Shown: positions 1 to 42,822 of the stretch, one piece after another
How the letters are laid out: every line of letters begins with the position of its first letter
How positions within the stretch are numbered: position 1 is the first letter of the stretch
Assembly: GCA_011322365.1 (NCBI GenBank)
Contig: DRNA01000142.1
Coordinates: 1 to 42,822 of the forward strand
Reading direction: 5' to 3'
DNA length: 42,822 bases
From: Aeromonadales bacterium
GTDB taxonomy: Bacteria; Pseudomonadota; Gammaproteobacteria; Enterobacterales; GCA-002770795
Notes under the pieces: model-generated
The model's input: only the letters and a program-made list of their open reading frames with translations
Databases searched by the model: none
What the model was told of the DNA's origin: nothing
Translations under genes and position numbers: made by a program

Positions 1-2
1 AA

Positions 3-500
3 TTTCTTGCTGATTCTGGCACCGTGGATGCGTTCGGACACAGTCAACTGGGCGGCGTTGCGCCGGTAATAGCCAATATGGTCAAAGAGAAACTGGGTTA
101 TAAATATCACTGGGCAGTTTCAGATTACCTGCAACGAGCGGCCAGACATATCGCTTCAAAAACAGACGTAGAACAGGCCTATGCTATGGGAAAAGCCGCC
201 ATGGAATTTGCCCTGGCCGGAAAAAATGCCACTCTACCCATTATTAAAAGAGACAGTCAGCAACCCTATAGTTGGTCCATCGGTGAAGCGGCTCTGGGTG
301 ATGTCGCTAACGTAGAAAAAATGCTACCGCAAGATTACATCACCGACGATGGTTTCGGCATCACCGAAAAAGCCCGCGCCTACCTGCAACCCTTAATTTT
401 AGGTGAAGACTATCCACCCTATAAAAATGGCTTACCTGACTATGTGGTATTAAACAATATTCTGGTAGAAAAAAAACTGAAAGAAGGATTTGATATTTAA
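3..500 (+). CDS. 6-phosphofructokinase, probably PPi-dependent type (5'-truncated by window edge)
   Basis: Frame is open from the window start (FLADSGTVDAFGHSQLGG). Motifs DAFGHxQLGG, DYLQRAARH, ANVEKxLP and YLQPLILGE are typical of the proteobacterial/methanotroph Pfp-type PFK C-terminus. The ATP/PPi specificity motif lies outside the window. Confidence 0.85.
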   Translation, partial: FLADSGTVDAFGHSQLGGVAPVIANMVKEKLGYKYHWAVSDYLQRAARHIASKTDVEQAYAMGKAAMEFALAGKNATLPIIKRDSQQPYSWSIGEAALGDVANVEKMLPQDYITDDGFGITEKARAYLQPLILGEDYPPYKNGLPDYVVLNNILVEKKLKEGFDI

Positions 501-510
501 ATAAATTAAA

Positions 511-903
511 ATGAACCGCATCCCCACAAAAATTATTGTATGGGTATATACCTATTGGATATTATTGATTAATTTACTGGTCGCTTTAACCTCGCCCGTT
601 TTAACCGGCCGTTATGATTATTCCTTCATCATTCCAAATACGGTTTTCGCTGTTATCTGTGCAACAACTCAATTGCATGTTCACCTGGTCAACAATAAAC
701 AACCGGTGACATTTTTTCGCCAGTTATTTTATTTTCACATAGTGACCATTTTCTATGTCTTTATCAGCATGTTCATTTTGGATGATGGCTCTATCACTTT
801 TTTGGGTGTGGTAGTTTTATTGGCTCTCAGTCTATTTATCGCCATTCCATTAGCTTTAATAGCGCTATTCGTCTACAAACGTATTTTAAAATATGATATT
901 TAA
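511..903 (+). CDS. Hypothetical inner-membrane protein (about 4 TM helices)
   Basis: 130-aa ORF starting 10 bp after the pfk stop, with four hydrophobic stretches and no recognisable motif. Confidence 0.6.
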   Translation: MNRIPTKIIVWVYTYWILLINLLVALTSPVLTGRYDYSFIIPNTVFAVICATTQLHVHLVNNKQPVTFFRQLFYFHIVTIFYVFISMFILDDGSITFLGVVVLLALSLFIAIPLALIALFVYKRILKYDI

Positions 904-1242
904 CAAAGTCTACAGCTTGGAGTTTCCTATGGATACTACCAGCTAAACATCAGGCATCAATATGAAAAATCAATTTATATTTTAAATTTAAGCTTAAATT
1001 TGATGTTTCTATATCTACTTTTATCAATTGCTTCATAGTGTTATCTATAAAATATCTAAGTGACCGTTTTGCTAACTATAGCCATATTGATTACCTTTTA
1101 TAAAACAAACTAAAATGCTTCTAATTATTCTATCCCAAATTGATAATTTTGTTTACTTGATTATCTTAATCAATCTAGGGTAAATTACCCAAACTATATA
1201 GGCTAGCAGAAAGAATATGCAACAAAATAAAGGAAGCATAGA

Positions 1243-2598
1243 ATGAGTTTAAAAAACCATCCACCAATGTCCAGTCAACAGGGTAAGTCCAAATATTTTA
1301 AAAAGAATTCTGGATTTGCATTCGACTCCCTTGAATCCGTTAGAAAGAAATTACTCGATTTAAGTGGTCGTAACACACTATTAAATTACAGGCATCCAAA
1401 GGCAAGTTGTATCCGGTTAATTGATGAGTTACCCGATCAAATATATGAAGTCTTAACTTTAGGAAAAGTTTTTACCTTTATTCCGGTTCCTGAACCAACA
1501 GAACGAGAATTAATAGAGGCCGGATATATTGAAGTCGACCCTGTTTCAAAGCAGAAAACATCGATTGAGTATCCAACTGCGGAGCAATGGGCTAAATATC
1601 TTGGGTTAGATACTCGTTATGATTTACCTGAAGCTGAAATTACAGATGATAGAATAGAGAAACATCAGGATACTAATTTACAAACTTTGTTGTATGCAGC
1701 TGAGTTGGAGGCTCGTCTTAGAAGTATTCGTAGTAAAGCGGAAACAGCCATAGAAGAAAGTGGCAGCAATATTCTTTATTTGGCTTTGGGTTTTTTAGAG
1801 TGGTATGAAAGTCGTGATTCTGATGTTAAACGAATGGCTCCGTTATTTACACTGCCTGTTCAGCTCGAAAGATCTAAGCTGGACAGGTCGCAAGGAGTTT
1901 ACCGGTACACACTAACGCTTAAAGATGACGGTCTATTAACAAATATAACTTTTCTTGAAAAATTGGCACATGATTTCGATCTTATCTTGCCTCTTATTGA
2001 TGAGGATTTATCGCCTGAAGTTTATTATCGGAATATCAAAAATACTATATTAGAACATCAACCGAAATGGAAAATACGCAGGCAAGCAAGCTTGGTCCTT
2101 CTTAATTTTGCTAAACAGGCAATGTATCAGGATTTAAATCCTGATAACTGGCCAGATGATTCTCGTATTGATAATCATGAATTAATTAAAATGTTTTTTG
2201 GCGGGAAAACTGAATCGAGTGGGGGGGATGGTTTGTCTTATGCAACTGAACATCCAATTGATGATATTCAAGATGCTCATGATAAATTCCCATTAATTTA
2301 TGATGCAGATAGTTCTCAGCATAGCGCGCTGATTGATGCTGTGGAAGGTCATAACCTGGTTATAGAAGGGCCACCAGGTTCTGGAAAGTCACAGACAATT
2401 ACAAATTTAATATCAGCTTGTATCGCAAATGGTAAAAAAGTTCTTTTTGTAGCTGAGAAAATGGCTGCATTAAATGTTGTAAAGAATCGATTGGACAAAG
2501 CTGACTTAGGTGATTTTTGTTTAGAGCTGCATAGTCATAAAACTCATAAGCTGAAAATACTTCAGGATTTAACAAAAAGGTTAAATAAACAAAAGTGA
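1243..2598 (+). CDS. N-terminal fragment: DUF4011 plus helicase motif I
   Basis: Shine-Dalgarno-like AAGGAAG upstream; LLDLSGRN, APLFTLPVQL, ADSSQHSA, GPPGSGKSQT, CLELHS. Confidence 0.75.
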   Translation: MSLKNHPPMSSQQGKSKYFKKNSGFAFDSLESVRKKLLDLSGRNTLLNYRHPKASCIRLIDELPDQIYEVLTLGKVFTFIPVPEPTERELIEAGYIEVDPVSKQKTSIEYPTAEQWAKYLGLDTRYDLPEAEITDDRIEKHQDTNLQTLLYAAELEARLRSIRSKAETAIEESGSNILYLALGFLEWYESRDSDVKRMAPLFTLPVQLERSKLDRSQGVYRYTLTLKDDGLLTNITFLEKLAHDFDLILPLIDEDLSPEVYYRNIKNTILEHQPKWKIRRQASLVLLNFAKQAMYQDLNPDNWPDDSRIDNHELIKMFFGGKTESSGGDGLSYATEHPIDDIQDAHDKFPLIYDADSSQHSALIDAVEGHNLVIEGPPGSGKSQTITNLISACIANGKKVLFVAEKMAALNVVKNRLDKADLGDFCLELHSHKTHKLKILQDLTKRLNKQK

Positions 2599-2671
2599 AT
2601 ACAGGTCCCCATCTAGTATAAAAGCTGATATAGAGCGCTATGAAGATTTAAAAGAAAAATTAAGCGAATAT

Positions 2672-5600
2672 ATGCAGGAGATAAATAGTAAATGGGAAAA
2701 TACAGGTCTTACGATTCATGAGATTTTGAATAAAGCTACACGATACCGCGAGCACTACGGTATTAATCCCGACATTTTAAAAATTGAAGGGATTAATGGT
2801 CAGGTATTAACTCAGGTAAAACAGAAGGAATTAATCGATCAGGCTGATATGTTGGCCAATATATATGATCAGATTTCTGAGCAGGCAAAAGATTCTGTAA
2901 TAGCAAATCACTATTGGTATGGTGTGAATAATGCTGAGTTAAAAGGTTATCAATTAGATGAATTAAATTCTCATTTAAATACCTGGTCAGACAGTCTTCA
3001 GAAGATGTACCAATACTGGTCTGGTATCGTATCAGAATATCAATTGAATATTGATGCAAATACATCGCTTAGTGAGATACAGGGGTTTATAGCATCATTA
3101 GGTCAATTGCCAGGCCTGAATGGGGATGAGGTACTGTCTGATATTACATATATCAATACTCATAACGACCAGTTTGCCCATATGATTGAAGAGTATAAGC
3201 GTATACATTGCGTTATTGATAGCTTAAGCGATGCAATAAATTCTGAGTTTGTGAATAAGCCAGAGTCTACCAGTATACTGACTAGTTGCTTAAGTGTATT
3301 TCAGAGGCTTGGGGTCGGTTCTGATATTACATTAGATGAAATATCCGATGATACTAATAAACTGAGTCAGTTAAATGAATTAATTAAAACACTTAAGAAG
3401 CAATTTGATCAGATAAGAGTAAGTGTGCCGGGAGATTTAAAGCTTTGTTTTGAAGTTACACCAAACGGGCTTAAAGAATTCTCAGTTTTAATTACTTTGA
3501 TTAATAAGCTGCCTGCTGAGTTATGGCGGCACAGAGATGAATTGTTTGATAACCCTGATCTTGATGGCTTACTTAGTCAGCTTACCAATAAACTTCGTGA
3601 TCTTACACCTATACATCAAGAATTGCTTGATGAGTTTAGTTTACATCGGTTGCCCAGTAGTGATGAGCTAGTTAAATATAAAGAAATATTAGATAGCGCC
3701 GGATTATTCTGTATATTCTCAAGTGAGTGGCGTAATACTAAAAAATCTGTACTTAATTTATCGGCTAAACCGAAGCCTGATAAAAAGAAATTATTAAGCC
3801 ACCTCTCGGATTTAATCTCTTATGTACAGGGTGTTGAGGAGATGGATAAATTAAATAATCAAGATCCTATACTTAATGAGCTGTATCGTGGAATTGATAC
3901 ACCAATGGATAGAATTATTGCATTAAGAGAGTGGTTTCAGGCTGTTAGAAATGAATATGGAGTCGGGTTTGGAGATCGTGTTTCTATAGCTAATGCGTTG
4001 CTTGTTCTTGATAGAAATCTGGCTATCAGTATTGTCGATGTTGCTAAACATGGTTTATTGGGTGAAGTTGACTCTGTCTCTGCAATTCTACGAAATATGG
4101 TAGGTAAATATACAGAGTTTCAGGGATTTAATAACGATCAGGTTCATTTGGATGGTGAAAATAATCCAGTTAATGAATTGCGAGAGTTTCTTGTATCCAG
4201 TGTAGAAAAGCTGTCACATGTCATAGTGGGTAATAATTTGACAATTTATAAAATGTTATCAATGAATGATCAGCTAAAAACACTTCATAAAGATATAGGT
4301 GCATGGCTTCAAAGTGAAACATCACAGCATTTTGTGCCTGGTATCTTACCTCTTTCAATGAGGTCAGGTGAATTTTCTGATAAGTATTATACAGCTTCAA
4401 ATAATACTTTAAACATATCTAAGATATTAATGGATAGTCCTGCACTTACTAACTCCATAGTCAGTTCCCCGAATTCTGAAAGATATAATGATTTGCGTAA
4501 ATGCTTGCCTGAACTTAAGAATTTTGAATTAGATCTTATTAAGAATAGAGATTTGTTCGTGAAACTGGGCAAAGTGAATTTATCTGAATGGTTTGAACTG
4601 TCTGGTGATGAAATAAATAATATTTTACTCAGAAATAGATTGGCACTGGATAACCCTAATTGGTTAAATACCTGGCTTGATTATGTGAGGTTAAGAGAAA
4701 AATTATATTCAAAAGGCTTAAATAATATTATAGATGGCCTGGAGTCTGAAAAAATACAGACCAAAGATCTAAAGGATATTCTTCAGCTGATTATGTATCA
4801 TCAGTTGGCTGAAGAGATATTTTCTGAACATAGTTATTTGTCTCAGTTTAGTGGTATGGAGCAAATGGCTATTCGTGAAAAATATCAGGAATATGATCGA
4901 AAGTTAATGTCGCTTCAGCGTCAAAAAATTGCATATAAGTCTTCAAGAACCAAGCCACCTGTTGGCAATTCTAGCAGTAAAGTATCAACATTTACTGAAA
5001 CATCGCTAATTAAACACGAAGCAGGTAAAAAGACGCGGCACGTTGCCGTAAGAAGTCTCCTAAAACGGGCAGGGAAGTCAATACAGGCGCTCAAGCCCTG
5101 CTTTATGATGAGTCCAATGTCTGTTGCTCAGTATCTGGTGCCAGGGCAGTTTAAGTTTGACCTAGTAGTTATGGATGAGACATCACAGATTAGGCCAGAG
5201 GATGCATTAGGCTCTATAGCTCGTGGATCTAAATTAGTGGTTGTTGGTGATCCTAAACAGCTACCACCTACGACCTTTTTTAGTAGAACGCTGACGAATG
5301 AAGATAGTGAAGATGCTGTGGCATTAGAAGAGTCTGAAAGTATTCTTGAATCAGTAATTCCTATGTTCAAGACGCGTCGTCTGCGTTGGCATTATCGTTC
5401 AAGGCATGAGTCTTTAATCGCATTTTCAAACCAGAATTTTTATGATTCTAACTTAATACTGTTTCCATCACCTTTTCAGCAATCTGAAGAATTTGGTATT
5501 CGATTTAAACGTGTACCTAGGGGGCGCTTTCATGCTCGTCGCAATGTGGAAGAAGCTCGTAAGGTCGTTAATGCAGTTTCTGAACAGTTAAAGAAAAATC

Positions 5601-6736
5601 CTCATGAATCAGTTGGTGTTGTGGCAATGAACACTGAGCAACAAGCTGAGATTGAGGCCCAACTAGATCAGTTGGCGAAGGATGATCCATTTTTAGCTGA
5701 GGCCAGGGATATGAATCGAACTTCTGATGAGCCCTTGTTTATTAAAAACCTTGAAAATGTACAGGGTGATGAGAGAGATGTCATCATGATCTCCATGACC
5801 TATGGGCCTGAACAGGTAGGAAGTAGCACGATGCATCAGAGATTTGGGCCTATAAATTCAAATGTGGGCTGGCGTCGTCTTAATGTATTGTTTACTCGCT
5901 CTAAGAAAAGGATGCATATATTCTCAACCATGTCATCTGGTCATATACGGGCTAGTAACAGTAGTAGTCGTGGACTGAAGGCTTTAAAAGCGTTTCTTGA
6001 GTATTGTGAAACCGGTCATTTAAATCAGTCCGTTCATACAGGCAAACCGGCAGATAGTGATTTCGAGATAGCAGTAATGCGAGAATTAACTCAACATGGA
6101 TATGAATGTGAACCACAATTAGGTGTGGCAGGTTATTATCTTGATCTAGCCGTACGTGACCCAGGCCAACCAGGACGATTTTTGATGGGGGTTGAATGTG
6201 ATGGTGCAACTTATCACTCAGCAAAATCTACCCGTGACAGAGATAGGCTGCGTCAGGAAATTTTAGAGAATCTCGGCTGGAGAATAAGGCGTATTTGGTC
6301 GACTGACTGGTTTAAGAACCCGAAGGCTCAAATCCAACCAATTCTTCAGGATCTTGATAAATTAAAGACACCAATTGTAGAAGCAGATGACCTAGTTCAC
6401 AAAGGTGAAGTGGTGAGTGAGAAAGTTATATCAGCAACACAGGAGCTGTTAGATTTACCTGTAGATGAATATCAATATGATACCGACAATAATATTGACT
6501 TAAAAGAACGTTTGGTGTCTTTCTCTAAAAACATAATCAATAAAAATCTACCTCATGTGAATGATGATCATCGATTATTACGCCCTGCGATGATAGAAGC
6601 ATTACTAAATCACCTTCCGTGTTCTAAGGCTGAGTTTCTAGAAAAAATGCCCGCTTATCTTCGAATAAGCACGGATGTACAAGAGGCTCAACAATACTTA
6701 GATGATGTATTGGAATTAATAGCAGATTATGGATAA
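2672..6736 (+). CDS. C-terminal fragment: helical insertion, helicase motifs II-VI, Vsr-like nuclease, HRDC-like tail
   Basis: Motifs as listed for the full gene. No convincing RBS before 2672, and the frame extends upstream to 2585. Confidence 0.7.
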   Translation: MQEINSKWENTGLTIHEILNKATRYREHYGINPDILKIEGINGQVLTQVKQKELIDQADMLANIYDQISEQAKDSVIANHYWYGVNNAELKGYQLDELNSHLNTWSDSLQKMYQYWSGIVSEYQLNIDANTSLSEIQGFIASLGQLPGLNGDEVLSDITYINTHNDQFAHMIEEYKRIHCVIDSLSDAINSEFVNKPESTSILTSCLSVFQRLGVGSDITLDEISDDTNKLSQLNELIKTLKKQFDQIRVSVPGDLKLCFEVTPNGLKEFSVLITLINKLPAELWRHRDELFDNPDLDGLLSQLTNKLRDLTPIHQELLDEFSLHRLPSSDELVKYKEILDSAGLFCIFSSEWRNTKKSVLNLSAKPKPDKKKLLSHLSDLISYVQGVEEMDKLNNQDPILNELYRGIDTPMDRIIALREWFQAVRNEYGVGFGDRVSIANALLVLDRNLAISIVDVAKHGLLGEVDSVSAILRNMVGKYTEFQGFNNDQVHLDGENNPVNELREFLVSSVEKLSHVIVGNNLTIYKMLSMNDQLKTLHKDIGAWLQSETSQHFVPGILPLSMRSGEFSDKYYTASNNTLNISKILMDSPALTNSIVSSPNSERYNDLRKCLPELKNFELDLIKNRDLFVKLGKVNLSEWFELSGDEINNILLRNRLALDNPNWLNTWLDYVRLREKLYSKGLNNIIDGLESEKIQTKDLKDILQLIMYHQLAEEIFSEHSYLSQFSGMEQMAIREKYQEYDRKLMSLQRQKIAYKSSRTKPPVGNSSSKVSTFTETSLIKHEAGKKTRHVAVRSLLKRAGKSIQALKPCFMMSPMSVAQYLVPGQFKFDLVVMDETSQIRPEDALGSIARGSKLVVVGDPKQLPPTTFFSRTLTNEDSEDAVALEESESILESVIPMFKTRRLRWHYRSRHESLIAFSNQNFYDSNLILFPSPFQQSEEFGIRFKRVPRGRFHARRNVEEARKVVNAVSEQLKKNPHESVGVVAMNTEQQAEIEAQLDQLAKDDPFLAEARDMNRTSDEPLFIKNLENVQGDERDVIMISMTYGPEQVGSSTMHQRFGPINSNVGWRRLNVLFTRSKKRMHIFSTMSSGHIRASNSSSRGLKALKAFLEYCETGHLNQSVHTGKPADSDFEIAVMRELTQHGYECEPQLGVAGYYLDLAVRDPGQPGRFLMGVECDGATYHSAKSTRDRDRLRQEILENLGWRIRRIWSTDWFKNPKAQIQPILQDLDKLKTPIVEADDLVHKGEVVSEKVISATQELLDLPVDEYQYDTDNNIDLKERLVSFSKNIINKNLPHVNDDHRLLRPAMIEALLNHLPCSKAEFLEKMPAYLRISTDVQEAQQYLDDVLELIADYG

Positions 6737-6747
6737 AGGATAACAGC

Positions 6748-7911
6748 TTACCACCGAGCCTTACCAATATAAGTACTTTTGATAAGATGATTAAATAGAT
6801 CAACCTGTTCTTCAGAAAACTGTTTATTTTTTTCAGTATTTATTTCTCTTACTGCCGTCATTAAGGTTTTTTTATAGGATCGATCGGCACGATCACTGGT
6901 GATTGCTATAAAAGTATCGGTCATAGCAAGGATAACCGCACCAATGGGGATATCATCACCGTCTAATCTATCAGGATAACCTTTGCCATCATAACGTTCA
7001 TGGTGACATTTTAAAATATTGGCCGCCTCTGAAAATCCGGGGATCTGATTGAGTAACCCTGCCGCAATATGAACATGGTTTTGTACAATTTTAGTTTCCT
7101 TTTCATTCAGAGCCGATGATTTATTTAAAATATGTTCGGGAACCATACGCATACTGAATTCATGCACAAATACTGCAGCTTTTAACTGGATCTCATCCAC
7201 GGCATTTGAAAATTGCTGATTTAAATCTTCACTCAGTTGCAGGGTACGCTGAAGGCGAATAGGACGCCATTCATCCAGCACATAAGCAGTAGTCACCAGA
7301 TCTTCAAAAAATGACAATGAATCTGTCATTTTTTCCGCTTTCATCAGCTCACATTTCGATACATTGTGTTCTTCATGCATTGAAGTTTGTTGCTCTTTTT
7401 CAAGTCGCTGTTGTTGATCGGTTGTGGCTATCTCCAGAGAAAAATGTGCCTGTAAAATAGCATCGGTGCAAAGACCGGCAAGCTTAACACGGTCAGCATC
7501 ATCGGCATGGTGAACAGCTGAGGTTAGTTGTGCCAGCTGATTAAGTAATTGCTGATCACCCAAACCATTATTCATAATGTTTCGAAGCACTTCATCGGTC
7601 TCATGTATAACGGCCTGAAAAAATTCTCCATAACTGGCGTGATAGGGATAAGAGCCATCCCTGACATCGGTGACAATTTCCTCTAATTCGTGCAGGGATT
7701 CGACAATGGGAGCCAGAAAAACCATATTACAATTCCCTTTCACAGAATGAACCGCTCGAAAAAGCTCATTCAAATCATCCATATTATTATTTTCCGCAAG
7801 TCTGTCCACGCAACCATCCATAATTTCAATGGATTCCTGCGTACTGGCATAAAAATCTTCTTTAAGCTCTTGCTCGAGTTGGTCAAACTCCGGGCAGTTA
7901 AAATCCATCAT
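6748..7911 (-). CDS. Hpt domain + HD-GYP family protein with degenerate HD motif
   Basis: N-terminal CheA-P1/Hpt motif LFRAVHSVKG. C-terminal HHERYDGKGYP...IPIGAVILAMTDTF; the HD position reads HE (VHEFSM). ATG start at 7911 or 7908 (ORF track uses TTG at 7917). Confidence 0.85.
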   Translation of the reverse strand: MMDFNCPEFDQLEQELKEDFYASTQESIEIMDGCVDRLAENNNMDDLNELFRAVHSVKGNCNMVFLAPIVESLHELEEIVTDVRDGSYPYHASYGEFFQAVIHETDEVLRNIMNNGLGDQQLLNQLAQLTSAVHHADDADRVKLAGLCTDAILQAHFSLEIATTDQQQRLEKEQQTSMHEEHNVSKCELMKAEKMTDSLSFFEDLVTTAYVLDEWRPIRLQRTLQLSEDLNQQFSNAVDEIQLKAAVFVHEFSMRMVPEHILNKSSALNEKETKIVQNHVHIAAGLLNQIPGFSEAANILKCHHERYDGKGYPDRLDGDDIPIGAVILAMTDTFIAITSDRADRSYKKTLMTAVREINTEKNKQFSEEQVDLFNHLIKSTYIGKARW

Positions 7912-8001
7912 AAACAATCGGTTGTTTTAATTATGGCTAACTCCATTATGGCAAAAATCTAACAAATCTCCACTTATCGGTACCTGTTCCGAAAAAATAA
8001 C

Positions 8002-8025
8002 AAAAAAGGACCCGAAGGTCCTTTT
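8002..8025 (-). terminator. Rho-independent terminator of hppA
   Basis: Minus strand reads AAAAGGACC-TTCG-GGTCCTTTTTT: a perfect stem, a C(UUCG)G loop and a U tract, 40 bp after the hppA stop. Confidence 0.9.
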
Positions 8026-8065
8026 GATGATATTAGCCGGTAACTATCAGCTGTGTACTAAAAAA

Positions 8066-10060
8066 TTACAGTTCAAGCAATGGTGCAATCACTAATGAGA
8101 CAATGGCCATTACATTAATAAGGATATTCATTGAAGGGCCAGAAGTATCCTTATAGGGATCACCTACAGTATCACCAACTACTGTTGCGGTATGGGTATC
8201 ACTCCCTTTGCCACCATGATGACCTTTTTCAACATGCTTTTTGGCGTTATCCCAGGCACCACCGGCATTCGCCATTTTCAGGGCTAACAATACTGCAGTT
8301 AACAAAGCACCGGCCAACAGACCACCCAGTGCTTCTGCTCCTAATGTAAAGCCGACCAATGGTGGTGCAGCAACTGCAATCACGCCTGGAAGGATCATTT
8401 TTTTCAGGGCAGCAGTAGTAGCGATATCCACACAACGATCACTATCAGGCTCGGCTTTACCTTCTAGTAAACCGGTAATTTCCTTAAACTGGCGACGAAT
8501 TTCAGTAATCATCTCCATAGCCGCATCACCCACCGCAGTCATGGTCAAAGCCGCAATCAAATAAGGAATAATACCACCAATAAATAACCCCATCAGTACC
8601 ATAGGCTCATTCAATGCCAGAGTAAAATCAGGATTTTTGTGCAACATGGTCTGTTGAAAGGCTGAAATAATGGCCAACGCAGCTAACGCGGCTGCACCAA
8701 TAGCAAAACCTTTGCCAATTGCCGCTGTAGTATTGCCCAGCTCATCCAGCGAGTCGGTAATTTTACGGGTTTCTTCACCCATACCACTCATTTCAGCAAT
8801 ACCACCGGCATTATCAGCCACAGGACCATAAGCATCAATAGCCATAGTGATACCAACCGTTGCCAGCATCCCTACCGCTGAGATACCTACGCCATATAAA
8901 CCAGCGAGATTGGTCGATACACCAATGATAGCCACAATAATTAACACCGGTACCACCACCGACTGTTTACCGACTGACAAACCAGTAATAATTACCGTTG
9001 CGGCACCAGTATTACCCGAGGCGGCAATATCGCGGATAGGTTTTGAGGAAGTATAATATTCCGTTACCAGTCCGATACCAATACCACCGATAGCACCAGC
9101 GAGTACTGCATACCAGACATTAGTAGAGACCTGTTGCTGAACAATGAGAAAATAAGCCGCTATAATAAATAACACTGCCGCAAATATAGTCCCTATTCTC
9201 AATGCCACTTCCGGGCTTTTTGAAGACATCATTTTTACCAGGAAGATCCCCAGCAAAGATGCCACCAGTCCTGTTGAAGCTAAAGCTAAAGGTAAAAACA
9301 TCAATTTGGATTGAGTTCCAAGAACGGAGGCTGTCATAGTCGAAGCAATGGCCATACTGGCAATCATAGAGCCACAATAGGATTCAAATATATCCGAGCC
9401 CATTCCAGCCACATCACCCACATTATCACCCACATTATCAGCAATAACGCCAGGATTTCTTGGATCGTCTTCCGGGATGCCGGCTTCCAGTTTACCTACC
9501 AGATCAGCACCTACGTCAGCACTTTTAGTAAAAATACCACCACCAACTCTGGAAAATAAAGCCACCGTCGAGGCACCCATACCAAAACCTTCAATAGCAT
9601 GAATATCGTGTGCGCCAAAGAAATAAAACAACACTCCCAGACCCAATAAACCAAGTGATGCCACACTTAGGCCCATTATAGAACCCCCAAAAAAGGCCAC
9701 CGTTAAAGCTGAAGATGCACCCTTCTCATGAGCCGCAATGGTTGTGCGAATATTCGCTTTTGTGGCAGCATACATGCCCACATAACCGGCAATGGCTGAT
9801 GACAGGGCCCCGGCTACAAAAGCAATAGCCGTATTTTGACCGAGATAAATATAAAGCAAAATGGTTAACACAATGGCAAATATAGTTAACATTTTAAATT
9901 CTCGTTGCATAAACACCATGGCTCCGGAATGGATCTGGGCGCCAATTTTGGCGACCAGACCATCCCCTGCAGGATACTTATGCACAATTCTGTAAATAAT
10001 AAAAGCCGCAAACAGGCCGATTAAGCCAAGTACTGGAGGCACATATAACGTGTAATCCAT
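8066..10060 (-). CDS. hppA: Membrane-bound ion-translocating pyrophosphatase, K+-dependent (likely Na+-PPase)
   Basis: [61 protein letters not shown]. The GNTTAA signature (Ala, not Lys) marks the K+-dependent subfamily. Confidence 0.95.
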
Positions 10061-10241
10061 GAAAAATCCCCTTAAATTGAACTGATTGTATTTCAGCCCG
10101 TAATGATAAAATCTATTCCGGACGATTATTGTTATTTAAATTTGATATATCAATAACTTGGAAAGCAAAATCACATTCCGACTACCAAGCATCAAAACCT
10201 ACCTGAAAAACCATTAAATGGTTTCAGATAGCGCAGCGAAC

Positions 10242-10270
10242 ACCTTAAGGATTCAGCCATTAAATTGCAA
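10242..10270 (-). promoter_or_regulatory. Candidate sigma70 promoter for hppA
   Basis: Minus strand TTGCAA-17 bp-TAAGGT, about 180 bp upstream of the ATG. Confidence 0.5.
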
Positions 10271-10371
10271 CTTTTTCTGCCTATTGGCTGATATTAGAGT
10301 ATAATTCTGCCTCAAATTTTTGGTTATGAACTGTAGATACCCATAATTAAGCACCGCTACGAGATAATGAC

Positions 10372-10920
10372 ATGAGTTTAAATAAGATTGCATCAGGACA
10401 AAATGTCCCAGAAGAAATTAACGTAATTATAGAAATCCCCGCCCACTCTGATCCAGTCAAATATGAAGTGGATAAAGATTCTGGAGCATTGTTTGTGGAT
10501 CGATTTATGTCAACTTGCATGCACTATCCATGTAATTACGGCTATGTTCCTCATTCTCTCTCGAATGATGGTGACCCGGTAGATGTGCTGGTGCCAACAC
10601 CTTATCCATTACAGGCAGGTTCGGTCATCCGTTGTCGACCCGTTGGTGTCTTGAATATGACGGATGAAAGTGGAGAAGATGCCAAGATTATTGCCGTGCC
10701 TGCAGATAGTCTAAGCCGGGTTTACCGGGGTATTAATGAAGCCAGCGAACTTAATCAACTCTTGCTCGATCAAATTGTGCACTTTTTTGAACATTATAAA
10801 GATCTTGAACCCAGTAAATGGGTTAAAATAATCGGCTGGGCAGATGCAGCGGCCGCAAAAAAAGAAATTGTAGATAGTATCCAACGATACGAAAATATCA
10901 CTGAGAAGCCTGCTTTTTAA
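10372..10920 (+). CDS. ppa: Soluble family I inorganic pyrophosphatase
   Basis: [55 protein letters not shown] at 10300-10305. Confidence 0.97.
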
Positions 10921-10953
10921 TCTTCATAAAACTGTCCTGAAGCAATTTCATGG

Positions 10954-10993
10954 AACAGTGTCTGCTGCCAACTAACGTAGCTGGCACTGTTTT
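10954..10993 (+). terminator. Probable terminator hairpin between convergent ppa and the DUF4097 gene
   Basis: AACAGTGTC(T)GCT...AGC(T)GGCACTGTT followed by Ts. Confidence 0.55.
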
Positions 10994-10999
10994 CAACTT

Positions 11000-11899
11000 T
11001 TATTTCATCAACTTTACTTTGCCACTGACGGTAGTAGCGATTATTTGTGCTAACCCATCACCCACAATGACATTCAGATACTGCCCTTTTTCATCGGTTG
11101 ATTTTTGACCCTTTTCAGATAACTGGTTGATAATTTCTCCATCTTCAAGCACATTGATTATGCTGCGAAAAGAATCACTCTGCCCTAAATTCAGTAGAAT
11201 ATTCCCATCTACACTATCCACATTTAACCATGCACCAGCACTCAGTTGACCTTTTACAGAAATGCTACCCTTGACGTTGCTCAGAAATGCCTGATTTATC
11301 ATTTTTTGTAAAAATTGAATATTTCCTTCAACACTACTAACCTCAACAAGTCCTGCGATTTCAGCGAGCATTATTTTTCCACTAAGGGAATCTATTGTTA
11401 AATTTCCCTGTACATTTTGTATATCAATATCAGCACTCACAGCATCTATGGTGACATCACCCAATACATCAGCAAGCCGAATATCACCCCCGACGGTTTC
11501 TATCTGCACTGCAAAAGTATGCTTAAAGCGCCACTGACTACTGATACCTTTAACCTGAATTGCAATGGAACCAGGTAGAGTTATCTTCAGGTTGGAACCT
11601 TTTTCCGGGGCCAGATGTTCAGGCAGCTGGACATCCAGAACGAGTCTGTTTTGCTGTTGAGATATGTTCAGAGCAATCGCCTGCTCATCCAGAGATCCTG
11701 TAATAGTCAGGCTATCGGTTTCTTTTCCTTCAAATGATATTTTGCCACGATGATTTATTACCTCTATAGATTTAATATCGATTAAAGGAATCGTTTTATC
11801 AATTTTCTCTATTTTTGCTGCCACTACAATATCTGAGAGCATAAACAACAGGATAGCAAGGGCCTGCAACTTAATGCATTGAAGCCTGTTATTCATCAT
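11000..11899 (-). CDS. Secreted DUF4097 (toast-rack) beta-strand repeat protein
   Basis: Signal peptide followed by repeated units (TVGGDIRL, AVSADIDI, SLSGKIML, SVEGNIQF, NVKGSISV, SVDGNILL, TVSGKVKL). Confidence 0.85.
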   Translation of the reverse strand: MMNNRLQCIKLQALAILLFMLSDIVVAAKIEKIDKTIPLIDIKSIEVINHRGKISFEGKETDSLTITGSLDEQAIALNISQQQNRLVLDVQLPEHLAPEKGSNLKITLPGSIAIQVKGISSQWRFKHTFAVQIETVGGDIRLADVLGDVTIDAVSADIDIQNVQGNLTIDSLSGKIMLAEIAGLVEVSSVEGNIQFLQKMINQAFLSNVKGSISVKGQLSAGAWLNVDSVDGNILLNLGQSDSFRSIINVLEDGEIINQLSEKGQKSTDEKGQYLNVIVGDGLAQIIATTVSGKVKLMK

Positions 11900-11951
11900 T
11901 TACTCACCATCTGAAAAGGTTCATGCGCCGAGAAAACTCCTGAAATTTCGC

Positions 11952-12467
11952 TTACGAAAACATTCCTGCCAGTAATTTTCTGGCGCGGAATAACTGTGCC
12001 TTACTGGTACCTTCTGCGGTACCCAGATGCTTAGCTATTTCACGATGTCCGAACCCTAGCACTGAATAGAGCCAGAAAACCTTACGCGCACCCTTTGGTA
12101 GTTTTTTCATGGCATTATCCAGGTCCATTTCAACTTCGGGATATTGATTTTCTGCTTCCAAAAACAATTCCATATCATCTGTGTGGATCCAGTTTGGCAT
12201 TTTTCTGTAAGCAGTACTGATAACATTCGAGGCAATAACACGTAACCAATGTAATAAACTGCTATCACCTCGGAATCGGCTGAGACCTTTCCAGGCTTTA
12301 AGAAATGTTTCCTGAGTACAGTCTTCAGCCATTGAAGCATCACGGCAACTTCTAAGGCAATGACCAAAAATCTTGCCATAATAAGGTTGAATTAACAGAT
12401 CAAATGCGCGCCGATCACCAGCCTGAGCACGTTTTAATAGTGCTTTATCTGTAGGTGTTCTGGCCAT
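11952..12467 (-). CDS. ECF sigma-70 factor
   Basis: Region 2 AEDCTQETFLKAW...FRGDSSL..WL and region 4 LPKGARKVF...HREIAKHLGTAEGTSKAQLFRAR; 171 aa. Confidence 0.93.
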   Translation of the reverse strand: MARTPTDKALLKRAQAGDRRAFDLLIQPYYGKIFGHCLRSCRDASMAEDCTQETFLKAWKGLSRFRGDSSLLHWLRVIASNVISTAYRKMPNWIHTDDMELFLEAENQYPEVEMDLDNAMKKLPKGARKVFWLYSVLGFGHREIAKHLGTAEGTSKAQLFRARKLLAGMFS

Positions 12468-12583
12468 AATAAATTCTCCAGTTTATTCGAGTTTCGAGTA
12501 CATTAACACGACAGCACATTTACAATTGTGTGGGGTTGTAAACAAACATGTCATACACAGATCGTAAAATACCCCAGGGCCTA

Positions 12584-13636
12584 TTAACCCTGGGAGAGCA
12601 GATCCCTTAAATCAATAATGGCCGCATTTGCCCGGGCAATATACGAGGCCATCACCAGTGAATGATTAGCTAAGGTACCAAAACCAGAGCCATTAAGTAT
12701 CATTGGACTCCAGACAGTCTGTTGTGTTTCCTCAAGATCACGAATAATCTGCTTCAGGCTTGCCATAGCATTCTTTTTTTCTAACACATCCTTAAAATCC
12801 ACTTCAACAGCCTTCAAAAAGTTGATTAAAGCCCAGGCCGTTCCCCGAGCCTCGTAAAATACATCATCAATTTTCATCCAGGGCGTTTTTACTCGCACCA
12901 ATGAATTGGTCTGCGTAGATTGTCGAGCTGCTGAATCTCCAGAGAGATCAGTATTTTCTCTTTCTTCAATCACACTGGCACTCAGTTTTTGTGACAGCGC
13001 ACCCAGGCGTTTTTCAACACCTTTCAGCCATTCTCTGAGATTATCTGCTCGCGCATAAAACTGTGTATTTGGATCATCAGCATTAACCAACTTACTTTGA
13101 TAAGCTTTCAAATACTGGATACCTTTACGGTATTCACCTTCAGCTGAAGGAAACGCCCAACTTCTTCTATTCATATTGAATCTTGGTTCGGCTTCCTTCA
13201 GATCAACCTGTTCGTTAGATTGAGACTGTGAGCGACTATAATCATTGCGCAATACCCTTGCCATATCTCTGATCTGAACCAGTACACCATATTCCCATGC
13301 CGGCATGTCATCCTGAAAAACGCCAGGAGGCATTATATCATTACTAATAAAACCACCGTTTTTATTCAACAGCGTTTCACTTACTTCTATCATGGCCTCC
13401 AGGGTGGTATAGCCAACAATCAGATGCTTATTATTTCCACCGACTTTTTCACCTGGGTCACCCAGCTTCCAGGCTTTATCTACCTGTAATGTAATCAGAT
13501 CAGGTTCCTGACTCCAGTAAACTGCGATACCGTAAAAAATAACTACTATCAATATGATGGAAAAGGGAATAAGTTTAACCGCCAGGTTACCCCACCAGGA
13601 TTCCTTATCAATATCGTTTAAACCTCTATCTTGCAT
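12584..13636 (-). CDS. DUF2333 family membrane-anchored periplasmic protein
   Basis: N-terminal TM then YWSQEPD, GGFISND, MPAWEYGVLVQIRD, SRSQSQS, FYARADNL, DDVFYEARG, NGSGFG..ANHSLVMASY. Confidence 0.88.
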   Translation of the reverse strand: MQDRGLNDIDKESWWGNLAVKLIPFSIILIVVIFYGIAVYWSQEPDLITLQVDKAWKLGDPGEKVGGNNKHLIVGYTTLEAMIEVSETLLNKNGGFISNDIMPPGVFQDDMPAWEYGVLVQIRDMARVLRNDYSRSQSQSNEQVDLKEAEPRFNMNRRSWAFPSAEGEYRKGIQYLKAYQSKLVNADDPNTQFYARADNLREWLKGVEKRLGALSQKLSASVIEERENTDLSGDSAARQSTQTNSLVRVKTPWMKIDDVFYEARGTAWALINFLKAVEVDFKDVLEKKNAMASLKQIIRDLEETQQTVWSPMILNGSGFGTLANHSLVMASYIARANAAIIDLRDLLSQG

Positions 13637-13680
13637 TGTTTCTGTCCTTTTTATTTAACCCTTTGTTACTTGACCCTTTT

Positions 13681-14181
13681 TTATTTAATCAAGGCTTCCA
13701 CCTGTAACAACGAGCCATCGCTATACTTGAATACAATGGGGAACAAAGCACCTTTTTTCAACGGCCGGTTCATACCCATTATCATAATATGCAGACCACC
13801 GGGCGACAAAGTGACACTCTGATGCGCAGGGATCGATAAGTATTTCACTTCCCGCATGCGATTAATACCCTTTTCGATCACTGTTTTGTGTATTGAGCAA
13901 TCATTCGCCTGTGGTGAACTCACCGATATCACCTTTAGCGGTTTATCTGAAGTGTTTTCCAAGGTGAGATAAGCGGCTGTCATAGCACTGCCCGGTGGCA
14001 TAGCTCTTACCCAGGCATGACTGGCTTTAATCGCTGACTTCTCAGCAATAACAATGTTTTTCTCTACCTTAACAGGGCCAGCCCGAAGGGATTCTGAAAA
14101 AACCAGCATGGTTGCCAAAATAACCACACCGATCCTGAATATTAAACGATAACAACCACTGACAATTAATGACCTGTTCAC
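13681..14181 (-). CDS. Periplasmic copper chaperone PCu(A)C
   Basis: AWVRAMPPG...TAAYLTL and an exact H-x10-M-x21-H-x-M copper motif (HKTVIEKGINRM...GGLHIM). Confidence 0.92.
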   Translation of the reverse strand: MNRSLIVSGCYRLIFRIGVVILATMLVFSESLRAGPVKVEKNIVIAEKSAIKASHAWVRAMPPGSAMTAAYLTLENTSDKPLKVISVSSPQANDCSIHKTVIEKGINRMREVKYLSIPAHQSVTLSPGGLHIMIMGMNRPLKKGALFPIVFKYSDGSLLQVEALIK

Positions 14182-14254
14182 AAAATTGATACCTTTAACG
14201 GGTTATAGGGCAGAGTCTTTATAATACCAGTAAAAGCACCCTTGAATCATGTCA

Positions 14255-14455
14255 TTATTTTCTGGAAGGTAGTAATAAGGCCGTGACAAAATAGGAAACC
14301 AGGCTAAAAACCGGGGCAATAAAGAAGCCCAACAACGTCACCAGACGCACAATAGTGACATCCCAATCCATCTTATCAGCCAACCAGGCACAAACTCCCG
14401 ATATTTTGCCTTTGCTACGATGACTTTCAAAACGTCGATATCTTTGATCATACAT
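14255..14455 (-). CDS. pspC: PspC domain protein (short form)
   Basis: RSKGKISGVCAWLA...DVTIVRL followed by a TM helix; GGAG RBS; directly downstream of pspA. Confidence 0.88.
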   Translation of the reverse strand: MYDQRYRRFESHRSKGKISGVCAWLADKMDWDVTIVRLVTLLGFFIAPVFSLVSYFVTALLLPSRK

Positions 14456-14494
14456 AATTGAGACTCCTGTAGTGTGTAAAATCAGCTGGGTAAC

Positions 14495-15169
14495 TTAGCT
14501 TGCTTTGGAAACTAATTTTTCTTTCAGGCTCTGGAGCTCCTTATTCAGAGCTTCATCCCCATCCAGTGCATTAATTTCTTCAACCAGGTTTTTGTTTCTA
14601 CCTAAGTCATAACATTCAACTTCAGCTTCAAGACGATCCAGTTTTCTTTCAAAGCGATCCAGTTTCTGTAAAGTGTCACTAATACGATTTCTATATCGTA
14701 ATGGTTGAGACACCGTAGACTTTTCCGGGCGGTTACCTGGATGCTTTTTTTGAAAGAGTTGCTGCTTTTTTTGTGCTTCAGCTAATTTTAACTGCAACCT
14801 TTCTAAATCACCCTCAAGGGAAGACAGAGCATGCTCAAGTTCGTCAAGGGCATTTTCACAGTGTGTAATTTTTTCCTGGCATCTACGTTTTTCAAGCAAA
14901 GCAGATTTTGCCAGACCATCTTTTTCCTTTTCAACCGCTAATAAGGCTTTCTCTTCCCATCTGGCTACCAGTTTATTTAAATGTTTTATTTCTCGTTGAA
15001 AACTCTTTTTATCTGCCAGAATAGCCGCTGCATCTGAACGGGCATCAGCCAGCGTTTCTTCCATTTCTATAATGATATAATTCAATAATTTTTGCGGATT
15101 TTCAGCCTTATCCAGCATAGCATTCAGATTACTGTTGATAATGTCACTAAATCGTTTAAAAACACCCAT
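14495..15169 (-). CDS. pspA: Phage shock protein A (PspA/IM30)
   Basis: MGVFKRFSDIINSNLNAMLDKAENPQK, coiled coils, FERKLDRLEAE. Start placed at ATG 15169 (AGAGGA RBS). Confidence 0.92.
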   Translation of the reverse strand: MGVFKRFSDIINSNLNAMLDKAENPQKLLNYIIIEMEETLADARSDAAAILADKKSFQREIKHLNKLVARWEEKALLAVEKEKDGLAKSALLEKRRCQEKITHCENALDELEHALSSLEGDLERLQLKLAEAQKKQQLFQKKHPGNRPEKSTVSQPLRYRNRISDTLQKLDRFERKLDRLEAEVECYDLGRNKNLVEEINALDGDEALNKELQSLKEKLVSKAS

Positions 15170-15273
15170 GGTCAAATCCTCTTGGTTATTCACGGTTCAT
15201 GATAAAAACACCAGTCAAAATAGAAAACCAGAAATTTTTCAGGTTTGATAACTCGTGCTATTTACAAGTTATT

Positions 15274-15290
15274 ATTCAGAATTTGTGCCA
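15274..15290 (-). promoter_or_regulatory. Candidate sigma54 promoter for pspA with non-canonical -12
   Basis: Minus strand TGGCAC-AAATT-CTGAAT: perfect -24, with -12 GA instead of GC. IHF-like site AATCATATAGTTA at 15321-15333 (1 mismatch to WATCAANNNNTTR). Confidence 0.55.
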
Positions 15291-15436
15291 ACTATTCAGA
15301 AATACAACAATAACTTTATTAATCATATAGTTAATGTGACATTTCCAATAAATTAACAAGGAATTGAAAGCGTGTAATTGACCAAAAACTGGTCTAAATG
15401 GTAGTTTATACCCATGATACCTGAAGATGCAGGACT

Positions 15437-16444
15437 TCAGGTAACATGGGTATAAGAGCCCCTGACCAAAGTCAGTGCCTGCTGCACGATTTCGATACCC
15501 GCACCTTCCCTGAAAGCCTGTTGGCTTAAATGACGACGCCATAATTTGGCTCCATAGCACCCCTGAAACAAACCGAGCAGGTGACGGGTCATGGTAGATA
15601 ATTTAACGCCTTGCGATAATTGCTGTTCCATATAAGGAAAGAAGCTTTCTATAATCTGCATTCGTGTCAACAAAGGCTTATCAGGATTCAACAAATGGTG
15701 TTCAATTTCAGCCAGCAGATAAGGTTTCTGGTAAGCCGCACGACCAATCATAACCCCATCAACAAATTGCAGGTGTTGCTCAATTTGATCAAGGGTTGTC
15801 ACACCACCATTTATTATAATTTCCAACTGAGGAAAATCACGTTTCAGTCGGTAGACTCTCTCATAATCCAGTTCTGGCACTTCCCGGTTCTGTTTAGGGC
15901 TTAAGCCCTGTAACCAGGCTTTGCGTGCATGGAGAGTAAAACTCCTGCATCCTGCAGCAGATACCTGTGCAATAAAGTCACACAAAAATTCATAACTGTC
16001 CAGATCATCAATACCAATACGCGTTTTGACGGTAACTTCCACTGCACTATTCTGCCGCATCCTGTCAATACATTCGGCAACTAACTGAGGTTTCGCCATC
16101 AAACAGGCACCAAAGGCTCCGGATTGCACTCGATCACTCGGACAACCCACGTTCAGGTTAACCTCGTCATAATGAAATCCATTAGCTACCTCACAGGCAG
16201 CAGCCAACTGCTCTGGATCAGAGCCTCCCAACTGTAAAGCCACAGGCTGTTCAGCCGGCTCATTTTGCAGCAAAATATGCTTATTACCCAGCACGATAGC
16301 GGCTGAAGTCACCATCTCTGTATACAACAAAATGGAATCACTCATCAAACGATGAAAATGCCGACAATGCCGATCTGTCCAGTCCATCATAGGAGCGACA
16401 GAAATGGTACGTTTAGTGGAATTAGGATGTATCATCGTTTTCAT
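15437..16444 (-). CDS. dusA: tRNA dihydrouridine(20/20a) synthase
   Basis: [64 protein letters not shown]. Confidence 0.97.
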
Positions 16445-16597
16445 AGCGTAATGAACCTCAGCACAGGATAAAAAGGCTGATGTCTCTTATCCCGTAAAGA
16501 GGTTAATAAATGATAATATGTGAATTTTAACAGGATTATACGTTATGATGTAGCATAACCATGCTAAATACTTTATGGAATATATCAGGTAAGTACA

Positions 16598-18418
16598 ATG
16601 TATAGAGTCATGCTTTTTTTAGTTTTCATATTTACCAGTTTCAGTCTTTCTGCTGCAGAAATTGATACTAAATTGATAAATGGTACGACTGAGCAATATG
16701 AAAAAATACTTAGCCAGGTACTCAAATCTAATATAAAAAGTGATGAAGTTTCCCTACAGAAACTACTTTTATACAAATTAATCAATTTGTCAAAGGTAAA
16801 AGCTACACCAGCTGTTAGTGTATCAATTCCGGACAATGAACAAGCCTATCGAGAGCTTTTCAGTCAATACCTTAAATGGCTAGTTGAACAAAAACAAATT
16901 AAAGATACCATCGCTGATGATATTAATAGCATGGATATTCTTTCTAATCAAATCAAAACCTTAACCCCAAAAGAGCCATCATTACTAACCATTCAGTTAC
17001 AATATGCTTTTTATAAAAAGGGGGAGAAACTTAATAGATTAAAACTAAACTATTTGTCTGAAACTTTAAATTCAACTACAGATCTGCTAATCAAATCATT
17101 ACCAAAAATAAAGATAGACCTAAATAAACTCATTTTATCCCGTAAAAATATTGATGAATCTTTATTAAAAATAAACCATGATCTACAAAAAAACATTATT
17201 GAGAAAAAAAGGCTGGAACTATTAGGTAGAACTAATGAATCACTAAAAATTGAAAATTTTATTTCTCAGCTTCAGAAGAGTAATAATACAATTCTTAAAA
17301 ACAAACTCATCAATAGATTTATTTTATTTTCTTATCATTTACAGAAAAAAAGTAATGAAGTTTTTAAAATTCAGGATGACATGACGACCATCATTAAATC
17401 CATGAACAACTCAAAAACTTTAAATAAAGGTGTTACAACTTTATTGGAGAAAATGGAAAACCAAATACTGGGCAAGGCTGAAACGTTTAAAGGCGCCACC
17501 CTTCAGGAAATTGAATCAACCATCAAACTCTTCTGGGAAAAAATTAACGCGCCATTTTTTACTATTAACGATACAGCAATTAGCCTGTTTAAACTTTTCC
17601 TGGCAATATTCATATTTACAATTGGTTTTTTTGTTAGTTATTTATATAAAAAACACATTGATATTTTAACTCCGAAAAGTGGGCCTCTTAATCCTTCCAC
17701 GAGAACACTATTATCAAATCTTGGCTCTTATGCCATTATCCTTATCGCATTTTTTATTTCACTTAATGTTTTAGGTATGAATCTTTCATCTCTGGCATTA
17801 GTTGCTGGAGCTCTCTCTGTTGGTATAGGTTTTGGGCTACAGAATGTCGTTTCTAATTTTGTCTCCGGTATTATTTTAATGATTGAACGCAGTATTAAAA
17901 TTGGTGATTTTATTGAATTTAACGAAAATCTCAGAGGTCATGTAACAGATATAAGAATGCGCTCTGTCACAATAAAAACAAATTCAAATATCGATGTTAT
18001 CGTCCCAAACCAGGATCTAATACAAAATCGTGTAATTAACTGGACAATGAGCGATAATATCAAACGTTTTGAGATCCCATTTGGTGTTATTTATGGAACT
18101 GATCCTCAACTGGTTATTGATGTTGTTCTCAAAGCGGTTAATGACAGTGGCTTTAATGATATTTATTCAACCAATAAGCGTCAGGCTCGAGTCATTATGA
18201 AAAGTATGGGGGATAGCAGTGTGGATTTTGAACTATTTGTCTGGCTCAAAGGTAAGTGTATACTCAGTCCCAAACGCACTAACTCCAGATTCCTTATATT
18301 AATTTATAATGCGCTAAATGAAAATAACATTGAGATACCTTACCCGCAAAGAGATCTCCATATAAGAAGTATTGATGTTGATTTTCCAGTTAATATCCAC
18401 ACGACAAATAATAATTGA
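16598..18418 (+). CDS. MscS-family mechanosensitive channel with a long periplasmic helical N-terminus
   Basis: Signal peptide; GALSVGIGFGLQNVVSNFVSGII, IKIGDFIE, IVPNQ, VINWT, IEIPYPQRDLHI. Confidence 0.92.
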   Translation: MYRVMLFLVFIFTSFSLSAAEIDTKLINGTTEQYEKILSQVLKSNIKSDEVSLQKLLLYKLINLSKVKATPAVSVSIPDNEQAYRELFSQYLKWLVEQKQIKDTIADDINSMDILSNQIKTLTPKEPSLLTIQLQYAFYKKGEKLNRLKLNYLSETLNSTTDLLIKSLPKIKIDLNKLILSRKNIDESLLKINHDLQKNIIEKKRLELLGRTNESLKIENFISQLQKSNNTILKNKLINRFILFSYHLQKKSNEVFKIQDDMTTIIKSMNNSKTLNKGVTTLLEKMENQILGKAETFKGATLQEIESTIKLFWEKINAPFFTINDTAISLFKLFLAIFIFTIGFFVSYLYKKHIDILTPKSGPLNPSTRTLLSNLGSYAIILIAFFISLNVLGMNLSSLALVAGALSVGIGFGLQNVVSNFVSGIILMIERSIKIGDFIEFNENLRGHVTDIRMRSVTIKTNSNIDVIVPNQDLIQNRVINWTMSDNIKRFEIPFGVIYGTDPQLVIDVVLKAVNDSGFNDIYSTNKRQARVIMKSMGDSSVDFELFVWLKGKCILSPKRTNSRFLILIYNALNENNIEIPYPQRDLHIRSIDVDFPVNIHTTNNN

Positions 18419-18453
18419 GTTCAAACTTCCAAATGAAAATCACCCTATGTTGA

Positions 18454-18738
18454 TTATTTATACTCTTTAATCTGTCTTTCTAAATTTTTGTCATATTCAG
18501 ATTTTGGTACATTATTTTTTAAATGACACCGACTCTCAATTTTTTCAGGTTCCGTTTTTTTACTCTCATCATAAATGGTGATTTCCTGGGTCACCTGTAA
18601 ATCACCATTACAATCCATAGGACTTCCATAAGCACGCTCCATACGCTCAACGTCCTGATTTGACATGCATCCCGATAGCAGCACCCCTACTACCAGCAAT
18701 AGTTGTTTAACCATTATCCTGCTCTTTAACATAAACAT
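18454..18738 (-). CDS. Small hypothetical lipoprotein
   Basis: Hydrophobic stretch ending in the lipobox LSGC, with two further Cys; co-oriented 31 bp after batD. Confidence 0.7.
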   Translation of the reverse strand: MFMLKSRIMVKQLLLVVGVLLSGCMSNQDVERMERAYGSPMDCNGDLQVTQEITIYDESKKTEPEKIESRCHLKNNVPKSEYDKNLERQIKEYK

Positions 18739-18769
18739 CCTTTATCCCATGATTCATCCATGAGCAATA

Positions 18770-20587
18770 CTACTTCTGTTTATACAAAGGTTCAAGTTTA
18801 TTCTTACTGTCCTGTTTCCCCTGACTTTTTTTGGTAATGTTGTGAATCAGTTTCGCCAGTTTTTCACCTCGCCAGAAACTATTACCAGTTTTATATAAAA
18901 CCTCATTTAACTCTTTAACCTCCAGGGCTAATTCATTATCAACACGATCTATCAACTTATTCATGGTCATGTTTGATTCCTCAGGCCAATGTACTTTAGC
19001 CCATTCAAGAAGATTATTTCTCGTTGCCTGAGCATCATTATCTCTGCAGGACTGCTCAATTTTCTTAATCAGTTTTTTCTGTAAATCCACTATGGGTGGT
19101 AGATTTTTTCTGCTAACGAAACTTTCAGACTGTTTCACTTCAGAAACGGTGCTCTGCGTTTTCCTCTTTCTGTAAAACATATAACTCAATAACACAATTA
19201 CAAACAGGATAATTAAATACCAATAATACTCTGATTTAATATTATCCATTCTCTCTTTCCAGAACGATTTTTCTGTATTTTTTGCAATTCCACTATCAAC
19301 CAAATTATTTTTATCAACATCATTGACAGTGTTGTTTTCTGTATTACTCGAGGTATCTCCAACAGTGTTGTCTGCATCCTGTTTTTGAGTAACACTACCT
19401 TTTACAGTAATGGTAACTGCCTTAAGCTTAGCTACTTCAGCTCTGTTCTTTTTAGTATTCCACCAGGGGATCTTTATTTCGGGTAAGGTTACTTTTCCTG
19501 AAGTGGTTGGAATAATCGTTACCGTGGTTGTTAATGAAGTTATTTTGACACCGTCGACAATCTCTTCATTTTTCAGGCCGGGTGCCGCGTATTGTTTTAC
19601 ACCTTCTACATCCTCTAACTCAAGTTCTGGTAATTGATTAGAAGCCAGTCCCTCAGCTGTTACAGTAATAGTCCTTGTAATAGGTTCCCCTGCTGGATAG
19701 GGGCTTCTGGATTTATCCCATTCATCGAAAATAGTTAAGGATTGAGCTGGTAGCCAGTCTTTTCCCCGGAAGGAAGAAGGTATTTTTTTCACATTCAGGC
19801 TTATTTTGTTTGAAGCCAGTTCAATGGGCTTCCCCCTGCTGCCAAAAGCAGGGGTATTAAACATATCATCGAAAATACTATCAATACCGGAATTAAAGCC
19901 CCTTTCCTGTTTTACAGCTCGAAATAAAGCTGGCGATATAACGACCGTTCCACTTTTTTGCGGAATAATCGAGTATTGATATTCGTAAACAACATATCGT
20001 TTACCTTTAACAGTTATTTCATAATTTTTTTCTTTTCCAATTTGTTCAAATACCGCATCACCGGATACAACTTTAGGTGGCACCAGAGAAGCACGATCAA
20101 TCTGAGTACCTACATATAATTTCAAAGTATATAATACTTCCTGTTGAACAAATGTGGATTTATGATTGACCTCAGATTTGAGCATAATCTCATTACTGTT
20201 TAAAGACCTGGGCAAATCTGATAAAGGAGAAACTTTAATCTGTACAGGCGACGTTTTATCATTGCCCACTGCTATAGCCGGGATGGTTAATACTCCCTCT
20301 TGCAAGGGCATCAAGGTTAATACGATCTCCCGCTTCTGACTTATTCTACCATTAATTATCGTAGTACTGGATTGTGAACTCCGCCCCAGAACCTGAAACT
20401 CCGGCTGTAAAACAGATAAGTCCATATCCGAATAATCATTTACATGGCTCACATCAATTGTAAGATGGAAAGATTGCTGAACACCCACATTTGTTCTATC
20501 CACAGAAGCTGGCACCTTAGCCATCAGAGGCAATGAACACACGAATATCATCAAAACTAAAAATGATCGTATAGTTTTAGTTACCAT
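18770..20587 (-). CDS. batD: BatD family protein
   Basis: Signal peptide, ASVDR, SSQSSTTIING, WLPAQSL, GEPITRTI, IPWWNT, C-terminal TM, ending PLY; last large gene of the moxR operon. Confidence 0.88.
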   Translation of the reverse strand: MVTKTIRSFLVLMIFVCSLPLMAKVPASVDRTNVGVQQSFHLTIDVSHVNDYSDMDLSVLQPEFQVLGRSSQSSTTIINGRISQKREIVLTLMPLQEGVLTIPAIAVGNDKTSPVQIKVSPLSDLPRSLNSNEIMLKSEVNHKSTFVQQEVLYTLKLYVGTQIDRASLVPPKVVSGDAVFEQIGKEKNYEITVKGKRYVVYEYQYSIIPQKSGTVVISPALFRAVKQERGFNSGIDSIFDDMFNTPAFGSRGKPIELASNKISLNVKKIPSSFRGKDWLPAQSLTIFDEWDKSRSPYPAGEPITRTITVTAEGLASNQLPELELEDVEGVKQYAAPGLKNEEIVDGVKITSLTTTVTIIPTTSGKVTLPEIKIPWWNTKKNRAEVAKLKAVTITVKGSVTQKQDADNTVGDTSSNTENNTVNDVDKNNLVDSGIAKNTEKSFWKERMDNIKSEYYWYLIILFVIVLLSYMFYRKRKTQSTVSEVKQSESFVSRKNLPPIVDLQKKLIKKIEQSCRDNDAQATRNNLLEWAKVHWPEESNMTMNKLIDRVDNELALEVKELNEVLYKTGNSFWRGEKLAKLIHNITKKSQGKQDSKNKLEPLYKQK

Positions 20588-22521
20588 TGTTTTTCTCCTG
20601 TATTTCTGGGTCGTTTACTACTGTTTTTATATTGATATAAAAATTTTCGCTTCCACAATAAAGATGGGTCATCCGGTATTCTTCTAAGCCATTGCTTTTT
20701 CTCTTCATCTTTTTCATTCGGTTTCATTTTTCTGGCTTGAGCAGCCAACTTCTGTTTCTCTTCCTCTGACTTTTGTTGTTTCTGTTTCGACTGCTGTCGA
20801 TTTTTTTGTTTTTTCTGTTCTTTTTTCTGCTGCTCTTTATCTTTATTTTCTAATTCCTTTCGCTTTTTTTCCTGTTGCTGACGCTTTTTTCTTTCTTCAT
20901 CAGACATTTTCTGCTGTTGACTGTCAGCATTCTTTTTATCCTTGTCTTTCTGCTTTTCATTCTGATTGTTTTTAGAAGATTTCTGTTTTTTATCTTTCTT
21001 CTGTTTGTTTTTCTGGTCTTTATTCTTTTTCTTGTCCTTGTTGTCTTTGGAGTTCTCACCCTTTCCATTTTTATCTTTTGACTGTTTTTTATTATCTTTC
21101 TGATTTTTTTTATTATCTTTTTTGTTCTTTTTGTTTTTCTGCTGCTTCTTTTTCTGTTGCTCCAGCAATTTCTTGTTATAAACAGCGTCTTCATTATTAA
21201 CATCAAGTTTAATAGCTTTCTCATAGGAAGCTATAGCTTCATCAATCTTACCCAGGCGTGCCAGTATATTACCTCGATTGTACCAGTCATCCGACGTTTT
21301 CAAATCTTTAGAATCCTGCAACGCCTGCTCATAGTTTCCACTTTTATATTCAGCAGCCTGCTTCCATTTTGGCTCAGTGAATAATTTGGTGGATTCCTCA
21401 TAGTTACCTTTGTCAAATTTTTGCTTGGCAATCTGATTTTTGTTCAAAAACAATTCCTCAAACTCAGATGCTTTTGCATTTTGAGTGTGCAGAAATGGAA
21501 CGACTAATAATAACGCCAGGGCTTTGTAATTCATTTGTTTTTTTCTGAAAATTAATGCTATAAACAACAGAGATGCCAATACAAACCATGGCCCTTCCTG
21601 AACCCGACTATCAACCTTAAGATCGTCAGTAGTTTTTTTAATAGAATTTACCGTTTCATCAAACAATCTGGATAATGCTTCAACATCCGAATTGTCAGAC
21701 TTCATTTCATAAAACAGACCACCACCAGAATGAGCAACAGCCTTCATCTTATCTGGATTTATCTTTGCTATGACCATTTGACCACGCTGATTAGTAATAA
21801 ATGAACCCCTATAAGGAACAGGTGCCCCCTGTTTGGTACCTATAGCTAAAACAGAAACCAGATAACCTTTATTCCGGGCCGTTTGAGCAGCTTTTAAATC
21901 AACATCTCCATTGAGTTCATCTGTAACCAGTAAAATATTACCTTTAGGTTGATTGGCCTGTTTTAACAGATCAATCGCCTTGTCTATGGCTTCTTCTGGA
22001 TGGTTTCCCTGTACAGGCATAATGGAAGGAACCAATATGGGTAACTGTGCCAGAATAGTTTTAGTATCACCTGTTAACGGTGTAACTGTAAACGCTTCAC
22101 CTGCATAGACAATTAATGCTGTCATGCCTTCTTTTCGTTTTTTTAATATATCTTCAATTTTAAATTTAGCACGCTGAAGTCTGGATGGCTTTACATCCGT
22201 GGCCAGCATGGATCGTGACAAATCCAGTGCGATTACTAATGCTGATTCATTCACCAATGCCGGATTTTTATTTTCTTTCCAGCCAGGTCCGGCTAAAGCC
22301 GTGATTAATAACAAACCAGCTATTAATGTCATAATACTTTGCCAGATATTTTGACCCTTTGCTGGTTTTTCCAAAACAAATGGTAACAGTTTTTTATCAC
22401 ATACTTTCTCCCATTGGCTATGTCGAACAGTTTGATAAAAGCTGGTAAAAATAAACCAAACAAGGGCAATGATGGCAAGAAACCACCAGGGTCTTTCAAA
22501 AAAAAGATGAGTTAAGTTCAT
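20581..22521 (-). CDS. VWA + TPR protein (BatB/BatC-like fusion)
   Basis: MIDAS DLSRSM, PSRLQRAK, TPLTGD, LLVTD; TPR WYNRGNILARLGKIDEAIASYEKA; K/Q/N/D-rich linker; WLRRIPDDP tail. Confidence 0.9.
   Translation of the reverse strand: MNLTHLFFERPWWFLAIIALVWFIFTSFYQTVRHSQWEKVCDKKLLPFVLEKPAKGQNIWQSIMTLIAGLLLITALAGPGWKENKNPALVNESALVIALDLSRSMLATDVKPSRLQRAKFKIEDILKKRKEGMTALIVYAGEAFTVTPLTGDTKTILAQLPILVPSIMPVQGNHPEEAIDKAIDLLKQANQPKGNILLVTDELNGDVDLKAAQTARNKGYLVSVLAIGTKQGAPVPYRGSFITNQRGQMVIAKINPDKMKAVAHSGGGLFYEMKSDNSDVEALSRLFDETVNSIKKTTDDLKVDSRVQEGPWFVLASLLFIALIFRKKQMNYKALALLLVVPFLHTQNAKASEFEELFLNKNQIAKQKFDKGNYEESTKLFTEPKWKQAAEYKSGNYEQALQDSKDLKTSDDWYNRGNILARLGKIDEAIASYEKAIKLDVNNEDAVYNKKLLEQQKKKQQKNKKNKKDNKKNQKDNKKQSKDKNGKGENSKDNKDKKKNKDQKNKQKKDKKQKSSKNNQNEKQKDKDKKNADSQQQKMSDEERKKRQQQEKKRKELENKDKEQQKKEQKKQKNRQQSKQKQQKSEEEKQKLAAQARKMKPNEKDEEKKQWLRRIPDDPSLLWKRKFLYQYKNSSKRPRNTGEKQW
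20700..21165 (-). repeat. Low-complexity K/Q/N/D-rich coding segment
   Basis: Long T-rich tracts on the plus strand encoding QQKKKQQKNKKNKKDNKKNQKDNKK... Confidence 0.8.
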
Positions 22522-22524
22522 TTT

Positions 22525-23502
22525 CTATCTCCTGCTTTTCAAACTTATCAATCCGGCCAATACCAGAAAAAAGATGCCTGCCAGTAAAGGCCAGTAATAC
22601 ATTGATTGCTTGGGTCTAAAATATTGAGCCTCCTGTGAAATAGGTTCTAATTGATCCAGTAATTGATATATTCTATTTAACTGCTGTAAATTATTTGCGC
22701 GGAAATATTTCCCACCGGTAATATCTGCTATTTTCTTCAAGGTCTTTTCATCAAGATCACTACCCATTCGCATTAATCCAAACTGCGTACTTTGTGTTGC
22801 TGCACCTATTCCGATAGTATAAATTTTCAAACCATCAGATTTCGCTAACTCAGCAGCCTTAATAGGATCAATTTCACCAGCAGTATTCGCACCATCGGTA
22901 AGCAGTATTAATATTTTCTGTTTACTTTTAATCTCACTGAACTTTTTTACAGCTAGTCCAATAGCATTACCTATCGCTGTATTAGTACCTGCCAGCTGAA
23001 TGAAGGATTCATCAAGCAGTCTTTTTACTGTCTTCCGGTCAAAAGTTAATGGACTTTGTACATAAGCCTGATCACCGAATAATATGAGGCCAATTCGATC
23101 ACCTTTCCTTTTTTCTATAAAAGCGCCAGCGACCAGTTTGGTTGCAGTTAAGCGATCAATCCATTGTCCCTTATAGTTAAAATCTTCCTTATCCATACTA
23201 CCGGATAAATCTACTGCCATCATGATATTTCTGCCTTTTGTAGGTAAAGCTACCGGTTCTCCAACCCACATGGGATTAGCTGCCGATATTACCAATGCAA
23301 TCCAGGCAATAAGTGATAACCACCATACCCAGTGACTGGCTTTTTCTTCATCATCATGGCCACCAGTTGCGGCATAAACTTCGTCAAAAAATGGCGCAAT
23401 CAATGCCGCTTTTTTAGCTCTTTTGGCTGCAGGCAGCAGGAAATATACCAGTATGGGTAAGGGCAATAAATACAGTACCCAGAGGTTGACAAATTCAAGC
23501 AT
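22525..23502 (-). CDS. VWA domain membrane protein (BatA-like)
   Basis: MIDAS DLSGSM, GDRIGLILFG, SPLTFD, TAIGNAIGLA, LLTDGANTAG; N- and C-terminal TMs. Confidence 0.92.
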   Translation of the reverse strand: MLEFVNLWVLYLLPLPILVYFLLPAAKRAKKAALIAPFFDEVYAATGGHDDEEKASHWVWWLSLIAWIALVISAANPMWVGEPVALPTKGRNIMMAVDLSGSMDKEDFNYKGQWIDRLTATKLVAGAFIEKRKGDRIGLILFGDQAYVQSPLTFDRKTVKRLLDESFIQLAGTNTAIGNAIGLAVKKFSEIKSKQKILILLTDGANTAGEIDPIKAAELAKSDGLKIYTIGIGAATQSTQFGLMRMGSDLDEKTLKKIADITGGKYFRANNLQQLNRIYQLLDQLEPISQEAQYFRPKQSMYYWPLLAGIFFLVLAGLISLKSRR

Positions 23503-24010
23503 GTTGACCTCCGGAATGTATCTCTAGCACTTTATGCTGAGGTTTTTGTTTGTAAGCCGTTTTAATCCAGTTAGTAACCAGAGATTCCAGCTCTTCAATC
23601 TTTTCCACAGGCCTGTCTTTATAGGGCGCAGTAATTAACATCCGACCGACTCCCTGAGTAAACTGATCCGTCTGCCCCAATTGATCGAGTAGTTGCAGCC
23701 ACTTTTCACCAGTTACCGATGCCGTTTGCCCTCGGCTCGCCAGTGTCATTACACACTGCCGAAGCAATATAGATAGCTCTTTAATATACCGACTACTATC
23801 CTGATGCTGTTGGTAGTGCTGCTTTATAGAACAAAACTGATTTAATGCAATGGTAATAAATCTGGCCTGTTTCCATTTCCTATATTGTATGATGGCAACA
23901 GGAGTCACAATAACCAAAGCCAACAATACCCACCAGATAGGAGCCAATGGCCACCAGTCTACTGTAGCTGGAAGATGAATATCTCTTAAGGGTAACTGTT
24001 GCGGATTCAT
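23495..24010 (-). CDS. DUF4381 family protein
   Basis: LPLRDIHLP..VDWWPLAP, TM, TGEKWLQLLD; overlaps both neighbouring genes. Confidence 0.88.
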   Translation of the reverse strand: MNPQQLPLRDIHLPATVDWWPLAPIWWVLLALVIVTPVAIIQYRKWKQARFITIALNQFCSIKQHYQQHQDSSRYIKELSILLRQCVMTLASRGQTASVTGEKWLQLLDQLGQTDQFTQGVGRMLITAPYKDRPVEKIEELESLVTNWIKTAYKQKPQHKVLEIHSGGQHA

Positions 24011-24984
24011 ACAAATTCTCCCACTTTAAATTCATCTCTGTACTCATTTAATGCACGATAGGTCGCAACAATGGGTTCATCCGTTGTTAATACCTGAGTG
24101 CAATTTATACCGGGATACTTTGCCATATCCATAACCGCATTAATCCGATCGCTTACCGCCTTATAATATTTTCCCATTACTTTTTTATTTGCTGTATTAA
24201 TATTAATCTGTTTTTCTCTGTTACTAATGGCGTAGCGTCCATGACTGGGTAAATGGATCTCAACAGGATCCAGTATCAAGGTTAATAAAATATCCTGATG
24301 CCGTGATAGGCGTAACAGAAATTTTTTGCATTCATCATCCCAACCCCGAAAATCACTAAAGATGTAAAGTGCTACTCCCGGATGTTTCATCTGAGACAGG
24401 CTTTGTAATTTTTGTAGAAAGGTCAGAGGTTGCTGTTTTGATTGAGGTTGATTTTTCACCTGACTCAATTGCCCCAATAACTGAATAAAGCCTTTTCGAG
24501 AACGTGCCGCATTAAAATGAGCCACTTTAGTATCGGTAACAGAAAAACCACCAACCCGATTGTGTTTTTGTAACTCATGCCATCCAACCAGCGCTGCCAG
24601 TTTTGAGGCAACAACCGATTTATATAAACCCTGAGTTGCAAATTGCATCGATTGGCTTTGATCGATCCATAAAAATAATGGACGTTCTCTTTCTTCCTGA
24701 TATAAATTGGTATGAACTTCCCCGGTCCGGGCCAGTGCCATCCAGTTTATGTCCCGAACATCATCACCTTCTTCATAGCGACGAATATCGGCAAGTTCCA
24801 TACCTCGCCCTTTAAACGCAGAAAGCATCGAACCCTTATACTGACTTTTAATGGCATTTATTGGCAACTGGAAATGCTGCGCAAAACGGCTTAAGGAAAT
24901 CAGTTCATGCAAATCTACTACAGTAGGATCGCCTGTAAGATTTGAGCTGTGTTTTTGTGCTGTCTGCATTATCATTCCGCGCAC
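24007..24984 (-). CDS. DUF58 family protein
   Basis: KGRGMELADIRRYEEGDDVRDINW, YQEERER, DQSQSMQF, IFSDF. Confidence 0.9.
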   Translation of the reverse strand: MRGMIMQTAQKHSSNLTGDPTVVDLHELISLSRFAQHFQLPINAIKSQYKGSMLSAFKGRGMELADIRRYEEGDDVRDINWMALARTGEVHTNLYQEERERPLFLWIDQSQSMQFATQGLYKSVVASKLAALVGWHELQKHNRVGGFSVTDTKVAHFNAARSRKGFIQLLGQLSQVKNQPQSKQQPLTFLQKLQSLSQMKHPGVALYIFSDFRGWDDECKKFLLRLSRHQDILLTLILDPVEIHLPSHGRYAISNREKQININTANKKVMGKYYKAVSDRINAVMDMAKYPGINCTQVLTTDEPIVATYRALNEYRDEFKVGEFV

Positions 24985-24987
24985 TCC

Positions 24988-25986
24988 TTAAGGTACTGCG
25001 ATCTCTTCCATTAATTCACTGATAAACTGATCTTTACTGATGCCCTGAGCCTCAGCTTCATAAGAAAGGCCTATTCTATGTCGAAGCACATCATGCACAA
25101 TATCCTGAATATCATCAGGTGTGACAAAATCTCTACCTGCCAGCCAGGCCTTTGCTCTTGAACATCGATCCAGCGCAATAGTAGCTCTTGGGCTTGCTCC
25201 AAATTCCAGCAAATTTTCAAACTTATTACCATAGACCTGAGGATTCCGTGTGGCAATTACTATGGCCACCAGATAATCTTCCAGTTGTTCAGACATATGC
25301 ACATTGAGCACTTCTTTTCGTGCTTCAAAAATACTTTTTTGTGAAAGTTGAGTCCTGGCTTTCTGCTCATCATCTTTGGTCAGTGTTTCATTTCTGACAC
25401 AACGTAATATCTCTTTTTCTGTAGTCTGGTTTGGATAATCCACAGGTATATGCAGCAAAAAGCGATCGAGCTGAGCTTCCGGTAGCGGATAGGTGCCTTC
25501 CTGTTCAATGGGATTTTGAGTTGCCATTACCAGAAATAATTCCGGTAGCTGATAAGTTACACCACTGACGGTAACCTGCCTTTCGCCCATCGCTTCCAGT
25601 AAAGCTGATTGTACTTTTGCTGGTGCCCGATTAATTTCATCTGCCAGAATAAGATTATGAAAAAGAGGCCCTTCTCTGAAACTAAATTCACTCAGTTGGG
25701 GTAGGAAAATCTCTGTACCAGTTAAATCAGAGGGTAATAAATCCGGGGTAAACTGTAATCGTCTAAAATCCCCTTCGATATAACTACTAAGCAAATTAAC
25801 CGCCCGGGTTTTTGCCAGGCCAGGCGCACCTTCAACCAGAATATGTCCATCTGCCAGCAACGCTACCAGCAAACTGTCCAGCATATATTCCTGACCAATA
25901 ATGCCTTTGCTCAAGTTATCTTTAAGCATAGCGAATTTAACCTGATTGGCCGATTTAGTATCTTCAGTTTTTTGTATTGAGTCCAT
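24988..25986 (-). CDS. moxR: MoxR family AAA+ ATPase
   Basis: EGAPGLAKT, QFTPDLLPSD, LADEINRAPAKVQSALLEAM, ATQNPIEQEGTYPLPEAQLDRF. Start placed at ATG 25986 (GAGG RBS). Confidence 0.95.
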   Translation of the reverse strand: MDSIQKTEDTKSANQVKFAMLKDNLSKGIIGQEYMLDSLLVALLADGHILVEGAPGLAKTRAVNLLSSYIEGDFRRLQFTPDLLPSDLTGTEIFLPQLSEFSFREGPLFHNLILADEINRAPAKVQSALLEAMGERQVTVSGVTYQLPELFLVMATQNPIEQEGTYPLPEAQLDRFLLHIPVDYPNQTTEKEILRCVRNETLTKDDEQKARTQLSQKSIFEARKEVLNVHMSEQLEDYLVAIVIATRNPQVYGNKFENLLEFGASPRATIALDRCSRAKAWLAGRDFVTPDDIQDIVHDVLRHRIGLSYEAEAQGISKDQFISELMEEIAVP

Positions 25987-26051
25987 GGTTTTACCTCGTT
26001 TGTTCAATTGTGGTTATAATAACCCGTTGTCTATTACAACAAGGTGGATTT

Positions 26052-26073
26052 AACATTACAGAAAGTTAATGTT
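26052..26073. promoter_or_regulatory. Inverted repeat resembling a CopR/CusR-type box in the divergent moxR / response-regulator promoter region
   Basis: AACATTA-CAGAAAGT-TAATGTT; a second CATTACA lies at 26090-26096. Confidence 0.5.
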
Positions 26074-26147
26074 TTAGTGATTAAATTTGCATTACACTTT
26101 CATTGACCCCATATTGACACTTATCTGTTTCCAGGTACTATCAGACC

Positions 26148-26840
26148 ATGAAAGTTTTATTAATTGAAGACGATAAAAATACCATTGATTTTATTCAGAA
26201 AGGCTTACATGAAGCCGGGCATAGTGTTGTTATCAGTGAAAATGGCAAAGAAGGTTTATTTCAGGCACTGGAACTTGAGTTTGATGTGATGGTTATCGAT
26301 CGTATGTTACCCGGCTTAGATGGATTATCCATTATTAGCACCATTCGCAATGCACATATCAAAACACCCATTATTATTCTCAGCGCGTTGAGTGACGTTA
26401 ATCAACGTGTCGAAGGACTCAAATCAGGTGCCGATGACTACCTCTCCAAACCTTTTGCTTTTTCTGAACTACTGGCTCGACTGGAAGTTTTAACTCGTCG
26501 GATTTTTGTTGAAGAACAACAAACTATCCTGACTATTGACGATCTGGAAATGGACCTGCTATCACATCAGGTAAAAAGGGCCGGAAAGGTCCTGGATCTG
26601 CAATCCAGAGAATATCGATTACTGGAATATTTACTCAAACATCAGGGACAGGTTGTTACCCGTACCATGCTGCTGGAAAATGTCTGGGATTATCATTTTG
26701 ATCCACAAACTAATATTATTGATGTACATATCAGTCGGTTGCGTGCCAAAGTTGATAAAGGCTTTGAAAACCCACTCATCCATACAGTTCGAGGTGCTGG
26801 TTATACCTTGCGTGTCGATGAAAAAAATGATGAGAGCTAA
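26148..26840 (+). CDS. OmpR/PhoB-family response regulator (CusR/IrlR-like)
   Basis: LLIEDD, DRMLPGLDG, GADDYLSKPF; winged helix TRTMLLENVWDYHFDPQTNIIDVHISRLR...TVRGAGY. Confidence 0.95.
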   Translation: MKVLLIEDDKNTIDFIQKGLHEAGHSVVISENGKEGLFQALELEFDVMVIDRMLPGLDGLSIISTIRNAHIKTPIIILSALSDVNQRVEGLKSGADDYLSKPFAFSELLARLEVLTRRIFVEEQQTILTIDDLEMDLLSHQVKRAGKVLDLQSREYRLLEYLLKHQGQVVTRTMLLENVWDYHFDPQTNIIDVHISRLRAKVDKGFENPLIHTVRGAGYTLRVDEKNDES

Positions 26841-26843
26841 CTG

Positions 26844-28232
26844 ATGAAATTATTTTCCAGCAATAGCTTTAAACTGGCACTATTATATCTACTGATATTT
26901 TCTTCATCCGTTTTTTTGCTGATCAGTTATTTTTATCAATCAACTTTAGGATTTCTTGAAGCCGAAACCGATACTACCATTGAAATAGAAATTCAGGGAC
27001 TGGCGGAACAATATCAAAAACGAGGCCTGAATGAACTGATAGATATTATTCAACAACGTTTGAAAAGAGGCCCTGTCACCCAGTCAATTTATTTACTGAC
27101 CGATTCCGAAAAAAAAATTATCGTCGGTAATTTGAGTGCCTGGCCAGAAAATGCCACACTGAAAAATGGTTGGCTTAATTTCAGTTTGCAGACACAGAAT
27201 CCCAACCTGGAGCAACATCAGGTAAGAGCAAAGCAATTCAGACTGCTTGGAAATTACTATTTAATTGTGGGTCGTGACATCCATGAGCTGGCAGAAACCA
27301 AACAACTGATGTTTGATGCTCTCTTATGGGGCCTTTCCCTAACACTGATTTTAGGTTTATTGGGTGGCTATATACTTACTCGGAAAATATTGGGTAAAGT
27401 TGCCCGCCTGGATGATAGCTGCCGTACTATTATTGAAGGTCAGTTAACAAAACGCGTTCCTCGGGATTTTTCAAATGATGAATTTGATTCTCTGGCAGAA
27501 ACCATTAACTTAATGTTGGATAAAATTAATCAGCTAATGATCGGCATCACGCAGGTAACAGATAATATTGCTCATGATCTCCGTACACCTTTATCCAGAC
27601 TGAAGCAATCACTTGATTCGGCGTTGAACGACCAACTGGATAAGGATGCCCGACAGCAACTGATTGCTACCAGTATGGATGAAGCAGATAACCTCATCAC
27701 TACATTTAATGCATTATTAAATATTGCCTATGTTGAAAATACTGATAAGCAAATTGAGTTAACAGAGGTGGATCTGGCTCTCATATTAGGTGATGTGTAT
27801 GAACTTTACTATCCCCTTGCAGAAAATAAAAATCAACAATTTATTCTTCATATACAGGAAAATATTTCTTTCTTAATCTTATCTGAACACAACCTGTTAT
27901 TTCAGGCATTGACTAACTTAATTGACAATGCGATTAAATTCACACCCGACAATGGCATTATCACGATTAAACTAAGCCAACAGAACAATCAGTTCATTTT
28001 AATTCTATCCGATAATGGCTGTGGCATTCCTGAGGAAGATATTGATCGGGTTTTCAATCGATTTTTCCGTTCAGATAATAGCAGAACCTTGCCCGGAACC
28101 GGTCTTGGCCTGAGCCTGGTTGCTGCGGTTTGTAAACGCCTTCATATTCAACTCTCTCTGGAAAATCTTAATCCAGGTCTAAAAGTTAAACTGGTTTTTT
28201 CTGAATTAAAGCCCTTTAATTTGGAAAAATAA
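26844..28232 (+). CDS. HAMP-containing sensor histidine kinase
   Basis: Two TMs, HAMP, H-box IAHDLRTPL, N-box NLIDNAIKF, DNGCGI, GTGLGLS. Confidence 0.95.
   Translation: MKLFSSNSFKLALLYLLIFSSSVFLLISYFYQSTLGFLEAETDTTIEIEIQGLAEQYQKRGLNELIDIIQQRLKRGPVTQSIYLLTDSEKKIIVGNLSAWPENATLKNGWLNFSLQTQNPNLEQHQVRAKQFRLLGNYYLIVGRDIHELAETKQLMFDALLWGLSLTLILGLLGGYILTRKILGKVARLDDSCRTIIEGQLTKRVPRDFSNDEFDSLAETINLMLDKINQLMIGITQVTDNIAHDLRTPLSRLKQSLDSALNDQLDKDARQQLIATSMDEADNLITTFNALLNIAYVENTDKQIELTEVDLALILGDVYELYYPLAENKNQQFILHIQENISFLILSEHNLLFQALTNLIDNAIKFTPDNGIITIKLSQQNNQFILILSDNGCGIPEEDIDRVFNRFFRSDNSRTLPGTGLGLSLVAAVCKRLHIQLSLENLNPGLKVKLVFSELKPFNLEK
28144..28199 (+). repeat. Direct repeat copy 1 (attL-like), inside the 3' end of the kinase gene
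   Basis: ATATTCAACTCTCTCTGGAAAATCTTAATCCAGG (34 bp) is identical to 35769-35802; 52/56 identity overall. Confidence 0.95.
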
Positions 28233-28334
28233 GCAAAGATTTACTTTTCGTACACCGTCCACCGTTGTCCGCTACAAAAACCGTACACTTTTATTGCTAT
28301 ATTCTCATCAAGCATAAGGCGTTATTTTATTATT

Positions 28335-28380
28335 TATCAATGGGTTAAAATTATCCACGAGTAATGGCATAAAACTTGCT
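28335..28380 (+). promoter_or_regulatory. Sigma54 promoter with IHF site for the exporter operon
   Basis: TGGCAT-AAAAC-TTGCT at 28365-28380; perfect IHF consensus TATCAATGGGTTA at 28335-28347; candidate enhancer TGTCCG-N9-CGTACA at about 28267-28287. Confidence 0.85.
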
Positions 28381-28421
28381 CTGTTAGTTACATCAGCTAC
28401 GTTAGTCTTTGGTTAAATATA

Positions 28422-29693
28422 ATGATTCAGGATACATCGTCTCAGGATGTGATTTTAGATAATCATAATTTAAAATTCTCAATTAATAAGATTCTCATCC
28501 TCCTTTCAATATTGAGTCTGGTTATTATATTCCTTTTTAAAGGATTTTCTAACTGGTTAGCTTCAGATCGTACCGTAGCTAAAGCTCGTATTCAGATAGC
28601 CACGGTAAAACGAGGTCAATTTACTCGAGACATCGCTTTACAAGGGATTATTGTGGCGGCCAACAGCCCTAAATTATATGCGCCAGCCATTGGTAATATT
28701 ACACTCCTGGCTAAACCGGGAGAATTTGTTAAAAAAGGCGATCTGGTCGCTGTTTTGAATAGCCCGGAGCTGACAAATCGTCTTCAGCAACAACAGGCAA
28801 AACTTGATAGTCTTGAGATTGAGTTAGAGCGTAAAAAAATAAATACTAAAAAGGAAAAAATAAAGTCCAGGCAGAAAATTCAACTTGAAAAAGTTGTTCT
28901 TGATGCGGCAGAACGCGAAATGAGACGTGCTGAAAAATCAATCAAAATCAAGGCCATCAGTTTACTGGATTATGAAAAAGCGATTGATGATTTAAAGCGC
29001 TCTAAATTAAAACATACCTTTGCCATAGAACAGGCTGCACTGGAAAATGAGAATCTGGCATTTGAAATTAAAACAGCTGAATTTGAAAAAAATCAATATG
29101 CGCTATTGGTTGATAATACCTCAAGGTTGGTGAAAGAATTAAAGATGCTGGCTCCTGTTTCAGGTATTGTGGGTTCCTGGTCTGTTGAACAGAAATCTGC
29201 GGTGAGTATTAACCAACCATTACTCACCATTGTAGACCTGACACAATTTGAAGTAGAAATTGATATTCCTGAAAATTACGCAGATAAAATAGGTCTCGGT
29301 ATGCCGGTTTATGTGCAATATAATCAGCAAAAGTACCCTGCCAAAATTTCAACCATATCTCCCGAAGTGAAACAGAATATTGTAAAAGCAAGAGCTAAAT
29401 TTACCGCCACCCCACCCCCTGGTATTAAACAGAATCAACGTGTTTATAGCCAGGTTATTTTAGAAGAAAAAAATAATGTCTTATTTTTGCCCAGAGGTTC
29501 GTTTGTACAGCATCATAATGGACGTAAAATATTTGTGGTAAAAAACAATATTGCGCTACTCAGAGACATCCAGACTGGTTCCAGTAGCATTGATAAAATT
29601 GAAGTGATATCAGGACTCAATGCAGGAGAGCAGGTCATTATTTCTAATACGGATTTTGTTAAAAATGCTTCCACATTAACCATCAAAGAATAA
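28422..29693 (+). CDS. Periplasmic adaptor / membrane fusion protein (HlyD/MacA-like)
   Basis: N-terminal TM, KPGEFVKKGDLVA, long coiled coil, APVSGIV, IEVISGLNAGEQVII. Confidence 0.92.
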   Translation: MIQDTSSQDVILDNHNLKFSINKILILLSILSLVIIFLFKGFSNWLASDRTVAKARIQIATVKRGQFTRDIALQGIIVAANSPKLYAPAIGNITLLAKPGEFVKKGDLVAVLNSPELTNRLQQQQAKLDSLEIELERKKINTKKEKIKSRQKIQLEKVVLDAAEREMRRAEKSIKIKAISLLDYEKAIDDLKRSKLKHTFAIEQAALENENLAFEIKTAEFEKNQYALLVDNTSRLVKELKMLAPVSGIVGSWSVEQKSAVSINQPLLTIVDLTQFEVEIDIPENYADKIGLGMPVYVQYNQQKYPAKISTISPEVKQNIVKARAKFTATPPPGIKQNQRVYSQVILEEKNNVLFLPRGSFVQHHNGRKIFVVKNNIALLRDIQTGSSSIDKIEVISGLNAGEQVIISNTDFVKNASTLTIKE

Positions 29694-29716
29694 ATATGAT
29701 AACAATAGGTGAACCC

Positions 29717-30418
29717 ATGTTAAAAATGACACATATCAAAAAAGTATTCAGAACGGATCTGGTCGAAACCCACGCACTAAGGGATTTCAGCCTGGAAGTC
29801 AAAGAAGGAGAATTTGTCGCCATTACCGGCCCTTCCGGTTCTGGAAAAACAACCCTTTTAAATATTACCGGAATGCTGGATACTTTTGATGGCGGTTGTT
29901 ATCTTCTGGATGAACAAGATGTCAGCCAGCTTAATGATAAACAACGTTCCAGGCTACGCAATGAAAAAATTGGCTTTATTTTCCAGAGCTTTAATTTAAT
30001 TCCTGATCTGAATGTTTTTGATAATGTGGATGTACCCTTACGTTATCGGGGTTTTAATCATAAGCAGAGAAAACAACGCATTGAAGAAGTTCTGGAAAAA
30101 GTAGGGCTGATTGCAAGGCAAAAACATTTACCCTCACAGCTTTCAGGTGGTCAGCAACAAAGAGTAGCCATTGCCAGAGCATTAGCAGGCTCTCCTCGAT
30201 TTTTACTCGCCGATGAACCCACCGGCAACCTTGATTCTTTAATGGCCCGCCAGGTGATGCAATTATTAGAACAGATAAACCAGCAGGGTACGACCATTAT
30301 AATGGTCACTCACGATGGCGAACTTGCCAGAAGAACGCAACGTAATATCCATATTGTTGATGGCGAAGTCACCGATTATGAAACCCTGCAACCTGTTCTT
30401 GAAACCTCTGAGGCTTAG
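29717..30418 (+). CDS. ABC transporter ATP-binding protein (MacB/LolD-like)
   Basis: GPSGSGKTT, GFIFQSFNL, LSGGQQQRVAIARA, ADEPTGNLD, VTHD. Start placed at ATG 29717. Confidence 0.96.
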   Translation: MLKMTHIKKVFRTDLVETHALRDFSLEVKEGEFVAITGPSGSGKTTLLNITGMLDTFDGGCYLLDEQDVSQLNDKQRSRLRNEKIGFIFQSFNLIPDLNVFDNVDVPLRYRGFNHKQRKQRIEEVLEKVGLIARQKHLPSQLSGGQQQRVAIARALAGSPRFLLADEPTGNLDSLMARQVMQLLEQINQQGTTIIMVTHDGELARRTQRNIHIVDGEVTDYETLQPVLETSEA

Positions 30419-30454
30419 GACTTCTACTCTCACACAGCCTCCCAGGAGAAAATT

Positions 30455-31771
30455 ATGTTTCGATATTATCTCAAACTTTCATGGTTAAGTATTAAACGAA
30501 CCCCCTTGCTCACCGCCTTGATGGTACTGGCCATTGGCCTCGGCATCGGCGTCAGTATGACCGTTATCACTGTGAACTTTCTTATGGATAGAGATCCCAT
30601 TCCAGAAAAAAGCCAGCAACTTTTTTCTGTACAGTTAAATAGTTATGGTAATGATAACTCTAATCCATGGACCAGCGATGGATTTCCTCTACAGATTACT
30701 TATCAGGATGCCATCAATATCCATCGATCAGCTATTCCAAGCCGACAAACTGCAAGCGTCAGAACGGGGTTTTCCCTCATCCCAAATAAATCAGGACTTA
30801 CACCCTTTATGACTTCGGCTCGAGCCATCTATAGCGATTTTTTCAGTATGTTTAATATTTCTTTTTTATATGGTAGCCATTGGGATAAAAATATTGATAG
30901 TCATCCACGAGATATGGTGGTACTGAGTAAAAACATAAATGACAAGTTATTTAATGGCAAAAACAGTGTTGGTAAAACCGTTAATCTGGAATCCCATATT
31001 TATACTATCGTAGGTGTGATTGATAGTTGGGAACCTACACCTAAATTTTATGATCTGAATAATGGCAATTTTAATTCCCCTGAAGATATTTTTATTCCGT
31101 TTTCATTGTTACCTGTACATGAATTACTGAGTTGGGGTAATACCAATGGTTGGAAAACCGAAAAAATTGATAGTTATCAGGCTCGACTTGATTCTGAACT
31201 GGCCTGGATCCAGTACTGGGTTGAACTACAAACCCCGCAGCAAAAACAAAACTATAAAAACTGGCTATCGGGTTATATTAGTGAACAAAAAAAACTGGGT
31301 CGATTTGAAAATAAAAAAGCGGGCGCCGCTATCAGAGACGTAAAACAATGGCTTGACTATAATGAAGTGGTATCAAAAGACAACCGTGTGTTAGTGGGCT
31401 TATCGTTTATGTTTCTGGCCGTTTGTATGATTAATACTCTGGGGTTATTGTTAGCTAAATTTTTACGCCGGGCACCCGAAGTCGGGGTAAGACGCGCATT
31501 GGGTGCCAGCCGTCGTACTATTTTTATACAACATCTGGTGGATGTCGGCCTTATTGGCTTTGCCGGTGGATTACTCGGATTAGCCATTGGGCAACTGGGT
31601 TTATTAGGCGTGAAATCACTGTATCAGGGTTATCACAATCTGGTGCAAATGGATTTTAGCCTGATCCTGCTGGCCATTTTTATAGCTCTAATCTCCAGCT
31701 TAATTGCTGGCCTTTATCCCGCCTGGCTGATCTGTAGAACCAATCCCTCGGTTTATTTGAAGTCACAATAA
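30455..31771 (+). CDS. ABC transporter permease (MacB/FtsX-type)
   Basis: 1+3 TM topology with a large periplasmic domain; EVGVRRALGAS, GLYPAW; AGGAG RBS. Confidence 0.93.
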   Translation: MFRYYLKLSWLSIKRTPLLTALMVLAIGLGIGVSMTVITVNFLMDRDPIPEKSQQLFSVQLNSYGNDNSNPWTSDGFPLQITYQDAINIHRSAIPSRQTASVRTGFSLIPNKSGLTPFMTSARAIYSDFFSMFNISFLYGSHWDKNIDSHPRDMVVLSKNINDKLFNGKNSVGKTVNLESHIYTIVGVIDSWEPTPKFYDLNNGNFNSPEDIFIPFSLLPVHELLSWGNTNGWKTEKIDSYQARLDSELAWIQYWVELQTPQQKQNYKNWLSGYISEQKKLGRFENKKAGAAIRDVKQWLDYNEVVSKDNRVLVGLSFMFLAVCMINTLGLLLAKFLRRAPEVGVRRALGASRRTIFIQHLVDVGLIGFAGGLLGLAIGQLGLLGVKSLYQGYHNLVQMDFSLILLAIFIALISSLIAGLYPAWLICRTNPSVYLKSQ

Positions 31772-31827
31772 TGCTTGAAGCCAAATAATAAAACCTAATG
31801 AAACCCATTTAATTCCAGGAGAAATAC

Positions 31828-33036
31828 ATGCTACATATTAAGCCCATATTCAATACCCTGTTAAGGCATAAAAGTAGTTCTTTACTCACCATCTTACAAA
31901 TTGCACTCACATTTGCAGTCGTGGTAAATGCCATCAGTATTATTCAACAACGCCTCTCAGATATGCATCGACAAACCGGGCTGGCAGAAAACCAGCTACT
32001 GGCAGTAAACATTAACCCCTTTGGTAAGGACTATAATTTAAAGCAAAATTTTATAGAAGACAGAGCATTAGTCCGGGCCATTCCCGGTGTTATTGACGCG
32101 ACATTAATTGATCAGCTCCCTTTGTCAGGTGGCGGTAATTCTTCCTCCATGGCGGCAACACAAGAGAAATTTGATAACAAAGATAATATCAATGCGGGGA
32201 TCTTTTTAGGCGATAATCATCTGGTGCATACTTTGGGAGTAAAAATTATCGCTGGCAGAGATTTTAGCGCTGAAGAAGTCCTTTATAGCACAAAAGCTGA
32301 AAACCCGAGGGTCATATTAATCACCCAGACAGTGGCGGACAAATTATTTCCAAAAGGTAATGCGTTGGGGAAAATGGTCTATTTGTGGGGTTTCAATGTG
32401 AGAGTTATCGGTATTATTGAAAAAATGGCTGGCCCCTGGGTTCATTCTTCAAGGTATGATGACAATGTGTTGATGCCCATCCTTTATCTTGGCAGGAATT
32501 TCAGACGCTTATTGATCCGGGTGAAAACCAGTCAGATGAATGAATTATTAGGTACTATTGAAAAAAAACTGCTTGCCAGAAATCCTAATCGTGTCATTGA
32601 TGGCATCCGTTCCATTAAAGAATATAAAACTGGCAGCTACAGTGGTGATAGGGCGATGTCAAAAATACTCTGGTATGTTGTTGCACTTCTCATCATAATT
32701 ACTGCATTAGGCATTGTCGGCATCAGCAGCTTTAATGTGAGTCAACGTATTAAACAAATTGGCACAAGACGTGCTCTGGGTGCAACAACTACTGACATCT
32801 TAAGCTACTTTATTACTGAAAATATCATTATCAGCGTGATCGGTGTATTGCTGGGGTCTGTTATCGCAGTTGCTTTTAATATTTATATTGTGAATACCTT
32901 TAAACTCTCGGCTATCGAATGGTACTATTTCCCTGTTGGTATTTTTATTATGCTAATTACGGGAATTGTTGCCGTCTGGGCACCTGCGGTAAAAGCATCC
33001 AGAATTTCACCTGCTGTAGCCACACAAAGCGTGTAA
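31828..33036 (+). CDS. ABC transporter permease (MacB/FtsX-type)
   Basis: GRDFS, QIGTRRALGAT, PAVKASRISPAVAT; AGGAG RBS. Confidence 0.93.
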   Translation: MLHIKPIFNTLLRHKSSSLLTILQIALTFAVVVNAISIIQQRLSDMHRQTGLAENQLLAVNINPFGKDYNLKQNFIEDRALVRAIPGVIDATLIDQLPLSGGGNSSSMAATQEKFDNKDNINAGIFLGDNHLVHTLGVKIIAGRDFSAEEVLYSTKAENPRVILITQTVADKLFPKGNALGKMVYLWGFNVRVIGIIEKMAGPWVHSSRYDDNVLMPILYLGRNFRRLLIRVKTSQMNELLGTIEKKLLARNPNRVIDGIRSIKEYKTGSYSGDRAMSKILWYVVALLIIITALGIVGISSFNVSQRIKQIGTRRALGATTTDILSYFITENIIISVIGVLLGSVIAVAFNIYIVNTFKLSAIEWYYFPVGIFIMLITGIVAVWAPAVKASRISPAVATQSV

Positions 33037-33041
33037 AAAGT

Positions 33042-34388
33042 ATGAGCCAGATTTTATTAATTGATGATAACCAGGGTATAGCTAAAGCCTTAAAGGTTTT
33101 ATTTTCCCTGTATAATTTATCCATGCAACACGCTGAGACCCCGGAACAGGGGCTTGTTTTGTTAGAGACGACAGAAATTGATCTGGTCATTCAGGATATG
33201 AATTTTTCTGATGACACTACCTCAGGCGAAGAAGGAAAAATACTTTTTAATCAGATCCATAACCAATATCCTGATACCCCCATTATTTTACTCACGGCAT
33301 GGGGAAAAATTGAAATGGCCGTTGAATTAGTCAAACAGGGGGCGGCTGACTATATCACCAAACCCTGGGACGACATCAAACTTGTCAATACACTCACAAA
33401 TTTATTGGAACTTGGCCAGCTCCGTCGGCAAACACATTCCATATTAAAACATAAGTCTGATCAGGCAAAAAAGCTGGCCAAAAATTTTGATCTCTGTGAC
33501 ACTATTTTTGATAGCGAAGCCATGTTACAAAATTTAACCATTGCCACCCAGATAGCCCATGCGGATATTCCAGTATTGATCACCGGCCCCAATGGTAGCG
33601 GTAAAGAAAAAATAGCGGAAGTTATTCAGGTTAATTCTTCCGTATGTAAACAACCCTTTATCAAAGTTAATATTGGCGCCCTGCCCGTTGATTTACTGGA
33701 AGCTGAATTATTTGGTGTAGAAGCCGGAGCCTTTACCGGTGCACAAAAAAAACGCATTGGCCGATTTGAAGCCGCTGATGGTGGCACCTTGTTTTTAGAT
33801 GAAATAGGTAACCTGCCTTTAAATGGTCAGATAAAATTATTAAGAGTGATTCAAACGGGTGAATTCGAACGCCTGGGAAGTTCAAAAACCCGCAAAGTCA
33901 CGGTCAGAATTATCAGTGCGACCAATGCTGATTTAAAGGAAGAAATCGAAAAGGGAAATTTTCGTGAAGATTTATATTATCGACTCAATGTCATAGAAAT
34001 CAATATTGTACCTTTATGTGATCGTAAGGATGATATCTTGCCACTGGCCTTACATTTTATGCCAGATGATTTTGTGTTAACCCGAGATGCTGAAAGAGAT
34101 CTTATGAATCATTCGTGGCCAGGAAATGTCAGAGAATTACAAAATGTGATCCAGCGAGCCAGTCTGCTATCGAATGACAAAAAATTATCAGCTGATAAAT
34201 TGGGATTACTTCCTGTAAAAATAGCATCTAATAACAGTTCCAGAATAGAACCGGATAAACAAATGCTGATTGAAACACTTGCAAAAAATAAGCATAATAT
34301 TTCTCAAACAGCCAAACAACTTGGATTAAGCAGGCAATCTCTATATCGTAGATTAGACAAATATGACATAGCTAAAGGACACCTCTGA
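33042..34388 (+). CDS. Sigma54-dependent response regulator (NtrC family)
   Basis: REC (ILLIDD, QDMNF, KPW); AAA+ [40 protein letters not shown]; Fis HTH. True start is ATG 33042. Confidence 0.95.
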
Positions 34389-34413
34389 AGAAAAGATTGA
34401 AAAAAGGTATCAC

Positions 34414-35769
34414 TTGGAAAAACCAATAGTCAAAAAAATTACACTTGAAGCACAACTAAACATGCTGTTAGTTCTCGCTATTCTTGGCACTTTGCTCACT
34501 GTTTGCATCCTATATTACTTTGTTAATGACATGCTGCTGAGTATACTTTTTACTGTGGCTTTAGTACTCCCTGCAAATGTTATTATACTTCATTATTATA
34601 TGTCGCCCATCAATCGTATGCTTGCAGCACTATACTCGGGAATGAGCAATTTTCTGGATAATGATTTTAGTATTTCTTTGGCAAAAAAACGACAGGATGA
34701 ATTGGGCGATCTGATTGAAATATATAATCGTGTTGGTACTACTTTAAGGAATGAGCGTGTACACCTCTATCAGCGCGAATTACTGTTAGATACCGTTATG
34801 CAATCAACCCCTCTGAGCCTGGTACTCACCGATGATTCTGGAAAAATTATCTACAATAATAGTTCAGCAAGACAATTATTTAATCATGGGAGAAGTTTGA
34901 ATGGCTTTAACTTTACATCATTGCTGGATACTTTACCAAAGCCTTTTAAACAATCTTTAAAATCTGGTCTCAGTGGTCTTTTTACGGTTATCGAAAACAA
35001 TGAAAATGAAACCTATTATCTAACACAAAATAAATTCCTGTTAAATGGTAAACAACACCTACTTTATTTATTTAAACGCCTTACTAAAGAAATAAATCGA
35101 CAGGAGGTCAATACCTGGAAAAAAGTCATCCGGCTAATCAGTCACGAATTAAATAACTCGTTAGCTCCTATTTCTTCTTTGTCCCATTCCGGTAAATTAT
35201 TATCGACTCGTCTCCAGGTACTACAATTACAGGATATTTTTGAAACTATAGAAGAACGATCGAATTATCTAAAAAGATTTATTGAAGGTTACGCTGAATA
35301 CGCTCGACTACCGAAACCTGTTATAGAAAAAATCAATGCTTATTCATTTTTCTCTAGCCTGCAAAACCTGCATAGTTTCACTTTACAATGCCAGCATGAC
35401 AATGCATCTATTCATTGCGATCCAGCTCAATTGCAACAGGTTATGATCAATTTACTTAAAAATTCTCATGAATCTGGCTCTGATACTCAGGCTATTCTAG
35501 TCGAAGTGAGAAACCATGCTGATAGCACAGAAATTAAAATAAAAGATCGTGGCTGTGGCATGCCAGAGAACACGATTAGAAATGCTTTATTACCCTTTTA
35601 TTCAACTAAGGCCCGAGGCAGCGGGCTTGGCTTGCCCCTTTGTAGAGAAATCATTGAGGCCCATGGGGGGAAAATATTAATTCAAAACCGGAAAAACAAA
35701 GGGCTTGGTATTACGCTGTTTTTACCTAATATAAAATCTGATTTTACAACTGCATCTGATCCGATCTAA
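34414..35769 (+). CDS. Sensor histidine kinase (NtrY/NtrB-like: TM-HAMP-PAS-HisKA-HATPase)
   Basis: ISHELNNSLAPI, INLLKNS, DRGCGM, PFYSTKARGSGLGL. Its stop codon touches repeat copy 2. Confidence 0.93.
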   Translation: MEKPIVKKITLEAQLNMLLVLAILGTLLTVCILYYFVNDMLLSILFTVALVLPANVIILHYYMSPINRMLAALYSGMSNFLDNDFSISLAKKRQDELGDLIEIYNRVGTTLRNERVHLYQRELLLDTVMQSTPLSLVLTDDSGKIIYNNSSARQLFNHGRSLNGFNFTSLLDTLPKPFKQSLKSGLSGLFTVIENNENETYYLTQNKFLLNGKQHLLYLFKRLTKEINRQEVNTWKKVIRLISHELNNSLAPISSLSHSGKLLSTRLQVLQLQDIFETIEERSNYLKRFIEGYAEYARLPKPVIEKINAYSFFSSLQNLHSFTLQCQHDNASIHCDPAQLQQVMINLLKNSHESGSDTQAILVEVRNHADSTEIKIKDRGCGMPENTIRNALLPFYSTKARGSGLGLPLCREIIEAHGGKILIQNRKNKGLGITLFLPNIKSDFTTASDPI

Positions 35770-35824
35770 TATTCAACTCTCTCTGGAAAATCTTAATCCA
35801 GGCCTGAAGGTGAAACTGGTTTTT
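35769..35824 (+). repeat. Direct repeat copy 2 (attR-like): orphan 3' fragment of the 26844-28232 kinase gene
   Basis: Translates IQLSLENLNPGLKVKLVF, identical to copy 1; all 4 mismatches are synonymous third positions. Confidence 0.95.
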
Positions 35825-36004
35825 CGGGCAGCCTCTCATATTTATTTAATCTATATCACCGCCTTCCTAATAGTTCTATTATCTGCAAAAATCACCTTTT
35901 CAGGTAATTGATAAACACTATCGTTATCTTTACTATTATTGGCAATAACTTCACTATATAGTGACGAGTTTAAATTTTAAATACAAACTTTTCAGGAGGT
36001 TACA

Positions 36005-37075
36005 ATGCGATCTATCTGTTTAAATTTTATACTGATTTTTATTTTGATTTTTTCTGCTGATGTATCGGCCAAAAAGAAAGGTTCGGGCGCCTATATTGAA
36101 GTTAAGTCTCCCAGGGTTCATAACTTTGCCATTCGAGTTCTTAATGATGGAAAGAAATATGTCGCGGTAAAAAATTCTTATTTACCGGTGAAGTTTGACG
36201 TACTATTAAAGGCTCGTTGTGGTAATAGATACCACCAGGACAGTGCCTATTTTTCTGTTGCAGGTACTTCCACTAATATTCCTGTGAACAAAAAAAATAA
36301 AACCTTTAGTAAAAATTTCAGAAAATACAGTTTTTCTGTTCCATATGCTGATCCAAAATATTCCATACCTCCCATTAAAGCCTGTAATACTGCTTTAACC
36401 CAGGCAGCTTTGTCAAAGGGAAAGACAAAATCGGCGTTATTACAATCTGGCTGGTCAAAAAATATTTATGAAACGTATTTTTATAGAGGCACATTTAAAT
36501 TAACCTGCAAAGAAAACAGGAAAGGGCTTTTTGATGAACCTAAATACTATAGCGCTTCAGCAAATCTTGGTGTTGCTTATGAATGTTTGAAAAGTGCCAG
36601 TGCCAATAAACCTAAACCCCATCCAAAGCCCAAAAGAGCAAAAACACCTTTTAAGGTATCCAAAGCTACCCTTGCTGTCGATAAACCTTCCTATCATGGT
36701 AAATGTCCAGTCAATTTAAAATTTACCGCCACTTTTACTTCTACTAAAAAGGGGAAAGCTAAATACCGTATTCTCGGTTCAGGGGGTAGTCTTTCTCCAG
36801 TGAAAACGGTAACTTTCAAAAAAGCTGGCAAAGTGCAGATCCCTTTCGTTATTAAAAAAGGGAAAAGCCAAAAATCCTCGGCTATTACGGGTATGAATAT
36901 TACAACGAGCAAAAAGAAATCCACTCTGAATAATCTGACATCACAACCGAGCAATGTATTCGCTGGCTGGTTTCAGATACAGATGCTTTCACCTAATAAA
37001 ATGAAATCAAACAAACAGACCTTTAAGGTATTCTGTCAGGATCATCCCAAACGTTATAAAAAAATATCGGGCTAA
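36005..37075 (+). CDS. Secreted, Lys-rich, Cys-containing hypothetical protein (two beta-rich domains)
   Basis: AGGAGG RBS, signal peptide ending VSA, six Cys in the mature part, KPKPHPKPK linker. Confidence 0.8.
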   Translation: MRSICLNFILIFILIFSADVSAKKKGSGAYIEVKSPRVHNFAIRVLNDGKKYVAVKNSYLPVKFDVLLKARCGNRYHQDSAYFSVAGTSTNIPVNKKNKTFSKNFRKYSFSVPYADPKYSIPPIKACNTALTQAALSKGKTKSALLQSGWSKNIYETYFYRGTFKLTCKENRKGLFDEPKYYSASANLGVAYECLKSASANKPKPHPKPKRAKTPFKVSKATLAVDKPSYHGKCPVNLKFTATFTSTKKGKAKYRILGSGGSLSPVKTVTFKKAGKVQIPFVIKKGKSQKSSAITGMNITTSKKKSTLNNLTSQPSNVFAGWFQIQMLSPNKMKSNKQTFKVFCQDHPKRYKKISG

Positions 37076-37106
37076 GCATAAACGAAACACTGGCAATCAT
37101 ACCGGC

Positions 37107-37146
37107 AAACGCGATATACTACTTGCATAAGTAGTATATCGCGTTT
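37107..37146. repeat. Perfect 18-bp inverted repeat with a 4-nt spacer (terminator or operator)
   Basis: AAACGCGATATACTACTT-GCAT-AAGTAGTATATCGCGTTT. Confidence 0.9.
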
Positions 37147-37234
37147 AAATATGTCAATGTCAAAAAAATCTGAATTTACTAAAACTCCCTGTTTATCATC
37201 AGGTTATATCAACTTCAGTCAGGAAACTATCCGT

Positions 37235-37681
37235 ATGTTTCCCTGTTTACCCGTTATTGATACTATGCCTTTGCCACTTCCCTTTTTCCAAAGCACAGTT
37301 TCTGCCGGTTTTCCCAGTCCGGCGGATGATTATATTGAGCGTTATCTGGATCTGAATGAATTACTTATCAATAACCCCTCAAGTACTTTTCTGGCTCGAG
37401 CCAGGGGGGATTCCATGTTGGAAATTGGTATCCATAACGGTGATATTCTTATCGTTGATCGTGCTGTGGAAGTCCGTCATAAGGATATTGTAGTCGCCGC
37501 ACTCGATGGAGAACTTGTGTGTAAAATACTCGATAAATATCAGCAATGCTTACTGCCAGCAAACCCAAACTATGATGCTATCCCCATCAGCAACCTCAGT
37601 GATTTTATGGTGGAAGGTGTGGTGATCGCTTCTATTCGCTGCCACCGTCTGGTGCATGAATTAGCTCGAAATCCTTCTTAG
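37235..37681 (+). CDS. umuD: Translesion polymerase V subunit UmuD (S24 autoprotease)
   Basis: VSAGFPSPADDY cleavage region, catalytic GDSM Ser and ELVCK Lys. Start is probably ATG 37235 (AGGA upstream) rather than 37151. Confidence 0.93.
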   Translation: MFPCLPVIDTMPLPLPFFQSTVSAGFPSPADDYIERYLDLNELLINNPSSTFLARARGDSMLEIGIHNGDILIVDRAVEVRHKDIVVAALDGELVCKILDKYQQCLLPANPNYDAIPISNLSDFMVEGVVIASIRCHRLVHELARNPS

Positions 37682-37684
37682 ATC

Positions 37685-38971
37685 ATGTTTGCACTGGTCG
37701 ATTGCGATAGTTTTTTTGCCAGCTGTGAACAAATTTTCCGTCCGGATCTGCGCGGCAAACCCATTGTTGTGCTTTCGAATAATGATGGCTGCATTGTAGC
37801 CAGAAATCGCCAGGCTAAAGCATTACAGGTGCCAGATCTGGTGGCCTATTTTAAAGTGAAACAATTATTGGAAAAACAACAGATAGAGGTGTTTTCCAGT
37901 AATTATGAACTCTATGGTGATATCTCAGCTCGGGTTATGGACCGGCTACAGGATTTTGCTACTGATATGGAAATCTATTCCATAGATGAAGCCTTTTTAT
38001 TATTACCCGATCTAAATATCGATGATACTAATGCTTCACAAAATAGCAATGCCTACTGGCAATATGGCCGTACCATAAAGAAAACCATCTGGAAAGACAT
38101 TCGTGTACCTGTTTCTGTAGGTATTGGAGCCACTAAAACCCTGGCAAAACTGGCCTCTCACATTGCCAAACAATCGCTACGTTGTCAGGGGGTTTGCGCT
38201 ATCGTAAACCTTCCACGCTGGCAAAAAGTATTCAGCAGAATTCCGGTAAAAAAAATCTGGGGTATCGGCAGAAAATATGCCAGCCGACTACAGGCTGATC
38301 ACATTTATTCAGTATGGCAGTTACTCAATTGTAATCCTAAAACCATACAACGACGATACAGCGTGAACCTGGAAAGAACAGTAGAAGAACTTAACGGCAT
38401 TCCCTGCTATGGTCTGGAAAAAGAAATACCTGATAAGCAACAGATTATTTCATCTCGCTCCTTTGGCAAAAAAATCACTGAATTAGAGCCATTACAGCAA
38501 GCCATCAGCCAGTATGCCAGCCGGGCCTGTCAAAAATTACGCACGCAAAACGCCCTTGCCACTACAATTAATGTTTTCATCCAGACCAGTCGTTTTGAAG
38601 AAGACTATTATGCTCCCGCTCTGTCAATAAAATTACCCTGCCCAACCAATGACACCCGTACCATTATCCACTTCGCCAGGCAGGCAGTCTGGCAACTGTA
38701 TAAACCCCATCGACGTTATGCAAAAGCCGGAGTCGCTATCACAGAAATCATATCTCGCACACCACAACAACTGGATTTTCTTGCGCCGGTACAAAGCTCT
38801 CATTCTGAAAATTTAATGCAGGTCTTGGATACTATCAACCAACGCTCCGGAAGTGGTACTGCTTTTTTTTTAGCACAGGGTATACAACAAAAATGGAAAA
38901 TGAATCGCTTTATGAAATCACCCTCCTATACTACCCGCTGGCTGGATTTACCCTGTATTATGATTAGATAA
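37685..38971 (+). CDS. umuC: Y-family DNA polymerase V subunit UmuC
   Basis: MFALVDC..FFASCE, VVLSNNDGC, SSNYELYGD, YSIDEAF, SRSFG; C-terminal WKMNRFMKSPSYTTRW (DUF4113). Confidence 0.95.
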   Translation: MFALVDCDSFFASCEQIFRPDLRGKPIVVLSNNDGCIVARNRQAKALQVPDLVAYFKVKQLLEKQQIEVFSSNYELYGDISARVMDRLQDFATDMEIYSIDEAFLLLPDLNIDDTNASQNSNAYWQYGRTIKKTIWKDIRVPVSVGIGATKTLAKLASHIAKQSLRCQGVCAIVNLPRWQKVFSRIPVKKIWGIGRKYASRLQADHIYSVWQLLNCNPKTIQRRYSVNLERTVEELNGIPCYGLEKEIPDKQQIISSRSFGKKITELEPLQQAISQYASRACQKLRTQNALATTINVFIQTSRFEEDYYAPALSIKLPCPTNDTRTIIHFARQAVWQLYKPHRRYAKAGVAITEIISRTPQQLDFLAPVQSSHSENLMQVLDTINQRSGSGTAFFLAQGIQQKWKMNRFMKSPSYTTRWLDLPCIMIR

Positions 38972-38982
38972 TAAAAGAGTTT

Positions 38983-39759
38983 CTATTTTTTCTTCCTCTT
39001 CAACCACATATAAATTCCACTTAAAGATAGCAGGATCAGCAAAGCGGCAACAACATCTGCAAGATACTTACCGGATTTTTGTAAAATTCTGACACTGTGG
39101 ATATCTTGAATAACCCGTTCCCAGTTGAGAATATGACTTTGGTATTGGTGTGAAATCTGTTGCATAGTTTCAGCTGTAGGTTTCACTGGTTTTGACCAGG
39201 TGATCACCTTATTTTCCATTAGCGGGTGCCAATGCGTCAAGGTTGGATCCGCTTGCAGAATATCCGTACGAGTTTTAAGAAAAATATCATTACCAATCTG
39301 GCCCAAAGCTTCAATGTCAACATGACGACCATTAAATTCACTAATGGTATCAATTAGCTCACCGGATTCTGTAAACAATAAAACTTCATCTGAAGTTACA
39401 GCAATAATGCTCTCTGCGGTCGATATAGCCCCTCTTAATACTGCACTGTCTTTTTTTAGCAGGCTGTTATCAATATATAACTGATCATCAGCACTGACCA
39501 GTGTAATATCATTAACCATAAATAGCTGAATATTAGTTGGGGGGAGGACCCCGTAAACTGAAATTATCCAGGGTACACCCACCGGTTTTTTAGCCAGTTC
39601 CAGATCGTCAGCATGATTTAATAAAATGCCTGTAACTGCCAGAATAATAATAAAAATGGTGGCGGTAATCCCCAGATAACTATGCCACTTTCTGAACAGT
39701 TTAAATCGTCCATTTTTATTTTTTCCAGAGCGTTGGCGAGTTGTATGATGAGTATTCAT
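38983..39759 (-). CDS. PepSY-associated TM helix domain protein
   Basis: RKWHSYLG...AVTGILLNH, periplasmic beta-rich domain, QDIHS, LSLSGIYMW. Confidence 0.88.
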   Translation of the reverse strand: MNTHHTTRQRSGKNKNGRFKLFRKWHSYLGITATIFIIILAVTGILLNHADDLELAKKPVGVPWIISVYGVLPPTNIQLFMVNDITLVSADDQLYIDNSLLKKDSAVLRGAISTAESIIAVTSDEVLLFTESGELIDTISEFNGRHVDIEALGQIGNDIFLKTRTDILQADPTLTHWHPLMENKVITWSKPVKPTAETMQQISHQYQSHILNWERVIQDIHSVRILQKSGKYLADVVAALLILLSLSGIYMWLKRKKK

Positions 39760-40334
39760 TAAAAAGCGCCCTGAATTTTAACAGAAAGTGGTAGGGTGGG
39801 TACTGAGCTTTCAGCTGGTCTTTTAGACAATACTGCCTCAGACAGCCAGAGTGCCAGACGAGATAAACGCTTCAGAGCTCGTACGGATAAAGTGGCACCT
39901 GTGATGCCATCAATAGATTGACTGAGCCTTTTATTTTTATCCAACGTGATACCTTTAAATTGTGAGGTGAAAAATGTATGCCTGACTTCTTCCCCTCGAG
40001 ATTCACGATAGATCAGCACTTTAAGCTGTTCAATATGATCCCTTTTAACAACAATACCCAGAGTAATAGGTTCCTCTTTACCTATTTCATCAAGGATCCA
40101 GACAATACGATCTTTTTTTATCCAGTATTTTAATCGGAGTTTACTATATGCGTGTCCCAGAATATTCTTCACGGCATTTTTCTTATCACCGGTTAGCCAG
40201 AAATAGTTCACTTCGGGCACTTCCTTTTGAAATACGTCTGATAAAAACTCGGCTGGCTGCTGATACACTCCACGTGCAACAGCAACCTGATTACCAAGAA
40301 AAATAATTATACTAATAACAATAAACGTTTTCAT
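39759..40334 (-). CDS. Periplasmic FMN-binding (flavinylation substrate) protein
   Basis: Signal peptide, IGKEEPIT, YRESRG, and the flavinylation motif IDGITGATLS. Confidence 0.88.
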   Translation of the reverse strand: MKTFIVISIIIFLGNQVAVARGVYQQPAEFLSDVFQKEVPEVNYFWLTGDKKNAVKNILGHAYSKLRLKYWIKKDRIVWILDEIGKEEPITLGIVVKRDHIEQLKVLIYRESRGEEVRHTFFTSQFKGITLDKNKRLSQSIDGITGATLSVRALKRLSRLALWLSEAVLSKRPAESSVPTLPLSVKIQGAF

Positions 40335-40337
40335 CGA

Positions 40338-41519
40338 TTAAAACTGATATCCCATACCCAAATTAAAGCCATTTCCATCCAATGCTCCCGAGAAAGTATC
40401 ATAATCAACCTTTACTACTACATTCGGATGTAACCAATAATTCATTCCTAAAGTGGTCTGCCTTTTATTACTCACCAATGAATTGCCTGCCTCATTATTC
40501 CACTCATTGTAACGAGCAAAAACACCTATTTTATCATTCAGTTTATAGGAAGGTTCAATATAAAAGCCTTGCTGTTTATCTCGCCCTAGCAAAACTGCCG
40601 AGTTGCTGTTGATATCCCAGTTAGCAAACAACGCTCTTAACATAAAATTATTATGTTGATAAATGACATGTGCTGAAAATAAATTAGCTGAAACTCCTTC
40701 AACTCCCTGAGTGATATCATCCTGCCGCTGATAACTTGCCGCAAGTTCCAGACCTGCAATTCCTGTATATTTTACTCTTGCGGTAAATGCAAAATTTTCA
40801 GCAGGGGCTTCCGCTACTTTAGTTCGACCTTTTCTGATCAGATAGGCGTTACTCCCGGATACGGGTACATTCAAGCCACTAGTAACCGCTGTGTCAATAG
40901 ACCAACCTTTAGCGAGGCGAAAATTTATACTGGCACCACCTTCCCACCAGGTTGTTGGGATAATATTTTTTTCTATTGGGTTCCTCTCAACACCATAAAA
41001 AGTGGTCGGTTCGTGAGTTTCATTAATAATACCCACAGGTATCAAAAAGGCACCGAAACGGCTGGTGGTATTCTGGCTTAGGTCATATTCGATATAAGCT
41101 TGTTCAAGTTCTACTTCACCGGGCTTTCCATCAGCATTGAAGGCATGTTCCAGTTCTAATTCCGAGAAAAAACGCAAATTGTCATCAAATTTGTGGTTAA
41201 AAAATAATACAAAACGATGAAAATCCAGTTCATCACCGTCATTGCTATTTTTGTAGTGCAACTCACCATAACCGCCCACTCTCGTGTCGGTCTTTGCTGA
41301 ATCAGTTTCAGAAGTTTGCTCAACCACTTCGGCCGTGGCCTCAATTTTCTGTTCATTTTCATCAAGGCGTTTTTTTAGTGCATCAAGTTGTATCTGCTGG
41401 ATCTTAATCAAATGCCTGAGTTCATCCGTTTCTGTAGCCGCTTGTGCCTTCTCTGGCACCACCATCGTGCCGATCACCAATCCAATACAAAGTGATTTTA
41501 ATATACCTGTTTTTAACAT
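40338..41519 (-). CDS. Outer-membrane porin with N-terminal coiled coil
   Basis: Signal peptide, coiled coil, GGYGELHY, DFHRFVLF, SELELEHA, ELEQAY, GIINETHEPTTFYGVER, C-terminal YQF. Start is ATG 41519 (GGAGA RBS). Confidence 0.88.
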   Translation of the reverse strand: MLKTGILKSLCIGLVIGTMVVPEKAQAATETDELRHLIKIQQIQLDALKKRLDENEQKIEATAEVVEQTSETDSAKTDTRVGGYGELHYKNSNDGDELDFHRFVLFFNHKFDDNLRFFSELELEHAFNADGKPGEVELEQAYIEYDLSQNTTSRFGAFLIPVGIINETHEPTTFYGVERNPIEKNIIPTTWWEGGASINFRLAKGWSIDTAVTSGLNVPVSGSNAYLIRKGRTKVAEAPAENFAFTARVKYTGIAGLELAASYQRQDDITQGVEGVSANLFSAHVIYQHNNFMLRALFANWDINSNSAVLLGRDKQQGFYIEPSYKLNDKIGVFARYNEWNNEAGNSLVSNKRQTTLGMNYWLHPNVVVKVDYDTFSGALDGNGFNLGMGYQF

Positions 41520-41608
41520 TTTATTCTCCAACCTGTTAGATCGAAAGCTTTACACAAAACTCTCTATGGATTAAATAACAGAGGAGAGTATAGATAAATA
41601 TTAATCTA

Positions 41609-41627
41609 AATGCAAATCATTCTCATT
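41609..41627 (-). promoter_or_regulatory. Fur box
   Basis: Minus strand AATGAGAATGATTTGCATT (9-1-9 Fur-type), embedded in the wider symmetry TTAATCT...AGATTAA (41601-41635), 90 bp upstream of the porin ATG. Confidence 0.8.
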
Positions 41628-41680
41628 AAGATTAAATGAATTTTTCATTCTAATTTTTACATCAGTTACTATTTTTGATC

Positions 41681-41708
41681 AAAAAGGCCCCGAAAATCGA
41701 GGCCTTTT
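41681..41708 (-). terminator. Rho-independent terminator of the outer-membrane barrel gene
   Basis: AAAAAGGCC-CCGAAAATCGA-GGCCTTTT: GC stem with a U tract on the minus strand; separates that gene from the Fur-boxed promoter. Confidence 0.85.
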
Positions 41709-41724
41709 GCACTATTGATACTTT

Positions 41725-42333
41725 TTAGAAGCTAAACCGAATGCCGGTGTTATATGAACTGTCACTAAAGTCCGTATCTATATCAAAATACCACCCTACG
41801 GATTTGTTGAACTTATAGAGTCCCCCTAGTTGAAATAGAGTATCATCACGATAAATAAAATCTACATGATCCAGATTTAGATAATTTACGTCCATTTTAA
41901 CTTCTAATTTACTGTTGATATTACTACGTAATCCAACAACTACCTGATATCCATTTTCTTTTGATGAAAAAAAATCACCCACGCCAACTTTAGCTTTAAC
42001 GCCATCCAACTCGGTAAAAAACGTACTATCCGCAGTGATATCCTTCTTATAGCCAATACCAAAAGCTATAACCGTATCTCTGGTTCCAAACCGATTATAA
42101 TCACCATTAGCATTAAAACCAAATGCCTTTGAGTCCACCGATTGATACTCAGCATTAATAAAGAAGCTCTCATTAAGTTCAAAATTTCCCTTGATTCCAA
42201 AGCCATCAAATTTATTTATGCCACCGATATTACTCACGTAACCTATATTTACATAATCAAACGAAGGTGTTTCTGCAAACATGTTGAATGATAACGCCGA
42301 AAGTATCGCGCCAACAATAAGTGTCTTTTTCAT
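41725..42333 (-). CDS. Small outer-membrane beta-barrel protein (Ax21/OmpA-like barrel)
   Basis: Signal peptide, PSFDYVNIGY, alternating beta strands, C-terminal GIRFSF. Confidence 0.85.
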   Translation of the reverse strand: MKKTLIVGAILSALSFNMFAETPSFDYVNIGYVSNIGGINKFDGFGIKGNFELNESFFINAEYQSVDSKAFGFNANGDYNRFGTRDTVIAFGIGYKKDITADSTFFTELDGVKAKVGVGDFFSSKENGYQVVVGLRSNINSKLEVKMDVNYLNLDHVDFIYRDDTLFQLGGLYKFNKSVGWYFDIDTDFSDSSYNTGIRFSF

Positions 42334-42540
42334 GATTTATTATTCCTTTTCAAAAAGTTAACTAATGGATTGTTATTAAGGCTAGCTCTATTCATTGCTT
42401 GTATCCTCTGGCTCAATACCCTGTCCGGAATCAATTAATAGAGATACCGTAAATAACCCCATAAGTATATAAAGCGTTCTCTGAATATTACCTGAATAGC
42501 TTCAAAGAAATGGGTATCTATCCATGAAGAAAAATGGAGA

Positions 42541-42822
42541 CTATTTTTCTTCGAGAGCTGAGCCAAAATCGCCCTCATATTGTGCACTCAGGTAGACAAC
42601 CACTGCAAAGGCAGCCACATTCTGGGCCATTTCATCGGGAACAATCTTATCCAGCGTATCGTTTGAAGTATGGTGCCAGTCGAAATAGTGGGTGCCATCC
42701 TGCTTCAGATCAAAAACCGCCAGACCCTGTGCATGAAAAGGAGAAAAGTCCGGGCCGCCTTCTGCCTTTTTTTCGCCCAGGGTTATTCCCAGGGGTTGTA
42801 ATATTTTAGCCATAGACACTAT
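42541..42822 (-). CDS. M28 family metallopeptidase (carboxypeptidase Q-like), 5'-truncated by window edge
   Basis: GGPDFSP...QDGTHYFDWHHTSNDTLDKI; frame is open to the window end. Confidence 0.85.
   Translation of the reverse strand: MVSMAKILQPLGITLGEKKAEGGPDFSPFHAQGLAVFDLKQDGTHYFDWHHTSNDTLDKIVPDEMAQNVAAFAVVVYLSAQYEGDFGSALEEK

Follow-up and report, generated by a model that had tools for sequence, protein, structure and literature searches.

A repeat-bounded exporter operon at the 3′ end of a sensor kinase gene, and its possible origin by tandem site-specific insertion

Introduction

How did a complete exporter operon come to lie between two copies of the end of a sensor kinase gene? The question is raised by contig DRNA01000142.1 of an Aeromonadales bacterium (assembly GCA_011322365.1), whose whole analyzed stretch, 42,822 nucleotides (42.8 kb), is called the window here; all features described lie on its forward strand. 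An earlier note on this DNA had proposed that a single circular cassette lacking an integrase entered the kinase gene and brought a synonymously recoded gene end with it. The reading preferred here is tentative and falls a little short of an even chance: site-specific insertion at the kinase 3′ end would have occurred twice in tandem, the exporter operon (block 1) being a non-autonomous, CIME-like element (CIME, cis-mobilizable element) and a block carrying orf356 and umuDC (block 2) being the second.

Results and Discussion

A direct repeat at the end of the kinase gene

The target gene encodes a sensor histidine kinase of 462 aa (HK1, 26844..28232; Pfam HAMP, HisKA, and HATPase_c) and follows the gene of its partner, the OmpR-type response regulator RR1 (26148..26840; Pfam Response_reg and Trans_reg_C). 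A 56-nt direct repeat, identical at 52 of 56 positions, connects the end of this gene (copy 1, attL-like, 28144..28199, encoding residues I435–F452 at the end of the ATP-binding domain) with a site 7,625 nt downstream, start to start (copy 2, 35769..35824), which by comparison of the repeats is either an internal att-like site or a kinase-end relic. It is the longest among 20 direct-repeat families in the window; a 24-nt piece of it occurs there exactly twice, shuffled sequences (n = 100) gave no matches, and there is no third copy within the 42.8 kb. To their left, the copies are flanked by sequences with no obvious homology to each other.

The pattern within the repeat is the one that had been described earlier. 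An initial core of 34 nt is free of mismatches and is followed by four differences, at 28178, 28181, 28184, and 28187, all synonymous and all at third codon positions in the kinase frame (P = 0.011 for four random positions among 56 all being third positions). The four mismatches occupy four consecutive codons (P = 0.004 among 19 third positions), with A or T at all four in copy 1 and G or C at all four in copy 2; after the last of them come 12 identical bases, and similarity is then lost abruptly in both copies. Translation bears out that the copies encode one peptide, IQLSLENLNPGLKVKLVF, and then part ways: copy 1 continues into SELKPFNLEK and a stop codon, copy 2 into RAASHIYLIYITAFLIVLLSAKITFSGN and a stop codon. 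The first of these continuations, identified by translation and kinase comparison, is substitute kinase tail 1 (28200..28232), which marks the start of block 1; the second, continuation 2 (35825..35911, in the kinase frame from RAASHIY to SGN), marks the start of block 2 and has no Pfam match.

An identical core, a stretch of wobble-only differences, and an abrupt break were counted as evidence for a replacement gene end carried by an element, as at icd/icdC of e14. The substitute icd gene end brought by e14 is described as differing mainly by synonymous changes, with an icdC fragment left at the far junction, and excision of e14 as swapping the icd gene end (PMC13626634). The window resembles e14 and phage 21 at Escherichia coli icd in integration at the 3′ end of a protein-coding gene, in a substitute end, and in a displaced fragment. 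Direct repeats overlap the target-gene 3′ end at both edges of block 1, and the reading frame is kept, HK1 being intact through F452 and closing with 10 new residues and a stop codon. The resemblance has limits: the substitute in the window is limited to 22 nt and the new tail, and what follows the fragment at the far side is not the ancestral end.

Block 1 is one complete, regulated exporter operon

Between the repeat copies lies a single complete six-gene sigma-54 operon. It comprises an HlyD-family periplasmic adaptor (28422..29693; Pfam HlyD_3 and HlyD_D23, NCBIfam RND_mfp), an ABC ATPase (29696..30418; Pfam ABC_tran), two MacB-type FtsX permeases (30455..31771 and 31828..33036; both Pfam MacB_PCD and FtsX), the NtrC-type sigma-54 activator RR2 with a receiver domain (33042..34388, its start being set at MSQILL... 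within a listed ORF that begins at 32919; Pfam Response_reg, Sigma54_activat, and HTH_8), and the cassette sensor kinase HK2 (34414..35769; Pfam HATPase_c). A sigma-54-type promoter motif, TGGCAT-N5-TTGC (28365..28379), lies 42 nt upstream of the adaptor gene; the window holds three matches to this motif type vs 0.61 expected. All components of a MacB-type exporter under sigma-54 two-component control, including the promoter motif, are thus present, and the cassette contains no outer-membrane factor gene. A possible enhancer half-site, TGTCCGCT (28266..28273), is suggested by its alignment with TGTCCGC, a motif found in two palindromes ahead of the homologous Pseudoalteromonas xiamenensis operon. 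The module had been said to extend from an enhancer to the last stop codon: the operon is complete and has its promoter motif, the enhancer is a candidate, and at the other edge the HK2 stop codon indeed shares its last base with the first base of copy 2. The length of the HK2 C-terminal tail is within the range of 38 homologs.

In gene set and order, block 1 is like the MacB-type exporter operons with an NtrC-type two-component system of Pseudoalteromonas and Kangiellaceae. The six-gene order is identical in P. xiamenensis (NZ_CP099918.1), and the conserved parts have about 69% nucleotide identity; unlike that of the window, however, the P. xiamenensis operon has ordinary neighbors, and inspection of 14 kb there showed no repeat of a kinase end. 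The likeness to these operons concerns cargo, not mobility. Nor does tail 1 resemble the gene that precedes the P. xiamenensis operon, of which it might have been a remnant. In a plasmid collection, block 1 retrieved only operon-level homology, in Pseudoalteromonas chromids; block 2 retrieved short umuC matches only, the kinase only kinases of <60% identity, and the PepSY_TM protein nothing.

HK2 has one match at 100% identity and the next at ≤69%, so that 1 of the 120 listed matches reaches ≥70%; identity to Aliikangiella proteins is about 60%. Its cluster has five members at ≥90% identity, so that strains closely related to that of the window may carry the cassette as well, a point against tandem insertion. 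Among the 120 listed HK2 homologs, none is on a contig equal in length to any of the six that carry the kinase orthologs P0001–P0006, an indirect argument that was counted in favor of tandem insertion. Codon usage, GC, and GC3 of blocks 1 and 2 match those of the flanks; because cassette codon usage and GC3 equal those of the flanks, composition speaks against recent arrival from a distant donor.

Block 2 carries orf356 and umuDC

Block 2 extends from 35825 to at least 38971, and its cargo consists only of orf356 and umuDC. The lysine-rich product of orf356 (36005..37075) belongs to no recognized family, with no Pfam or NCBIfam match; its Atlas neighbors are hypothetical proteins of Pseudomonadota, and its N-terminus reads like a putative signal peptide. 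Just upstream of umuD is a perfect palindrome with 16-nt arms (37107..37146; hairpin z = −6.85), a candidate operator, and the motif scan found no canonical gammaproteobacterial LexA box (CTGT-N8-ACAG). The umuD and umuC genes (37151–37681 and 37685–38971) encode proteins with Pfam Peptidase_S24 and with IMS, IMS_C, and DUF4113, respectively.

Three continuations after one kinase codon

Comparison of HK1 with its relatives, made at the protein level only, points to what the gene end looked like before insertion. Residues 1–452 are identical to the database protein P0001 (452/452), from a 2,789-base contig of another assembly, and the final 10 residues are specific to the window. P0001 ends ...KLVF-LSIP; P0002 (433/452, 96%) ends YSIP and P0003 (416/452, 92%) ends LSIP, so that in three of the three closest kinases the tail is four residues after KLVF or KLAF, and further relatives have 86 and 85% identity. 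Because near-identical kinases end in LSIP or YSIP and not with the tail found here, the state of the window at the kinase 3′ end is, on protein comparison, derived, in agreement with the insertion claimed earlier. Because the relatives' tail is LSIP and not RAASHIY, copy 2 and the sequence downstream of it do not correspond to the ancestral gene end; copy 2 is, on the same comparison, a second junction at the same codon and not a displaced kinase end. The displaced original gene end found at the far junction of e14-type elements is accordingly missing, and no LSIP-stop end in a kinase context occurs anywhere in the 42.8-kb window.

These tails bear directly on the single-event model of the earlier note, in which one circular cassette entered an intact kinase gene and copy 2 with the DNA from 35825 onward is the original end and its downstream sequence. 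The repeat pattern and the e14 precedent agree with such an event, and a strain not yet sampled, with a kinase already ending in RAASHIY..., could have been the direct ancestor. The repeat, the complete operon, and the lack of a recombinase match all fit, but the sequence after copy 2 does not: it differs from the kinase end in all three of the closest relatives, and the empty site that had been predicted, with the kinase running directly into 35825 and beyond, was not seen. The RAASHIY extension is moreover hydrophobic and, at 28 residues, longer than the tails of 39 listed kinase homologs, which vary freely after F452 from about 0 to 20 residues, and a database search found no longer protein with this continuation, which is weak evidence. 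A single event is therefore considered improbable. The earlier note had itself named the arrival of copy 2 with the genes at 36005–38971 as an outcome that would tell against it, and a second junction at copy 2 approaches that outcome.

A scan of genome contigs with the kinase gave 48 loci, all with distant kinases (≤48% identity on partial segments and ≤30% where most of the domain was covered), and among them neither an ortholog nor an empty site; the 34-nt core was absent from the 49 loci inspected.

A single codon, F452, is thus followed by three different continuations, LSIP/YSIP, SELKPFNLEK, and RAASHIY.... A recurrent insertion point is favored because these continuations follow one codon in identical or near-identical kinases, and two independent random insertions at one nucleotide would be very unlikely by our estimate.

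An assembly artifact, either a chimera of strains or an empty site and a separate molecule joined through the 34-nt core, must be weighed at the same codon. The completely identical kinase with a different tail in another assembly implies that the population is heterogeneous here or that assemblies break here. An exact repeat of 34 nt is, however, exceeded in length by sequencing reads and by the final k-mers that current assemblers use, any junction must exist in some molecule to be assembled, and the kinase frame is precisely preserved at the left junction; an artifact is accordingly the least probable of the explanations considered.

Junction structures and mobility genes

An imperfect palindrome (28196..28229; 16-nt arms, 14/16 complementary, 2-nt spacer) lies at the left junction and consists of the final 4 nt of copy 1 and the entire substitute tail up to the stop codon. 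It is one of only four such strong palindromes in the window, against a mean of 0.1 sites in shuffled sequences (n = 20). As an RNA hairpin or terminator it is weak (z = −1.3) and is followed by no U-run. The exact position of the palindrome on the left junction, and the coincidence of block 1 with exactly one operon, were also counted in favor of tandem insertion.

Among the ORFs scanned, neither the cassette (28200–35768) nor the rest of the 42.8-kb window gave a match to recombinase or transposase families, which upholds the earlier description of the cassette as integrase-less; excisionase and relaxase families likewise had no match, and no ICE or IME signature gene was found up to 42822. 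Because no ORF scanned matched mobility families, there is neither a candidate enzyme nor an ICE or IME partner in the window. Scans for tRNAs and Rfam families found none in the window, and counts of terminators and sigma-70 promoters were not above those of shuffles. The junction sequences are presumably unlike integron attC, IS200/IS605, IS91, and Xer/dif-type sites.

The e14 element encodes its own integrase. None was matched among the ORFs scanned in the window, and unlike e14, a prophage, block 1 has no matched recombinase family and carries one operon as cargo. Closer in content are CIMEs, documented at 1.2–13 kb; streptococci have them at the 3′ ends of the genes fda, rpsI, and rpmG, arrayed in tandem with an ICE or IME (PMC7563491). 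Block 1, at 7.6 kb, is within this documented range and, like CIMEs, has att-type repeats, no recombination or transfer genes, and only cargo. By definition, however, CIMEs are decayed ICEs or IMEs recognized beside a partner with a cognate integrase, whereas the window holds no partner, integrase, or ICE remnant; the host here, unlike those of the streptococcal CIMEs, is apparently a gammaproteobacterium, as the names of the nearest homologs suggest, and the target gene encodes a sensor kinase.

Tandem insertion or recombination scar

Under tandem insertion, the insertion point would be the nucleotide right after codon F452, at the end of the ATP-binding domain, and would be used recurrently and site-specifically. 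The window strain would hold two tandem blocks there, each opening with its own substitute kinase tail. Block 1 (28200–35768) is the sigma-54 operon that encodes the MacB-type ABC exporter and its own regulators, and copy 2 (35769–35824) would be an internal copy of the attachment site remaining between blocks 1 and 2. To move or to be lost, block 1 would need either a recombinase provided from outside or the action of RecA at the 34-nt core; once it was lost, the kinase would run into continuation 2. Here we infer site-specific recombination, the order of both events, a circular intermediate, and mobilization in trans or in cis.

The different depth of relatedness of the two kinases, with HK1 relatives at 96–85% whereas HK2 drops from its complete match to ≤69% among the listed matches, was likewise counted for tandem insertion. 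Tandem insertion also predicts a right end for block 2 and a displaced original gene end, and the absence of both from the window was counted against it, as were the lack of any mobility-family match in the ORFs scanned and a block composition equal to that of the flanks.

The last two observations are what a recombination scar formed without element mobility would lead one to expect. In that case related strains would have donated the blocks, either through homologous recombination that had its anchor in the kinase gene and ended in an illegitimate join on the far side, or through replacement of a variable region; copy 2 would be a truncated relic of a resident allele or paralog. Host-identical codon usage is expected from exchange within a lineage, the restriction of differences to wobble positions shows copy 2 to descend from a diverged kinase allele that was once functional, and the free variation of tails after F452 in homologs also favors a scar; homology-facilitated illegitimate recombination is an established route. 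A scar nevertheless presupposes that one nucleotide had already taken up two insertions, which gave the donor its tail 1 and the recipient its continuation 2, before the joining event. It also leaves unexplained both the bunching of mismatches in four consecutive codons beside the 34-nt core (P about 0.004–0.02) and the fact that copy 2 begins precisely at the stop codon that closes a complete operon. We regard a scar as rather unlikely, and as the most serious of the alternatives.

A broader form of site-specific insertion, in which a whole family of operon cassettes lacking recombinases would use the end of the sequence coding for the kinase ATP-binding domain as their attachment site, is doubtful, about on a par with the single event. 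Every member of the family would bring along a wobble-recoded gene end and a kinase tail of its own, and the cassettes would be swapped by a recombinase whose gene lies elsewhere in the genome, with the left-junction palindrome as part of the site; the logic would be comparable to that of integron or Xer-dependent modules, but inside a protein-coding gene.

Implications

The three continuations after one codon in identical or near-identical kinases constitute a clean, testable polymorphism. If the locus were merely a recombination scar, it would be an ordinary case of strain-level mosaicism. If the site-specific reading is true, the 3′ end of a sensor kinase gene would join the known attachment sites in protein-coding genes, a whole regulated efflux operon would travel as a non-autonomous passenger, and gain or loss of that operon would alter the C-terminal tail of a resident signaling kinase.

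Relatives of the Target Kinase and the Repeat at Its 3′ End

The target sensor kinase, HK1 (26844–28232; HAMP, HisKA, and HATPase_c), follows an OmpR-type regulator gene (26148–26840), and its 3′ end is repeated within the window. The two copies, 28144–28199 (copy 1) and 35769–35824 (copy 2), are identical at 52 of 56 positions, lie 7625 nt apart, and form the longest among 20 direct-repeat families of the window; a 24-nt segment occurred exactly twice in the window versus zero times in 100 shuffles, and no third copy of the repeat was found there. Identity is unbroken over the first 34 nt of both copies. The four mismatches (28178, 28181, 28184, and 28187) all occupy third codon positions in the HK1 frame (chance 0.011), affect four codons in a row (P = 0.004 among 19 third positions), and end in A/T in copy 1 and G/C in copy 2; they are followed by 12 identical bases, AAACTGGTTTTT, and then by complete loss of similarity. 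Both copies encode IQLSLENLNPGLKVKLVF, after which the reading continues as SELKPFNLEK-stop (tail 1) beyond copy 1 and as RAASHIYLIYITAFLIVLLSAKITFSGN-stop (continuation 2, RAASHIY...) beyond copy 2. All of this agrees with the earlier note, which had described the spaced pair, its identical start, its synonymous differences, and its common translation before divergence. That the differences are confined to wobble positions shows copy 2 to be the descendant of a kinase end once kept under selection for its coding function, and not a new duplication of the target that subsequently decayed.

The repeat encodes HK1 residues 435–452. Since alignments to solved kinases end at residue 434, with ∼20 residues of the solved domains remaining, and since the tails beyond a conserved PGL[KR]V...F block vary in sequence and length (∼0 to 20 residues) across 39 kinase homologues (38 database proteins and the window’s own), the repeat spans the end of the ATP-binding domain, with its right edge at the end of conserved sequence.

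Five of the 120 listed protein-database matches to HK1 were 85–100% identical. P0001 matched at 452/452 positions and then ended LSIP, P0002 (433/452) ended YSIP, P0003 (416/452) ended LSIP, and P0004 and P0005 (∼86%) ended HAYSD. The relatives break at the very codon where copies 1 and 2 diverge, and three different sequences follow this one point of the kinase gene. Given the LSIP/YSIP ends of P0001–P0003, the short LSIP tail is the state of the species group and the window’s HK1 tail is derived; continuation 2 is likewise not the ancestral HK1 end, and LSIP-stop in a kinase context was absent from the window. The empty site proposed earlier, a kinase running straight into 35825 onward, is at odds with the LSIP/YSIP ends, and a search for longer proteins with the RAASHIY continuation found none, which is weak evidence. 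A genome scan for HK1 orthologues returned only distant kinases (48 loci; identity ≤48% over partial segments, and ≤30% where most of the HK1 domain was matched). A 100%-identical kinase with another tail lies on a 2789-base contig, so heterogeneity or assembly breaks occur exactly at this point; this fits a chimeric assembly, which we consider very improbable.

Exporter Operon Between the Copies

The sequence between the copies (block 1, 28200–35768) carries a candidate enhancer half-site (28266–28273), a sigma-54-type promoter motif (28365–28379), and six genes, encoding an HlyD-family adaptor, an ABC ATPase, two MacB_PCD/FtsX permeases, an NtrC-type sigma-54 activator, and the cassette kinase HK2 (34414–35769), whose stop codon has base 1 of copy 2 as its last nucleotide. 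The identical six-gene set and order occur in Pseudoalteromonas xiamenensis NZ_CP099918.1, and block 1 is therefore exactly one conserved operon unit, bearing out the earlier proposal of one complete module. Upstream of the P. xiamenensis operon (3362–3627 of that locus) are two palindromes built on TGTCCGC/GCGGACA, whereas at window positions 28240–28300 only one TGTCCGCT is kept, together with recurring CGTACAC and ACCGT words; these are probably binding sites of the NtrC-type regulator family.

The two kinases have differing profiles of relatives: unlike HK1, with five matches at 85–100%, HK2 had one 100% match (P0122, on an 11,883-base contig, in a cluster of five members), with the next at ≤69% among 120 listed. 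None of these 120 HK2 homologues lies on a contig equal in length to any of those bearing the HK1 orthologues P0001–P0006, which indirectly suggests that relatives lack the exporter beside the kinase, although the five members of the P0122 cluster may include close relatives that carry it.

Downstream Block and Remainder of the Window

Block 2 (35825 to at least 38971) comprises orf356, with no family assigned, and umuD-umuC; beyond umuC are convergent PepSY_TM, FMN-binding, porin, and outer-membrane genes. Just 11 nt separate the umuC and PepSY_TM stops (38969–38985), with no terminator-like hairpin between them, and a deletion may have joined the two sides here, at the right of block 2. The umuD start codon is preceded, at a distance of 5 nt, by a perfect palindrome (37107–37146; 16-nt arms, 8-nt spacer, fold z −6.85), which may serve umuDC as a non-canonical operator; the canonical LexA box, CTGT-N8-ACAG, is absent from the entire window.

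Four strong palindromes were found in the window, versus a shuffle mean of 0.1 sites. One, imperfect and 34 nt long (28196–28229), sits exactly on the left junction of block 1 and is weak as RNA structure. The umuD palindrome is another, and the remaining two, with 16-nt arms, are at 15411–15450 (15 matches) and 18574–18609 (14 matches), the former lying across the 3′ end of the minus-strand gene dusA (15437–16444). The 5′ end of dusA is an integration hot spot.

The other genes of the window (pyrophosphate enzymes, dusA, pspA, an mscK-like channel, and a MoxR/BatA-D cluster) look like ordinary chromosome. Three pyrophosphate-linked genes within 11 kb encode a PPi-dependent phosphofructokinase fragment (3–500), a membrane pyrophosphatase (8066–10060), and a soluble pyrophosphatase (10372–10920). 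One gene for an Hhe-type anti-phage helicase/nuclease (NCBIfam NF042953) is spread over two plus-strand ORFs, 1243–2598 and 2672–6736, covering profile positions 1–423 and 450–1797; these are in different frames, and the gene is therefore broken, or carries a frameshift or sequencing error, near 2598–2672. Six T/C-rich 24-nt imperfect repeats (20809–21159) encode a low-complexity stretch within a minus-strand batB-like gene, and a seventh is at 36036–36059.

Origin of the Arrangement

As the earlier note had held, no recombinase is evident: matches to recombinase, transposase, and relaxase families were absent from all ORFs scanned across the whole window. GC3 and codon usage of both blocks are host-like. 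Both observations fit a recombination scar between strains, an account we consider unlikely; it requires more events and leaves the bunched mismatches and the exact operon boundary unexplained.

The identical core, bunched wobble patch, and common abrupt right edge match the pattern of element-borne substitute gene ends. At e14, icd leads into the prophage, whose opposite end is bordered by a C-terminal fragment, icdC (PMC13626634). Here, the far side of block 1 is not the ancestral LSIP end, so the arrangement takes no fewer than two events at one and the same nucleotide. This conflicts with the single integration proposed earlier, which would require an unsampled ancestor whose kinase already bore a 28-residue hydrophobic extension, and which we regard as improbable.

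Tandem site-specific insertion at the HK1 3′ end explains the arrangement most economically, although as a whole this account falls somewhat short of being probable. Block 2, with continuation 2, orf356, and umuDC, would have entered first, and block 1, with tail 1 and the exporter operon, would then have entered the regenerated site as a non-autonomous, CIME-like element. Against this, neither an enzyme nor a partner element is visible in the window, nor are the right end of block 2 and the displaced LSIP end, and the host-like composition of both blocks also counts against it. CIME-like elements, and tandem arrays of them at protein-gene 3′ ends, have been described (PMC7563491). Islands that are flanked by repeats, lack a recombinase, and sit where a protein gene ends are of a known kind, to which the kinase as target, the nature of the cargo, and the three-way polymorphism of the junction add new details, with no claim of priority in the literature.
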